From: an uncultured Nitrospiraceae bacterium | GTDB taxonomy: Bacteria; Nitrospirota; Thermodesulfovibrionia; Thermodesulfovibrionales; UBA6898 | Length of the DNA stretch: 64,000 nt | NCBI GenBank assembly: GCA_963811165.1 | Contig: CAWEQH010000004.1 | Coordinates: forward strand, 815,070-879,069 | Reading direction: 5' to 3' | The notes under the pieces: model-generated | Databases searched by the model: none | What the model was told of the DNA's origin: nothing | What the model saw: only the letters and a program-made list of their open reading frames with translations | Shown: positions 1-64,000 of the stretch, piece after piece | Layout: the number at the start of each line of letters is the position of its first letter | Position numbering within the stretch: the first letter of the stretch is position 1 | Translations under genes and position numbers: made by a program

Positions 1-1
1 T

Positions 2-910
2 GTCATCGTTTGCACGTATAATCGCTCAACAAACCTTTTAGATACGTTGCGGAGTCTGGACAGAATGATTGTGCCGAATGACATTATCTGGGAGACTCTT
101 GTAGTAGACAATAATTCCACCGATAATACCAAGAAGGTGATATCTGACTTTATAGAGGTCGGGCACAAGAGATTTCACTATTTATTCGAACCAAATCAGG
201 GAAAGTGTTATGCTTTAAACCGTGGGATAAGGGCGGCAAAGGGAAGTATTATTGCCTTTACGGATGATGACGCTATAGTCGACGGGCATTGGCTAAAGGC
301 TATCGTGGATACCGTTAAGAAGAGTGACGTCGAGTGTGTGGGTGGAAAGGTTTTACCAATATGGGAAGGGGCACGACCGACGTGGTTATCTGACGATCTG
401 CTCAATGTCTTGGCAATATTGGATTACGGCGATGACAGCTTTGAGTTTGAGCGCCGCAATAATAACCGCATGTTATTTGGTGTCAATGTCGCGTTCAAGA
501 AAGAGTTTTTTGCCAAAGAGGGATCGTTCAAAGTCGAACTCGGCTCGCGCGGTGAAGACCAGGAAATATTCGAGAGATTGCTGGCCGCGAACGGCAGAGC
601 GATCTACAATCCTGAGATAGTCGTCCACCACAAGATAAATCCTCAACGATTGACGAAATCCTACTACAGGAAATGGTACTTTGAAAGTGGAAAGGCAAGA
701 GCCAAATTAAATGCGGCAAGCAGAATAAGTCTTTTGGGCATACCTGGATATACGATAAGACAATCGGTTAGAAGACTTAAGGCATTCTTATATTCGGCGA
801 TCACTCTAAACAAATCGGCTTTTTTTTCGAACGAACTGTGGCTGATTTTTTACTATGCTTTTTTCTTGGATAAAGTAAAGTACGCGCTTCTCCGGGCGAA
901 GCAAACATAA
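2..910 (+). CDS. GT2 family glycosyltransferase (5'-truncated by window edge)
   Basis: Frame open from nt 2 (VIVCTYNR...); VVDNNSTD and FTDDD motifs of the GT-A fold. Confidence 0.9.
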   Translation, partial: VIVCTYNRSTNLLDTLRSLDRMIVPNDIIWETLVVDNNSTDNTKKVISDFIEVGHKRFHYLFEPNQGKCYALNRGIRAAKGSIIAFTDDDAIVDGHWLKAIVDTVKKSDVECVGGKVLPIWEGARPTWLSDDLLNVLAILDYGDDSFEFERRNNNRMLFGVNVAFKKEFFAKEGSFKVELGSRGEDQEIFERLLAANGRAIYNPEIVVHHKINPQRLTKSYYRKWYFESGKARAKLNAASRISLLGIPGYTIRQSVRRLKAFLYSAITLNKSAFFSNELWLIFYYAFFLDKVKYALLRAKQT

Positions 911-948
911 TATCTGAATCTGTCTCACAGGGTCTTTCCCATATAAAT

Positions 949-2475
949 ATGTATAGGGTACTCATAAAAAACATTCTGTCCAACTGGATGAATATTGGAG
1001 TCAGTGCGGTCATAGGTTTCTTCTTGATGCCTTTTCTGGTGCATCACCTCGACAACACTCTGTACGGCATTTGGGTCCTTATTATTTCACTTACCGGGTA
1101 CGGTGTATTACTGGATTTCGGGATAAGAAGCTCCATTGTTAAGTATGCATCGCAATACCATGCAACGGACGATAGGGCGAGTCTGAACAGTGTTTTCAAT
1201 ACGGGTCTGGCTATCTACTCAGTGACCTGCATGATACTAATGCTTGCGGCCCTTGTCTTTGCCCAGTTTCTGACACGCTTCTTTAATATTGCCCCTCAGC
1301 ATATGCATGAAGCCAAACTGGTTTTTCTTCTTATCAGCTTCAGTTTGGCGCTAAAGTTTCCCAGCGGCGTTTTTGAGGGATTCCTGTGCGGCATCCAAAG
1401 ATATGAAATAACCAACGGTATCAGCATCCTCGCGGCGGGCCTCAAGGCGATAGCGATTGTTATTTTTCTCAGTGCCGGATATAGACTGATAACCCTCGGT
1501 CTCATTGTGATGATGACGGATATAATAGCCAACGGTTTGATGGTTTATTTCTGCTTCAAATATCTCCCGTTCCTGCGACTTTCGTCGAAGAGTGTGAACC
1601 GAAAAATGTTTAAAAGCATTTACAGGTATGGACTATACAGTTTTATCATCATCATTGCCACCAAATTCATCTATGAGTCTGATGCGATTATCATAGGAGT
1701 TTTTTTGTCCGCTCAGGCCATTACTTTTTATGCGATTGCAAATAATCTGATCAGATATCTGCGGCAAATATCTTATGGATTTGGAAATGTGTTCAGCCCG
1801 GCAGCAAGTGTGCTTGATGCCAGGAATGATCATCGCAGGATTGAAGAACTGTTTACGTATGGCACGAAGTATTCCCTTCTTTTCATTCTGCCCGTTGCAT
1901 TCTCTTTAATCTTCTTAGGTAAGGAATTTATTACAATTTGGATGGGAAGAGAATATGCTCAATCAAGCGGTGATGTACTGCTAATATTGACTATCTCGCA
2001 GATCATCGCGATGGCACAGTTTTCTTCCGGTTCAATACTCTACGGCTTGAATAGGCACAGGTATCTGGCTTTCATGCTCTTGGGCGAGGCTGTTTGCAAA
2101 ATTATTATAAGCTTGGCACTGGTAGGTAAGAATGGAATAGTCGGTGTGGCATTGGGAACCGCCATGCCGGAAATTGTGGTTTATCTCTTCCTGTTGCCAT
2201 GGTATATTTCTAAAATAACAAAGTGTTCCCTGGCAAAATACTTCAGAGAATCTTTTTATTTACCGCTTTTGAGCAGTATTCCTTTTGCAGGACTCCTCTG
2301 TATCTTTAAGATTTATTTTCCACCCGTTTCATGGATCGTGTTCGTCCTTGAGATTTCCAGCGCGTTAACTGTGTATGGCATAACCTCTTTGTTTTTTTGT
2401 TTCGACGAGAAACAGAGAAGTACGATCGGTGTACTCCTTATGAGCAGGTTTAAGAGGGCGACTGCTATTGGGTAA
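949..2475 (+). CDS. wzx: Wzx-type oligosaccharide flippase (MOP superfamily)
   Basis: 508 aa, many hydrophobic segments, LLDFGI motif near N-terminus, inside a polysaccharide cluster. Confidence 0.85.
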   Translation: MYRVLIKNILSNWMNIGVSAVIGFFLMPFLVHHLDNTLYGIWVLIISLTGYGVLLDFGIRSSIVKYASQYHATDDRASLNSVFNTGLAIYSVTCMILMLAALVFAQFLTRFFNIAPQHMHEAKLVFLLISFSLALKFPSGVFEGFLCGIQRYEITNGISILAAGLKAIAIVIFLSAGYRLITLGLIVMMTDIIANGLMVYFCFKYLPFLRLSSKSVNRKMFKSIYRYGLYSFIIIIATKFIYESDAIIIGVFLSAQAITFYAIANNLIRYLRQISYGFGNVFSPAASVLDARNDHRRIEELFTYGTKYSLLFILPVAFSLIFLGKEFITIWMGREYAQSSGDVLLILTISQIIAMAQFSSGSILYGLNRHRYLAFMLLGEAVCKIIISLALVGKNGIVGVALGTAMPEIVVYLFLLPWYISKITKCSLAKYFRESFYLPLLSSIPFAGLLCIFKIYFPPVSWIVFVLEISSALTVYGITSLFFCFDEKQRSTIGVLLMSRFKRATAIG

Positions 2476-2483
2476 GAAGGATC

Positions 2484-3650
2484 ATGTTATTATTTGAATG
2501 GATTTTTTGGGGTTCTGTATCGTTTGTTGTAGCGGCGACGGTGGGCTACCCTTTGATGATCTCCGTGTTCAGTCTTTTTGTGCAAAGATCAAGGATTTTT
2601 CGGGATGATGAACCGACCGTCACGCTCATAATAGCGGCCCACAACGAAGAAAAAGTTATAAAAGAAAAAATTGATAACACGTTATCGCTCGATTATCCGA
2701 AGAATAAATTAGATATAATTGTGGCCTCGGACGGTTCGACTGATATGACCAACGAGATTGTGTCTTCCTTTGCCGACCGAGGAGTGATACTCCGCGCTTA
2801 CAACAGGCTGGGCAAAACCGGGATACAGAATGAATCAGTGAAAAAGGCTAACGGCGAGATACTAGTTTTTTCAGACGCTAACGCAATGTATAGAAAGGAT
2901 GCCATCAAGAAACTGGTTCGCAATTTCGCGGATGAGTCGGTGGGATGTGTCAGCGGCCAACTGATTTATCGAAGTAGAGGCCACTGCGCGGCCGGGGAAT
3001 CCGAGGGCTATTACTGGAACTATGAAAAATACTTAAAGAAAAAGGAAAGTGCTCTCTCTTCACTCCTGGGGGTGAATGGGTCAATCTATGCTGTCAGGAA
3101 AGAGGATTACGTGTACATAGACAATAAGCTCATCAGCGATTTTGTCGAACCGCTCGAAATAGTGAGAAGGGGGAAAAAGGTCGTCTATGAGCCGGAAGCT
3201 ATCTCAGAAGAAGAGCCGTCAGTCTCTTATGACAAAGAACTCAGGCGTAAGATAAGAATTCTGACCCGGAGCATCCGGGGCTTGCTGCACATGAAAAGTC
3301 TTCTGAATCCTTTTAAGTATGGTATTTTTTCTCTGCAATTGTTCCTGCATAAAGCTTGCAGATACCTCGTTCCCTTCTTTCTTGCCGCGAGCGCAGCCTG
3401 TCTGTTAATATTGGCCGGAAGACCGCTTTATTTCAGTTTATTTTGCCTGATGATAACGTCTTTTGCGGTGGCTGCGATCGCCAGACTTTTTATAGATATC
3501 GCACCGGGCAATAAGATTTTCAAGGTCTTCAATTTGATCTATTACTACTTTCTCGTTAATTATGCGGTGACTCTGGCCTGGGTTAATATCGTGAGGGGCT
3601 CTGAAATAACGGTCTGGACGACTGACCGGAAAGGAGCTACCAAAAAGTGA
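2484..3650 (+). CDS. GT2 family glycosyltransferase, membrane-anchored
   Basis: IIAAHNEE, VASDGSTD, FSDAN motifs; N- and C-terminal TM helices. Confidence 0.9.
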   Translation: MLLFEWIFWGSVSFVVAATVGYPLMISVFSLFVQRSRIFRDDEPTVTLIIAAHNEEKVIKEKIDNTLSLDYPKNKLDIIVASDGSTDMTNEIVSSFADRGVILRAYNRLGKTGIQNESVKKANGEILVFSDANAMYRKDAIKKLVRNFADESVGCVSGQLIYRSRGHCAAGESEGYYWNYEKYLKKKESALSSLLGVNGSIYAVRKEDYVYIDNKLISDFVEPLEIVRRGKKVVYEPEAISEEEPSVSYDKELRRKIRILTRSIRGLLHMKSLLNPFKYGIFSLQLFLHKACRYLVPFFLAASAACLLILAGRPLYFSLFCLMITSFAVAAIARLFIDIAPGNKIFKVFNLIYYYFLVNYAVTLAWVNIVRGSEITVWTTDRKGATKK

Positions 3651-3705
3651 GGAGGGCCGTCAAGATTATTAATCTCAATGATAGTAAGCGCTATCGTTCT
3701 AGGGC

Positions 3706-4914
3706 ATGATGACCAGGAAAGTATCAGATTTGACAAGATCGTGTGAATTATATAAGATCGACTTTCCGGGCTGCCTTTTTATTGCGACTGTGATGGCTTG
3801 CCTGCTTTGCTCTTTTGCTGGTGAAGCCACCGCGGGAGAGAAGCGCCCGATCGTTATCATTACCGTTGATGTGGAGTCGACCAAGGGGGTGGCCTTGCCC
3901 GAACAGGTCAATACCGCCTGTGTGGGTAATATAACCTGCGGTCTGCGGGAAATGGTCCGCATGCTGAATGCAAAAGGTTCTGCGGCAACTTTTTTTTTGA
4001 ACGTAGGTGAATATAAAGAGTACGGGGAACCCGCTTTACAAGCGATCGCAAGATGGCTCGATAAATCCGGTCAAGATGTCGAACTCCATACACATCCCCA
4101 ATGGGCGTATGATGAGAAACGGAATATGATGTTTCAGTACTCCCTGGAAGAGCAGATCCGGATTGTGCGAGAAGGAAAAGATTTATTGCAAAAATGGACG
4201 GGCAATCCCGTCGTGGTGCACCGGGCCGGCGCCTATAGTGCAGATGAAAATACATTAAAGGCGCTGATCGCAAACGGCATCCTTTATGACAGCTCCCTCT
4301 TCTTTGGGAATGTGAATTCCAAAATCAATTCGGGCGACCTGAGAAAAAATGCTCTTTCCATGTATGGCCCTCTTTATGAATTTCCGGTGACGGTGTATCG
4401 GAAGAATGAATTGCCGCCGTTCGCAAACGACTATCTGTTGCCTCATTCAAAAGTCAGGAAATATGACATCAACTGGTTTGTGGATCAGCCGGAAGCCGAA
4501 AAGGCCCTAGAGGAGGCGATTAGGCTGAAGATGGACTTTATTATCCTTTTCCTCCACAGTTTTTCTTTCATAAAGGGGGGGGATGGAACTGGACAGATGG
4601 TAGCAGACGTCGATGCGATCAAGAGATTCGGCGATGTCCTGGACTTTATTGGCGCTAAAGGACTGAAGACATCCACCTTCAAAGAGATCCATGATGCCAA
4701 TACTGGACTGAAAGAATACTTAATGAGACCGGATATCATACCCGCGATTTCTGTGAAGATCTCAATGTTTCGATATCTGCGGGAATTTATAAGTGGAAAT
4801 AATTATAAAGAGTATATCCTCCTCGGCGGTGTGTTGGCCGCGGCTTTTGTACTCCTCTTAAAGAGGCGTACCTTTCGGAACGATAAAAAGCAAAAAGTTG
4901 AACCTGACGCGTAA
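3706..4914 (+). CDS. Exported polysaccharide deacetylase (CE4/NodB-like) with C-terminal membrane anchor
   Basis: ITVDVE, ATFF, ELHTHP, HRAGAY, YDSS, FLHSFS motifs; signal-like N-terminus; C-terminal hydrophobic helix plus KRR. True start may be downstream. Confidence 0.8.
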   Translation: MMTRKVSDLTRSCELYKIDFPGCLFIATVMACLLCSFAGEATAGEKRPIVIITVDVESTKGVALPEQVNTACVGNITCGLREMVRMLNAKGSAATFFLNVGEYKEYGEPALQAIARWLDKSGQDVELHTHPQWAYDEKRNMMFQYSLEEQIRIVREGKDLLQKWTGNPVVVHRAGAYSADENTLKALIANGILYDSSLFFGNVNSKINSGDLRKNALSMYGPLYEFPVTVYRKNELPPFANDYLLPHSKVRKYDINWFVDQPEAEKALEEAIRLKMDFIILFLHSFSFIKGGDGTGQMVADVDAIKRFGDVLDFIGAKGLKTSTFKEIHDANTGLKEYLMRPDIIPAISVKISMFRYLREFISGNNYKEYILLGGVLAAAFVLLLKRRTFRNDKKQKVEPDA

Positions 4915-4934
4915 TGAGATGGTACCGATAAACA

Positions 4935-6299
4935 ATGTTGCAGTTACTTTTGCCTTTTCAGATATTCTTTATACCGGGACTGATACTTCTTTTGCTCTGG
5001 TGCATGTATTGTGTCGTCGTGAAAAAGGACAGGGCGGTCGGCCTAGTATTGTATATCTCTCTGGTGATAATCGTAGATGGCTTCTTAAACACAGGTTTTT
5101 ATATCCCGGGACTGGATCAGGGCAGCATAAGGTATTCCGAGATTTGTGCCTTTTTCTTATTCCTCAGCGGCACGGCAAAAGGACTGCCGGAACACAATGA
5201 TCGCACGATCATATTCTTGGCGTTCCTCTATTTTCTTCTCATGTTCTTTTCGGGCATGAGGGGCTATACCTTAATAGACGGTATTTCGGAGTTTCGGAGG
5301 ATTATGGTGCCGCAAATAATATCTTTTGTCCTTGCATATAAGGGATTTAAGAGCAGGGAGGATTACAAAAGGTTTTTGTTTTTTTTGGGTACACTTCTTA
5401 TCATCATCGGCCTAGTTACCTTTTGGGATGTTTTTTTCGATCGTTCTCTCCTCAAGAGCGATATGCTGTACAAACCTGAATATTGGCAGAATCGAAAAAA
5501 TGGAAGATTCGGAAGCTTTTTCTTAAATCCCAATCTTATGGGTGCATTTGGCGTCCTTGTCTTCCCCGTGATGTTTATCAGGACATTTATTGAGGAGATC
5601 AGATGGAAGAGGATATACTGCGCCGTCGGATTGCTGGCCCTTTCTTTTGCTCTGATCGAGACCCAATCAAGAGGGCCTTTATTGGGACTTGTTATGTCTC
5701 TGTTCTTTCTGTTTGCAATACCTACGAGAACTTTGTCCATGATGAAGAAAATCGGATATTTGCTGTTGTTTTTAACTGTCTTTTATCTGTTCATGCCTGG
5801 ATTCTTCGCACATGTAACAGAACGGTTTGATGACGTGGAATCGGAAACGAACACGGAGGCGGTATCAAGGCAGACCATGTGGTCCTTCACTCAAAGGATC
5901 ATCCGCGACTACCCTTTGGCTGGTATCGGATTCGGAGAGAAGCAATATATCGAATACGCATTGCAATATGGTTTTAAAGAGGAATATTCGGGCATGCCCC
6001 TTGACAATCCGCACAATTCATATCTTGAGATGGCGGTGTGTGCCGGCACTCCTGCACTCGTTATATTCATCCTGTTCAATGCTGTAATGGTAAAAAAGGG
6101 AATGGGTGTCATTTTGGTGCACAAAGGGAATGAGATTTCTCTATATTTGGCGGGATTACTTGCCGGCATCCTTGGCTTTCTCGCGTCTGCTTTTGTGGAC
6201 ATGCATATGTTCACGGAAACGGTGGCTCCCGCTTATTGGATGACCTGCGGTCTCGCCTATTCGATGATCCGTTCGGCGGAGACGTTCGAGGAAGTATGA
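4935..6299 (+). CDS. O-antigen ligase / Wzy-like polymerase
   Basis: Multi-TM; NPN, TQSRG, GIGFG, PHNSYL motifs of the Wzy_C family. Confidence 0.85.
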   Translation: MLQLLLPFQIFFIPGLILLLLWCMYCVVVKKDRAVGLVLYISLVIIVDGFLNTGFYIPGLDQGSIRYSEICAFFLFLSGTAKGLPEHNDRTIIFLAFLYFLLMFFSGMRGYTLIDGISEFRRIMVPQIISFVLAYKGFKSREDYKRFLFFLGTLLIIIGLVTFWDVFFDRSLLKSDMLYKPEYWQNRKNGRFGSFFLNPNLMGAFGVLVFPVMFIRTFIEEIRWKRIYCAVGLLALSFALIETQSRGPLLGLVMSLFFLFAIPTRTLSMMKKIGYLLLFLTVFYLFMPGFFAHVTERFDDVESETNTEAVSRQTMWSFTQRIIRDYPLAGIGFGEKQYIEYALQYGFKEEYSGMPLDNPHNSYLEMAVCAGTPALVIFILFNAVMVKKGMGVILVHKGNEISLYLAGLLAGILGFLASAFVDMHMFTETVAPAYWMTCGLAYSMIRSAETFEEV

Positions 6300-7096
6300 G
6301 GGTACTAATATTGACTTCATACACGGCGGCAAATATTTATTTGGTCAACTACTTAACCGCCAAACATAATGTAGTTGCAAAGATAATTGAAAAACGACCC
6401 CTGGCCCTGACATTTGAAGAAAAGCTGAAAAGACGCAAGAAAATGCTGAACAAATATGGTTTCTATAAAACAATAAACAAGTTGCTTTATAACAAATATA
6501 GGGCCTATGTGAACAAAAAGGGGAGGGATGAAATCATAGGGCAATCATTATTTTCCGGACTTGGTAATGCGCATTATGAAAAAAATGTCCCCTCAATAGA
6601 GGTCTCTGATATAAATGAACCGAAATGCGTTGAATTTATATCATTGCACAACCCGGATATTATTGCGGTCTGCGGAACGACTGTCTTGAAGCCCCCGGTT
6701 TTTGAACTCTCCAGGAGAGGCACTATAAACATACATACCGGCATTATTCCTGAGTACAGAAGTGCAGACCCGATATTTTGGGCGCTGTACAATAATGAGC
6801 CGGACAACGTTGGCGTTACCGTTCACTTTGTAGACAAGGGGATCGATACCGGGCCTATCATTTATCAGCAGAGGGTGGGTGTTACAAGGGATGATAAGCT
6901 TGAAACCCTTTACTGTAGATGCATAAAAAAAGGAGCTGAACTGATGTCGCAGGCGATCAGTGACATAGAAAATGGTGAAGTAAAAGCTATGAGAAAGGAC
7001 GGCGTACAGGGCAAGGCATATTATCATATGGATCTTGGCATATGGGAGTATTTAGTCTTTCAACGGAGATTTTGCAAACTGAAGAGAACTCTATGA
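6296..7096 (+). CDS. Formyltransferase (N10-formyl-THF dependent, Fmt-like N domain)
   Basis: INIHTGIIPEYR, GVTVHFVDKGIDTGPI; ATG 6296 overlaps upstream stop (ATGA). Confidence 0.85.
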   Translation: MRVLILTSYTAANIYLVNYLTAKHNVVAKIIEKRPLALTFEEKLKRRKKMLNKYGFYKTINKLLYNKYRAYVNKKGRDEIIGQSLFSGLGNAHYEKNVPSIEVSDINEPKCVEFISLHNPDIIAVCGTTVLKPPVFELSRRGTINIHTGIIPEYRSADPIFWALYNNEPDNVGVTVHFVDKGIDTGPIIYQQRVGVTRDDKLETLYCRCIKKGAELMSQAISDIENGEVKAMRKDGVQGKAYYHMDLGIWEYLVFQRRFCKLKRTL

Positions 7097-8409
7097 GCGA
7101 TGATTCCCGCGAGGACTATAAAAAATATCGTTGGTCACTTCGGACAGATGATGTCATGAAGAAAATACTGGACAAGATAAAAAAGAGATACTTCCATTCT
7201 AGAAATTCATATATGCATTCCGGGGACAAGCCGAAACGATTAATAATCGAGAAGGCGAAATGGTTCAATAATGCTGACAGCCCCGTCATGTTGATGATAG
7301 ACGATCTGGCAAATGCCTGGTACTGCACGAATGGGACCAAGACGTGGGATCATGGGGGAGACTGGGGTGGAGGACTGGACAGAAGCGGCTCAGTCATCTC
7401 TTTCTTAAGGGAAAAGCTTTTAAAAGACTTCCCTGAAGTAAGAGTAACCTTTTTTGCTGTCGCAGGAAGGATCAGCCAATACACACACCATCAACCATTT
7501 ACCTATGCAGAAGCGCTCGATGCAAACGAGGAAGCGAAGGCATTTTTTAAGAAAATGTGTGATGATGACAGGTTTGAGATCGCCTATCACGGCTTTGATC
7601 ATGGTACTCCTGGGACGAATACGGAAGGTTTCGTACAGGAATGGAGAGGATTCGGGTCAGTGGACGATGCCTGCGAACAAATCAGCAGAGGCAAGGAAAT
7701 ATTCAAAGAGGTTCTTGGTGAATATCCGAAAGGAGGAAAATACGGCGGCTGGCAGTATAATGATTTGGCCGACGAATCCATCGATAGGAGTTCGTTCTCA
7801 TGGTGGTGCAGGGATTGGATGCCGAGGGATACACTCGGTCGGGTGTGTGACGGGTATTATGAGCCCCAATTCTTTGGCCACAACTTTGTCGTGGCACTTC
7901 CCTCAACGATACATGGGTTTTATTGGAGCAAACATCAGATCGACAAACTTATCGAAAAGAAACAGATCATTTCCATAGAGGAGCATATCGCACCTCTTAG
8001 ACCGGATGGCCGAATCCAGACACCCAACGTTATTGACGACATTCACGAACTCACAGCACTTTTCAGATACTTGCGAGGCAAAAAAGTCTGGCACGCGACG
8101 GGAACAGACATTGCCAATTATTTTGTTGCCTTTACCCGCAGTGTAATTTATGACGTAACCGAGGACAGCTTTAAAATCAGGTATTCCGGCAGAGCCGAAA
8201 GACCACCATTGACTTTAAGACTTGATTGCTCTGGAATTTGTACTCCACAAAAACCCTATATTCATGTGAAACTTCCGGAAAGCGCTCACTTAACTGCACG
8301 GGACTACCGATATGATACAATGCGCTGTCGGCATTGGGTGAATATTCCCGTTCTTGACGGTGAATATACGATTGAGGCAACTTCTGCACCGTGTGATTGT
8401 TTCAACTAA
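7093..8409 (+). CDS. Polysaccharide deacetylase-like protein
   Basis: LMIDDL, VTFF, EIAYHGFDH motifs; ATGA coupling with formyltransferase stop. Confidence 0.65.
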   Translation: MSDDSREDYKKYRWSLRTDDVMKKILDKIKKRYFHSRNSYMHSGDKPKRLIIEKAKWFNNADSPVMLMIDDLANAWYCTNGTKTWDHGGDWGGGLDRSGSVISFLREKLLKDFPEVRVTFFAVAGRISQYTHHQPFTYAEALDANEEAKAFFKKMCDDDRFEIAYHGFDHGTPGTNTEGFVQEWRGFGSVDDACEQISRGKEIFKEVLGEYPKGGKYGGWQYNDLADESIDRSSFSWWCRDWMPRDTLGRVCDGYYEPQFFGHNFVVALPSTIHGFYWSKHQIDKLIEKKQIISIEEHIAPLRPDGRIQTPNVIDDIHELTALFRYLRGKKVWHATGTDIANYFVAFTRSVIYDVTEDSFKIRYSGRAERPPLTLRLDCSGICTPQKPYIHVKLPESAHLTARDYRYDTMRCRHWVNIPVLDGEYTIEATSAPCDCFN

Positions 8410-8451
8410 ACGGGAAACTTCTGAAGGGATACTCACGAGTAGCGAGAAAAG

Positions 8452-9546
8452 TTGTCAAGGAGCAAGCTGTTCGCAGTGAGAAAAGTATTGAACCCGAAAA
8501 AAAACGATATTTTATTAGTAGGCTCATATCCGCCTCCCTTTGGAGGTCAGTCCGTTCATATTCAGAGTCTGCATTCCCATCTGAAGGACAATGACTTCAG
8601 CGTAACAATCTTGAATACGGGTGTTAACAAATTAATAGGAACAAGAGAAATCATCAGCATCAAGAGTTCGGGAGATTTGCTAATTTCGCTTCTCTTCAAG
8701 TATAACACTCGGCTCCTTCACTTACATGTAGCGAACTTCGAAGATTTAGGCAAATTGATTCCGGTGTTCGCCGCTGCCATCTTTAAGAAATTCATATGGG
8801 TTTTGACTATCCATTCCGGGAATATCGACTTGACATTGAATAACGGGACATCGGTGCGGAAATTCTTGATTAAGTCAATGTTGTCGCGGGTCGATAAAGT
8901 AATTTGTGTCAATGACACAATCAGGGATATTCTTTCAAAATGGATACATTGTGAAAAGCTCGTGGTTATCCCGGCATTCTATTTTAATTTTGTAGAAAAA
9001 AAAACGTCAGAAGAAATAGAAACCTTCTTAAATACTCATGATCCGGTTATCAGCTGCGTGGGGTTTTATGAGCCAGTATATGGATTTGATTTGGCATTAC
9101 TTTCCATTAAAGAACTTATGAAAAATTATAAGAAGATCGGGTTAATTATTATGGGTGATAAAAAAGGGGAGTCGCTGCGATACGAGACTATGATTCATGA
9201 GCACCGGCTGAGTAATCATGTATTTCTGGCCGGCAACATGGATCATGATGAGTGTTTGTCAGTAATCAAGAGATCCGCATTATTTTTACGGCCCACATTG
9301 TTCGACGGTGATTCAATTTCTGTAAGAGAAGCCTTAGCAATGAACGTTCCGGTTGTAGCTAGCAATACTGAATTTCGGCCTGTAGGTGTGGATGTTTTTA
9401 ACGGCAGAAATCTCGAAGATATGGTAAAGAAAATGGTCCTTCGTTTGGGAAGCAATGTTTGTAGATCGGGGTGCACAAATAGCGATCTGAGTAACGTGGA
9501 GAAAATCCGGAGAGCGTACACGACTCTTATGGAGCCTGGACGGTAA
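8452..9546 (+). CDS. GT4 family glycosyltransferase
   Basis: YPPPFGG N-terminal motif, DGDSISVREALA; start uncertain (TTG 8452 or GTG 8476). Confidence 0.85.
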   Translation: MSRSKLFAVRKVLNPKKNDILLVGSYPPPFGGQSVHIQSLHSHLKDNDFSVTILNTGVNKLIGTREIISIKSSGDLLISLLFKYNTRLLHLHVANFEDLGKLIPVFAAAIFKKFIWVLTIHSGNIDLTLNNGTSVRKFLIKSMLSRVDKVICVNDTIRDILSKWIHCEKLVVIPAFYFNFVEKKTSEEIETFLNTHDPVISCVGFYEPVYGFDLALLSIKELMKNYKKIGLIIMGDKKGESLRYETMIHEHRLSNHVFLAGNMDHDECLSVIKRSALFLRPTLFDGDSISVREALAMNVPVVASNTEFRPVGVDVFNGRNLEDMVKKMVLRLGSNVCRSGCTNSDLSNVEKIRRAYTTLMEPGR

Positions 9547-9581
9547 AGTCATGTCTTTGGTAAGAAGGTAAGTCAGGCACA

Positions 9582-10487
9582 ATGTATTTGGTTAGCGTAA
9601 TAATTCCCGCATACAATAGCGAACGGTATGTCGTGGAGGCGGTTCAGTCGGTGTTCACTCAGACGTGCAAGGATTATGAAGTCATTATTATAGATGACGG
9701 GTCAAGTGACCAGACCGTCGAACGTATTAGACCTTACGCCATGTTGAGTAACTTTAGCATTATAGAACAAGCTAACTCCGGTCCTTCGAAGGCGCGCAAT
9801 CGTGGAATTAAAGCTGCTCGCGGCAAATACTGTGCTTTTTTAGATTCCGACGACATTATGATGCCTGAGAGACTTGCATTGCAGGTCACAAAAATGGAGG
9901 AAAAGCCAGAGGTGGGAATGGTCTACTGTGACTTGATGACGTTCAACGATAGAGGCATGGTTCATTCGACAAAAAAAATCTTCATAAAACCCTATTCCGG
10001 GGCGGTTCTAGAAAAATTAGTTCTGGATAACTTTATTACGACGTCGACCGTTATGGCAAGAAAAGAATGTTTTGAGAAAGTCGGTTTTTTTGATGAAACG
10101 ATACGGCATTCTGAGGATTATAAAATGTGGCTTAATATTGCAAAGGAATATGAAATCGAATACCTTGATATTCCGCTAGTGAAGTATAGGTATCAGTCAG
10201 ATGGTCTTTCAAGTAATAAGGTGGCAATGACCACTTCATCTTTTAATATTATCAATGATTTCTGGGAGGGGAATCGAGAATATAAAAGAAAACATAATAT
10301 CTTATACAGAATGTCAATTGCCCACCAATTAACGAATATGGGTAATGCTTACTACTACTTCGAAAAATATAGTCGGTCAGCGAAGTTCCTAATTGAATCT
10401 TTGATCACTTACCCTTTTTTTAAAGAAACGTACAAGACAATCATGAGACTGATGTTAAAGAGCTTTCGAAAGAAACTCTTGGAGTAA
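9582..10487 (+). CDS. GT2 family glycosyltransferase
   Basis: VSVIIPAYN, IDDGSSD, FLDSDD, EDY motifs. Confidence 0.92.
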   Translation: MYLVSVIIPAYNSERYVVEAVQSVFTQTCKDYEVIIIDDGSSDQTVERIRPYAMLSNFSIIEQANSGPSKARNRGIKAARGKYCAFLDSDDIMMPERLALQVTKMEEKPEVGMVYCDLMTFNDRGMVHSTKKIFIKPYSGAVLEKLVLDNFITTSTVMARKECFEKVGFFDETIRHSEDYKMWLNIAKEYEIEYLDIPLVKYRYQSDGLSSNKVAMTTSSFNIINDFWEGNREYKRKHNILYRMSIAHQLTNMGNAYYYFEKYSRSAKFLIESLITYPFFKETYKTIMRLMLKSFRKKLLE

Positions 10488-10553
10488 AGTCGCGTCAACT
10501 AATCAGCCGAAATTGCGGAACGTTCTAATCCAAAACATAATGGAGGTTAACAA

Positions 10554-11594
10554 ATGGAGCATTTAAAAGTTTTTGAAGGGAAGACTGTCCTCGTAACCGG
10601 AGGAGCTGGTGCTATCGGAAGCAACTTGACCGCTGCTCTTTCCGATGCTAAGGCCGCTAAGATCATCGTCTTGGATGACCTTTCGTCAGCAGAAAGGTGG
10701 AACATACCTTCACGGTCGAATGTGCTCTTCGTGGAGGGAAGCATATTAAATGAGGTCTTGCTGAAAAGAGTTTTCATGGAACGGCCGGAATATGTATTTC
10801 ACCTTGCCGCCTTTTTTGCAAATCAAAATTCCGTTGACCATCCTGAACTGGACCTTATGACCAATGGACTTGGCACGCTGAAAATTCTGCAATACGCCGT
10901 TATGAATGGCGTGAAGAGAGTGGTTTATGCTTCTTCAGGTTGCGCTATTTACGGCAGCGATGCACCTCTCCCCTTGACGGAAGAATTTACATCTATGAAC
11001 CTAAGTTCGCCGTATCAGATTACCAAGATGCTCGGCGAGCTCTACGGCAACTTTTTTAGAAATCATTATAATCTTCCGGTTGTAAAAGCGAGATTCTTTA
11101 ATTCCTACGGACCCGGCGAGGTGCCCGGTCAGTATAGAAACGTTATCCCCAATTTCATTTACTGGGCACTTCAAGGAAGAGCTCTGCCCATAACCGGAAC
11201 CGGTGAGGAGACAAGAGACTTTACGTTTGTCGGTGATCTCCTGGATGGAATCCTGCGGGGGGCATATTACAATGAGGCAATCGGTGAGGAATTTAACCTT
11301 GCGTCGGGTCGCGAAACGAGAATTATCGATCTCGCAAATATGATCAATAGCTTAACTGGCAATACCGCAGGGATTAGTTTTACGCAGCGAAGAAAGTGGG
11401 ATACCAAAAGCAGATTGTTGGCTTCGACAAGCAAAGCTTTCAGACTGATGGGATACGAACCCAAGATGGATTTTGAGCAGGGGTTAAGAAGGACTATCGA
11501 CTGGTTTAAACAGAACTGGTCAGACATTGAGAAGGCGGCTCGATTCGCTCCCGGCATGTCTGCAGCCGTCACGGGATATTCTGCAAAGTCGTGA
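10554..11594 (+). CDS. NAD-dependent nucleotide-sugar epimerase/dehydratase (extended SDR)
   Basis: TGGAGAIG, YQITK (YxxxK), FNSYGPG, TRDFTFV; GGAGG RBS. Confidence 0.92.
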   Translation: MEHLKVFEGKTVLVTGGAGAIGSNLTAALSDAKAAKIIVLDDLSSAERWNIPSRSNVLFVEGSILNEVLLKRVFMERPEYVFHLAAFFANQNSVDHPELDLMTNGLGTLKILQYAVMNGVKRVVYASSGCAIYGSDAPLPLTEEFTSMNLSSPYQITKMLGELYGNFFRNHYNLPVVKARFFNSYGPGEVPGQYRNVIPNFIYWALQGRALPITGTGEETRDFTFVGDLLDGILRGAYYNEAIGEEFNLASGRETRIIDLANMINSLTGNTAGISFTQRRKWDTKSRLLASTSKAFRLMGYEPKMDFEQGLRRTIDWFKQNWSDIEKAARFAPGMSAAVTGYSAKS

Positions 11595-11742
11595 GAGAAG
11601 TGGTATCAAAAAAGAATGCTGACAGTGCAGGAGATACAAAAGAGTTATCGGTTGAAAGGAGGGGACCCGGCGGGAAGGTTGGCCGCGAGCTCTGCCAAAT
11701 AAAGCTCTTGCGTTTGGCTATAATCAACTGCCGGCGGTTACC

Positions 11743-12849
11743 ATGAAGAAGGTACTCATCATTTTTGGGACACGGCCAGAAGCTATAAAGATGGCTCCTG
11801 TCATAAAGGAATTAGAAAGGGTTAACAATTGTTTTAGGGTTCTTACCTGCGTGACCGCTCAGCATCGCAAAATGCTCGACCAGGTACTATCACTATTCAA
11901 TATTCATCCTGATTTTGACTTGAATCTAATGGAGCGCAACCAGACTCTCGGAAATTTAACAGCGAAAGCTGTCACAAGCATCGTAGATGTGTTGAGCAGG
12001 ATTACCCCTGACATTGTCTTGGTTCAAGGAGATACAACAACCGCAATGGCTGCCGGCTTGGCAAGCTTTTATCAAAAAATTCCGGTTGGACATGTCGAAG
12101 CCGGTTTGAGGACCTCTGACCGGTACAATCCATTCCCTGAAGAGATTAATCGTAGGATTTTAGGCACGTTAAGCAGTTATCACTTTTGTCCCACGCAGAG
12201 GACCGTCGACGCCTTGGTGAGAGAAGGCTTTATCAAAGAAAATATCTACTTGACCGGGAATACAGTTATAGATGCCCTTTTCATGACACTCTCTAAAAAC
12301 GGGAAAGTATCCTCAAACATATCCCTCAATGGCAAGAAAGTTATTCTTGTTACTGCACATCGGAGGGAGAACTTCGGTAAACCAATAGAAAACATTTGCG
12401 CTGCTTTAAAGGTGATCGCGGGTCTGCACGACGATGTTCAGATCTTTTATCCCGTTCATCCAAATCCCAATATCTATGATCCTGTCTATCGAATATTGTC
12501 CGATGTAAAGGGTATCCACTTGCTCGATCCGCTTGAATATGAACAATGCGTACATCTTATGAAGGAAGCATATATTATTCTCACCGATTCCGGGGGGATA
12601 CAGGAAGAAGCTCCCTCACTGGGCATCCCTGTCTTAGTGATGCGTGAAACTACCGAGCGTCCCGAGGCCATTGAAGCGGGTGTAGGAAGATTGGTTGGTA
12701 CTCAAACTTTAAATATCGTATCCCAGGTAGAAAGACTCCTAAGTTCTAAAAGCGAGTATCGGGAAATGGCGCGGTCAATTAATCCATATGGTGATGGAAG
12801 AGCGGCAGAGAGGATTGTGAAGATTTTGAAGGAGCGTCTGGACGCCTGA
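11743..12849 (+). CDS. wecB: UDP-N-acetylglucosamine 2-epimerase (non-hydrolysing)
   Basis: FGTRPEAIKMAP, HVEAGLR, PFPEEINR, TDSGGIQEEAP, NPYGDG. Confidence 0.95.
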   Translation: MKKVLIIFGTRPEAIKMAPVIKELERVNNCFRVLTCVTAQHRKMLDQVLSLFNIHPDFDLNLMERNQTLGNLTAKAVTSIVDVLSRITPDIVLVQGDTTTAMAAGLASFYQKIPVGHVEAGLRTSDRYNPFPEEINRRILGTLSSYHFCPTQRTVDALVREGFIKENIYLTGNTVIDALFMTLSKNGKVSSNISLNGKKVILVTAHRRENFGKPIENICAALKVIAGLHDDVQIFYPVHPNPNIYDPVYRILSDVKGIHLLDPLEYEQCVHLMKEAYIILTDSGGIQEEAPSLGIPVLVMRETTERPEAIEAGVGRLVGTQTLNIVSQVERLLSSKSEYREMARSINPYGDGRAAERIVKILKERLDA

Positions 12850-12983
12850 CAATAGTGAAGGAAATGATTTGTCGCGAAAGTGGGATTAATATAATCAAGT
12901 AAGGCCCGCATGACAACTGGCCGAACTCTCAACGCCGAATCACACAAATATAGTATGTATAGCTTAGTGGGGGAAAAGATATT

Positions 12984-14222
12984 ATGAAGATACTTTTTGT
13001 TATGGAAGATTCTATACCCAGAGACATGGGATGTCCTGTTCGCAACAAATATCTTATGGAGAATCTTAAAGAAATGGGGCTGGACGTGCTTGGGCTAACA
13101 TCTCCCTTCATGGAATTACTTCCCGGAGAACTCGGTAAAGGGTGGGAGATAATCAATGACATACGCTATCATAGAAGTCAATATTTGAATTCCATCAAGA
13201 ATGTCTCAAATCCCATTTTGCGGTGGGCAAAACGCGTTCCGATGTTCACAAAATACTGTAAACTGCTTGAAGCGATATGCCTGCAGGAAAAACCAGATAT
13301 TATCCATTCAATTACTTCTTATTTCAACGGTAATGCGGCCAACAGGATTGGAATGAAACTGAATATCCCTCGACTGTACGAAGTAAGGTCTGTTGCCGGG
13401 TCTGCTGCCGCTGTGATCGACGGTAAGTCATACAACTCCTTCAAATATCAAACTGTTTGGAGACTTGACAAAAAAGCTATGTTGTCGGCGACGCGGGTGG
13501 CCCCGTTGTCTGAGGCTTTAAAAAAGGAACTTGTCGGGCGCGGAATCCCCGAGGATAAGATGGATGTGGTTCATAACGCTATAGATGTCGATAAGTTCAC
13601 TCCACAAGAACGGTCGGCAGTACTTGTCCAAAGATATAATTTGCACAATAAAACGGTCATAGGATTTATAGGGTCCACGCGCAAGATCGAAGGACTTTCT
13701 CTTTTAATAAAAGCGGCGCCGCAAATTACGAGGCGGTGCACGGATGTCGTATTTCTAATTATCGGCGATGGCGACGATCTGGAAAACTTGAAGAAATTGT
13801 CTCATCAGCTTGGCGTTGCAAGTTCATTTATTTTTGCGGGCAGAATACCACACGATAAAATACATCAATATTATTCCGTAATAGATATTTTTACTATTCC
13901 CAGAATTGATGCATTAGTGAATCAGACAGTGACGCCGCTGAAACCTCTCGAAGCGATGGCGACCGAGAAAGTTGTCCTGGCAAGCGACGTAGGCGGACTT
14001 GCAGAGGCGATACAACCGGGAAAGACAGGTATCCTGTTTAAGGCAGACGATGTATCGGATCTGGCCGCGAAAGTTATCGATCTGGCACAGGACAAACAGA
14101 AGCGGCTCGTTATCGGGAAAGCTGCCAGAGAATGGATTATCAAGAATAGACAATGGAAAGATATGATGAAACTCTATATGCACATTTATGAGAAAACATT
14201 TGATCAAGCAAGAAATGGTTAG
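12984..14222 (+). CDS. GT4 glycosyltransferase, resembling exosortase/PEP-CTERM-EPS-associated GT4s
   Basis: YEVR, GFIGS..KIEG, VTPLKPLEAMA, ASDVGG motifs. Confidence 0.85.
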   Translation: MKILFVMEDSIPRDMGCPVRNKYLMENLKEMGLDVLGLTSPFMELLPGELGKGWEIINDIRYHRSQYLNSIKNVSNPILRWAKRVPMFTKYCKLLEAICLQEKPDIIHSITSYFNGNAANRIGMKLNIPRLYEVRSVAGSAAAVIDGKSYNSFKYQTVWRLDKKAMLSATRVAPLSEALKKELVGRGIPEDKMDVVHNAIDVDKFTPQERSAVLVQRYNLHNKTVIGFIGSTRKIEGLSLLIKAAPQITRRCTDVVFLIIGDGDDLENLKKLSHQLGVASSFIFAGRIPHDKIHQYYSVIDIFTIPRIDALVNQTVTPLKPLEAMATEKVVLASDVGGLAEAIQPGKTGILFKADDVSDLAAKVIDLAQDKQKRLVIGKAAREWIIKNRQWKDMMKLYMHIYEKTFDQARNG

Positions 14223-14258
14223 CTTTCCTCATAATGATTCATTGACATAAGAGAATTA

Positions 14259-15032
14259 ATGGGGCAAGCAATGAACATGAAAGCGATACTTGTTATAAAT
14301 GCGGATGATTTTGGAAAGGATGACTTAGTGGACCAAACTATACTTTCCAATCTATGTTCGGGTAGGGTAACGTCAGCATCGATAATGCCAAATGGCGAAT
14401 CGTTTCAAAAGGCTTGTGAAATGGTTCAGACAAAAAATATAGCAAACAGAATTGGAGTTCATCTTACCCTTGACGAAGGAGTCCCCTTGTCAGAGAAAAT
14501 GAAAGGATTCACTAATATTCGGGGGGAGATGTGTCTCAAAAGGAAGCTATTCATTAATAACCGCGACTTGTTGGCGGCAGTCTATTGTGAACTGCGCGCC
14601 CAGATAGAGCATGTCATTAAGCACGGTATAATCCCGTCTCATCTGGATTCTCACCGACATTTCCACGTAGTATTTCCCATTTCAAGAATTGTGATTGCAC
14701 TCGCAAAAGAATTTGGAATCCCCTATGTGAGGATTGCGCGTAATGTAGCATGCAACTACGATATTCCGGCACGCCTATATAAGTTACTATTCAATATTTA
14801 TCTTGCGAGCCGGATCAGGACGACAGACCACTTCACTGACCTTTTTGACTTTTATGAAGGGTTTAAGGATAGATGTGTTATTAGAGGAACAATTGAGTGT
14901 ATGTGCCATCTTGATGCATCTGAAAGAGGAGTAAGAGATCAAGCATTATTGCGGAGTTTGCCTTTTGAACAGTTTATATCTAACTACGAACTCATTAGTT
15001 ATGCTATGTTGAGTAAGTATGAGACATTGTAA
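14259..15032 (+). CDS. ChbG/YdjC/HpnK family carbohydrate deacetylase
   Basis: INADDFG, GVHLTL, SHLDSHRHFH, ECMCH motifs. Confidence 0.88.
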   Translation: MGQAMNMKAILVINADDFGKDDLVDQTILSNLCSGRVTSASIMPNGESFQKACEMVQTKNIANRIGVHLTLDEGVPLSEKMKGFTNIRGEMCLKRKLFINNRDLLAAVYCELRAQIEHVIKHGIIPSHLDSHRHFHVVFPISRIVIALAKEFGIPYVRIARNVACNYDIPARLYKLLFNIYLASRIRTTDHFTDLFDFYEGFKDRCVIRGTIECMCHLDASERGVRDQALLRSLPFEQFISNYELISYAMLSKYETL

Positions 15033-15080
15033 TAAAGCACCTCTGCTAAGTGGCGATGTTTTAGTGTAAATGAGAAACAT

Positions 15081-16247
15081 ATGCCGAAAGAATTAGATCA
15101 GACAAGAATAACAATCATTAGTGCTGTTCATGCGTGGAATGATACGAGAATTTTTTTTAAAGAGGCGATCTCCCTCGCAAAAAAAAATTACACAGTCATT
15201 TTGATAGGGATGTCAGATGAAAAAAATATATTGTATCGGAATGGCATCAAGGTCTATACGCTGAAAAGAAAACGGAGACATATTCGTTGGGTTAATTGGA
15301 TTCCAATAATAAAAATAGTATTAAGAGAAAAAAGTGAGATGATTCATTTCCACGACCCGGAACTCATCTTTGTCGGCATGATCTTGAAACTATGCAATAA
15401 AAAAGTGATTTTTGATATTCATGAAGACTTTGCGAAACAAATTGGCGACAAGGAATGGCTCCCAAAATATATAAGAAAGGTATTTTCTAAAGTTTATAAA
15501 CATATCGAAAAGTATTTGCCAAAGATATTTGATAAAATTATTTTGGCAGAGGATTCTTATCGTCATAATTTTAGCAAATCAAATAATATTTCTATCATTC
15601 ATAACTTTCCCAGAATACCCTCTTTATATAAAAAAGACTACAACTCAAGTATATTTAAAATGATTTATGTTGGTGATATTAGAATAATTAGAGGAATTAA
15701 TGAGTATATTAATATTTTAGAAATGGCATTAAGGAATTCGTTAGATGTGCAACTCTTAATCGTTGGGAGCTTTGCAGAAAAAAATCTTGAATTGCAGGTG
15801 AAAGAAGTAATAAAAGAAAAAGGACTTGTAAACAATATAAAATTATTCGGCCGCATACCCAATGAAGAGATATATTCCATATTAATGAATTGTGAAATAG
15901 GTTTAGCTTTATTACATCCCGTGCAAAATTATTTAAATTCCTATCCAACTAAAATATTTGAATATATGTCTGTTGGATTACCGGTGTTGGCCTCCAATTT
16001 TAAATTATGGAAAAACATAATTTTGGAGAACGAATGTGGCAAATGCGTCAACCCGCTGATTATCAATGAATCCTACGAAGTAATTAGAGACTATTATTTT
16101 TCAGAAGATTTGCGGAGAAAACATGGCATGAATGGTCAAATTGCAGTGAGAATGAAATATAATTGGGGAAATGAAGAGAAATTGCTGTACGAGGCTTATG
16201 ATAACCTAAAATTAAAAAAAAATAATTTTCTTTTCACTGTTTTTTAA
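15081..16247 (+). CDS. GT4 family glycosyltransferase (AT-rich gene)
   Basis: HAWNDTRIF, HFHDPEL, DIHED, PTKIFEYM motifs. Confidence 0.88.
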   Translation: MPKELDQTRITIISAVHAWNDTRIFFKEAISLAKKNYTVILIGMSDEKNILYRNGIKVYTLKRKRRHIRWVNWIPIIKIVLREKSEMIHFHDPELIFVGMILKLCNKKVIFDIHEDFAKQIGDKEWLPKYIRKVFSKVYKHIEKYLPKIFDKIILAEDSYRHNFSKSNNISIIHNFPRIPSLYKKDYNSSIFKMIYVGDIRIIRGINEYINILEMALRNSLDVQLLIVGSFAEKNLELQVKEVIKEKGLVNNIKLFGRIPNEEIYSILMNCEIGLALLHPVQNYLNSYPTKIFEYMSVGLPVLASNFKLWKNIILENECGKCVNPLIINESYEVIRDYYFSEDLRRKHGMNGQIAVRMKYNWGNEEKLLYEAYDNLKLKKNNFLFTVF

Positions 16248-16366
16248 ATAGTTCTTTTGATAGACTAGCACATAGTGACGTAATTAAGCGAATCTTGCAG
16301 CATTGTTATGTTTGAATATATTCTCTTGTTTTGAATTTTTTGAAGAAGAATATTGAGTACAAATTG

Positions 16367-16409
16367 GGTGATGCAAATCACAGTAACTTTGGCTCTTTTT
16401 CCATAAGAT
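16367..16409 (+). promoter_or_regulatory. Crp-family box (GGTGA-TGCAAA-TCACA, 16367-16382) with -10 TAAGAT (16404-16409), class II geometry
   Basis: Box centre is 29.5 nt before the -10 hexamer, same as at 23693 and 25792. Confidence 0.7.
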
Positions 16410-16477
16410 TTAACATGGAGAGTTGTTAAAGATTGTGACGATACGATGAATGTCACTCATGGAAAGGAATTTACATA

Positions 16478-17980
16478 ATGAAAGTAGAAATTAGTGGTGG
16501 TGTAATGTCAAGAGTCTTGCTTTTGTGTCTTTCAATTTTTTTCCATTTGAACGCATTAAATCCTGCAAACGCCCAGACCACTGGAGGGGTGAACTGGCTT
16601 GATCCACTTCAATATACAAAACCTCAGTTTATTCCTTTAACTGTGCCTGATGAGGCAACCTGCCCGAACAAGTATTATGTTGACCATGTGAACGGGTCGG
16701 GTAGTACCTGTTCACAGGCTTCACCTTGTAAAACTGTTCAGACTGTTTGCGGGAAGACTGGTACAACGGGAGGCCCTGCCTATATTTACGTTAAGGGGAA
16801 CACTAATAATTTCACTATAAACGGGACGTGTTATGGTTCGGCGGGTAATGAGATAGTGATAAAACCATGGCCTACTGATACTACATCAGTTTATACTTTC
16901 ACTGGAACAGCTTCAAGTACATGGAATATCATAGGTGTTTGGGATGGAGGGACAACAACCGTTCACCACATAATAATAGATGGTGGGCCAAATCTTCAGT
17001 TTGAATGGATTAATTTGGGTTCGGACTACAACAATTCTACTGCTTTGGTCATAGGTGCAAGTAATATTACGATAGCAAGAACAAGAATAAGATTCCCGTC
17101 CGCTCCTGGAGCTGGTATCAGTCCTTGCACAACCTATAGTAAGGACTGGGTGTGTGATAGCGTCAAGATAATTAACAATGAGTTTTATGATGGTATGCAT
17201 CAGGCTCAAGGGTCTGTTAATGAACAGAATTATGGGATATATGCGGGCAATCTGGGGCCGTGTGGTGCGAATATAGGACAGATAACGAATCTGTATATCC
17301 AGAATAATATCTTCCATAACTTAGGTTCGTTGGGTATACAAGTGGAACCGAGGAAGTCAACTAATGGGGCTTATATATCAGGAAATGCCTTCCATGATTT
17401 AGGAATGTTATCCTGCGGAAGCCAATGGAATTGCCGACCAGCAATATCTATTGCCGATTCCTGTGGTGCAAACAATACAAATATCAATATCTATAACAAT
17501 CTTATGTGGAATATCGCTGATGCCTGTATATGGGCTTTCGGTACTACTGGTTATGTCTACAATAACACTTGCTATAATTACGCTCAAGGAACAAGTGGGG
17601 GTAATGGTATTCAATTTAATGATTTTGTTGCAGGATATGGTGGATCGTTGGGTGGTGTAACTGTTGAAAATAATATTGCTTATAAATCCGGTGGAGGATG
17701 GTTAAATGGAACTCCAAAAGCACAAAGTAATAATATTTGTGCTTCAGGGTGTCCTATAACATGGAACTCTAATACAGTTCTCTCTACAGACCAGACTAGT
17801 TCAAACTTTCTCAAGATTGGACCTAATTCTAATGCGGTGAATCAAGGGGTCAATGTTGGCATCCTAACGGCCTACAATGGTGCCTCAAGACTCAATCTAA
17901 ATGGTGCTTATGACATCGGAGCTTTTGCATACAGGCTGGACAATGAACCAGAACCACCATTTATTCAGAATATACAATAG
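16478..17980 (+). CDS. Secreted right-handed parallel beta-helix protein (pectate-lyase-like fold)
   Basis: Signal peptide (alternative start 16505, ...NPANA|Q); repeated I.NN.F/IYNN/VYNNT strands; YDIGAF motif near C-terminus. Confidence 0.75.
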   Translation: MKVEISGGVMSRVLLLCLSIFFHLNALNPANAQTTGGVNWLDPLQYTKPQFIPLTVPDEATCPNKYYVDHVNGSGSTCSQASPCKTVQTVCGKTGTTGGPAYIYVKGNTNNFTINGTCYGSAGNEIVIKPWPTDTTSVYTFTGTASSTWNIIGVWDGGTTTVHHIIIDGGPNLQFEWINLGSDYNNSTALVIGASNITIARTRIRFPSAPGAGISPCTTYSKDWVCDSVKIINNEFYDGMHQAQGSVNEQNYGIYAGNLGPCGANIGQITNLYIQNNIFHNLGSLGIQVEPRKSTNGAYISGNAFHDLGMLSCGSQWNCRPAISIADSCGANNTNINIYNNLMWNIADACIWAFGTTGYVYNNTCYNYAQGTSGGNGIQFNDFVAGYGGSLGGVTVENNIAYKSGGGWLNGTPKAQSNNICASGCPITWNSNTVLSTDQTSSNFLKIGPNSNAVNQGVNVGILTAYNGASRLNLNGAYDIGAFAYRLDNEPEPPFIQNIQ

Positions 17981-18005
17981 ATCCGTCTATACATAATCAG
18001 AGTCG

Positions 18006-18033
18006 GAAGGGGCTTTAGCATAAAAGCCCCTTC
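18006..18033 (+). terminator. Stem-loop after beta-helix gene (probable terminator)
   Basis: GAAGGGGCTTT/AAAGCCCCTTC 11-bp stem; U-tract weak. Confidence 0.55.
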
Positions 18034-18250
18034 GCCGGCTGAAAATTCTCTAGTACATCTCTAAGAAAAAGGCTTAAAGAGAGGTCCTGTTAAACAGTGT
18101 TTCGGCCTTTAAGATTTTAGGTCCACAGGCGCCCGCCTGACATTAATGAAGCTATCTCCTCCCTGGCGGATTTCTGAAAGAAACCCATTAACTCCCTAAA
18201 AAAATGTTCTGATGCATGACGACTTTCTTTAAAGAACGCCATCCAGTAAT

Positions 18251-19093
18251 GTGAATAAGAAGAGGTTTGTTTCTCGGGGATGCACCGTAATTATTTCTCT
18301 TTTTCTGGTATTCATTATTTACGGTGTCCGGATCGAGCCGTACCAACTGGAAGTTCATCACGTACGGATACGGGATAAATATTTAGGAAAAGTTCTCGGA
18401 CAGAAAGTTGTTATACAACTTTCCGACCTTCATATAGGCAAGATCGGAAGGCGCGAACAGGCGGTTCTCAGGATCTTAGGTGAACTCAAACCAGATTTCA
18501 TTTTTCTGACCGGCGATTATGTACAATGGGACGGAGATTATAAGGCTGCCTTAATTTTCCTGTCTCATTTGAAGGCTACCATGGGTATCTGGGCTGTGAT
18601 GGGTGATTATGATTACAGCCGTTCCCGGCAGAGTTGTTTCTTTTGTCACGAAGAGGGAACGGGGACCCCTTCCCGGCGCCATATGGTGAAGTTTTTAAGA
18701 AATACGGTCGAACAAGTCAATCTTCCAGGTGGGCCTCTTTTTGTCGGGGGTGTAGACGTGACGGGGGAGGGTGACCTTTCATCTCCCGGAGGCTCTTTTT
18801 TGCAGGAAGTGAAAGGGCCTGCCATCATCCTCAGTCACAATCCCCTGTCATTCAAGTTTTTGAATGACAGTCAGAATGTGCTTATGCTTGCGGGTGACAC
18901 TCACGGAGGGCAGATACCACTGCCGGCGTGGTTATTCGGGATATTGGGACACGAAAAGAATGCCCGCTATAGCCAGGGACTTTTTGAAGTACGTCAGAAA
19001 AAGATGTTCGTAAGCCGTGGGATCGGCACAAGTCATCTCCCCATCCGCATCTTCAGACGACCCGAGGTTGTGATATTGCATTTCCAGCAATAG
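18251..19093 (+). CDS. YkuE-like metallophosphoesterase with altered motifs and a CxxCH
   Basis: SDLH, TGD, GDYD (for GNHD), SHNP, GDTHGGQ (for GHTHGGQ), VSRGIG; N-terminal TM. Confidence 0.8.
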   Translation: MNKKRFVSRGCTVIISLFLVFIIYGVRIEPYQLEVHHVRIRDKYLGKVLGQKVVIQLSDLHIGKIGRREQAVLRILGELKPDFIFLTGDYVQWDGDYKAALIFLSHLKATMGIWAVMGDYDYSRSRQSCFFCHEEGTGTPSRRHMVKFLRNTVEQVNLPGGPLFVGGVDVTGEGDLSSPGGSFLQEVKGPAIILSHNPLSFKFLNDSQNVLMLAGDTHGGQIPLPAWLFGILGHEKNARYSQGLFEVRQKKMFVSRGIGTSHLPIRIFRRPEVVILHFQQ

Positions 19094-19118
19094 ATTTTGG
19101 AACAGGGACAAGAAATTA

Positions 19119-19670
19119 ATGAGGAGCCCACTATGGAGCTTCGGGTTGATTATGATTTTTTCCGTATTACTGCTGCACTGTCATGGAGCCAGCCCAAAGG
19201 AGCTTGTACTCTTTGATTTTGAATCCGATTCGGAATTGGATCAGCTTGAGTGGAAATGTCATACCCTGTATTCCTTGTCGGATGAACATTTGACCCATGG
19301 CCGCAAATCACTAAGAATAGAACTCTACCCTTCCGATTATCCAGGGTTAACTCCCATTCTCAAAGAGAATGACTGGAGCGGCTACGGAGCGCTCTGTTTC
19401 GATGCCTACAATCCTCAAAAAAGCGTCTTACCGATGATCGTAAGGATCGACGATCAGAGACAATATTCCATCTATGAAGACCGGTTTAATAAAAAAGTTC
19501 CGCTTCGGCCCGGTATGAATCACATCAGCATACCACTGAACACGCTTTTGACTTCGGGAACGAGGAGAAGACTGAATGTGACAAGTATTTCGAGGGTTTT
19601 ATTTTTTTTGCCGCATCCTTCTGAACGGATAGTTCTCTATCTGGACTATCTAAGACTTTCAAGTAGGTAA
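19119..19670 (+). CDS. Exported carbohydrate-binding-module-like protein
   Basis: Signal/lipoprotein-like N-terminus; LFDFE, DWSGY..L.FD.YNP, VRIDD, YLDYLRL pattern of CBM11-like beta-sandwiches. Confidence 0.55.
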   Translation: MRSPLWSFGLIMIFSVLLLHCHGASPKELVLFDFESDSELDQLEWKCHTLYSLSDEHLTHGRKSLRIELYPSDYPGLTPILKENDWSGYGALCFDAYNPQKSVLPMIVRIDDQRQYSIYEDRFNKKVPLRPGMNHISIPLNTLLTSGTRRRLNVTSISRVLFFLPHPSERIVLYLDYLRLSSR

Positions 19671-19858
19671 TAGAAGATCCTCATTCTCATCTTTGATATC
19701 AACATCAAGAAGTTATTGATAATTTTACCAAAAGAGCCTATGCGTGATTTTTTGGAGATGAACAGAAGAATCATTTTGTACGGCGAGGTTTGCGTCTGTG
19801 CGAATTGACTCGAAAACAAAATTGCTGATATGAGACCGAAAAGACCTTTTTGTTTAAT

Positions 19859-21880
19859 ATGATTGACTCCGGGACCATTATCGAGGCGAGAAATTGTATT
19901 TCTCATCTCGCAAAGTTTGATTTCTCAGTATACGACAGTATGGGCCGTTTGCTTGTCCCTTCGGTCGCCCGAGATAAAATCAGAGACGCTTTGCTTTCAT
20001 CGGAGTCAGGAAAGAGGGAGCAGGAACGCTTTATAAAAAGCGGGATACAGAAGGCGATCATCAGGAAAAAACCCTCCGTATTCAAGGGGCCTGCGAACCA
20101 ATATCATTTTTTTATTCCGGTGCCGGCCGGAGATAAGGCTTTAGTTTTTGTGGGGATTGCTTTTTACACATCTATCGAGGATCTGGACGATTTTTTTATC
20201 AAGAAAAGCCCTGACTTCGGGGTATCTTTAGAGGTTATCGCGGCATTGTTGAAAAAAATCGTTTTAACCGATATGGATGAAGCCTTGAATCTCTCAATCG
20301 ACGTCCAGCGGATATTCAATATTATCGTCAGGGATAATCTCGGCAAGAATGCCGCAACAGATAAATATAGGCATATGGTTACTGTAATGGAACTTTTTTC
20401 CGATCTCGACAGGGACATCAATGAAGAGAAGCTTTACGATTTGCTCGCTGAGGCGATACTCTTGCTTTACGGCGGAGACACGGTTTCCTTTGCGGTCGCG
20501 AATCACGAGAGTTTCTTGCCGACAATAGCAAAAGGGCGGTTCAAGGATCAGATTATTTCCCGCTCTTTGAAAGCTGATAGCGTTCTTATCTCAAAAGTTC
20601 TGAAGAGGCGAAGACCTGTCATGACCAGGGACACAATCGAATTGCTGCGGCTCGGATATCCCGATGATATATCGTCTTTACATATTTTTCCCCTCTTACA
20701 ACGAGATAAGATCTTAGGTCTGTTGAACGTTTTCAATGGCAGATTTAAAGAGGATGAGATCAATGCCATATCGAGACTATGCGGATTCTTTGTCTTTCTG
20801 TTGCGGTCTATCGCTACCCAAAAGACGCTCAGCGAGCACATCAATGGTCTCACTGCCATGAATTTTGTCTTAGACCTGAATACGGAGTTTCAGGATCCCG
20901 ATACTCTTTATCAATCGATTGTCGATGTCTCTTCCAAACTGGTGAGGGCGGAGAGAGTTTCACTCATGCTTCCTGAGGCAAAAAAGGGAGAGCTTCTGAT
21001 TAAAGCGGTGAGAGGGATGAACAAGGCGATCGCAAGGAATATAAGGATAACGGTTGGAGCGGGCATTGCGGGTAGTGTATTTGAAAGAGGAAAACCCCTT
21101 ATCGTTAGTGATATCGAGAGACACCTGTCAACACAGAGGGGGCCAACTTACAGAACCGGGGCCTTTATCAGTATGCCCTTGAAGATTGGGAATGAGGCCA
21201 TCGGTGTCCTCAACTTTGCCGACAGAACCGATCGCGACGTATTTTCGAAGGCTGACATGGTTTTTCTGAATTACTTTGTGTCGTATGTCTCCATCGTGAT
21301 TAAGGGGGCGCAGTACTACCAGATGTCTGAGGAGATGAGAACTCTTTCCATCACCGATTCGCTGACTGGATTATTCAACCGAAGATATTTTGATGAACGC
21401 CTGTTCGAAGAGTTACAGCGTGCGGTGCGCTATGACGCCAAGTTTTCCCTTGCAATCATGGATGTCGATGACTTTAAGTTGTTCAATGACTCCGAAGGGC
21501 ATCTTGCAGGCGATAAGGTTTTAAATGCGATAGCAGAAATATCGAGAGAATCTCTCAGGTCAATTGATATTATCGCCAGATTCGGAGGTGAAGAGTTTGC
21601 TATCATCATGCCGCAGACCGACAGGGAGGAGGCTTTTCTTGTAGCAGAGAGAGTCAGGAAAAATATCAGAGAACTCGTGCCGGCGACTTGGAAGAACTTC
21701 CCGCGTGAATGCCTGACGGTGAGCATGGGCGTAGCAACTTTACCCGCAGATTGCAAAGATGCAAAAACGTTGATCAATAATGTAGATAAGGCGCTTTACA
21801 GAGCGAAGATGCAGGGAAAAGACAGGACTGTCATCTCGGGTGAGGGGGATCCGATGAGGCGTAAAGAAGTAGGGCCCTAG
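19859..21880 (+). CDS. Diguanylate cyclase, N-terminal sensor + GAF-GAF-GGDEF
   Basis: DSLTGLFNRR, DVDDFK..ND..GH..GD, RSID I-site, RFGGEEF; ATG 19859 preferred over TTG 19850. Confidence 0.9.
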   Translation: MIDSGTIIEARNCISHLAKFDFSVYDSMGRLLVPSVARDKIRDALLSSESGKREQERFIKSGIQKAIIRKKPSVFKGPANQYHFFIPVPAGDKALVFVGIAFYTSIEDLDDFFIKKSPDFGVSLEVIAALLKKIVLTDMDEALNLSIDVQRIFNIIVRDNLGKNAATDKYRHMVTVMELFSDLDRDINEEKLYDLLAEAILLLYGGDTVSFAVANHESFLPTIAKGRFKDQIISRSLKADSVLISKVLKRRRPVMTRDTIELLRLGYPDDISSLHIFPLLQRDKILGLLNVFNGRFKEDEINAISRLCGFFVFLLRSIATQKTLSEHINGLTAMNFVLDLNTEFQDPDTLYQSIVDVSSKLVRAERVSLMLPEAKKGELLIKAVRGMNKAIARNIRITVGAGIAGSVFERGKPLIVSDIERHLSTQRGPTYRTGAFISMPLKIGNEAIGVLNFADRTDRDVFSKADMVFLNYFVSYVSIVIKGAQYYQMSEEMRTLSITDSLTGLFNRRYFDERLFEELQRAVRYDAKFSLAIMDVDDFKLFNDSEGHLAGDKVLNAIAEISRESLRSIDIIARFGGEEFAIIMPQTDREEAFLVAERVRKNIRELVPATWKNFPRECLTVSMGVATLPADCKDAKTLINNVDKALYRAKMQGKDRTVISGEGDPMRRKEVGP

Positions 21881-22238
21881 GCTGTGGCATGTTTAGTCTC
21901 TTATTAAATATTTCATGCAATGGTCACTCTGAAAGAAAATCAGTGAAATCAGAGGCATGGGTGCGACTCCGTCTTATAAGGACACTTATAGGATCAATGC
22001 TTTTTTTTCAATATCGAAGTTGAGTAAAATAACGTTGTTTCTCATATTGATATGGAGGCGGGAGAGGATCCGAACCGGTTCGAATGCCTTCTGCGAACTT
22101 CTCGGTATTTGACGGATCGCGATAATTCGGATGCTGAGAGGTCAGAACTTATTGCAAGACTTTAAGAAGAGTTTTTTTGTTTGACTGAGAAAAAAAGTGG
22201 GGGGTACCCCTCTATCTTTCTGAAGGAAGGAGAATCGC

Positions 22239-23546
22239 ATGGACCTGTTGGATAAGATCAAAAATCGCCTGGCGACCATCGGCGTAATTGGACTCGGCTA
22301 TGTCGGACTGCCCCTCATCATTGAATTCGGGAAAGCCGGATTTGAAGTAATCGGTTTCGATACTGATGCCGATAAGATTAGGAGGCTCTACGGAGGCAGG
22401 TCATATATCAAACACATCCCGTCCAGGGAAATAAAGGGATTAAACAATAGCGGAAGATTCAGGGCAACGACGGATTTTTCTCTCCTCAGAGATACGGATT
22501 GTGTTGTCATATGTGTCCCTACCCCCCTCACCAAACACAGGGAACCCGACCTTTCTTATGTCCTGAAAACTGCAGAGACCATCGCGAAGCATCTGCGAGA
22601 AGGACAACTTGTTGTGCTTGAGTCAACGACGTACCCTGGGACTACCGATGAAGATATGAGGCCTTTGCTTGAATCAACAGGTTTGAAGGCAGGCAAGGAC
22701 TTTTATCTTGCCTTCTCTCCCGAAAGGGAGGACCCAAACAACAAATCTTTTTCTACCAGGACAATTCCGAAGATAGTGGGTGGGTATACCAAGAGCTGTC
22801 TTCGGATTGCGAATGCCTTATACAGTACTGTCATGGAAAAAACAGTGCCCGTCTCTTCAACAAGGGTGGCTGAGGCTGCGAAACTTCTCGAAAACATTTA
22901 CAGAGCCGTAAACATTGCCCTTGTAAATGAGTTGAAGGTCCTTTTTGACAGGATGGAGATAGACGTGTGCGAGGTCATCGACGCAGCGAAAACAAAACCC
23001 TTCGGCTTCCAGGCTTTTTATCCGGGCCCGGGATTGGGAGGGCATTGTATACCCATAGACCCCTTCTACCTCACCTGGAAGGCGAGGGAGTACGGCTTCA
23101 GCACCAAATTTATTGAGCTGGCCGGCGAGATTAATACCTCAATGCCTCATTATGTTGTTGAAAAAGTCATAGACGCTTTGAATAAAAACGGCACGAGTAT
23201 AAAATCCGCCAAACTCCTCATCTTGGGCCTCGCTTATAAAAAAGATGTGGATGATACCCGCGAATCGCCGTCTTTAAAATTGATAGAACTCCTGAGGGAA
23301 AAGGGCGCCAGGGTCGATTACAACGACCCCTATATACCGAAGACCCGCAAGATGCGGTCATACGACTTGAAAATGAGTTCCGTGCCGGTTACCAAGAAAG
23401 GCCTGAAGCGCTATGATTGTGTGATTATCGCAACCGATCATTCCACTTATGATTATGAGTTGATCGTAGAAAACGCCAAATGTGTCGTTGATACCCGAAA
23501 CGCTACCGGCAGAATGGGAAAAAAGGACAGCGTAATTAAGGCTTAG
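22239..23546 (+). CDS. UDP-N-acetylhexosamine 6-dehydrogenase (WbpA/WecC family)
   Basis: GLGYVGLP, ICVPTP, LESTTYPGTT, FSPERED, GGHCIPIDP, GLAYKKDVDD.RESP. Confidence 0.93.
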   Translation: MDLLDKIKNRLATIGVIGLGYVGLPLIIEFGKAGFEVIGFDTDADKIRRLYGGRSYIKHIPSREIKGLNNSGRFRATTDFSLLRDTDCVVICVPTPLTKHREPDLSYVLKTAETIAKHLREGQLVVLESTTYPGTTDEDMRPLLESTGLKAGKDFYLAFSPEREDPNNKSFSTRTIPKIVGGYTKSCLRIANALYSTVMEKTVPVSSTRVAEAAKLLENIYRAVNIALVNELKVLFDRMEIDVCEVIDAAKTKPFGFQAFYPGPGLGGHCIPIDPFYLTWKAREYGFSTKFIELAGEINTSMPHYVVEKVIDALNKNGTSIKSAKLLILGLAYKKDVDDTRESPSLKLIELLREKGARVDYNDPYIPKTRKMRSYDLKMSSVPVTKKGLKRYDCVIIATDHSTYDYELIVENAKCVVDTRNATGRMGKKDSVIKA

Positions 23547-23608
23547 TCCGTATCCCTAGCGTTCGTCACAGTTTCTTGACGACCGACAAATCTTCAGCAT
23601 TTTGCGTG

Positions 23609-23649
23609 AAATTCCCTCCAACCGATTGAGGTTAGGAGGGAATTTTTTT
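23609..23649 (+). terminator. Intrinsic terminator of the dehydrogenase gene
   Basis: AAATTCCCTCC-AACC/GGTT-A-GGAGGGAATTT hairpin followed by a T run. Confidence 0.8.
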
Positions 23650-23692
23650 CTCATTATGTAATCTAGCCGTAAGACTTTGATTTTACTGGAAA

Positions 23693-23735
23693 AGTGATGC
23701 AAATCACATCTTTTCCCTTGCTTCCCCAGTACGAT
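23693..23735 (+). promoter_or_regulatory. Crp-family box (AGTGA-TGCAAA-TCACA, 23693-23708) with -10 TACGAT (23730-23735)
   Basis: 15 nt identical to the box at 16368-16382; same 29.5-nt spacing to the -10. Confidence 0.72.
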
Positions 23736-23788
23736 AACAGCATGAAGAGCATTTTCTCTTCATGAGGTCTTTGATATAAAGGTTGCAC

Positions 23789-23886
23789 GTTTCCGAAAAG
23801 GTAAACTCTGGGTAACCAGGGGGCACAAAGTCACGGGTCCTTTCTGAGGAATCTGCCTGAAGGGATGGCCGGTCCGCCGAAGAAAC
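23789..23886 (+). ncRNA. c-di-GMP-I (GEMM-I) riboswitch aptamer #1
   Basis: GGUAAAC-stem(CUCUGG/CCAGGG, GUAA loop)-GGCACAAAG...GCCG; P1 GUUUC-CG/CG-AA-GAAAC; G20, A47 and C92 equivalents present. Confidence 0.9.
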
Positions 23887-23922
23887 AGCACTTCCGGATT
23901 TTATCTTTTTAGGAAAAATGCG

Positions 23923-23959
23923 AAAGGCCTGTTTCCCTTTGAGGAAACAGGCCTTTTTT
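23923..23959 (+). terminator. Riboswitch #1 expression-platform terminator
   Basis: Perfect 14-bp stem AAAGGCCTGTTTCC/GGAAACAGGCCTTT running into a T tract. Confidence 0.9.
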
Positions 23960-24165
23960 ATTATTTTTTTGAGTATTAGATTAAAAAAAATTCATCATTT
24001 CTTAATCGTAATTTAATGTTTCTTCTGTAATGTCAATGGGCGACGTTAGAGGTGATGATAATGGAGCAAAGAATAATGAATGCAAAAAGGATGGCTATGT
24101 CGCTCAACGAAAGACTGCCAAACTCAGCTTTAATGTTACTGAGCGAAAATCACAGAGGTATACGC

Positions 24166-25725
24166 ATGTCGATAATTACTTCCGTAATAAGATATACGCA
24201 GGTTGTCCCACGTTATCTTTTCGTTGGCCTGCTCGCGTTTGCCGTCATAACGCTGTCTATTTCTTCTCCGTACGGCGCCTATGGCGCTCAGGCAACATTG
24301 ACTTGGAACGCTCCAGCCACTAACACTGATGGGACCCCTCTGACGGACCTCTCAGGCTACAAGATTTACTATGGGACAGCCTCGGGTAATTATTCTCAGA
24401 CTATTGATGTGGGAGGCATAACGAGTTCAACTGTTTCCAATTTGACCGACGGAACTACTTATTATTTTGCAATGACTGCATATGATACATCGGGAAACGA
24501 AAGCGCATATTCCAACGAAGTAAGTAAAACAACACAAACTGTCCAGCAATATTCTCTGGCGATAACGAAGAGCGGGACCGGCTCAGGCACGGTAACAAGT
24601 TCTGCGGGGGGAATAAACTGCGGTACTGCCTGCACGGCGACGTACAGTCCCGGTTCAGTAGTAACGCTGACGGCCGCGCCTGCAGGCGGGTCGACGTTTA
24701 CGGGCTGGTCTGGAGGCGGTTGTGCAGGGACTGGAACTTGCTCATTGTCGATGAATGGCAATATAGCGGTAACAGCCACCTTTGGGAGTAACACTTACTC
24801 CATCACCTCAACGGCAGGGGCAGGAGGAACAATATCTCCCTCCGGGACTGTGACCGTGAATGCTGGAACAAGCAAGACATTTACGATTACATCGAATGCA
24901 GGCTATCATGTATCAGACGTAAAGGTTGATGGTGCATCAGTTGGTGCTGTCACGACATATACCCTCAACAATGTAACGGCAAACCATACAATAGCATCGA
25001 CCTTTGCGGTCACTACCTATATAGTCACTCCTTCAGCAGGAGCACATGGCAGTATCAGTCCATCGACCGCGAGGACAGTAAATTACAACGGAACTGCATC
25101 ATTCACAGTGACGCCAAATACTGGATATAATATCGTCTCTGTGACAGGCTGTGGTGGAATGCTATCCGGCAGCACATACACCACCGGCCCCATAACGGCG
25201 AATTGTACGGTAACAGCCACCTTTGGGATTAACACTTACTCCATCACCTCAACGGCAGGGGCAGGAGGAACAATATCTCCCTCCGGGACTGTGACCGTGA
25301 ATTCTGGAACAAGCAAGACATTTACGATTGCTCCCTCTGCCGGTTACTCCATCGGAGCTGTGAAGGTTGATGGTGCATCAGTTGGTGCTGTTGCGACGTA
25401 TACCTTCAGCAATATAAGTTCCGGTCATACCATCTCAGCGACATTCAATCCGGCACAAGTAACATGCGGGAGCCAGCCAGTTAAAGACGGAAATGCATAT
25501 TATCCTTCTGTCCAGACGGCTTACAATGTTGCGCAAAATGGGGCCGACCTGCAGATTCTCGCGACGAGTTTAAGTGGAACTCCGAATCTCACTCGCAATA
25601 TTCAGCTTAGCCTGCAGGGAGGGTATGACTGCGGATTTAACAGCAGTTCTTTATATTCGACTATCTCGGGGGCGCTGGTTATAAGTGCGGGGAGCGTCAC
25701 AATTGAGAATATTATTATCATCTGA
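24166..25725 (+). CDS. Secreted/surface protein: Fn3 + divergent InlB B-repeat-like Ig modules + C-terminal GGYDCGF domain
   Basis: ATG 24166 with GAGG RBS gives a signal peptide; LSGYKIYYG...YYFAMTAYD.SGNES Fn3; GTGSGTVTS..GINCG/FTGWSGG and AGAGGTISPSG repeats. Confidence 0.8.
   Translation: MSIITSVIRYTQVVPRYLFVGLLAFAVITLSISSPYGAYGAQATLTWNAPATNTDGTPLTDLSGYKIYYGTASGNYSQTIDVGGITSSTVSNLTDGTTYYFAMTAYDTSGNESAYSNEVSKTTQTVQQYSLAITKSGTGSGTVTSSAGGINCGTACTATYSPGSVVTLTAAPAGGSTFTGWSGGGCAGTGTCSLSMNGNIAVTATFGSNTYSITSTAGAGGTISPSGTVTVNAGTSKTFTITSNAGYHVSDVKVDGASVGAVTTYTLNNVTANHTIASTFAVTTYIVTPSAGAHGSISPSTARTVNYNGTASFTVTPNTGYNIVSVTGCGGMLSGSTYTTGPITANCTVTATFGINTYSITSTAGAGGTISPSGTVTVNSGTSKTFTIAPSAGYSIGAVKVDGASVGAVATYTFSNISSGHTISATFNPAQVTCGSQPVKDGNAYYPSVQTAYNVAQNGADLQILATSLSGTPNLTRNIQLSLQGGYDCGFNSSSLYSTISGALVISAGSVTIENIIII
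24304..25329 (+). repeat. About 1.03-kb near-identical direct repeat, copy 1 (copy 2 at 26424-27449)
   Basis: Constant 2120-nt offset; only scattered substitutions apart from a divergent patch near 24889-24955. Confidence 0.95.
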
Positions 25726-25791
25726 TATCGTTATCGACCGGTGCCCTGGCTTTCGGGTTACTCGCCTCCCTGGATCTAAATAATAGTCACC

Positions 25792-25834
25792 TGTGACCTT
25801 AATCACAGATTGTTGATGCTGATCGTATTATAGT
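25792..25834 (+). promoter_or_regulatory. Consensus Crp box (TGTGA-CCTTAA-TCACA, 25792-25807) with -10 TATAGT (25829-25834)
   Basis: Exact TGTGA-N6-TCACA; centre 29.5 nt before the -10, i.e. -41.5. Confidence 0.78.
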
Positions 25835-25888
25835 TACGGGAAAGACAGAATATTTGAAGGATCTTTGAAATAGTAGAAAAAGAGTTCA

Positions 25889-25993
25889 TGTTTCCGAAAA
25901 GGTAAACCCCGGATAACCGGGGGGCACAAAGCCACGGGTCCTTTCCGAGGTCAGCATCAGATGGGAAAGGATGGCCGGGTTGCCGAAGAAGCA
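25889..25993 (+). ncRNA. c-di-GMP-I riboswitch aptamer #2 (paralog of #1, AUAA loop)
   Basis: UGUUUCCGAAAAGGUAAACCCCGG-AUAA-CCGGGGGGCACAAAGCC...GGUUGCCGAAGAAGCA. Confidence 0.85.
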
Positions 25994-26022
25994 GTGCTTG
26001 CCCAGGGTAAATCTTATTCGGT

Positions 26023-26060
26023 AAAGCCTGTTTTCCTTCGTGAAGATGGGCTTTTTTTTT
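26023..26060 (+). terminator. Riboswitch #2 expression-platform terminator
   Basis: AAAGCCUGUUUUC/GAAGAUGGGCUUU stem with G-U pairs, 9-T tract. Confidence 0.85.
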
Positions 26061-26132
26061 GGATTGAGTTCGAGTGAAGACATTTTGGTTCTTGAAGTCG
26101 TATCAAGTTTGATTTTTGCCCGTCGCGATAAA

Positions 26133-26224
26133 CACGAAAAAGGCAAACCATCCGAAAGGATGGGACGCAAAGTCACTGGCCTAAGTTCGGACTGTTCCGG
26201 ATATGGCAGCAGGGCTGCCGGGTG
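26133..26224 (+). ncRNA. c-di-GMP-I riboswitch aptamer #3 (canonical Vc2-like)
   Basis: GGCAAACCAUCC-GAAA-GGAUGGGACGCAAAG, 11-nt receptor CCUAAG...UAUGG, GGGCUGCCG. Confidence 0.95.
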
Positions 26225-26230
26225 AATACG

Positions 26231-26281
26231 GTACCTCCTAGGGGCTGGATTTGCACGGTATCCTTAATAATATGGAGGTAC
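26231..26281 (+). promoter_or_regulatory. RBS-sequestering hairpin (translational platform of riboswitch #3)
   Basis: GUACCUCC (26231-26238) is complementary to GGAGGUAC (26274-26281), which contains the SD of ATG 26286. Confidence 0.75.
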
Positions 26282-26285
26282 AGCA

Positions 26286-29204
26286 ATGTCAGCATCAAAG
26301 GATCGTCGGAAACATTTGAGCCCACAGTCACGTATTTCTCTGGCTGGTATCTTTTCATTTTTAGTTTTTATCGCACTCTTTCTTTATCCCAACAGTGCAT
26401 TTCCGGGACTGGCTACGCTTACCTGGAACGCTCCAGCCACTAACACTGATGGGACCCCTCTGACGGACCTCTCAGGCTACAAGATTTACTATGGGACAGC
26501 CTCGGGTAATTATTCTCAGACTATTGATGTGGGAGGTATAACGAGTTCAACTGTTTCCAATTTGACCGACGGAACTACTTATTATTTTGCAGTGACTGCA
26601 TATGATACATCGGGAAACGAAAGCGCATATTCCAACGAAGTAAGTAAAACAACACAAGCTGTCCAGCAATATTCTCTGGCGATAACGAAGAGCGGGACCG
26701 GCTCAGGCACGGTAACAAGTTCTGCGGGGGGAATAAACTGCGGTACTGCCTGCACGGCGACGTACAGTCCCGGTTCAGTAGTAACGCTGACGGCCGCGCC
26801 TGCAGGCGGGTCGACGTTTACGGGCTGGTCTGGAGGCGGTTGTGCAGGGACTGGAACTTGCTCATTGTCGATGAATGGCAATATAGCGGTAACAGCCACC
26901 TTTGGGATTAACACTTACTCCATCACCTCAACGGCAGGGGCAGGAGGAACAATATCTCCCTCCGGGACTGTGACCGTGAATTCTGGAACAAGCAAGACAT
27001 TTACGATTGCTCCCTCTGCCGGTTACTCCATCGGAGATGTGAAGGTTGATGGAACTTCAGTGGGCGCTGTTGCGACATATACCCTCAGCAATGTAACGGC
27101 AAACCACGTGATAGCGGCGACCTTTGTGGTCAATACTTATATAGTTACTCCTTCAGCAGGGGCAAATGGCAGTGTCAGTCCATCGACCGCGATGACGGTA
27201 AATTACAACGGAACTGCATCATTCACAGTGACGCCAAATACTGGATATAATATCGTCTCTGTGACAGGCTGTGGTGGAATGCTATCCGGCAGCACATACA
27301 CCACCGGCCTCATAACGGCGAATTGTACGGTAACAGCCACCTTTGGGATTAACACTTACTCCATCACCGCAACGGCAGGGGCAGGAGGAACAATATCTCC
27401 CTCCGGGACCGTGACCGTGAATTCTGGAACAAGCAAGACATTTACGATTACCCCGAATACCGGCTACTCGATATCTGAGGTGATCGTGGATAGTTTGTCG
27501 GCAGGCGCGGTTACATCCTATTCATTCACCAATGTAACCGGGAACCACAGTTTATCAGTATCGTTTGCTCCTTTGGATTTTGATGACGATGGTATTTCAG
27601 ATATAGAAGAGTGGGGACCACAGGGAAATGACCCGAACTATGACGGCAATAATGATGGGGTTCCTGACTACCTGCAAAACAGTGTAGCGTCGCTCCACAC
27701 GGCGGGCAGCAATGACTACATAACTCTCTTTTCGGCAGATGGATATGCACTTAAGGATGTCATGGCAGAGCCGGTACCTGAGGGAACACCTGTTGGTGCG
27801 GAGCTCCCGTATCAGTTCATTAGTTTTACTGTGGATGAAGTCGCAGCCGGGGCAAGCACAACTGTAGTCGTCAAACTCCCTGATGGTGTTGTGGTCAATG
27901 ATTACTATAAGTATGGGCCGACACCCGACAATCCTGCATTACACTGGTATAGCTTTATGTTCGACGGACAGACTGGTGCCGAAATCTCAGGGAATATTAT
28001 CACCCTTCACTTTGTAGACGGACTAAGGGGAGACGATGATCTTATTGCGAATGGACAGATAGTCGACCAGGGAGGTCCCGCAGAGACGCCCGTTGTCGGA
28101 GCAACGCCATCCTCCATCGATTTTGGCACAACAGCAGTGAACACTACTTCGGTGACGCAAAGTGTGAGTATATCAAACAACGGCCTTGCCCCGCTCATCG
28201 TAAGTGCCGTGATGATCACCGGCTCTGATGCAGGGGACTTCGTGGTTCTTGGGGAGACCTGTTCGTCACAGACTACGGCCTCCGCAGGAACATGCAATGT
28301 TAGCGTAGCTTTCGCTCCGCATGCGGCCGGGAATAAGAACGCATCTCTGACAATTTCCTCGGACGACCCCCGCACGCCGATTCTTGTCATTCCAGTTAGC
28401 GGAACGGGAACCATACCTCAGTTTACTCTCTCCGTAACCAAAACGGGCAATGGAACGGTTTCAAGCAGCACGACAGGTATCATGTGCGGAAGTGCCTGCT
28501 CAACCCTCCTAAATGAAGGGACGGTCGCAATCTTAACTGCAACTCCTGGGGCGGACTCGATATTCATCGGTTGGTCCGGAGGTGGTTGTGCGGGGACTGG
28601 CATTTGCTCATTGTCAATGAATGGCGCTGTAAGTGTAACGGCCACCTTTGCGGTCAAAACGTACACAATCGCGGCAACGGCAGGTACAGGAGGGACAATA
28701 TCTCCTTCCGGTGCCGTAACCGCGAATTATGGAACAAGCAAGACATTTGCGATTACTCCATCTGCCGGTTACTCCATCGGAGATGTGAAGGTTGATGGAA
28801 CTTCAGTGGGCGCTGTTGCGACGTATACTTTCAGTAATATCACTGTCAGCCACGCGATCTCTGCTGGCTTTGTGAGCGGGAAAATACCCGCCATCTCCGT
28901 ATCTCCTGCATCTTACGTCTTCAAGACAACAAAAGTCGGTTATTCGTCGTCCAAGATATTCAAAATCACAAACATAGGAAAGGCTAATCTTTCGATACTG
29001 AAAGTCGAGATTATCGGAACCGATGCGAACGCGTTCGGTACATCCTTTGCCGGAACAAAGACGCTAAGTCCATCACGGTACTTCTACCAGACAATTAAAT
29101 TCAGACCGACATCTAAAGGGGTAAAAAATGCTGTGTTGAGGGTAACCTCGAATGACCCTAAGACCCCAGTCATTGCTGTTCCACTGAGTGGCTCAGGCAT
29201 ATAG
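26286..29204 (+). CDS. Large secreted/surface protein: Fn3 + InlB-B-like repeats + choice-of-anchor U-like + ASH/choice-of-anchor D-like domains
   Basis: Signal peptide; Ca-loop-like DFDDDGISD and DGNNDGVPD; YYKYGPTPDN...DGLRGDDD...IVDQGGP; PSSIDFG...SNNGLAPL and terminal SNDP...LSGSG Ig domains. Confidence 0.82.
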   Translation: MSASKDRRKHLSPQSRISLAGIFSFLVFIALFLYPNSAFPGLATLTWNAPATNTDGTPLTDLSGYKIYYGTASGNYSQTIDVGGITSSTVSNLTDGTTYYFAVTAYDTSGNESAYSNEVSKTTQAVQQYSLAITKSGTGSGTVTSSAGGINCGTACTATYSPGSVVTLTAAPAGGSTFTGWSGGGCAGTGTCSLSMNGNIAVTATFGINTYSITSTAGAGGTISPSGTVTVNSGTSKTFTIAPSAGYSIGDVKVDGTSVGAVATYTLSNVTANHVIAATFVVNTYIVTPSAGANGSVSPSTAMTVNYNGTASFTVTPNTGYNIVSVTGCGGMLSGSTYTTGLITANCTVTATFGINTYSITATAGAGGTISPSGTVTVNSGTSKTFTITPNTGYSISEVIVDSLSAGAVTSYSFTNVTGNHSLSVSFAPLDFDDDGISDIEEWGPQGNDPNYDGNNDGVPDYLQNSVASLHTAGSNDYITLFSADGYALKDVMAEPVPEGTPVGAELPYQFISFTVDEVAAGASTTVVVKLPDGVVVNDYYKYGPTPDNPALHWYSFMFDGQTGAEISGNIITLHFVDGLRGDDDLIANGQIVDQGGPAETPVVGATPSSIDFGTTAVNTTSVTQSVSISNNGLAPLIVSAVMITGSDAGDFVVLGETCSSQTTASAGTCNVSVAFAPHAAGNKNASLTISSDDPRTPILVIPVSGTGTIPQFTLSVTKTGNGTVSSSTTGIMCGSACSTLLNEGTVAILTATPGADSIFIGWSGGGCAGTGICSLSMNGAVSVTATFAVKTYTIAATAGTGGTISPSGAVTANYGTSKTFAITPSAGYSIGDVKVDGTSVGAVATYTFSNITVSHAISAGFVSGKIPAISVSPASYVFKTTKVGYSSSKIFKITNIGKANLSILKVEIIGTDANAFGTSFAGTKTLSPSRYFYQTIKFRPTSKGVKNAVLRVTSNDPKTPVIAVPLSGSGI
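26424..27449 (+). repeat. About 1.03-kb near-identical direct repeat, copy 2
   Basis: Matches 24304-25329 at offset 2120. Confidence 0.95.
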
Positions 29205-29221
29205 GTGAGTGGTACAGGAGC

Positions 29222-29258
29222 ATGAGCAAGGGGGCAGAACGTCCTGCCCCCTTGTCAT
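29222..29258 (+). terminator. Hairpin after the second surface-protein gene
   Basis: CAAGGGGGCAG/CTGCCCCCTTG 11-bp stem, extendable by ATGA/TCAT. Confidence 0.6.
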
Positions 29259-30061
29259 AAAAGAGATGGGGCCGCAAATATTGATCGCTTAATTTCAGCA
29301 AGCCGTAATAGGTGGTTATTCGGGAATCTTAAGATCGGGAAGCAAAAAAATCTTCTGGGCAGGATGGTGGGAATGGTCTGCCGCATGTCAGATTGGTTCT
29401 TCCTGCGCTAGAGCAATAACTGCGTTGCCAAAAAAGGCGTCAAGTAATCTCTTGATGAGGTACCGCAGAAGTCAAGTCTGCGATCGTTTGATCTTCATTT
29501 TCACCGGCCCTCTTTGAGACAAAAAACATTGCCATAATCGCGAGAGCTGATGTGCCACCCAAAAAAAATCCAAGTGTTAAATACATAAGAACCATATGAA
29601 CCTCCTTTTTAAGACTGTCAACTCCTGCAAAGAATTCTTCAATGGTTTTTTTTACTTAAGTTATTATACTTCCGGGACTAAGAAAAGTTAAATTAAATTT
29701 TTTTCATATTCCCCATTGCGGAGGTCGACTAAACTATTGTGGAACTGATGTTGATCTCCAGACCTTGCCGCTCGGCGGGCCATGGCGAAGGCCTGGGGCA
29801 GTCCCCTCTTTATGCAGAAAGATCTTAGAGGCTTCGGAGGCGGTAGCCCTGTTTTCATAGATGCGAAGATTTTTCTGGATTGACTCCTTCATTCCAAAAG
29901 CGATGCAGAGTCTTATCTGCGCCAAATATCCTACAGGCTCTATGGGATTGCTCCCGTGCAGGGGCGATGCAGCTGCCTCTGTAGCATCAGAAAGTTATCG
30001 GTGCTTAAAAGCGTGATAAAGTATGTTTTATTTCCCACATTTCGCGTACGCCTCGATGCTC

Positions 30062-31336
30062 TCAGAACTGGTAAGTGAGGCTGACTCCTATCATATGTAA
30101 GTCTGTCCTGTATGTTCCATTTGCGGAAGTGGTAGGGTTCAAGGCACCGTCAAAGGGATTGTCGTCAATGGCATTATTCTTGGATCTGTCTTTCACCTTC
30201 TGATATGCATAAGAAATCCCCAAGAGAAATTTGTTGAAACGGATGTCTGTCCCCATGCAGTAAACCTGAGATTTGCTCGAAGGTACGATGGGGTCGAATG
30301 TCTCATCCGGGACGGGATTACCCTCGTAGATGTAGCCTGCCATGAAGGCCACAGTGTTATTTACCTGATATCGAGCGCCCATATTAAGGGAGTAAATATC
30401 CTTCCACTTCTTGGGATACGTTATTTCCTGAAATCCGGCAATGGGCAAGTCCGTATTTATGGTGAGCTTGTCATATGAAGACCATCCTTCCCACCTGCCG
30501 CCCACTTCGATAGTCAGCGGTGCAAGACCTTTGTACGCTATACCGAAGTTCGCCGTTGCAGGAAGACTCAGGGTTGTCCGTGCAGCGGTATTTGGGAACA
30601 TTGATGTCAGTGTTTCCGGAAGCGGGACGGGGAAGCTGTGCGAGATGTTTCCGTCTATATCTGTCTTGATCCTGCTCCTGAATGCGGCCCCTATCGAGAT
30701 GTCCTTGGTGACGTCTATGAGCAGCCCGGTATTAAAGCCAAGAGCGAAGTCATCTCCCTTGAAGGTCTGCTTCACATCGGGGATGCCGAGGGAACCCAGG
30801 TTGAGCATCTTGTTGAGCTCTGCATCGAGGAAGAGAAATGAAACTCCCGCAGCAAGAGAAATATTCGGAGTAAGCCGGTATGAGACCACAGGGTTCAGGG
30901 TGTAAGTAGTCAGAACGGACTTGGTGGCTATATACCTTCCTTCCCAGTCATCAGACCACTTTGTCGCCAGACCGAAGTTGCTGAAGGCGCCGAAACCGAC
31001 AGATAACTCCCGGGTCATTTTGTAGGTCATATAAAGCGTCGAGGGGAAGAACACGTCGTTCGCAGTCTCAAAACTCTTGCCCGAAAAAGAGCTCTGGAAC
31101 TTGTTATTAGGGATAAGCAGCGTTGTTCCGACCTCCAACTGCATTCCGGGGAGGTCATTTATGAGTGCGGGGTTGAAGAATACTGAAGAAGGGTCGTTTG
31201 TATGTGCTATCACCGCATTCCCCTGTCCGAGAGGGGTTGCACCTTGGGTATTTACTGAAAAGCCGGCCCCATAGGCGGCCTCTGCAACAAGCATGAGGAC
31301 AACTGTCGATAGGAGAATTTGTCGAAGTGGTCTCAT
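30062..31336 (-). CDS. fadL: OmpP1/FadL/TodX family outer-membrane hydrophobic-compound channel
   Basis: Signal peptide then AGF..., GQGNA.IA...S.FFNPA hatch motif, C-terminal YQF; GGAGGAGG RBS before ATG 31336. Confidence 0.88.
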   Translation of the reverse strand: MRPLRQILLSTVVLMLVAEAAYGAGFSVNTQGATPLGQGNAVIAHTNDPSSVFFNPALINDLPGMQLEVGTTLLIPNNKFQSSFSGKSFETANDVFFPSTLYMTYKMTRELSVGFGAFSNFGLATKWSDDWEGRYIATKSVLTTYTLNPVVSYRLTPNISLAAGVSFLFLDAELNKMLNLGSLGIPDVKQTFKGDDFALGFNTGLLIDVTKDISIGAAFRSRIKTDIDGNISHSFPVPLPETLTSMFPNTAARTTLSLPATANFGIAYKGLAPLTIEVGGRWEGWSSYDKLTINTDLPIAGFQEITYPKKWKDIYSLNMGARYQVNNTVAFMAGYIYEGNPVPDETFDPIVPSSKSQVYCMGTDIRFNKFLLGISYAYQKVKDRSKNNAIDDNPFDGALNPTTSANGTYRTDLHMIGVSLTYQF

Positions 31337-31461
31337 CTTACCTCCTCCCTTAGCTTTACTCATCTGTTTTAAGCATTAGTTACCTTTTTGTCAAGGTAAA
31401 AGTTATAATCAAATCATTGTGCTCGAAATAATACCCACGAGAGGGCAGCCTTCCTGGAACA

Positions 31462-32301
31462 ATGAAGGAATTAAAGAAACGTCGAAATAAGAACCCTGTG
31501 GCCAAGACAAATTACCTCATGGAGAACGAACGTGAGGCGATAAGGCTGGACGCAAAGACCGATCTTGAACGCGTAAGGGAGCAAGCGCTATGGGCCGGAG
31601 TGGAGCCGGGGATGCGGATCGCTGACATCGGCTGCGGCATTGGGAAGACCACGTTTATGTTGAACGAACTTGTTCAGCCGGGCGGAAAAACAGTGGGCGT
31701 TGACTTTTCGGATTCGAGGATAGGCCTTGCGAGGGAAATGTATCCCTCCCCGACGATATCATATGAGGTAAGAGATGTCCGCGGAGACCTGAGGACCCTT
31801 GGGAAGTTCGATTTCATCTGGGTCAGGTTTTTTCTTGAATACTTTCGAGGAGAAAGTTTCGACATAGTAAAAAATCTTACAGGCATCCTGAAGAAAGGCG
31901 GTATACTCTGCCTGATAGACCTTGACTGCAACTGCATGAATTTTCACGGGGCGTCTCCTAAGCTCGAATTGACCCTGGCGCGAGTCATGGAAGCCCTTCA
32001 GGAGCGCGGGAATTTTGATCCTTTTATCGGAAGAAAGCTGTACAGCTATCTTTACGACCTGGGGTACGGGAATATTCGGGTAGATGTCTCGTCTCACCAT
32101 GTCACCTACGGAGAGTTAAGTGATGCAGATGCACTGAACTGGCTTACCAAGGTTGAGACAATCGCCAGTAAGGGCTATGTGGATCTTTCGGAGTTTGGCG
32201 GTGTCAGCGGCTTTATCAAAGAGTTCCGGAAATTTCTCGATGACCCGAGGAGGTTTATTTACTCACCCCTAGTTATGTGCGGGGGGGTAAAAAAGATGTG
32301 A
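31462..32301 (+). CDS. Class I SAM-dependent methyltransferase
   Basis: ADIGCGIG motif I, GVDFS, FDFIWVRF, LKKGG; start may be GTG 31498. Confidence 0.88.
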   Translation: MKELKKRRNKNPVAKTNYLMENEREAIRLDAKTDLERVREQALWAGVEPGMRIADIGCGIGKTTFMLNELVQPGGKTVGVDFSDSRIGLAREMYPSPTISYEVRDVRGDLRTLGKFDFIWVRFFLEYFRGESFDIVKNLTGILKKGGILCLIDLDCNCMNFHGASPKLELTLARVMEALQERGNFDPFIGRKLYSYLYDLGYGNIRVDVSSHHVTYGELSDADALNWLTKVETIASKGYVDLSEFGGVSGFIKEFRKFLDDPRRFIYSPLVMCGGVKKM

Positions 32302-34245
32302 AGGGATAGGTATAGGTGTTTGTGAGCCGGAATCCAAGAGGTTGCCGATATTTTTGTTGCAGTACCTTATAAACGCGTCGATCACTTCAGGATCCAGATG
32401 CGTCCCCCTTATGTCCAGGAGGATCTTGAATGCAACGTCGAGGGGCATAGCTTCCCTGTAATGGCGCTTGGACGTTATCGCCTCGAAGTAGTCGGCAACG
32501 GCTATAATCCTTGAGCCCAACGGGATGGCGTCTTCCCGGAGTCCTCGCGGATAACCTGTGCCGTCCCATTTTTCGTGATGGCATCCGACGATAATCGGGA
32601 CCTGCTTGTAAATCCCTTCGAAGTTGATCTTCTCAAGTATCTGCTGAGTCTTTATCGCGTGGGTTTTTATCTCCTCAAACTCCATTTTGTCGAGCGGCCC
32701 CTGTTTCTTGAGAACCGAATCCCTGATGCCTATCTTGCCGTAGTCATGGAGCAGGGCTGCGACGCGGATCATCTCCGTAAATTCCTTGTTCATGTCGAGC
32801 TCTTGACAGATTCCTATAGCGAATTTGGTAACCCGTTCCGAGTGGCCGGCGGTCATGAAGTCCCTTGCGTCGATAGTTGCCGCAAGGGTTTGGATGATAG
32901 ACCTGAATTGCTGCTCCTTGTTCTCAAAGAGCATGGTGGTATGCATGCTGACGGCTATCTCCGGCATGATGGTCATGAGAAGGGTGAGGTCGCTTTGGAG
33001 CAATGGCCTCTTGGAACGTATGTTGTCCACTGCGATAATGCCGAGGGACTGCTTCTCGTAGACGACAGGACAGCAGATGAAAGACTTTGCTCCCATTTTT
33101 TTTGCGAACTCGATGCTGTATGGTGAGAGATCGTCCGTGATTGACTCCACATCGTCGATGAGGAGCGGTTTCTGGTCTTTGAAGGAGACGACAAATGCCC
33201 CTTTGGAACTTGTCTTGTTTAGGTGAAACTGGGTCTTCTTCAAGAAGGAATACTGCTCTGGGGTATAACCAAACCCGGAGTGGAAGACCAGTGTGGTCCT
33301 CTCCTTGTTCGGAAGCAAGATAAGCCCCCGGTCATAGTCGAGCCGGTTCTGGAACGCCTGAATGACTTCGCGGAAGATATCGTCGAGATCGCTCTTTTTG
33401 TTGAAGGCGAGTCCGAGTTCGTATATGAGAAGACTGTCGTTATGTCTGGAGTTGAGCTGGTCCAGGAGTTTATCGGACGAGTCCTGAAGGTTCGACAGGG
33501 CCGCATTCAGTTCGTTGTTTTCGAGACGCTTCACGTATATGGTGATGAGGAAAAGCGCCAGTATAAAAAAAGGAAGGAGGATTGCTATAGCAATGTCCCG
33601 GTGGCCGCTAAACGTGACAAGACCGAAGAGAATGAGGAGAAAGATCGTAAAATAGGTCCTGACGTTCTTCCACAGTGCGGAGTAAGACTCTTGCCACGTT
33701 ACAATGTATTTGCATGATGAGCCCCCCCTGAACATGCATTCAGGATGTTCAATGGCAGGGAAACGGTAGTTGAATGCTTTTGCGAGGGCCTCAAGGTGGC
33801 CCACCCTGTTTTCGCACTGAAAAGCCTTCTCTTTGACGTCCGTATGAGGGGTGACTGTTATTTCGACCCTATGCTTTCCTATCCTCTTTGCGACGTAGTC
33901 GGAAGATTTCGTGAAGAAGGATGAGAATTTACCGATCAGTTCATAAGCTCTGCCCGGTCCCACGAGCCCAAGTATATACTGTCTTATGAAGCCAAGAGAA
34001 TCCGCCGATGCAGCAAATCTTCCGGCCTCCCGTGCAATGTCCTTGTTGCCGGTCTTCTTCAAGATCTCTTCATAGAACTTGTCCACCTCTTCCTGCGTAA
34101 ACCAGTGCCCCTGGTCTGCAACCTGGTAAGGCTTTATGCCCGAATTGGAAAGGATTTCGTTTGCGTCGATGAGAGGGTACCTCTGCCCTAAGTACTTGAT
34201 GAATGTGTCTATGATGCGGCTGCTGTATAAAGGCCTTTCAGTCAT
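32269..34245 (-). CDS. HD-GYP phosphodiesterase with N-terminal V4R/H-NOX-like domain, 2 TM and GAF
   Basis: GHSERV, LHDYGK, HHEKWDGTGYP; CENR.G...EHPECMFRGGSSC V4R-type Cys pattern; AAGGA RBS before ATG 34245. Confidence 0.88.
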   Translation of the reverse strand: MTERPLYSSRIIDTFIKYLGQRYPLIDANEILSNSGIKPYQVADQGHWFTQEEVDKFYEEILKKTGNKDIAREAGRFAASADSLGFIRQYILGLVGPGRAYELIGKFSSFFTKSSDYVAKRIGKHRVEITVTPHTDVKEKAFQCENRVGHLEALAKAFNYRFPAIEHPECMFRGGSSCKYIVTWQESYSALWKNVRTYFTIFLLILFGLVTFSGHRDIAIAILLPFFILALFLITIYVKRLENNELNAALSNLQDSSDKLLDQLNSRHNDSLLIYELGLAFNKKSDLDDIFREVIQAFQNRLDYDRGLILLPNKERTTLVFHSGFGYTPEQYSFLKKTQFHLNKTSSKGAFVVSFKDQKPLLIDDVESITDDLSPYSIEFAKKMGAKSFICCPVVYEKQSLGIIAVDNIRSKRPLLQSDLTLLMTIMPEIAVSMHTTMLFENKEQQFRSIIQTLAATIDARDFMTAGHSERVTKFAIGICQELDMNKEFTEMIRVAALLHDYGKIGIRDSVLKKQGPLDKMEFEEIKTHAIKTQQILEKINFEGIYKQVPIIVGCHHEKWDGTGYPRGLREDAIPLGSRIIAVADYFEAITSKRHYREAMPLDVAFKILLDIRGTHLDPEVIDAFIRYCNKNIGNLLDSGSQTPIPIPSHLFYPPAHN

Positions 34246-34340
34246 GGCTGTCCTTTCCAGTATGCCCATGCCTCCATGAACCAAGAGCGCCGGAGAATGT
34301 TATGTCTGAGAGTATTTGCCTCATGGTCACCGTCTCCCCA

Positions 34341-36383
34341 TTATTCCCCTCTTACGAGGTGCGAAACGAAGTCTAGATAGTGGTCTCCTGTCTCATGCAC
34401 ATTAAATGACCAGAGCCTGTAAATCTTGTCGTTTCGCAATGCAACCTTTTCGGCATATGACGTGGGGTAAACGAGGATGGGGATCTCATGCTCTGCGTAA
34501 TTCTGAACAACTCTATTGCAGGCTGACTGAAAATAGTCGAGGGGGAGATTGTTACCGTCAAGAATGAAGACCGTGACACAGTTTGTGAGGTTCGACATGT
34601 TCAGGCCGAAATCAGATACGTTCGCTATGAAGACCGCCTTAAGGCTCTTACCCTTCTTCAGTGAGTATAAGTGGCGGTCTCTCTTCATCCCATTTTTTTC
34701 GTATATGCCTTTTATCGGCATATCTAAAGGGGGGGTAGGTTCGAGTTCAAAGGCCGTAGTCATAAGTCCTCCCGATACGTAAGAGTAATAATCCTCCAGC
34801 TCGAACAAGTCAGACGCCGTGGAAGGCTCCAGCGTCATGGAAGCCGGCAGGGAAGGAAGATGCTGGTTTTTCCTAAAGAGGAGGTGCGCAAAGTCGTCAA
34901 GTGAGCAGAGTTTTGGGTTTGCGAGGCGCCTTGCGTAGCCGCCGAAGACGCGGTCCGGGAAATGATTACCAGGCCGGAAATAACAGATGACATATTGCAT
35001 ATGGGACGAATACATGTTATGGACGTCGTTGATGTAACGGCCGACCTGATTGAGAACGACGAGTCCTGCTTTTCTTATGCCGAAGGATGCGTGATGGTGG
35101 ATGAGCCATGTGTTCTCGAAGAAACGTATCATTGCGATGTGACCTTGTATCTGTCCCTTGTCCCGGTACATAAAATGGCGGGCTATGTCGGGGCTGTCGA
35201 GATAGAGTTTCCTGTAAGTCTCCTTTAACGTATCCATGTTCTGATGTATGGAACAGTATTTTTTTGGATAGATGAAACCGGTCTTGAAAAAAAACTTCCA
35301 GAGTTCGTCGACGTCTACCCGGGTGCACACATAGGAGTTCATGTTCGTGACTTGATGCAGGATGCTGGCGACGAGGATCTGGCTTGCGGGGTCCATGTCG
35401 AGAATAGCAATACCGCAATATATGACTGTATTGGAGGAAGCCGGAGAGGATGCATCAGAGACAACGCGTTGGGTTATTACCTGGGCCCTGCAGCTTACCT
35501 TGACCCCGTATGCAAACTCAACGTCCAAATGCGGCAGTATCATGCCGGGAACGAGGGTAGCGGACTCGTAGCACTCAGTGACGGAAAACCCCGCCCCGGA
35601 CATCTCGTCTATCTTAAGCGATACGGTTTTTCCGCTGAACGGGTGCACGAATATGATGTTGGGAGAGGGGTGGAGTCGATGTCTGGGGCTCCTGTGTGTC
35701 TTCGGCTTAAATCGATAAAGATGGTGATTGACAGGCTCAAGGACAAAGGTCCTTTCTTTGATCCCTTCGTTGTGCCGTATTACACGGCACTCTCCTGAGT
35801 ACAGGAGTTCCCCCCCTTTTTTGATGAAGACCGTGATCGCAATTTCTGGCGCGATATATTTGAATGACTGGAAGTTTCCCAAAGACATGCCGGCTGAAAA
35901 AGAGAAGGCGCTGAAGTCATTAAGTCTTCCTTTAAAAAAGAGGCCGTTTTGCACCATTTCGACGTCGATCCCTTGGCAGGGATAACGCTCCGCCTTTCTC
36001 ACCGTGACATCCGCTCCAACGACCTTGCTCATGTCGAAACTTATACTTTTTTCATCTATGTCAACGAGATCGGGCTTCAACGAGAATATGCTCTTGCCTG
36101 CGGCTACAAGAACGCCCTGGAACACATAAGAACTGCTCCTTTCCTTCAGCATCCCCTGGTCCTTCCAGGAGAGATGCAGATAGTCCTCATGACAGGGGAA
36201 TGGGAATGCTTCGACGGTCACGGTAGTATTATATTGCACATGCTTGAATACGGCGTAAACGGCTCTACCCTGGAAATGAAGATAGTTGATCGCGTTGACG
36301 ATGCGGGCCTTGCTCAATTCGGCTTTTCTGGCAACGTGGCAAGACGCGTCCATTTCTGGTTTGGTGTGCAGTCCTTCTTCCAC
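34341..36383 (-). CDS. Multi-PilZ-domain protein with C-terminal GNAT-like region
   Basis: RKAER...DFSAFS and HRSPR...EMSGAG PilZ-like motifs; C-terminal GQIQGHIAMIRFFENTWLIHH strand pattern suggests an acyltransferase fold. Confidence 0.65.
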   Translation of the reverse strand: MEEGLHTKPEMDASCHVARKAELSKARIVNAINYLHFQGRAVYAVFKHVQYNTTVTVEAFPFPCHEDYLHLSWKDQGMLKERSSSYVFQGVLVAAGKSIFSLKPDLVDIDEKSISFDMSKVVGADVTVRKAERYPCQGIDVEMVQNGLFFKGRLNDFSAFSFSAGMSLGNFQSFKYIAPEIAITVFIKKGGELLYSGECRVIRHNEGIKERTFVLEPVNHHLYRFKPKTHRSPRHRLHPSPNIIFVHPFSGKTVSLKIDEMSGAGFSVTECYESATLVPGMILPHLDVEFAYGVKVSCRAQVITQRVVSDASSPASSNTVIYCGIAILDMDPASQILVASILHQVTNMNSYVCTRVDVDELWKFFFKTGFIYPKKYCSIHQNMDTLKETYRKLYLDSPDIARHFMYRDKGQIQGHIAMIRFFENTWLIHHHASFGIRKAGLVVLNQVGRYINDVHNMYSSHMQYVICYFRPGNHFPDRVFGGYARRLANPKLCSLDDFAHLLFRKNQHLPSLPASMTLEPSTASDLFELEDYYSYVSGGLMTTAFELEPTPPLDMPIKGIYEKNGMKRDRHLYSLKKGKSLKAVFIANVSDFGLNMSNLTNCVTVFILDGNNLPLDYFQSACNRVVQNYAEHEIPILVYPTSYAEKVALRNDKIYRLWSFNVHETGDHYLDFVSHLVRGE

Positions 36384-36646
36384 CTTTCCCTTTCAGGCAA
36401 CCATGAGAACAAAATTTACCAATTAAGGTAACCGTACTACAATTATTTAGAAAAATCAAGTGTGAATTAAGCTTGCCCTAAACCTTTTCCTGAAGTCCGG
36501 GCGGGTGAGAGGGATACCAGCGCGTCATAACTCGATGTGCTTTTACCGCTTCACCCCTGCGCAAGGATCATATGTTTCATGGATCTTTTAGGGTATCTTC
36601 CGCGTATTCGCCGATGTTATAAATCACTCTATATTACGAATATGCA

Positions 36647-39136
36647 CTATCTCCGTAACAAAACCAGCTTCTCAAACTCATCACTGGGGAGCGGCTTACC
36701 CAATAGGTATCCCTGCATCTCATCACATCCACTGGAATGCAGAAACGTTAGCTGATCATCAGTTTCAACTCCCTCCGCAACCACTTCCAAATTCATTGTG
36801 TGTGCCACTGCAATCATAGCATTCACTATGGCTTGGTGGGTAAGGTCGGCTTTGAGTTCTTTGATAAAAGACTTGTCAATCTTAAGTTTCTGAACATGTA
36901 ATCTCTTGAGAGAACTTAAGCATGAATACCCTAAGCCGAAGTTATCTACGGAAATTCCAATACCGATATCAGCCAGTCTGGTGAGGTTGGCAATGGTAAA
37001 TTCAATATTTTGCATAACAGCGCTTTCGCTGATATCGAGTTCGAGCAGTTCAGGGGCCAAACCTGTCTCTTCCAATATCCGAGAAATCATTTTCACGAGA
37101 TTCGACTTCTGGAACTGTCGCGTGGAGAGGTTTATCGTCATACGAATAGGCTTGTATCCTGATTCCTGCCACGCCCTGGCTTGGACACAGGCAGTGCGCA
37201 GCACCCACTCATCGATATAAGTAATTACCCCTATCTTTTCGGCTACTGGAAGGAATTTTGACGGACTGAGCAATCCCAGTTCCGGATGTCGCCAGCGCAC
37301 GAGTGCCTCCGCACAGAGTATCTGGCGGGAACCTACGTTTAACTGCGGTTGATAATGAAGAACCAGTTCTCCGCACTCTATCATCCGGCGCAAATCGTTT
37401 TCTAGTAGCATCCTTTCAAGGGTTCTGACATTTACGGCCGAACTGTGGAATTGATAGTTATTCCTGCCCTGTCCCTTTGCATGATACATTGCAATATCGG
37501 CATTTTTGAGCAGTGTTTCGGCGTTTTCGCCGTCATTCGGACAGATACTGATGCCAATACTGGCAGTGACGTAGAGCTCCTGGTTTTCAATCTTGAAGGG
37601 CCCTTTAAAAATTGACATGATTTTTTTTGCAATCGGGACCGCATCATCAGGATAAGAAATATCCGCCAGCAGTATATTGAATTCATCGCCTCCGATACGG
37701 GCAATGGTATCGGTTTCACGCATACATGTTTTCAGTCTGCCTGCAACTTCCTTGAGCAATTTATCGCCTATCGAATGTCCGAGTGTGTCATTAATACTCT
37801 TAAAATTGTCGAGGTCCAAAAACATTACCGCAAGCATCTTGCGATTTCGGCGTGTCTCCGCCAGTTCAAGAGTAAGATGGTCCATAAAGAGCATCCTGTT
37901 TGGCAAATCGGTCAGGGGATCGTGTAATGCCTGAAATCTCATTGCCTCTTCTACTCTTTTCCGCTCCGTAATTTCCTGCAGCACGACATTAATGCCGAGC
38001 AGTCCCTGAGCCTCGTCTCTGACGGGGTAAAAATATGCCAGCCAATCACGCGTGATCCCCGGCTGAGCGTGCGTTGTGCCATGGATCTCCAGTCCTTCCA
38101 CCGGCTCTCCAGTTTCTATTACACTCCGTAAGGACGGCTCGCAGAGGTCTGCGAATGAGGGTGCCGCTTCGCGTACTGAGCGGCCAAGGTGCTCGTCGAC
38201 CGACAAACCACTCATTTCTGCGAATTTCTCGTTGACGCTTACGTATCGGAGGGCGGTATCCATAAAGCACAGACCGGTCGGCGCTGTCGTATAAATGACT
38301 TGCAGCTCTGCCAGACGGGTGCGAGAGAGTTCCTCACTTTTGCGCAATGCTCCCTCTGCTCGTTTACGCTCGGTAATATCGCGAAAGTAGGTTTCCAGAC
38401 GGTCATGACTGGGAAAGGCGTGTGTCTCAAACCATCTATCGGCCGCACTGAAGTAAGCTTCCGTGTGTACGGGTCTCCTCGCCGAAGCTGCCATTTGATA
38501 CTGCTGATAAAACTCGGTACCAACGACCTCGGGGCATTCCTCCCATAAGACCTTTCCGATAAGTTCTTTTGCAGGCCTGCTGAATAACTTCTCGGCCACT
38601 TGGTTGATTTCCAAAAAGCGCCACTGGTAGTCCAGCGCAAAATATGCATCTGTAATGCCGTTTAGTATGTCGCTTAGCCTTTCACTGGTGCTCTGTAAAG
38701 CTCCCTCTGTTCGTTTGAACTCGGCCATATCGTGGGCGATCAGCGAAACTCCGATGATTTCACCGACAGCGTCTTTAATGGGAGACGCGCTGAGAGAAAT
38801 CCTGATTGGCCTGCCGTCTCTTCTCATACCTACTGTTTCATAATGCGTTACACTCTCTCCCCTCGCAGCTTTCGAAAGTATAGGGGGTATCTCATCGCGA
38901 TGGGCAGGAGAGACAAGGAGGGAGATAGGGCGACTGAGTATCTCTTCTGCCGAATAACCATAGATTTTTTCGGCGCCCGGGCTCCAGGTCGTAAGGGTGC
39001 CATCTGCTCTCGCACTGATTATCGCATTATCCAGCGATGTCACAACTGCCTCTAACCAGGCATGTGCTTTCTCCGCCCGCTCGCACCTGAATTTTATTGC
39101 TTCAAGATTCTTGAGTTGTTGTAGCATCTCTTTCAT
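36647..39136 (-). CDS. PAS-PAS-PAS-GGDEF-EAL protein
   Basis: Three PAS/PAC repeats (DITERKR linkers), RETD I-site, GGDEF, EAL, EGVE, QGY; loop 6 reads DNFGLG. Confidence 0.92.
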   Translation of the reverse strand: MKEMLQQLKNLEAIKFRCERAEKAHAWLEAVVTSLDNAIISARADGTLTTWSPGAEKIYGYSAEEILSRPISLLVSPAHRDEIPPILSKAARGESVTHYETVGMRRDGRPIRISLSASPIKDAVGEIIGVSLIAHDMAEFKRTEGALQSTSERLSDILNGITDAYFALDYQWRFLEINQVAEKLFSRPAKELIGKVLWEECPEVVGTEFYQQYQMAASARRPVHTEAYFSAADRWFETHAFPSHDRLETYFRDITERKRAEGALRKSEELSRTRLAELQVIYTTAPTGLCFMDTALRYVSVNEKFAEMSGLSVDEHLGRSVREAAPSFADLCEPSLRSVIETGEPVEGLEIHGTTHAQPGITRDWLAYFYPVRDEAQGLLGINVVLQEITERKRVEEAMRFQALHDPLTDLPNRMLFMDHLTLELAETRRNRKMLAVMFLDLDNFKSINDTLGHSIGDKLLKEVAGRLKTCMRETDTIARIGGDEFNILLADISYPDDAVPIAKKIMSIFKGPFKIENQELYVTASIGISICPNDGENAETLLKNADIAMYHAKGQGRNNYQFHSSAVNVRTLERMLLENDLRRMIECGELVLHYQPQLNVGSRQILCAEALVRWRHPELGLLSPSKFLPVAEKIGVITYIDEWVLRTACVQARAWQESGYKPIRMTINLSTRQFQKSNLVKMISRILEETGLAPELLELDISESAVMQNIEFTIANLTRLADIGIGISVDNFGLGYSCLSSLKRLHVQKLKIDKSFIKELKADLTHQAIVNAMIAVAHTMNLEVVAEGVETDDQLTFLHSSGCDEMQGYLLGKPLPSDEFEKLVLLRR

Positions 39137-39564
39137 TGTTTTTATTATTCTCGCTGTATCATCATTTACTTCGGACGAGAATGATTCTTATTGGAATAAG
39201 CGTAAGCTATTAGACTTTCCCCCATTGTTTACCATTACGCCATATCAATTGTCAATTTAACCAAGATGATTGTTTAAAGCAAGGAGCTTAACAACAGTTT
39301 CTTTACTTCAACAATAGATTCCAATGGATTATCGTTTAGGAATTTCAGCCAAATCTATTTTGTTTGACTGTTTAAATGTGGGGACTGTGGGGAGCGCGTT
39401 TGATAACGTTCTTGGCGGAGAAGAAGCGATCAAAAGGTTACAAAGACCAATTGAAGACGTGGGGAAATGTTTTTTATCAGCATCATGTTAAATGTTCAAC
39501 TGGCAATACGACATTAAATGCAGCACGCTTCGAATAATTGCGGACCTGACCGACAGCGTGATCG

Positions 39565-41111
39565 TTACACTCCTCCACCCAGCACCTTATAAAGTGTCAC
39601 CAAATTGATCAGCCGGGAAAGGCGAACCGTAATCAGCCCCTGCTGCGCACTGTAAAGAGAGCGCTGCGAGTCCAGGACATTCAGGTAGCTTGCTATGCCA
39701 TTTTGGTAGCGGGCCTGCGATAAACGGTAGCTTACGGCGGTGGCATCCGTCAGAGATTGCTGAGCCTCCAGTTGATCGCCAAGGGTGCCACGTTGCGCAA
39801 GGGCATCGGCAACTTCCCTGAAGGCGCTCTGGATCGCCTTCTCATACTGGGCAAGGAAGATTTCACGGTCGACTTCCGTCACTTTCAGATTGGCCCGGTT
39901 TCGCCCTGCATCGAAGATCGGCAGGGTAATTTGCGGTGCAAAGCTCCATGTGCCAGCTCCTCCCTTAAAGAGTCCGGACAGCTGATCGCTTGAGAGACCG
40001 ATGCTCGTCGTGAGGGTGATGCTCGGGAAGAACGCCGCACGTGCCGCGCCGATATTGGCGTTGGCAGCTTTAAGAAGGTGCTCTGACTGCATGATGTCAG
40101 GGCGGCGTTGCAGCACGTCCGACGGCAGACCCGCGCTGAGTTCTTTCAATGCGGTAATCGGACTGAGCCCAGACGGCAGGAGATCAGCTGGCACCGGCGA
40201 GCCGATCACCAGCGCCAGCGCGTTTTCGTCCTGGGCCACCTGGCTTGTGAAGCGGGCAATATCCACCCTGGCCGAATCGACACTGGTCTGGGCCTGACGG
40301 AGATCAAGCTCCGAGGAGGCCCCGGCTTCGAATCGGCGCTTGATAAGGTTGTATGAAGACTTCTGGCTCTCGAACGTGTCTTGAGCAATTTTCAGGTGCT
40401 CTTTATCGGCGGCAAGGGTCAGGTAGTTGCTTGCGACCTCGGCCACCAAGCTTATCTGCATACTGCGGCGTGCCTCCTCAGTCGCGAAAAACTCCTCCAG
40501 CGCCTGGTCTTTAAGGCTCCGCACGCGACCGAAAAGATCGAGCTCGTAGGCGCTGAACCCGAGGCCGACACTGTATTGATGCACTCTCATGGACTGTCCT
40601 GTAGCCGAGAGAGGCTCGCGGGCACCCGCTGTTCGATTCCGCTGCCGGCTGCGTTCACTGTTGGAAAGAGATCGGCGCGCTGGATTTGATACAGCGCCTG
40701 CGACCTTTCGATATTGAGTGCGGCTATTCGCAGGTCGCGGTTATTTTCAAGTGCAAGGGAGATCAGCTTTTGCAGCTGTTTGATCGATAAAGAACTCCTG
40801 CCATTTGATGTCGGCAGCAGCTCTGATCGCCAGGCTTTGCTGCGTCGCCTTGTAAGCGGGCCGCTCGGCCATTCGGACGGAACAGGCGCTGCCGGCCGCG
40901 TATATTTGGGGGCCATGCTCGCGCAGCTGGAGAGGACAAGCAAGGCAATCGCAGCGGCTGCACCACGGAGATGGTTTGTCATTCCGGCTTGCCTGTGCCC
41001 GATGTTTGGGTATCCGGAATCTTTATTCGGAAGAATTCCCGACGCGCTACGCCTGCGGGAAGGACAGCTAATAAAGTATTTCATTGCACTGTTACTCGAT
41101 CGTCTTTTCAT
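39565..41111 (-). pseudogene. OprM/NodT family RND outer-membrane lipoprotein, split by about 3 frameshifts (possibly sequencing errors)
   Basis: LSSC lipobox, [29 protein letters not shown] in different frames; shifts near 40860, 40780, 40600. Confidence 0.8.
40977..41066. repeat. 90-bp palindromic REP/RPE-like element, in frame in the OMF N-terminus
   Basis: Termini TGTCATTCC.../...GGAAGGACA; internal hairpins ATTCCGG..CCGGAAT and TTCCCG..CGGGAA. Confidence 0.7.
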
Positions 41112-41112
41112 A

Positions 41113-44100
41113 TTACTGTTCCTCCGCAGAATTGCCAACAGCAGACGCTGCGTGCGGTTTATATTTTCCCCGGCCAAACAGCCGTGACACCATCACAAAG
41201 AAAAATGGAATAAAGATCAGGTCGATAAAGGTGGCCGACAAGCAGCCCGCCGGTAACGGCGGTGCCGATGGCGTTCTGGGCTCCGGCCCCCGCGCCCCTG
41301 GTAAGGGCCAGCGGCAATGTGCCGAAAAAGAAAGCCAGTGATGTCATGATGACCGGCCGCAGCCGGATCTTCACCGCCGTCAGGGTGGCCTCGACCAGTT
41401 CATGCCCCTGATGCATCTGTGCCTTGATGAATTGAATGATCAGTATGGCGTTCTTGGTGGAAAGTCCAATGGTGGTGAGCAAGCCGATCTGGAGATAGAT
41501 ATCGTCGGGCAACACCCGAAGCGTCACCGCCGTCACCGCGCCCACCAGACCCAGCGGCAGCATCAGCAGGTTGACAAAGGGGATGGTCCAGCTCTCATAC
41601 AGTGCAGCCACGGCGAGAAACACCACCAACAGCGAAATGGCGTAGAGGGCCGGGGCCTGGGCTCCGGCATGTTTCTCCTCGTAGGAGAGGCCGGTCCACT
41701 CGTAGCCGATCCCCAGCCGGCAGCTGGGCCGCCATCTTCTCCATCTCGGCCATCGCCTCGCCGGTGCTGACCCCCGGCGCCGCCTGTCCCTGGATTTCCA
41801 CGGAAGGAATGCCGTTGTAACGTTCGAGGCGGGGTGAAGCGTACTGCCAGCGGGCGGTGGAAAAGGCCGAAAACGGCACCATATCACCGCTGCTGTTGCG
41901 GACGTACCAGTTGTTGATATCCTCCGGCACCATCCGGTATCTGGCATCGGCCTGGAGATAGACCTTTTTGACCCGGCCGTTCTGGATGAAGTCGTTGACG
42001 TAGGAGCCACCCCAGGCGGTGGCCAGCACGCTGTTGACATCAGCCACGGATACCCCCATGGCGCCGGCCCTCACGTCGTCTATGTCGAGCTTGAACTGGG
42101 GGGTGTCGTCCTGGCCGTTGGGTCGCACGGCAATCAGTTTTGGGTTTTTCATGGCCATGCCCAGGAGCTGGTTGCGCGCCTCCATCAACTTTGTCGTGGC
42201 CCAGACCGTTGCGGTCCTGCAGTTCCATGTCGAAGCCGTTGGCAAAACCCAGCTCGATCACCGCCGGCGGTGCGAAGGCGAAGGCCATCCCGTCCCGGAA
42301 CTTCGAGAAGGCCTGCATGGCCCGGGCGGCAATGGCCGGGGCTTTCAAGTCCGGCGTCTTTGCGCAGCTTCCAGTCCTTGAATTTCACAAAGGCCAGACC
42401 CATGTTCTGGCCGCGGCCGGCAAAGCTGAACCCGGTCACGGTGATTACCCCCTCCACCGTTTTCTTCTCATCTTCCATAAAATGTTTTTCCAGCTGCCTG
42501 ATGACCTTGATAGTCCTTTCCGTCGTGGCCCCGGGCGGCAGCTGGACCTGGCAGATGATGAACCCCTGGTCCTCATCCGGGAGGAAGGCGGTGGGGAGCC
42601 GCAGGAACAAGAATACCATCGCGCAAACCAGGGCGACGTATACCACCAGAAAGCGCATCGGTCGGCCGAAGGAGCTACCGACAATGCCTTCATACTTGCT
42701 CCTAAAGAAATCGAACAACTTGTTAAACCGTCTGAAGAACCAGGTGAACCAGCCTGACTTACCTGTATGATCGCCCTTTGCCACCGGCTTAAGCAGGGTG
42801 GCGCAGAGGGCCGGAGTCAGGATCATGGCTACCAGCACGGAAAGGATCATGGCGGCGATAATGGTGACCGAGAACTGCCGGTAGATGACCCCGGTGGAAC
42901 CGCTGAAGAAGGCCATTGGCAAAAAGACCGCTGTCAAGACGGTGGCGATGCCCCAGAGGGCGCTGGTAATCTGCCCCATGGACTTGAGGGTGGCGTCATG
43001 GGGCGATAGCCCCTCCTCGGACATGATTCGTTCCACGTTCTCGACGACGACTATGGCATCATCCACCAGGAGACCAATGACAATCACCAGGGCGAACATG
43101 GTCAGAGTGTTGATGGAGAAACCGGTGGCCGACAGAACCCCCATGGTCCCCAGCAAAACCACCGGCACCGCGATGGTGGGAATCAGGGTCGCCCGGAATT
43201 TCTGGAGGAAAAGGAACATGATGATGAAGACCAGGCAGACTGCCTCCACCAGGGTCTGGACCACCTCCTCGATGGAGATCTTTACGAAGGGGGTGGTGTC
43301 GTAAGGGTAGACCACCTCCATGCCGGCGGGGAAGTATTTTCCCAACTCCGCCATCTTGGCCTTGATCCGGTTGCCGGTTTCGAGGGCGTTGGCGCCGGCG
43401 GCCAGCCGGATGGCCATGCCGCCCATCGGTTTGCCCTGGTAGAAGGACTGGATGTCATAGTTCTCGGTGCCGATTTTGGTTTCGGCGACATCCTTGAGCT
43501 TCACCGTCGAACCGTCGGGGTTGGTACGAAGGATGATGTTGTCGAACTGTTCCGGGGTCTGCAGCAGGGTGCGGGCGGTGATGGTGGCGTTTAGTTGCTG
43601 CCCCTGAACGGCCGGGGTGGCGCCGAACTGACCGGCCGAGACCTGGGCGTTCTGGGCCTGGATCGCATTGACCACGTCTGTGGAGGTCAACCGGTAGTTG
43701 TTTAGCTTGGCGGAGTCCAGCCAGATCCGCATGGCGTTCTGGGTGCCGAACAATTGCAGTTCTCCCACCCCTTCCAACCGGCTGATGATGTCCTGAATGT
43801 TGGAGACCATGTAGTCGGTCAGTGCGTTGCGGTCCATGGACCCGTCCTGCGACACCAGGCCGACGATCAGGAGGAAGTTGCGGGTGGATTTGACCACCTG
43901 GATGCCCTGCCGCTGCACCACCTGGGGCAGAAGCGGGATAGCCAGCTGTAGCTTGTTCTGCACCTGGACCTGGGCGATGTTCGGGTCTGTCCCTGCCAGG
44001 AAGGTCAGACTGATGGAAACCGCCCCAGCCGAGTCGCTGGTGGAGGACATGTATATCAGGTTGTCGATGCCGTTGAGCTTTTGCTCAATGACCTGGGTGA

Positions 44101-44281
44101 CCGTGTCTTGCACTGTCTGGGCCGAGGCGCCGGGATAAACTGCGTTGATGCTGATCTGCGGCGGCGCGATGGGCGGATACTGCGAGACCGGCAGGGTCTT
44201 GATGGCCAGAAGCCCCCCCAGCATGACCAAGATGGCGATAACCCAGGCGAAAATAGGACGATTGATGAAAAAACGGGGCAT
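41113..44281 (-). pseudogene. acrB: AcrB/MexB family RND permease, split by about 4 frameshifts (possibly sequencing errors)
   Basis: [54 protein letters not shown]; shifts near 42350, 42195, 41715, 41240. Confidence 0.88.
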
Positions 44282-44293
44282 AGCGGATCTCCT

Positions 44294-45514
44294 TTATTTT
44301 TTGGCTGCAGCCGGTTCTGGAGTACCGGCGGGAGGCATTGCCGGTGCGCTGTTAAAGGGAACAGCCTTGACTGGATTTCCCGGTCGAGCCTTCTGCAGTC
44401 CCTCCAGAATGACACGGTCTCCCGCTTTTAAGCCGTCGCTAACCAGCCAGTTCTCACCAACCGTCCTGACAACCGTGATTGGGCGGACCTCTACCTTCTC
44501 CCCGGCTCCAATCACTAGGACCACGGCGTCACCTTTAGGATTACGGGTCACGCCGCGCTGCGGGATAAGGATGGCGTTGTCGTTTACCCCCTCTTCCACA
44601 ATCGCACGCACAAACATGCCCGGAAGCAGGGTCTGCTTCGGGTTTGGGAAGATCGCCCGCAGGGTAATTGAGCCGGTGCTCTGGTCGACGGTAACTTCTG
44701 AAAATTTCAGGGTGCCAGACAATGGATAGGCGCTGCCGTCTTCAAGCTGCAGCCTTACCCTTGACTGGCCAGCCGCATTGTTTTTCATCAGGCCGCTGGC
44801 CAGGTTTTGCTTCAGGCGCAGCAATTCCGCGCTGGACTGGGTGACATCCACATACATGGAACCAAGTTGCTGGATAGTGGCAAGTGCTGCCTGCTGGCTG
44901 GCGGTCACCAGGGCGCCGTCGGTTACGGTCGAACGGCCGATCCGGCCGGAGATGGGAGCGGTTACCTTGGTATAGGCCAGATTGATTCGGGCAGTCTCGA
45001 GTGCTGCCTTGCCGAGTTCGACGTCCGCCTCAGCCTGCTTGGAGGCCGCACTTGCATCGTCGTAATCCTGCTGGCTGACCGCATTAATTTTTATAAGTTC
45101 CTTATACCGCTCGGCCTTGAGTCTGGCTGGAATAATATTGGCTTCAGTCCTGGCAAGTGAAGCCTTTGCACTGTGGTAAGCTGCCTGATAGGAAGCAGGG
45201 TCAATCTGGTAAAGCGCATCTCCCGCCTTCACATCCGTACCTTCAACAAACAGGCGTTTCTGGATGATGCCGCCTACCTGCGGACGCACCTCGGCAATGA
45301 GGGAGGCAGAGGTCCGGCCCGAAAGCTCCGTAGTAAGCGCCACGCGTTGCGGCTGCACCACAACAACGCCCACTTCCAGTGGCGTACCCGGTGCCGTCGG
45401 GACTGCGCCCTGTTTTCCGCAGCCAGCCATAACAAGGTATCCGCCAAGCATTCCAATGAGAGTAATTATCCCTGCACTTCTCTTGATTAGTATAGGCAGC
45501 TCTGCGAACGTCAT
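44294..45514 (-). CDS. acrA: RND periplasmic adaptor lipoprotein
   Basis: MAGC lipobox, AEVRPQVGGII, APISGRIG, VDQSTG, LLPGMFV. Confidence 0.92.
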   Translation of the reverse strand: MTFAELPILIKRSAGIITLIGMLGGYLVMAGCGKQGAVPTAPGTPLEVGVVVVQPQRVALTTELSGRTSASLIAEVRPQVGGIIQKRLFVEGTDVKAGDALYQIDPASYQAAYHSAKASLARTEANIIPARLKAERYKELIKINAVSQQDYDDASAASKQAEADVELGKAALETARINLAYTKVTAPISGRIGRSTVTDGALVTASQQAALATIQQLGSMYVDVTQSSAELLRLKQNLASGLMKNNAAGQSRVRLQLEDGSAYPLSGTLKFSEVTVDQSTGSITLRAIFPNPKQTLLPGMFVRAIVEEGVNDNAILIPQRGVTRNPKGDAVVLVIGAGEKVEVRPITVVRTVGENWLVSDGLKAGDRVILEGLQKARPGNPVKAVPFNSAPAMPPAGTPEPAAAKK

Positions 45515-45606
45515 GTCAGTTTCCTCCTGTTTCCGTAAAACATCTATTTATAACTTATAACCATATCAATCTTGTGGGTCATTTTACTTAATTACTGGAA
45601 CGAATT

Positions 45607-46845
45607 TTATATGCCTTTTGCTTCATAGATCGGGCGGACTCTCTCTCTCAGCCCGTCGAGTTTGCCGGCAAAAAAAAGCGACCCTGAAATCGCGCAGATC
45701 CCTGCCGCCAGGACTGTGTGCGGTGCGCCGATTTTACTTGCCAGCCAGCCGGCAAATAAACTCCCGAAGGGCGTCGTGCCCATAAAAGCCAGTGTAAAAA
45801 GGCTCATAACCCTGCCCCTCTTGTCATCATCGACGATTGTCTGCAAAATAGTATTGCATGCCGCCATCTGAACCATAATTCCAAAACCAATGAAAATCAT
45901 CATCAGCATCGAAAGCCAAAGATGCCTCGAAAAGGAAAAGGCAATCACTCCGAAGCCGAAGACTAACGCTGCGGTAACGATCACTCTTCCGAGGCCCCTT
46001 ACATTTCTCCGCGACGCCAGATACACGCTGCCGGTAAGTGCGCCGACACCCGAAAAACCCATAAGAAAGCCGAGGGTATTCGGCCCTCCATGCAAAATCT
46101 CCCCTGCAAATACGGGCATCAGGACTTGATACGATATTGCCGTGAGACTCATCAGCGCCAGAAGTGATAAAAGAGATCTGATAGGTGAAAAGCCGAAAGC
46201 GTATGCAAAACCTTCCTTTATTTCACCGAAGATCCTGGACCGATGCGATATACGTTCGCCCGGCTGCATTCTCATCGCAAGCAAGGCGCCCAATACCGCC
46301 AGATAACTGACCCCGTTGAGAAAAAAACAGGCCCCTTCGCCCATTACGGCAATCATTATTCCCGCTAGGGAAGGGCCAACCAGCCTTGCGCCGTTGACGA
46401 GCGACGAGTTTAATGCAATCGCGTTGCCCAGGTCCTCCCTCTGCTCGATCATCTCGATCACGAACGACTGGCGCGTAGGGATATCAAATGCAGTGATACA
46501 ACCCAGAAACGCGCTCAGAAACAGGATATGCCAAACCTCGATTCTTCCGGTCAAAACCAGAAACGAAAGAATGAGGGCCTGAAGCATTGCCAGCGACTGA
46601 ATAACAATCAGCTTGCGGAGGCGATTTCCCCTGTCTGCCAGCACCCCCGCCAGCGGCGTCATGACAAGGGACGGTATCTGGCTGAAAAAGCCTACAGTGC
46701 CCATAAGGACTGTAGACCTCGTCAGGCGGTAGACAAGCCAGCTCATTGCCAGGGTCTGCATCCAGGTCCCCACGAGAGAAACTCCCTGTCCTGCGAAGTA
46801 GAGCCGGTAATTTCTGTGCCGGAGTGCACGAAGAGTATGCCTCAC
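45607..46845 (-). CDS. MFS transporter (MFS_3/DHA3-like)
   Basis: RNYRLYF.GQ.VS..GTWMQ, GVLADR, NAIALNS, RGRVMS; about 12 TM. Confidence 0.9.
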   Translation of the reverse strand: MRHTLRALRHRNYRLYFAGQGVSLVGTWMQTLAMSWLVYRLTRSTVLMGTVGFFSQIPSLVMTPLAGVLADRGNRLRKLIVIQSLAMLQALILSFLVLTGRIEVWHILFLSAFLGCITAFDIPTRQSFVIEMIEQREDLGNAIALNSSLVNGARLVGPSLAGIMIAVMGEGACFFLNGVSYLAVLGALLAMRMQPGERISHRSRIFGEIKEGFAYAFGFSPIRSLLSLLALMSLTAISYQVLMPVFAGEILHGGPNTLGFLMGFSGVGALTGSVYLASRRNVRGLGRVIVTAALVFGFGVIAFSFSRHLWLSMLMMIFIGFGIMVQMAACNTILQTIVDDDKRGRVMSLFTLAFMGTTPFGSLFAGWLASKIGAPHTVLAAGICAISGSLFFAGKLDGLRERVRPIYEAKGI

Positions 46846-47486
46846 TGTCGACCCACCCCGCTTTCGGCTTTTCCCATTCCCGCACCCGCAAAAGAGACCA
46901 GCATCTCAATCAGGGTTTCGGAATCTGTTTCAAAGTTCTTCTTCAATGTCCCATATCCGGGGCTCGAGTTCATGCGTATGGCGCGGCCAAGCGCACCGAT
47001 CAGAAACTGATATCTCCAGAAGACTTCCTGTCCGGTCAGATCGGGGAGGGCTGCCCCGAGCAATTCGAGCATAATCTGGTTTGCCGGTTTCATATGCCGC
47101 AGCAATATCTTTTGTACGGTGTTGTCAGGCTCCGTGAATGCCCTTCCGATAAGGTTTGTAAAATCCGCCCAGCCCCTCTCTGATTCGCCCGCGCCGAAGA
47201 CCGGCTCGATATACGCCCGGAGAATCTCTGAAAGATCAGGTTTTATGTTCCGCTCTCCCGACCTGTTTCGTATCTCCTGCAATCTCTTGAGCCTGAACTC
47301 ATTTACAGGCCGCAATCTCCGCGCGATAACCGCCTCAAGCAACGCCTCTTTGGAGCCGAAGTGATAATTTACGAGGGCCAGATTCACTCCGGCACTCTCC
47401 GTTATCGCCCTCATCGATGAGGCATGGTATCCCGAGCGCGCGAAAAGGACTTCGGCAGCGTTGAGAATCTCTTCCTTGGTATCCAC
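46842..47486 (-). CDS. TetR/AcrR family regulator, PsrA-like
   Basis: ILNAAEVLFA..GY...SMRAIT..AGVNLALVNYHFGSKEAL HTH; GTG 47486 with GAGG RBS. Confidence 0.88.
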   Translation of the reverse strand: MDTKEEILNAAEVLFARSGYHASSMRAITESAGVNLALVNYHFGSKEALLEAVIARRLRPVNEFRLKRLQEIRNRSGERNIKPDLSEILRAYIEPVFGAGESERGWADFTNLIGRAFTEPDNTVQKILLRHMKPANQIMLELLGAALPDLTGQEVFWRYQFLIGALGRAIRMNSSPGYGTLKKNFETDSETLIEMLVSFAGAGMGKAESGVGRQ

Positions 47487-47508
47487 AAAAAACCTCTTAA
47501 ATGTTTGT

Positions 47509-47554
47509 TTTAAACGTACGTTTAAATATACCCGAGGGCACCTGTCCGTGTCAA
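47509..47554 (-). promoter_or_regulatory. Sigma70 promoter (TTGACA 47554-47549, TATATT 47530-47525) overlapped by perfect 18-bp palindrome TTTAAACGTACGTTTAAA (47509-47526), likely TetR operator
   Basis: Read directly; 18-nt spacer; palindrome overlaps the -10 and start-site region. Confidence 0.75.
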
Positions 47555-47672
47555 GAATGAATAGCTGGGTTTTCTTGGAAGGGGTGTGAAAACCGGTCGG
47601 GAATCCACTTTTTGTCAAAGACGCCTTTTACTCTTGCCGAAGGCCTATTGGGAAAAAAAGTGATTCCGCGCC

Positions 47673-48092
47673 TTAACTATCCTGTCGAGGGTTTTTCTCG
47701 GGCTTGCTTTCTGTCTCTAATGTCTGGAGGCTGTCCCAGAAGGACGCGGCCGGGGCTTTTTGGCCCGTAAGGGCCTTGAACCTGTGAGACGACGGTTTGT
47801 CCTGTGTCCTTTTGTATGCACTTTGCAAAGCGTAGCGCACCTGATACCGGTAAAGAGAAAGTTTCCGGTAACGCGGATAGAGCTCTTTAAAATTGGGGAG
47901 GGCCCTCAGCCTGTCACCCCAGGACATGATTATGTCTGTAGCTTGTTCGACCGGAATGCCTGTCTCGCGGCAGATAAGTCCGAACGAATAAGAGATATCA
48001 TGAATGCCCTTTTCCGATTTCGGCAAAATGTTCAGCAAAATCTTAAGGGCGTCCTGTGCCGCCCTTTTGTCTCCTTTATTAATATCGGCCAT
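47673..48092 (-). CDS. Hypothetical basic helical protein (weak PriCT-like pattern)
   Basis: About 139-aa ORF filling the intergenic space; no firm family. Confidence 0.5.
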   Translation of the reverse strand: MADINKGDKRAAQDALKILLNILPKSEKGIHDISYSFGLICRETGIPVEQATDIIMSWGDRLRALPNFKELYPRYRKLSLYRYQVRYALQSAYKRTQDKPSSHRFKALTGQKAPAASFWDSLQTLETESKPEKNPRQDS

Positions 48093-48316
48093 ACCCAATG
48101 TTCCCGTAGTTCTTTAATCATACAAGTGTTCCTTCAGGGAAGACAATATTTTTTTTGACGGTAGTTTATTATAGACATAAGGCAATTATGTCGGCAGGAG
48201 GATGAAGTTGGCCCTGCCGTTAGTATCTGCGCCTTTGCCTGCGCAACATATCCCCGTGTTATGGTTGACTTTTTGCGTGTAGATAGGTTTTAATATCTTT
48301 TCGGAGGTGAAATGAA

Positions 48317-48631
48317 ATGTATGCGGTAATCGAAACCGGAGGACAGCAGCATAAGGTCTCTCCCGGAGAAACACTAAGGGTACAGAAGATTGCAGGTACG
48401 GAGAAGGAAATCAGTATCGATAAGGTTCTATTGATATCGAAGGATGATGGTGTTCAGGTCGGGTCCCCGTTTGTGAAGAATGCGGCGGTCAAGGCCGAAG
48501 TGGTGGGCCATGGGAGGCATGCCAAGGTCATTGTGTATAAGCAGAAGCCGCGGAAGGGCTACAGGAAGCTAAACGGCCACCGGCAGGACTATACTGTTCT
48601 GAAAATTAAAGATATCGTCTTCGGAGGATAA
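48317..48631 (+). CDS. rplU: 50S ribosomal protein L21
   Basis: [31 protein letters not shown]. Confidence 0.97.
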
Positions 48632-48632
48632 C

Positions 48633-48896
48633 ATGGCACATAAAAAGGGTGTGGGAAGTTCGAGGAACGGCCGCGACAGCAATTCGCAGCGACTCGGGGT
48701 AAAAAAGTTCGGCGGGCAGACCGTCAAGGCTGGAAACATTCTGGTCAGGCAGAGAGGGACCAAATTTCATCCGGGCAATAACGTAGGAAAAGGTTCCGAC
48801 GATACCCTTTTTGCTCTGGTAGATGGCGTCGTGAACTTCGAGAGAAAAGACAGGGACAGGTTGAAGATAAGCGTATATCCCCGGGCACAAGAATAG
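48633..48896 (+). CDS. rpmA: 50S ribosomal protein L27
   Basis: [26 protein letters not shown]. Confidence 0.98.
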
Positions 48897-48921
48897 TCAA
48901 AAAAACTATAAAACGTTTATG

Positions 48922-50017
<1,096 letters not shown>

Positions 50018-50315
50018 GTCAACTCCTCTTTCCTGACCTATTCCTTTTCTTTTCAGTTCCTTACGGGGCATCCCGGCATCATCAGGTCCGCAGCGGTCGT
50101 CGGACTGATATGCCTCGCGATTTCCTTCTACGCCCTCTATCATCTCGAAGAGACCTTTCATAAGGACCTCGACTATATTGAGGAATGAAGACGGTTTCGG
50201 CCGGATAACGCTAATTTAGTATTTCCTCAATTATGCCGCGGCCAACAATCGCTGCTTGAGCGAAGAAAACTTCTTCTTTTAAATCATTCCGGGAATTGCA
50301 AAATGCGGAGAAATA

Positions 50316-50348
50316 ATACTTGACAGATTTACTAGAGTATTTTAATTT
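50316..50348 (+). promoter_or_regulatory. IscR type-1-like operator (50316-50340) overlapping -35 TTGACA; -10 TAATTT at 17-nt spacing
   Basis: ATACTTGACAGATTTACTAGAGTAT matches ATASYYGACTRWWWYAGTCRRSTAT at 22 of 25 positions. Confidence 0.7.
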
Positions 50349-50354
50349 ATATAT

Positions 50355-50834
50355 GTGCTTAGATTGTCAACGAAAGGCCAGTACGGAGTGCGGGCGATGT
50401 ATGAGATCGCCAGGGGATACAGCCGCGGACCGATAACTATCAAGGAGATATCGGAGAGGCAGGATGTGTCGGTGGCGTATCTCGAACAGATACTCAACAC
50501 ACTGCGCAAGGCCGGTATCATTAACAGCGTCAAGGGACCGGGAGGCGGTTATGTGCTCAGCCGGGACCCCGACAGTATCAGCATTGGGGCGATCCTGAGG
50601 GAGCTCGAAGGACCCGTTGCGATCACCTCTTGCCTCGATCCCAAGGAAGGGTGCATGAGGGTCGAGGGCTGCGTGACCCATCTTCTTTGGAAGGCCCTCG
50701 GGGAAAACATCGAGGAGTTCCTCGATAAAATGACGCTCAGGGACCTCCTCAAGGGCAACCAGTTCATTGATCTGCAGAGCAATGCGGGAAGGAAAAAAAG
50801 CGGGAAAGGCACGGTGTCCAGTTTGACAAGATGA
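50355..50834 (+). CDS. iscR: Rrf2 family regulator, IscR-like
   Basis: LSTKGQYG, YLEQI, SVKGPGGGY; C-x6-C-x5-C-x2-H Fe-S ligands. Confidence 0.88.
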   Translation: MLRLSTKGQYGVRAMYEIARGYSRGPITIKEISERQDVSVAYLEQILNTLRKAGIINSVKGPGGGYVLSRDPDSISIGAILRELEGPVAITSCLDPKEGCMRVEGCVTHLLWKALGENIEEFLDKMTLRDLLKGNQFIDLQSNAGRKKSGKGTVSSLTR

Positions 50835-51082
50835 AATTTGTAGAGAACGTAAAACCCGATGTCACCTCGGACATCGTCTATATGATGTGTCCGATGCATC
50901 TTCTTAAGCTGGAGGAACAGATGAGGGAGCTTGAACAGGGGCAGATACTTGAGATCATGACCGACTATGACGGTGCGCTCGAGGACATCCCGGCCTGGTG
51001 CGATAAGACGGGCAACGAGTTTCTCGGTATGGAGGAGACCACTGATTTTTTTAAATTTTATATAAAGAAGCGTGCGAGGTGA
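50831..51082 (+). CDS. TusA/SirA family sulfur carrier
   Basis: MMCPMH (CPxP variant), GQILEIMTD...DIPAWC..TGNE. Confidence 0.8.
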   Translation: MKFVENVKPDVTSDIVYMMCPMHLLKLEEQMRELEQGQILEIMTDYDGALEDIPAWCDKTGNEFLGMEETTDFFKFYIKKRAR

Positions 51083-51084
51083 TT

Positions 51085-52287
51085 ATGAAAAAGATATATC
51101 TCGATCATGTGGCGACGAACCCCCTTCTTCCCGAAGTGTTCGACGCCATGCTGCCGTATTTCAAAGAGGAATTCGGCAACCCCTTAAGCGTCTATGAATA
51201 CGGGATGAGGGCCAAGACGGCGATAGAGGATTCGAGGGAAAAGGTGGCGGGTCTCATAAATGCAAAGCCCGCGGAAGTAATTTTTACGGCGAGCGGGGCC
51301 GAGGCGAACAACTTCGCCCTTCGGGGAATAGCCCTTGCGAAGCAGAACGAGGGAAAACACGTCCTCGTCTCAAGGATGGAACACCACTCGGTCCTTAACT
51401 CGGCCCGCTTTCTAGAGAAAAGCGGGTTCACCGTCACCTATCTCCCGGTGGACAAAAAGGGTTTCGTCGACCCCGAGACGGTAAAGAAAGCGATCACAAA
51501 GGAAACCGTAATGATATCCGTGACGCACGCCAGCAGCGAAGTCGGCACGATAGAACCGATAAAAGAGATCGTAAAGGTCGCAAAGGAGAAAAATATCGTG
51601 GTCCATACCGACGCGGTTGCAACCACCGGGAACATCCCCGTGGACGTCAAAGAGCTCGGGGTGGACCTTCTTAGCATGGCGGCCCATCAGTTCTATGGAC
51701 CAAAGGGCGCGGCCGCCCTTTATGTCAGACAAGGGATGCGTATCGTCCCGTTGATCTATGGCGGCATCCAGGAGTCCGGCAGAAGGGCGGGCACTGAGAA
51801 CGTCCCCGCCATCGTCGGCATGGGAAAGGCGGCTGAAATTGCCAGGGCGGAATTAACGAAGAGGATGGAATACGTAAGGCCCTTGAGGGACCGGATAATT
51901 GATACGATGGCAGGGGTGGACCGGGTATATCTTACGGGCGACAGGGAAAAGAGGCTTCCCGGCCATGCGAGCTTCTGTGTCGAGTACATAGAGGGCGAGG
52001 CGATGCTCCTCCTTCTTGCGGCTAAAGGCATTTTTTCGGCAAGCGGCTCGGCATGTTCGTCAAAGGCCCTGAAAGCGTCGCCGGTCCTGCTTTCGATGGG
52101 TATTTCCTCAAGCCTTGCCCAGGGCTCGATCGTATTTACTCTTGGGATGGGCAACACGGGCGAGGACATTGATTATGTGGTAAACGAATTCCCGGCGGTG
52201 ATCAAGAGACTGAGAGAAATCTCCCCTTATGCGCAGGGTTGGGGAGACAGAGAGGAAGGTGGAGAACAATGTACAGTGAAAGAGTAA
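51085..52287 (+). CDS. iscS: Cysteine desulfurase (IscS/NifS group I)
   Basis: YLDHVAT, FGNP, EHHSV, HTDAV, RAGTENV, SGSACSS; PLP-Lys motif reads AAHQFYGPKG instead of the usual HKFYGPKG. Confidence 0.9.
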   Translation: MKKIYLDHVATNPLLPEVFDAMLPYFKEEFGNPLSVYEYGMRAKTAIEDSREKVAGLINAKPAEVIFTASGAEANNFALRGIALAKQNEGKHVLVSRMEHHSVLNSARFLEKSGFTVTYLPVDKKGFVDPETVKKAITKETVMISVTHASSEVGTIEPIKEIVKVAKEKNIVVHTDAVATTGNIPVDVKELGVDLLSMAAHQFYGPKGAAALYVRQGMRIVPLIYGGIQESGRRAGTENVPAIVGMGKAAEIARAELTKRMEYVRPLRDRIIDTMAGVDRVYLTGDREKRLPGHASFCVEYIEGEAMLLLLAAKGIFSASGSACSSKALKASPVLLSMGISSSLAQGSIVFTLGMGNTGEDIDYVVNEFPAVIKRLREISPYAQGWGDREEGGEQCTVKE

Positions 52288-52637
52288 TGGACCATTTTAC
52301 GAACCCCCGGAACGTGGGGGATATGGAAGACGCTGACGGCGTAGGCATCGAAGGCAACCCGACTTGCGGAGACGCGATGAAGATCTTTATCAAGGTGAGG
52401 GACGGGAAGATCGTGGACGCGAAGTTCAAGACCTTCGGCTGCGGTGCGGCGATTGCGGTCAGCAGCATGGTGACGGAGATGGTAAAGGGAAAGACGCTCG
52501 ATGAGGCGCTTGCGATATCGAAAGAGGCGGTCGCGGCTGAGCTCGGCGGACTTCCTCCCCAGAAGATGCACTGCTCCAACTTGGGCGCCGACGCGCTCAA
52601 AAAGGCGATTGAGGACTACAGAAGCAAACAGAAGTAA
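52269..52637 (+). CDS. iscU: Fe-S cluster scaffold IscU/NifU-N
   Basis: MYSERVMDHFTNPRNVG, GNPTCGD, FGCGAAIA, KMHCSNL. Confidence 0.95.
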   Translation: MYSERVMDHFTNPRNVGDMEDADGVGIEGNPTCGDAMKIFIKVRDGKIVDAKFKTFGCGAAIAVSSMVTEMVKGKTLDEALAISKEAVAAELGGLPPQKMHCSNLGADALKKAIEDYRSKQK

Positions 52638-52952
52638 CCCCGCCTAAAGAGCTTCGACCTCATGAGGGAGCGGGACTTTCCACGGTAAATACGGCTTGAG
52701 GGAGGAACCCCGCCCCCTCAGCGCGACTGCTCTTTTCTGAATTGAATTCTCATTGGCGTGTGTTTATTTGTAGCGGACCTGCAGCCGCGGGCCGCTTCCT
52801 GTCCCTTGCGGCCTCTGCCTTAAAATGTCGATTTTCGGTTCGAATTGACTGTATTCTCATTGGGTGATAGTATTTTTTGAGGACGAGAACAAGGCTTTTC
52901 GTTTGGAAATCGAGGGTGGGGTAGGGCCATGTTCTGTTGACAAAGGGCGAAA

Positions 52953-55148
52953 GTGGGTTATTCAGGTAAGCAAAAAGTATGGCATCGGGGCGGTCTCTCT
53001 TATCTCCTGCCGGTCGTCGCCTGGGGCGGTCTGACCGTTCTCTTCCTATTTTATATCTTTCGTTACGTCGATCTAAGGCCGCGGGTGGATGAAAACTTTT
53101 TTTTCTCAAGCGGTGACCCCCAGGTACAGACCGACAGGTTGATCTCCAAAATCTTCCTGCAGACGCCGGAGCTTATCTTGAGCGCCAAGGGGAACATGCG
53201 CTCCCCTGATTATCTCAGGAAAATTCGTGAGTTGAGCAACGAACTCGCAGCGATTTCCGGGATAGACTCGGTCCAGTCCCTGACACGCGGCCCCCGGAAC
53301 ACGGTCGACGCCCTGGAGAGCCCTCTTTGGAAACGGGTGCTCTTTTCCGAAGACCATAAGGCCACTTTTATCTATGTCTTTCTGAAAGAGAAGGCATCCG
53401 TTGAAGACGCCATTCTAAAGATTGAAAAAAGCAAGGAACGTTTCGACTCGCCTGATTTTCAACTCATGGTCTCAGGCGCTCCCTATATAGTCGAACTCAT
53501 CGAACGCAACCTCCTGCGTGACATGAAAGTGTTCACTGTCGCGGCCTTTTGCATTTTTGGACTCGCTGGTCTTTTGATCTCGCGTTCTGTTGCCATGGTC
53601 CTCGGAACCCTTATCGCGTGCACAAACGCCGGAGCCCTCACACTCATCCTGACGCATGCCTTCGGCATTCCCGTCGGACCGTTGACCGCTAACCTCTTTA
53701 CGATTGTCTTTGTCCTCACTCTGACGCACATGGTTTTTATGACCTTCAACTGGAAGCATATTATTGAGAAAAAAGAGGCGAGCGTTGAAAAGTCCTGGTG
53801 GCTTGCGGTCCGGGTAACTCTGCTTCCCTCTTTTTGGAGCATGCTCACCGCGCTCTTGGGTTTTCTCAGTCTCCTTCTTGTTCCGGCGACGCCGCTTCGT
53901 CAACTGGGACTGTCCGGAGCGATGGGGACTGTGATTGCCTTCGCATCTGCTTATGTCATCTATCCTTTTTTCCTTAAGATCCAAACGCCGAGGCTCCCCA
54001 CACGGGAGAAGGCGCTCCGCGAATCAACGGACATTCACCATTTTTTTAAGAAGAGGCATGGCCGTATTGTAGCGTCGATCCTTCTCGCCGCTGCCGCGGC
54101 TTCAATAGGAATATTGAAGCTGGACACTGAACCAAGCCTGTTTGAGTATTTCAAGAAAGGGAGTGAGCTGAGAAAAAATCTGGAATACATCGACGAAAAC
54201 GGGGGAAGCAATCCGCTTAATATTGTCTTGTCGGACCCGAACAAGGTTCCTTTAAAGATCGAGGAGGCCTACCCGAGGCTGTGGCGCCTTCAGAATGCCC
54301 TGGAACGTGATCCTTCTGTCGGGAGCGTTGTGTCGTTGACACTTTTTCTGGCCGAAGCGAAACGTCCCGTCCTCGCATCCTTTATTCCGGTTAACTGGAT
54401 GCTAAAACTTCTGGAAAGCCCTATCCTCGGGAAGGTCGCAAAATACTACATAACAAAAGACCGAACAAAAACCCTCTTTCTGTTGAGGATGAAAGAAAGT
54501 TATCACCAGACAGATCATTTGGCGAACGTGGAACGCCTGAAAACAGTTGTCCGGAAAGAAGGATTTGACCCCGTGCTCGTCGGCGGCACCTACCTTTTGT
54601 ATGGGAAACTTTCGAAGCTCGTGGCGTCGAGTCTCATTGAGGGACTGACGCTCCTGATTTTGCTGTTTGTGGTTATGGGAGGGATCATCTCCCGCTCGTT
54701 TCGGGTGATTGGGGCGATGGTAATCAGTTTGGGCATTATCCCTCTTCTGATGCTTGGCATCATGGGCCATTTCCGCGTCCCCATCGACATTATCTCAGCA
54801 CCCGCAGCCAACATCGCAATCGGCATCGGCGTCGATGCCATGATCCACGTGCTCATTTGGGTACGGCGGCACCCGGCTGGGAGCATGCTCTCCCGGGAGG
54901 CTTGGGACGGCGTCTGTTCGAGGTTGTGGAAACCTATTTTATATTCCATGAGCGTCGTCTCCGCTGGCTTTGGAATATTCATCTTGTCCGGTTTTCCTCC
55001 TACCCAGCGGTTCGGTATCTCGGTAGTTCTGGGCACGCTTCTGTCGCCGCTGCCCGCGCTTCTTCTCTTGCCCTGGTTCGCTACCGCCGGGATTCCCGAA
55101 GGAACTATAGGTATCATCAAGCGACAAAAAGGAAGGGCTATCCCATGA
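52953..55148 (+). CDS. MMPL/RND-superfamily exporter
   Basis: Two repeats of TM + periplasmic loop + 5 TM; GIGVDAMIH; start uncertain. Confidence 0.8.
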   Translation: MGYSGKQKVWHRGGLSYLLPVVAWGGLTVLFLFYIFRYVDLRPRVDENFFFSSGDPQVQTDRLISKIFLQTPELILSAKGNMRSPDYLRKIRELSNELAAISGIDSVQSLTRGPRNTVDALESPLWKRVLFSEDHKATFIYVFLKEKASVEDAILKIEKSKERFDSPDFQLMVSGAPYIVELIERNLLRDMKVFTVAAFCIFGLAGLLISRSVAMVLGTLIACTNAGALTLILTHAFGIPVGPLTANLFTIVFVLTLTHMVFMTFNWKHIIEKKEASVEKSWWLAVRVTLLPSFWSMLTALLGFLSLLLVPATPLRQLGLSGAMGTVIAFASAYVIYPFFLKIQTPRLPTREKALRESTDIHHFFKKRHGRIVASILLAAAAASIGILKLDTEPSLFEYFKKGSELRKNLEYIDENGGSNPLNIVLSDPNKVPLKIEEAYPRLWRLQNALERDPSVGSVVSLTLFLAEAKRPVLASFIPVNWMLKLLESPILGKVAKYYITKDRTKTLFLLRMKESYHQTDHLANVERLKTVVRKEGFDPVLVGGTYLLYGKLSKLVASSLIEGLTLLILLFVVMGGIISRSFRVIGAMVISLGIIPLLMLGIMGHFRVPIDIISAPAANIAIGIGVDAMIHVLIWVRRHPAGSMLSREAWDGVCSRLWKPILYSMSVVSAGFGIFILSGFPPTQRFGISVVLGTLLSPLPALLLLPWFATAGIPEGTIGIIKRQKGRAIP

Positions 55149-55196
55149 GAAGATGCGACGCACGGGCAGGAGGGAGTAGCCGTTGGATGGGCGCTC

Positions 55197-57026
55197 ATGA
55201 ATAAGGTCGATTATCCTCCCATCAGTCATTACGGATACATCAGTGACTGTCACTCGTCGGCGCTGATTTCGATATCCGGCTCCATTGACTGGTGCTGCAT
55301 GCCGAGGGTGGACTCCGGGAGTTGCTTCGGCCGCATACTGGACTGGGGGAAAGGGGGCTATTGTCAGGTCGTCCCTTCAGGTCCCTATGAGACCTCCCGG
55401 CGATATCTTGAAGGCACGCTCGTTTTGGAAACCACCTTTCGAACCGACCATGGCGAAGCCCGTCTCCTCGATTGCTTCACAATGCGTAAGGGAGGAGCCC
55501 GGGATCCACATCAGCAGGTTGTGCGGATTATCGAGGGTATCAGGGGAAGGACGGAGTTCATTATCGGGATAGTGCCACGCTTCGATTACGGGACCACAAA
55601 GTCCCGGATTCGACGCTATAAGGGCCGCCATCACATCGCGATCGGAGGAAACGACGGTCTCCTCATCTCAAATGATTTTGTGTGTGAAATGACGGACCGT
55701 CATTCTCTTGCGGGGTCCTGTTCCGTAGGGGAGGGCCAGCGGGCTCACCTGTCCATTCTTTACCGGCGGCCGGAAGATCTTGACGAGGGACTCGTTGAGG
55801 TCCCTTCCATCGAAGAGCTTGACCGGCGACTGGATGAGACAGTCGCGTGGTGGCGCTCCTGGTCTTCCAAAAATACTCTTAAGGGCCCTTATGCCGGACA
55901 TGCGCGCCGCTCGGCCAGTGTCCTAAAGGGACTTTCAAATGCGCCCACCGGGGCGATCGTTGCAGCGTCGACCACATCGCTTCCTGAATCCCCTGGCGGC
56001 TCACGGAACTGGGATTACCGGTACACATGGATCCGGGACTCATCTTTTACCGTTCGCGCGCTGGCGGAAATCGGTCATATCAGTGAAGCCGATGGGTTCC
56101 GCCGGTTCATCGAGCGCAGTGCTGCAGGCAGCGCAGAGGAACTCCAGATCCTTTTCGGTGTCGGGGGTGAGCGACGCCTGCCTGAGCACGAGATACAAGA
56201 ACTGCAGGGGTATCGGGGGATAAAACCCGTTCGCGTGGGGAACGCTGCCGCAGGACAAAGGCAGTTGGATATTTACGGCGAGCTTCTCGATCTCGCCTGG
56301 AGTTGGCACAACCGGGGACACTCTCCGGATGATGACTACTGGGAGTTCCTGGTCGAACTCGTCAATGCTGCAGCAGAGGATTGGAAAAAACCGGATCAGG
56401 GCATTTGGGAAATGCGCGGAAGACCACGCCATTTTGTACTTTCAAAGGCGATGTGCTGGACCGCCCTTGACAGGGGGATCAGGCTCGCACAGGACCTCGG
56501 CCGTAAGGCGCCCGTAAGCAGTTGGAAAAAGGCGCGCGATGAAGTTCGCAGTGCGATAGAGAAGAGCGGCTTCCACGCAAAGAGAGGCATCTTCGTACAG
56601 GCCTTCGACAGGATGGAGACGGACGCCAGCCTGCTGCTTTTGCCGACTACGGAGTTGGTGGACTTTACTGACGAGCGTATGATCCGCACAACTGATGCAG
56701 TGCGGACGGACCTTGAAGAAGACGGCCTCCTGAGGCGCTACGCAGTTGGTAACGACGAAATCCGTGACAAAGAAGGTGTCTTCCTTGCATGCTCTCTTTG
56801 GCTTGTAGAGTGTTTGGCGCGTCAAAGTCGTCTTGACGAGGCACGCGAGGTCTTTAATCGAGTACTTTCAACCGGCAACGATCTCGGTCTTTTTTCGGAA
56901 GAATACGACACTGGGACCCGGGAGATGACGGGTAACTTTCCGCAGGGACTCACTCATCTTTCATTGATCGCCGCGGCAGTGGCACTGACCGAGATGGAAG
57001 CACGATCTCTTGTCGCCGGGGGATAG
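55197..57026 (+). CDS. GH15 glycoside hydrolase (trehalase/glucoamylase-like)
   Basis: GSIDWCC.PR.DS, TTSLPE..GG.RNWDYRYTWIRD, GIWEMRG, GLFSEE, GNFPQGLTH. Confidence 0.93.
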   Translation: MNKVDYPPISHYGYISDCHSSALISISGSIDWCCMPRVDSGSCFGRILDWGKGGYCQVVPSGPYETSRRYLEGTLVLETTFRTDHGEARLLDCFTMRKGGARDPHQQVVRIIEGIRGRTEFIIGIVPRFDYGTTKSRIRRYKGRHHIAIGGNDGLLISNDFVCEMTDRHSLAGSCSVGEGQRAHLSILYRRPEDLDEGLVEVPSIEELDRRLDETVAWWRSWSSKNTLKGPYAGHARRSASVLKGLSNAPTGAIVAASTTSLPESPGGSRNWDYRYTWIRDSSFTVRALAEIGHISEADGFRRFIERSAAGSAEELQILFGVGGERRLPEHEIQELQGYRGIKPVRVGNAAAGQRQLDIYGELLDLAWSWHNRGHSPDDDYWEFLVELVNAAAEDWKKPDQGIWEMRGRPRHFVLSKAMCWTALDRGIRLAQDLGRKAPVSSWKKARDEVRSAIEKSGFHAKRGIFVQAFDRMETDASLLLLPTTELVDFTDERMIRTTDAVRTDLEEDGLLRRYAVGNDEIRDKEGVFLACSLWLVECLARQSRLDEAREVFNRVLSTGNDLGLFSEEYDTGTREMTGNFPQGLTHLSLIAAAVALTEMEARSLVAGG

Positions 57027-57102
57027 AAGAATTGACGCTATTCAGGGGGATAAGAAGATCTGCAACTCGCCGGCCTGTTGACAGATGTAGGAGCATGATG
57101 AA

Positions 57103-58972
57103 ATGAATTTGAGAGAACTGCTATTTGGCAAGCCGCTTCGCACTGAAGAGGAAGAGGTTGAACAAATAGGTCCTCTGTCAGGAATACCGGTCGTCGGATT
57201 GGATGCCCTTGCTTCGGCCGCGTATGGTCCTGAAGCGGCCCTGACGGTGCTTCTCCCTTTAGGAATTATGGCGCCCGGATATATCGGCCCGATCACCGCG
57301 TTCATCGTCGCCGTGCTCATCGCTGTCTTCATTTCTTATCGGCAGACGATTCAGGCGTATCCTCAGGGCGGCGGGTCCTTTACTGTCGCGAAGAAGAACC
57401 TCGGACGGCTTCCGGGTTTGCTGGCCGCCAGCGCCCTTTCTGTCGACTACGCGCTCAACGTGGCAGTGGCGATCTCGGCAGGCGTCGGAGCACTTGTCTC
57501 CGCAGTGCCCGCCTTTCTGCCATATACGCTTCTATTCTGTCTGCTCATACTGGCATTGCTCACCGTCGTGAACCTGCGCGGTGTTCGCTCTGCCGGAGCG
57601 ATCTTTATGTTCCCGACCTACCTATTCGTAGCATGTCTTGGAATCACCGTTGTCATGGGCGTAGTGAAGACTTTGCTCTCACATGGGCATCCGGCACCAA
57701 TGGTCCAGCCGCCTACTATTCCGGCAGCGGCCACCACGGCAGACAGTCTGGCTGCTGTTACGGGCCTTTGCGAGCGGCTGCACTGCTCTTACCGGTGTCG
57801 AAGCGGTCAGCAACGCTGTCCCTATCTTCCGCAAACCGACAGTCACTCTGGCCAAACGAACACTGGCCATTATTATCGGGATACTGGCGTTTCTGGTCTC
57901 CGGCGTCGCTTTTCTGTCGCACAGCTATGGGATCGGCGCCACAGTGCCAGGAGAAACCGGATATCAGAGTGTTCTATCACAGATAGTAGGGGCAGTCGCG
58001 GGGCGAGGCGTCTTTTACTTCGTGTCCATGTCCGCGATCCTTATGGTGTTGGCATTGTCGGCAAACACAAGCTTCGTTGATTTTCCCCGCGTCTTCCGGT
58101 TGCTCGCACTGGATGAATATTTGCCGGCCGGATTCGCCCACCGCGGACGCCGACTGGTTTACTCGAGAGGGATTATAGTTCTAACTTTTTTGTCCGGCCT
58201 ATTGTTGATCGTTTTCGGCGGGATCACGGACCGGCTGATCCCGCTCTTCGCTGTCGGCGCATTCACGGCGTTTACCCTATCGCAGTTCGGGATGGTCATC
58301 CACTGGTATAAATCGAAAGAAGAACATGCGAAACGATCCCTCGTCTTCAACGCAGTGGGTGCCCTTGCGACTGCCTCCACCCTGATCATTATCGCGCTCT
58401 CAAAATTTACGCAAGGCGCATGGTTAACGATCTTCGTCATCCCGCCACTCGTGATGCTGTTCCTGCGCATGCGGCATTACCGCGAAAAAGTAGAGAGGGA
58501 GACTACTGAGGGCGGTCCACTGGATACCGGAGATATCTCCCCGCCGATAATTGTGATCCCGTTAAGACGGCTGGACCGCGTGGCCAGGAAAGCACTGCGG
58601 CTTGCACTCACCCTGTCAACAGAAGTTCATGCGGTCCAAATCCTTGCCGAGGAGATGAAGACAGCAGATCTATCGAAGCGCTGGGCCGAGTTGGTGGAAA
58701 CTCCCGCGAGCGAAGCGGGCTACCGTCCTCCCAAGCTGGTCGTCGTGCCTTCAGCCTACCGGGAATTCTTCGGCCCCTTGCTGGACTATATCCAGAAGCT
58801 GGCTGCCAGGCATCCCGACCGGTCTATAGCGGTCATCGTTCCGGAGCTTGTCGAGAGGAAGTGGTACCATTTCCTGGTTTCGCATCGGGCCACCCTGCTT
58901 AAAGGGCTGCTGCTCCTGAAAGGAGGGCCTCAGATTGTGATCATCAATGCTCCATGGTACCTGCGTGAATAG
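57103..58972 (+). pseudogene. APC-family permease (KimA/YdaO-like) with one frameshift near 57740 (possibly a sequencing error)
   Basis: DALASAAYGPE, SYRQTI.AYP.GGG in one frame; ALTGVEAVSN, LIPLFAVG in the next. Confidence 0.85.
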
Positions 58973-59026
58973 GGCGGCTGGATTGCGGGTCCAACTGGAC
59001 ATTACAAAAACTGAAGCATCATATAC

Positions 59027-60508
59027 TCATGAGTCTTTTCCCGCCTTTTGCAGTTTAATACGTTTCTCATGGATGATTGTCTCCGCCGACTTGTAAGCAA
59101 TGAAGTACTTATAGATGTCGGCCACATACTGGACGGTCTCTCTGCCGATCACCTGGAGAGCCACTCTTTCAACGTTGAAAAACCACTTGTTCGGATCGAG
59201 CCCCTTATCAGCCGCTTTTCGGCGCAGGGACTCTATCCTGGCAGGTCCGGCATCATAGGCGGCAAGGGCAAAATCGACCTTATCGGCCGGATCTATGCCC
59301 GGATCATTGAAGTAGGTTTCTCTGAGATAATTGAGATATTTTACGCCGGCGTGGATGTTGCTGTCGGTGCCGGCAACATTGTGTATCCCCACCTCAGCCG
59401 CTGCCCGGGGAAGCACCTGCAAAACGCCTACGGCGCCCTTCCGGCTCCGTACATTCTGGTTCAGCTGGGACTCTTGATATGCCATAGCCGCGATCTTGAG
59501 CCAGTCAAACCCGTACCTCTTCGCGTACTTCTTGATATAAGACTGATACTTCACGAGCTTCAGCCTCTCGGACTTTGAGATGGGGTTCCGGATCCATTTC
59601 GTGTTGCCGTAGTACCGGGTGAAGAGCAGATTGTTGAGCATGCTGCCCTGCCCCGCCTTTGCCCTAATGAACCCGTCCAGACTCGCAAGAAGTTGAGGGT
59701 TTTCCTTCCGCACCGCCCACGCAATGTGTTCCCCCTTGGCCAGGACAATGTCCTTCCGCACAACGATATTAGGCAGGACGCAGGCCCAGAGGTCGGCGAT
59801 ATGCTGATCAACGACCGTTATCGGGAAAATCCCCGAGTTCACCATCTCGAGGATATCTTCTGCCTCCAGTACCTTGTCGGCCTCGACAATATTAATGGGC
59901 CTGCGCCGCTCCTCCCGGAAGCGCTTATTCAGCTCCCTGAAGTGCTCGGTATAACTGCTCCCGGCAACAATATGCACCGTCCTTCCTGCAAGGTCTTTAA
60001 GACTTCGGAGACCGCTCACCCCTTTTCCCGTCACGATGACTTCCCTAACATCCGTGATGTATGGGGCGGTAAAGGCCGCGAGCTTTTCCCCCTGAGGAGT
60101 AATGGTCAGGCCCGCCGCTATATCGCCTCTTCCCCCAAGGAGCATGGGGATGATCTGTTCGCGGGGCACGGGGATGAAAATAACCAGGGGCTTTTCCTCC
60201 CGTCGGCCGCTTTTGCGGTCGAGGAATTTTTCGTAGTTATGCAATAGCTCATAATCGAGTCCCTGGGGGCGTCCCTTTACGACGGCGAAATTAGTCTTGC
60301 TGTAATATACAAGCACACGGACTGCACGTCTCTGCCTGAGGATCTCATCCAGGTCTCCGGTCCATGGCTCACGAAGACGGCTAACCAGGGTCTCTCCTCC
60401 CTCCTCCCCAGCCGGTAGCGGGATATTTTCTTTTTTGCGGGAGCAATCCGCGATCATCAAAAAAGCAAGACATATACAGATTAAAACAGGGAGACCTTTG
60501 TTCTTCAT
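59027..60508 (-). CDS. MltF-like lytic transglycosylase (SBP_bac_3 + SLT)
   Basis: AYQESQL, GAVGVLQV, NIHAGVKYL, AAYDAGP, ETVQYV. Confidence 0.88.
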   Translation of the reverse strand: MKNKGLPVLICICLAFLMIADCSRKKENIPLPAGEEGGETLVSRLREPWTGDLDEILRQRRAVRVLVYYSKTNFAVVKGRPQGLDYELLHNYEKFLDRKSGRREEKPLVIFIPVPREQIIPMLLGGRGDIAAGLTITPQGEKLAAFTAPYITDVREVIVTGKGVSGLRSLKDLAGRTVHIVAGSSYTEHFRELNKRFREERRRPINIVEADKVLEAEDILEMVNSGIFPITVVDQHIADLWACVLPNIVVRKDIVLAKGEHIAWAVRKENPQLLASLDGFIRAKAGQGSMLNNLLFTRYYGNTKWIRNPISKSERLKLVKYQSYIKKYAKRYGFDWLKIAAMAYQESQLNQNVRSRKGAVGVLQVLPRAAAEVGIHNVAGTDSNIHAGVKYLNYLRETYFNDPGIDPADKVDFALAAYDAGPARIESLRRKAADKGLDPNKWFFNVERVALQVIGRETVQYVADIYKYFIAYKSAETIIHEKRIKLQKAGKDS

Positions 60509-60682
60509 CTTTTTCTCCCTTCACTGAGTTTCATAGCACTGTTCTGTGTTTTCATTATCGCATGCAAAAAGGCCGGTGCAAATCGCCGTTTTTCACGAGG
60601 CCGCCTCTTTTGTTTGACATCTCCGCACATATTGATAAACTTGAAACATGAAGGAACGCGGAAGAAAAGTTTGGGGGATGTT

Positions 60683-60916
60683 ATGCACTGGTTATGGTTT
60701 CTGATTATTGGGGTACTAGCAGGCTGGCTTGCGGGAAAGCTAACGCGGGGACACGGGTTCGGTCTGGTGGGAGACCTTGTAGTCGGAATCCTTGGAGCTC
60801 TGGTCGGAGGTTTTCTCTTCCGGCTCCTTGGTGTCATCTCCTTAGGGGTAATCGGTTCGCTTGTATCGGCTACGGTGGGAGCTATTGTGCTTCTATGGCT
60901 GATCCGGCGCCTATGA
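60683..60916 (+). CDS. GlsB/YeaQ/YmgE family (transglycosylase-associated) membrane protein
   Basis: IIGVLAGWLAG...G.GLVGDLVVGILGALVGG...ATVGAIVLL. Confidence 0.9.
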   Translation: MHWLWFLIIGVLAGWLAGKLTRGHGFGLVGDLVVGILGALVGGFLFRLLGVISLGVIGSLVSATVGAIVLLWLIRRL

Positions 60917-60943
60917 GGGAAGATAAGCCCTTATTTCCCGGTA

Positions 60944-61489
60944 TCAGGGAATGGCTTGTGCACTTATTTTCCTGCCGGCTATAGACCGCAGTGATTCTTT
61001 CCAGCCGAAGATAAGATCATGGAACCACTTATCGTGTCCTTTATCGAGGGCCTCCTGATAGGCTTTTTCCACGGTCCAGCCATTATGGATTATTTTGTAC
61101 GCCGCGATAACAAAGCCCGTGCGATCACGACCATGAAGACAGTGGACATAGATAGGATGGGAGTCCTGATCTTCTATAATCTTAACCGCTTTCAATAAAT
61201 CAGCTGCTTTAGGTCGCGAAATTCCGCTCATCGGTATGTTTATCATTACCATTCCCAGCTGCTCTGCGGCTTCGCTCTCCTTTGGGATTGCTTCGCCGTC
61301 GTCTTCCAAATTCAGAATCGTATGTATCTTTAAGGATTTAAGTTCATTCAGGTCGCCCAGCCGGGGCCCCCTGTATATTCCTTCGCCGACTTTGACGATT
61401 TGGTTCGTTTCTTGTTTCGATTCAGTGGAGACATGTGCGCAGGACATTAAAATGAGAATTGCGGCAACTGCTTTGACAATCCTTCCCAC
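60944..61489 (-). CDS. Cys-based (PTP/DSP, Siw14-like) phosphatase, predicted lipoprotein
   Basis: HCLHGRDRTG CX5R motif; LMSC lipobox-like. Confidence 0.85.
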   Translation of the reverse strand: MGRIVKAVAAILILMSCAHVSTESKQETNQIVKVGEGIYRGPRLGDLNELKSLKIHTILNLEDDGEAIPKESEAAEQLGMVMINIPMSGISRPKAADLLKAVKIIEDQDSHPIYVHCLHGRDRTGFVIAAYKIIHNGWTVEKAYQEALDKGHDKWFHDLIFGWKESLRSIAGRKISAQAIP

Positions 61490-61674
61490 GGGTATAATTA
61501 TAGTTGATGCCTATGCATGGTGAATCTCAGCCTTTCTTAGTATAACGTATGGAACATAATTTTATAAAAAATAAGAAGTAGGGGGGAAGGAATAAATAGA
61601 GACGGTGAAGTAAGAGTCACATTCACAAGAAAAGTCGACTTTGCAGCGCTACGGACTTGTAGTTGGTCAGACCC

Positions 61675-63443
61675 TTACCGGGGATCCAAACTCTGAAGGT
61701 CATAAAGTTTACGGTATCGGTCACTCCCGACCATGAGCTGCTCGTGCGTTCCCTGCTCCACTATCCGTCCTTCTTCAATCATCAGGATCAGATCGGCCCT
61801 CATAATGGTAGAGAAACGATGGGCTATGATGAAGACGGTCTTTCCTTTTAAGATGCGGTCCTCGGTCTCGTACAGTTTTGCTTCCGTTTCCGCGTCCAGC
61901 CCGGTGACCGGCTCATCGAATACGAGAATCGGAGCGTTTTTCAAAATAGCCCGGGCCAGTGCTATTCGTTGCCTCTGTCCCCCTGAAAGATTGGCACCGT
62001 CCTCTTTAAGGAACGTCTCATAACCGCCGGGAAGCCTCATGATGAAATCATGGGCCTGCGCGGCTTTGGCGGCGGCCGTTATCTCTTCGAGTCCGGCTTC
62101 AGGTTTGCCGTAGGCGATATTTTCGCGGATGGTCCGGCGAAAAAGCAGGGGTTCCTGAAGCACGACGCTTATCTGCTGGCGAAGTGATTTGAGCGTATAT
62201 CGACGGATGTCCGTTCCGTCTATCATAATCCGGCCTCTCCAGGGATCATAAAACCTCAGAAGCAGGTTCACGACCGTGGATTTCCCTGTGCCGCTCGAAC
62301 CGATCAGGGCGACCCTCTCGCCGGCTTTTGCCTTAAAAGAAAGATCGTGTAACACCGGCTAGCCGGCAGCATAACCAAAAGTGACATTTTCAAAAATGAC
62401 CTTGCCTTTGAAAGGAGGCGCGTCAACAGCATCCGGAGCGTCTACAACGCTGACTTTTGTCTCGAGTAATTCTGCGACCCTCTCTCCGCAGACCAGAGAG
62501 CCGCTAAGTCTATCATCAACTCAGAAAACCCCCCTACCGGCCTGTAGAGGTCCCTCAGATATGAAACGAACACTATCAGAGCCCCAGGAGTTATATAGCC
62601 GCCGAGGGCCCTTCGGGCGCCGAAATACACGACCATGGCAGTGCCTATAGCAGTAATCACGTCGACCATCCTTCCAAAACCTTTGCTGACTCTCGTGGCT
62701 TCAAGGGTCGCGTCCAGGCTCTCCCGGTTTCCGATGCAAAACGTTTCTTTTCCTGCTCTTCCCGGGCAAAGGCCTGTACTACCTGTTTCGAAGTCACGGT
62801 CTCCTGGACAAGTGACGCCACTTCGCTCTCTTTCTCCCTTTTTCTTCGGGTAAGCCGGGCAACCTTGACGGAGAAGTAGAGCGATATAAGATACAAGGGC
62901 GGGGCCACGGCAAGGGCCGCGGCAGTAAGCTGCCAATCAAGCAGGAACATGGTAACTCCGATGCCTAGAAAGGTTACGCAGTAGTTCGCCAGGGTCTGGA
63001 TATGCTGGGTAATCAGCAGTTTCAGAGAATCGATATCCGAGGTCAGCCGGACAAAAAATCCGCGGGCCTCCCGTGCCGCTTTCAATCATTTGAAGATGTC
63101 CGAAGACCTGTTGTCTGATGTCGTTTACCGCTCTTTCTCCTGCACCTGCCATGAAGTATTTGCGGATGAAGGTAAGAGACCCTCCAGAAAAAATATCCCC
63201 ACAATACCTGCGCATAAGAGAGCCAGCAGTGCCAGCTTCTCATGGCCGGCCAGGGATCTCAGGAACATGATTCGCTGCGGCATGGGTTTGTCCAGAAGGA
63301 TGTAGTCGAAGATGAGCTTGAGAGGCCAGGGCTTGAGCAGATTCATGATCATGGCGGCGATAAGAGCGAGCGTATGCCATGGAAAAAAGTTTCCAATATG
63401 TTTTAAGCTGGGGGAAAAACCTGAACACTTTGATATCCCTCAA
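61675..63443 (-). pseudogene. ABC exporter (TMD + NBD, MsbA-like), multiply frameshifted in the TMD half
   Basis: GSSGTGKST, LSGGQRQR, VFDEP, IAHR; LKPWPLKLIFD and RLTSDID fragments in different frames. Confidence 0.85.
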
Positions 63444-63483
63444 TTCAATGCCTTCAAAAAATGAGACAACTTTGCAAAATTCT

Positions 63484-64000
63484 TCAGATAGTGACGACCT
63501 TTATTTCTGTTTCACATCGAGAGGCGGGCCAATGATGCTCCGCTTCCACCAGCACCCGCCAGAGATTTTCGCTCTCGCCAAGTTTCAGCTTTATAAGATA
63601 ATAGCTGATGCTGAGGCTCGTCCGGGCTCTGAAGACTTCGACCTGCCGGAGAAAATCATCGTCCAGCTGTTTGGCCTCATTCAGGTATTTTTGAAGAAAG
63701 ACAGTTTCTGATTGACTTTATCATGGGACCTCCTGCATGCCGTAAAACTGGTTCCGGAACTGAGCAAGGAATGTCCCTACATCGAAGGCGGGCGGCATGG
63801 TTAGGAGCTGCCGAAATCAATGGCGGCAACAAACCGGGAGGAAGGATCATCGGAATCCTGTCCGATAAAAATATTTTTAGGATGGAAATCTCCGTGTCCT
63901 TGTATCAGCTTCTCCGGGCGTTCGCAGTATGAGGGCGTTTTCGAACTCGAGGACCCCGTCCATAATCTCCTGCGCCTTCCGGGTATGACGATGACCCGTC
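63484..64000 (-). pseudogene. Aminoglycoside phosphotransferase/kinase-like protein, 3' part, frameshifted and cut by window edge
   Basis: Manual minus-strand translation: LIQGHGDFHPKNIFIG...AAIDFGSS, PAFDVGTFLAQF; absent from the ORF track; end approximate. Confidence 0.75.

Follow-up and report, generated by a model that had tools for sequence, protein, structure and literature searches.

Four open reading frames occupy positions 30062..36383 of the 64-kb window (the whole stretch of DNA analysed), where the initial annotation had placed them:

30062-31363, minus strand: FadL/OMPP1/TodX outer-membrane channel (Pfam PF03349, 213 bits)
31462-32301, plus strand: class I SAM methyltransferase (Pfam), divergent from fadL across a 98-nt gap
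32269-34284, minus strand: sensor phosphodiesterase, with a predicted H-NOX-fold domain, two membrane helices, a coiled coil, GAF and HD-GYP
33685-34227, minus strand: predicted haem-less H-NOX-fold domain, about residues 20-200 of the sensor
33523-33663, minus strand: the sensor's two predicted transmembrane helices, about residues 208-254 (hydropathy peaks)
32383-33390, minus strand: sensor GAF (residues 299-446) and HD-GYP (468-634) domains (Pfam GAF, HD_5)
34341-36383, minus strand: 680-aa protein, with a PilZN-like barrel, PilZ1, PilZ2 and a double GNAT
35349-36320, minus strand: three PilZ-type barrels, residues 22-345 of the 680-aa protein
34344-35348, minus strand: double-GNAT acyltransferase-fold region, residues 346-680 of the 680-aa protein

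The FadL gene probably starts at ATG 31336, downstream of a strong Shine-Dalgarno sequence, and the sensor gene at ATG 34245, in agreement with a 658-aa database copy (P0121). The convergent methyltransferase and sensor genes overlap by 33 nt (32269-32301), as first reported; with overlap in 5 of 37 such convergent pairs, it is incidental. The window also carries a polysaccharide cluster (47-16247), with riboswitch-led adhesins nearby. A link to these genes had been suggested, but it is seen at this locus only: across 80 loci the neighbourhood is not conserved and no glycosyltransferase or adhesin family recurs beside the genes, whose local neighbours vary from genome to genome.

The 680-aa protein has no Pfam or NCBIfam family match, and 844 homologues were found at E<=0.001. 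Its predicted model (pLDDT 86.8, pTM 0.82) contains barrels with fold matches to YcgR, MrkH, Alg44 and the 4xrn PilZ; residues 228-344 match 4xrn (Z 12.6, rmsd 1.9, 100 aligned) and residues 126-219 match 8u0i (Z 9.8, rmsd 2.4). PilZ receptors of c-di-GMP carry the motifs RxxxR and D/NxSxxG. The two PilZ-like motif pairs noted earlier are present, but the fold reveals three barrels and neither pair is fully canonical: in a 106-row alignment, no single PilZ domain has both motifs intact. PilZ1 keeps RxxxR (R129 in 104 and R133 in 105 rows), while the last position of its DxSxxG is usually Ser or Ala, with the Gly changed to Ser in 96 of 106 rows and present in 15 of 125 distant ones. PilZ2 keeps D/NxSxxG (S262 in 91 and G265 in 104 of the 106 rows; Glu replaces Asp in this copy) and has its first Arg mostly replaced by F, Y, I or H. 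The available part of the PixB report gives these motifs in part (PMC8316039).

The C-terminal half adopts a GNAT fold in the predicted structure, which upholds the GNAT-like C-terminus on which the original proposal had staked itself and refines it to a tandem GNAT: residues 345-667 match HisAT, Ta0821, NMT and clavulanate Orf14. Histidine N-acetyltransferase 9emd ranks first (Z 13.6, rmsd 4.3, 259 aligned, 10% identity), as a distant match; the next double GNAT scores just 1.7 Z lower. Conservation is higher in the N-terminal than in the C-terminal GNAT (0.71 vs 0.57), and H415, W426, H430, G440 and N473 are near-invariant in the former; G440 (119/125 rows) and N473 (120/125) we take to be the expected motif A and motif B positions. 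The double-GNAT family comprises 1208 representatives at 50% clustering. Among 75 members examined, no Pfam family at E<=0.1 drew matches from more than 4, and no FeeM or autoinducer-synthase family appeared among these 75 or among the fold matches listed. The substrate of a GNAT cannot be read from its sequence, according to the available text of PMC8316039.

The sensor's N-terminal domain is predicted from its model (pLDDT 87.6) to have a haem-less H-NOX fold. It aligns with the Shewanella oneidensis H-NOX 4u99 (VIA Z 17.3, rmsd 2.8, 178 aligned), and its Z scores to three H-NOX structures are 17.3, 16.5 and 14.9 (Foldseek E 2e-8). The domain had been called V4R-type; the Cys pattern stands, but the fold is nearer H-NOX than DmpR-type V4R (Z 8.4), and the Pfam V4R match is weak and occurs in 9 of 52 sensor rows. 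A zinc site is predicted from the pattern C-x21/22-H/Q/E-x2-C-x7-C, with C157, H180, C183 and C191 invariant in 52/52 rows together with G88 and G162 of the hinge pattern. The four residues correspond to S. oneidensis C139, H161, C164 and C172, although the HxxCx7C segment aligns with that site weakly (E 0.36). Canonical haem-binding H-NOX proteins carry a YxSxR motif. Neither this motif nor a conserved proximal His in the helix-F region was found in the 52 rows, where haem-ligand positions were placed by element order and spacing from the zinc cysteines, without superposition. The proximal His is absolutely conserved in haem-binding H-NOX, as stated in the accessible portion of PMC7108781. 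The domain precedes a two-helix hairpin and is most likely cytoplasmic; a signal would therefore have to cross the inner membrane as well.

At the output end, the HD-GYP assignment is borne out by intact phosphodiesterase motifs (H481, HD513-514, K517, H542, HHE569-571, GYP577-579, D598 and RHYR607-610). Metal and GYP residues are present in 45-47 of 47 rows and RxxR in 42 (fourth position R 42, H 3, gap 2). Rxx(R/K) marks the c-di-GMP type and RxxQ or RxxN the cGAMP-selective type, in the part of the source available (10.1101/600031); neither RxxQ nor RxxN occurs in the 47 rows. Outputs vary behind a constant input domain and include HD-GYP, HD-GYP-PilZ and kinase, with a 960-1050-aa form that is a hybrid kinase in 3/3 scanned.

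The genes co-occur across phyla, one of the points on which the proposed module was to stand or fall. Here type A denotes the PilZ-double-GNAT, sensor and methyltransferase cassette, with FadL optional. Of 61 related genomes, 7 contain all three genes, adjacent every time, and none of the three was found in the remaining 54, a clustering far beyond chance. Among 121 genomes of another phylum, 12 have a full GNAT match and all 12 the methyltransferase; the order PilZ-GNAT > sensor > < methyltransferase, FadL is kept across phyla. Of 28 genomes in which the sensor is not adjacent, 25 encode it at another place, in most cases as the 960-1050-aa form. Homologues occur in the anammox bacteria Ca. 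Kuenenia stuttgartiensis and Ca. Brocadia, and the cassette is in 0/7 genomes of the same genus. A search of the available literature found no published description of it.

A methyltransferase of a cassette-specific family is present at 62 of 80 loci; its nearest solved sequences are 3mgg (uncharacterised), phosphoethanolamine N-methyltransferase and juvenile hormone acid O-methyltransferase. FadL matches its Pfam family over full length, above the cut-off of 29.7 bits, and does not reach the threshold of the E. coli FadL equivalog (106 vs 585). In a tree, thirty cassette-linked FadLs, drawn from three phyla, all lie on the same side of one branch (SH-aLRT 98), sister to those of the type B cassette described below (94-96) and apart from 33 other same-lineage FadLs. 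FadL was originally taken as part of the module: it does form a dedicated subfamily, but is an optional member (24/80 loci; 21/50 with at least 6 kb downstream; 3/12 genomes in the phylum sample). FadL orthologues take up acyl-homoserine lactones, as the available text of PMC7728783 reports.

The present analysis also uncovered a sister cassette, type B, in which an LpxL-like acyltransferase and an enolase-superfamily enzyme replace the GNAT and methyltransferase. Its genes occur in the same 13 of 121 genomes, with FadL in 7 of the 13; metagenome loci with enough flank have the sensor in 31/32, the enolase in 39/41 and FadL in 19/30. The type B sensor is homologous to that of type A (hhalign 97.1%, E 7e-11), has Glu at the position of the zinc-site His and differs in topology, a membrane-like segment being present in 52/53 type A and 0/41 type B sensors. 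Both types share B12 radical-SAM enzymes (61% and 54% identity), compared with 24-36% identity between cassette enzymes and unlinked ones of the same genome; they weakly resemble lipid-related B12 families, far under cut-offs. That one sensor recurs beside unrelated acyltransferases speaks for a product of acyl-lipid nature and for the sensor as its reader. Type B lends independent support to an acyl signal, joining an unrelated acyltransferase to a homologous sensor and a sister FadL.

We propose, with confidence poised at the midpoint, that the cassette serves to produce a small, acylated, lipid-like signal and to detect it with the predicted haem-less H-NOX-fold sensor in a feedback loop. 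c-di-GMP probably gates the double-GNAT enzyme through the PilZ barrels; the enzyme would attach an acyl group to a small acceptor, and the product, completed by the methyltransferase, would pass the outer membrane through FadL. Binding to the sensor domain would tune the attached HD-GYP phosphodiesterase, closing a loop that may be density-dependent. As to its chemistry, our first guess would be the methyl ester or N-methylated derivative of an N-acyl amino acid or of a fatty acyl compound, possibly methylated further where a B12 radical-SAM gene is present. The acyl-signal loop first put forward thus gains from the co-occurrence, GNAT fold and sister cassette, but loses FadL as a core part and the conserved exopolysaccharide and adhesin context. 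A broader claim, to which we lean somewhat less, is of a widespread undescribed quorum-like lipid-signal family in Desulfobacterota, Nitrospirota and anammox Planctomycetota, with a haem-less H-NOX receptor for self-made acyl signals, shared B12 radical-SAM tailoring enzymes, a dedicated FadL clade and interchangeable synthases (a c-di-GMP-gated double GNAT with methyltransferase, or an LpxL-like acyltransferase with an enolase-type enzyme).

All that we observed, namely the anatomy, predicted folds, phosphodiesterase motifs, co-occurrence, dedicated FadL subfamily and sister cassette, also fits intracellular lipid modification without a cell-to-cell role. FadL might import an external fatty acid or lipid, which the acyltransferase, the methyltransferase or enolase-type enzyme and the radical-SAM enzyme would convert into a modified membrane or amino lipid, with the sensor following substrate or product inside the cell. 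This rather unlikely reading draws on the same co-occurrence data, the lipid A/lysophospholipid acyltransferase family of the type B enzyme, the radical-SAM resemblances (far under cut-offs as they are), the membrane anchor of the type A sensor and the methyl-branched fatty acids known in these lineages. However, no acyl-CoA ligase, ACP or beta-oxidation family recurs beside the cassette in 80 loci, the patchy presence (0/7 genomes of the same genus) is unlike a core lipid pathway, and triple PilZ domains with a dedicated phosphodiesterase or kinase suggest a behavioural output.

It is improbable that the haem-free H-NOX instead senses oxidants at its Cys3His site and shifts c-di-GMP, while a PixB-like PilZ-GNAT and the methyltransferase modify proteins. 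The invariant zinc-site and hinge residues, which correspond at the zinc site to a known redox switch, agree with it, as does the double-GNAT fold shared with the protein acyltransferases NMT and VipF. In the available parts of the sources, a haem-free V. cholerae H-NOX is activated when its zinc-site cysteines oxidise (PMC7108781) and the PixB GNAT acts on motility (PMC8316039). Dedicated FadL clades, an LpxL-like acyltransferase beside a homologous sensor and the shared radical-SAM enzymes are left unexplained, and the type B sensor has Glu in place of the zinc-site His. In DmpR-type sensors of small molecules, a zinc site like this one plays a structural part. Acylation and methylation of an exopolysaccharide or envelope polymer under c-di-GMP control would suit the polysaccharide cluster of the window and the adhesins nearby, and has a parallel in Caulobacter HfsK, an N-acetyltransferase-family protein that binds c-di-GMP and has been implicated in modifying the holdfast (PMC5362036, as far as its available text goes). 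It is nonetheless very doubtful, given that no glycosyltransferase or adhesin family recurs at the 80 loci and that FadL and type B go unexplained. Chance clustering of unrelated regulatory genes might be argued from the differing neighbours and optional FadL, but is extremely improbable and largely refuted by matched presence and adjacency in 7/61 and 12/121 genomes and by the order kept across phyla.

The proposed lipid-signal loop has precedents among fatty-acid quorum systems. Ralstonia PhcB/PhcS (with a methyltransferase-made methyl ester) and RpfF with RpfC/RpfG or RpfR likewise set a lipid-signal synthase beside a receptor driving a kinase or c-di-GMP phosphodiesterase, but their synthase and receptor folds differ, and type A contains no RpfF-like or LuxI-like gene. 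In the available part of its report, Myxococcus xanthus PixB (MXAN_2604, PMC8316039) also fuses PilZ barrels to a C-terminal GNAT, with c-di-GMP gating of acyl transfer likewise proposed; the likeness is one of domain layout. PixB is PilZ-PilZ-GNAT with RxxxR in both PilZ domains, whereas the 680-aa protein has three barrels, a double GNAT and RxxxR in PilZ1 only, so the PixB-type layout (two RxxxR PilZ domains and one GNAT) does not hold; the fixed methyltransferase, sensor and FadL partners are a further difference. Nas343 and Nas354 (FeeM-PilZ) and cAMP-activated NasP similarly join a GNAT-fold acyl synthase to a nucleotide-messenger domain, and their N-acyl amino acid products are proposed as messengers (PMC4897644, available text). 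In Nas343 and Nas354 one FeeM-type domain precedes a single PilZ, unlike the double GNAT here, which has no synthase Pfam match; the available text describes no cognate receptor for their products. HisAT/NAT16 (9emd) uses a free amino acid as acceptor and can transfer long acyl chains, as the accessible text of PMC12219266 describes; its N-terminal GNAT is the active one, and the N-terminal GNAT is also the more conserved in the 680-aa protein, although HisAT/NAT16 lacks PilZ and is as distant as noted above. Zinc-site H-NOX proteins (4u99; V. cholerae, PMC7108781, in part) share with our sensor the fold, Cys3His pattern, glycine hinge and coupling to kinases and c-di-GMP enzymes. The present sensor differs in having neither conserved proximal His nor YxSxR, in its cis arrangement with a membrane hairpin, GAF and HD-GYP, and in its linkage to acyltransferases.

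If the proposed loop is real, it would represent an undescribed form of signalling between cells, and sulfate reducers, Geobacterales and anammox bacteria would have candidate synthases and a candidate receptor with which to communicate chemically. Signal synthesis and c-di-GMP would be joined in one loop, and the H-NOX fold would serve, independently of gases, as a receptor for lipids. Even under the rival explanations, there remain an unannotated double-GNAT family and an unannotated sensor domain, with two parallel cassettes. It counts against the proposed loop that sensors also occur apart from the complete cassette: one sampled genome (G179) carries a type A sensor but lacks the enzymes, another (G153) has sensors with only a GNAT fragment, and distant sensor homologues lie at six loci with no acyltransferase nearby. 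One orphan sensor (L314) is flanked by two enoyl-CoA hydratases.

All four open reading frames lie where the initial annotation had placed them, encoding a FadL channel (30062-31363, minus strand), a methyltransferase (31462-32301, plus), a sensor (32269-34284, minus) and a 680-aa PilZ-GNAT protein (34341-36383, minus). The fadL and methyltransferase genes diverge across a 98-nt gap, and the convergent methyltransferase and sensor genes do overlap by 33 nt; we reject a functional meaning for this overlap because the pair overlaps in 5 of 37 cases. In a Pfam scan the FadL and class I methyltransferase assignments stood, as did GAF and HD-GYP in the sensor. Neither Pfam nor NCBIfam yielded a family for the 680-aa protein, and none of the four products reached the cut-off of an NCBIfam model. 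The genome carries a single copy each of the methyltransferase, the 680-aa protein and the sensor's N-terminal domain. Among homologues with a name, the closest belong to Thermodesulfovibrionales, which makes Nitrospirota the probable phylum of the host. Predicted promoters (8 vs 8.7 in shuffled sequence) and terminators (8 vs 8.0) showed no excess over shuffles, and no Rfam element was found inside the cassette or in 7 related loci.

The model of the 680-aa protein, built from 106 sequences (pLDDT 86.8), contains three beta-barrels followed by two GNAT folds. Two PilZ-like motif pairs had been proposed; the barrels are indeed PilZ-like, matching YcgR, MrkH and Alg44 in fold searches, but there are three of them and the motifs are split between two. 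PilZ1 keeps RxxxR (104/106 and 105/106) with a degenerate second motif, and PilZ2 keeps the second c-di-GMP motif and lacks the first Arg of RxxxR. Such strong conservation hints at nucleotide binding, possibly at a domain interface. As predicted for the C-terminus, residues 345-667 of the model match double-GNAT enzymes, with human histidine N-acetyltransferase (HisAT) best (Z 13.6, rmsd 4.3, 10% identity), followed by Ta0821, glucosamine acetyltransferases and N-myristoyltransferases. The active half of HisAT is its N-terminal GNAT, and the enzyme accommodates long acyl chains (PMC12219266, partial text); in the 680-aa family, the N-terminal GNAT is more conserved than the C-terminal one (0.71 vs 0.57). 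FeeM and LuxI are absent among the fold matches listed, which does not exclude likeness to either. Searched against sequences of solved structures, the 680-aa alignment yielded two uninformative matches (E 0.5 and 2.4), ESM Atlas matches fell only in unnamed clusters, including GNAT-like proteins of 344-373 aa, and a predicted complex with the methyltransferase (score 0.00) speaks neither for nor against an interaction. Variants include N-terminal fusions to NERD and a Ser/Thr kinase in two Syntrophobacter genomes (L005:8408-12025, L071:8276-12037). Three loci (L168, L169, L170) carry a divergent form of the cassette, with a ~950-aa PilZ-GNAT protein with an extra N-terminal canonical PilZ, together with a methyltransferase, a radical SAM protein and a double-kinase hybrid sensor.

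The Cys pattern that had led the sensor's N-terminus to be called V4R-type is real, its cysteines being invariant, but the predicted fold is closer to another class. The domain model (pLDDT 87.6) ranks H-NOX first (Z 17.3, rmsd 2.8), then the VirS AraC-type ligand domain (14.5) and DmpR-type V4R (8.4). C157, H180, C183, C191, G88 and G162 are invariant in 52/52 rows. They match the zinc site and the hinge glycines of H-NOX from S. oneidensis, and a corresponding site and hinge are reported for V. cholerae H-NOX (PMC7108781, partial text). Neither the proximal His nor YxSxR is conserved in the 52 rows, and we therefore reject haem/NO sensing. Two hydrophobic helices follow the domain, which most likely places the input as well as the output on the cytoplasmic side. 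The HD-GYP assignment holds, with catalytic motifs intact; its RHYR motif fits the c-di-GMP enzymes (10.1101/600031, partial text), and cGAMP selectivity is rejected on that ground. Outputs vary among 21 homologues scanned (HD-GYP, HD-GYP plus PilZ, kinase, PAS-kinase-receiver). Six more distant homologues have no acyltransferase within ~8 kb and may be solo receptors or sensors of other cues. Distant haem-less H-NOX-like domains also occur fused to an adenylate/guanylate cyclase in an sGC-like layout (L315:8667-10547, L316:8588-10048) and in a kinase form flanked by two enoyl-CoA hydratases (L314:6540-9224).

Among 61 relatives, the 680-aa protein, sensor and methyltransferase occur in the same seven genomes, adjacent to one another, bearing out the predicted co-occurrence for these three genes. 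The cassette (type A) is accessory, since it is confined to these 7/61 and found in 0/7 further members of the genus. Across the best 80 of 506 GTDB loci, which come from Nitrospirota, Desulfobacterota, Planctomycetota and one spirochaete bin, the methyltransferase was present 62 times, the sensor 52, FadL 24 and a B12 radical-SAM protein 11, and 21 loci had the complete set of four core genes; restriction to the 50 loci with 6 kb or more of downstream DNA gave 45, 40, 21, 10 and 19. Where no sensor was adjacent, 25 of 28 genomes carried one elsewhere. A 121-genome phylum sample, whose centre genome was picked for carrying the module, held full matches to the 680-aa protein in 12 genomes, all 12 with the methyltransferase; the exceptions were a broken methyltransferase alone (G184), a sensor alone (G179) and sensors with a 680-aa family fragment at a contig end (G153). 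We report counts instead of P values because kin are not independent. Mirror-tree correlations (0.58-0.82) exceeded permutations, but shared species history can contribute and we give them little weight. Decayed cassettes were seen at L132 and L014 (G061:C2:170372-171191), the latter with a broken sensor yet an intact copy on another contig; in genome G013, a stop interrupts the PilZ-GNAT gene.

The main new evidence is a sister cassette, type B. Weak sensor-profile matches (E 1e-7 to 1e-13) appeared in genomes without the 680-aa protein or methyltransferase, 4-7 kb from mid-scoring FadLs, and between sensor and FadL lay an LpxL/lipid A-family acyltransferase and a muconate-lactonising-type enolase-superfamily enzyme. 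Type A and B sensor profiles align (97.1% probability, E 7e-11); type B sensors have Glu in place of the zinc-site His and lack membrane helices (0/41, vs 52/53 for type A). The type B acyltransferase and sensor share the same 13 of 121 genomes, five of which seeded the acyltransferase profile; four others were new, and there the two genes are adjacent, without FadL. In 80 metagenome loci retrieved with just the acyltransferase as query, 31/32 with sufficient upstream sequence carried the sensor, 39/41 had the enolase and 19/30 had FadL. Two radical-SAM subfamilies are common to both types (61% and 54% identity vs a 24-36% background).

FadL is an optional but dedicated cassette member. In the 61 relatives, matches above 600 bits lay solely there (four genomes and a contig-end fragment in a fifth) and remaining FadLs scored at most 289, a gap due in part to building the profile from cassette FadLs. 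A tree of 71 FadLs, leaving out 16 re-fetched duplicate loci and matches below 300 aa, placed 30 cassette-linked rows from three phyla on one side of a branch (SH-aLRT 98); one unlinked row (L193) fell within, and two rows labelled type A (L014, L189) lie beside partial cassettes. Type B FadLs were sister to this side (97), with the joint branch at 94, and 96 by FastTree (quick version and FastTree, midpoint root). A third FadL clade (L194, L196, L197) adjoins the joint branch. Its neighbours are a FabF-like ketosynthase, an ICMT-like methyltransferase and a 7TM histidine kinase, with an NAD epimerase in 2/3; the set is a further candidate for a lipid-signal cassette, one that would use another receptor.

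One sensor family, sister FadL clades, common tailoring enzymes and two unrelated acyltransferase folds make it the simplest account that both types produce chemically related acyl compounds that would be bound by the sensor. Hydrophobic molecules, acyl-homoserine lactones among them, pass through FadL channels (PMC7728783, partial text), which points to an exchange with the cell's surroundings. In type A, a c-di-GMP loop of either sign would arise from the synthase's PilZ barrels and the receptor's phosphodiesterase. We give this acyl-signal reading an even chance. Lipid import and remodelling without communication fits the same genes, and we consider it unlikely. Zinc-thiol redox sensing coupled to protein acylation accounts for the zinc site, yet fits neither FadL nor type B, and seems less probable still. 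Returning to the acyl signal, on present evidence the cassette resembles a lipid quorum or feedback system that was not placed in any of the families tested, and is a real, conserved and apparently undescribed synthase-receptor unit with a parallel sister form.

The PhcB and RpfF systems offer further comparisons. PixB (PMC8316039), Nas343/354 (PMC4897644) and HfsK (PMC5362036), each from partial text, are precedents for c-di-GMP-linked acyltransferases; the proposed likeness to PixB holds for the PilZ-GNAT linkage and does not extend to membership of the PixB type. No such protein is described, and "V4R" does not occur, in the available parts of an HD-GYP survey (10.1101/2021.11.05.467447) or of a review on c-di-GMP sensors (PMC8846402). 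Consistent with the initial annotation, which knew of no description of the combination, no description of either cassette was found by searches of CC-licensed PMC and bioRxiv papers, whose supplements could list the genes.

The surroundings of the cassette in the window are as follows.

47-16247: polysaccharide biosynthesis cluster (flippase, Wzy_C/O-antigen ligase, formyltransferase, several glycosyltransferases, epimerases)
19850-21880, plus strand: GAF-GAF-GGDEF protein, flanking the region
23790-23881, 25892-25988 and 26133-26223, plus strand: three c-di-GMP-I-clan riboswitch aptamers, one RF01051 and two RF03167 (c-di-GMP-I-GGC) in tandem
24052-25725 and 26286-29204: two paralogous Fn3/InlB-repeat surface proteins downstream of the aptamers
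36647-39136, minus strand: PAS3-GGDEF-EAL protein, flanking the region
39565-45514, minus strand: RND efflux operon, ~59% GC

The riboswitch-led surface proteins are a possible local output of c-di-GMP control. The suggested link to EPS/adhesin genes did not survive comparison: it is not conserved beside the cassette in other genomes, nor is the polysaccharide cluster kept there. The GAF-GAF-GGDEF protein also lies near the cassette at L013, and the PAS3-GGDEF-EAL protein, among the loci compared, was seen beside it only in this window. The RND pump (41159-44281) and outer-membrane factor (39565-41177) are broken across several frames, which suggests frameshifts or assembly errors.
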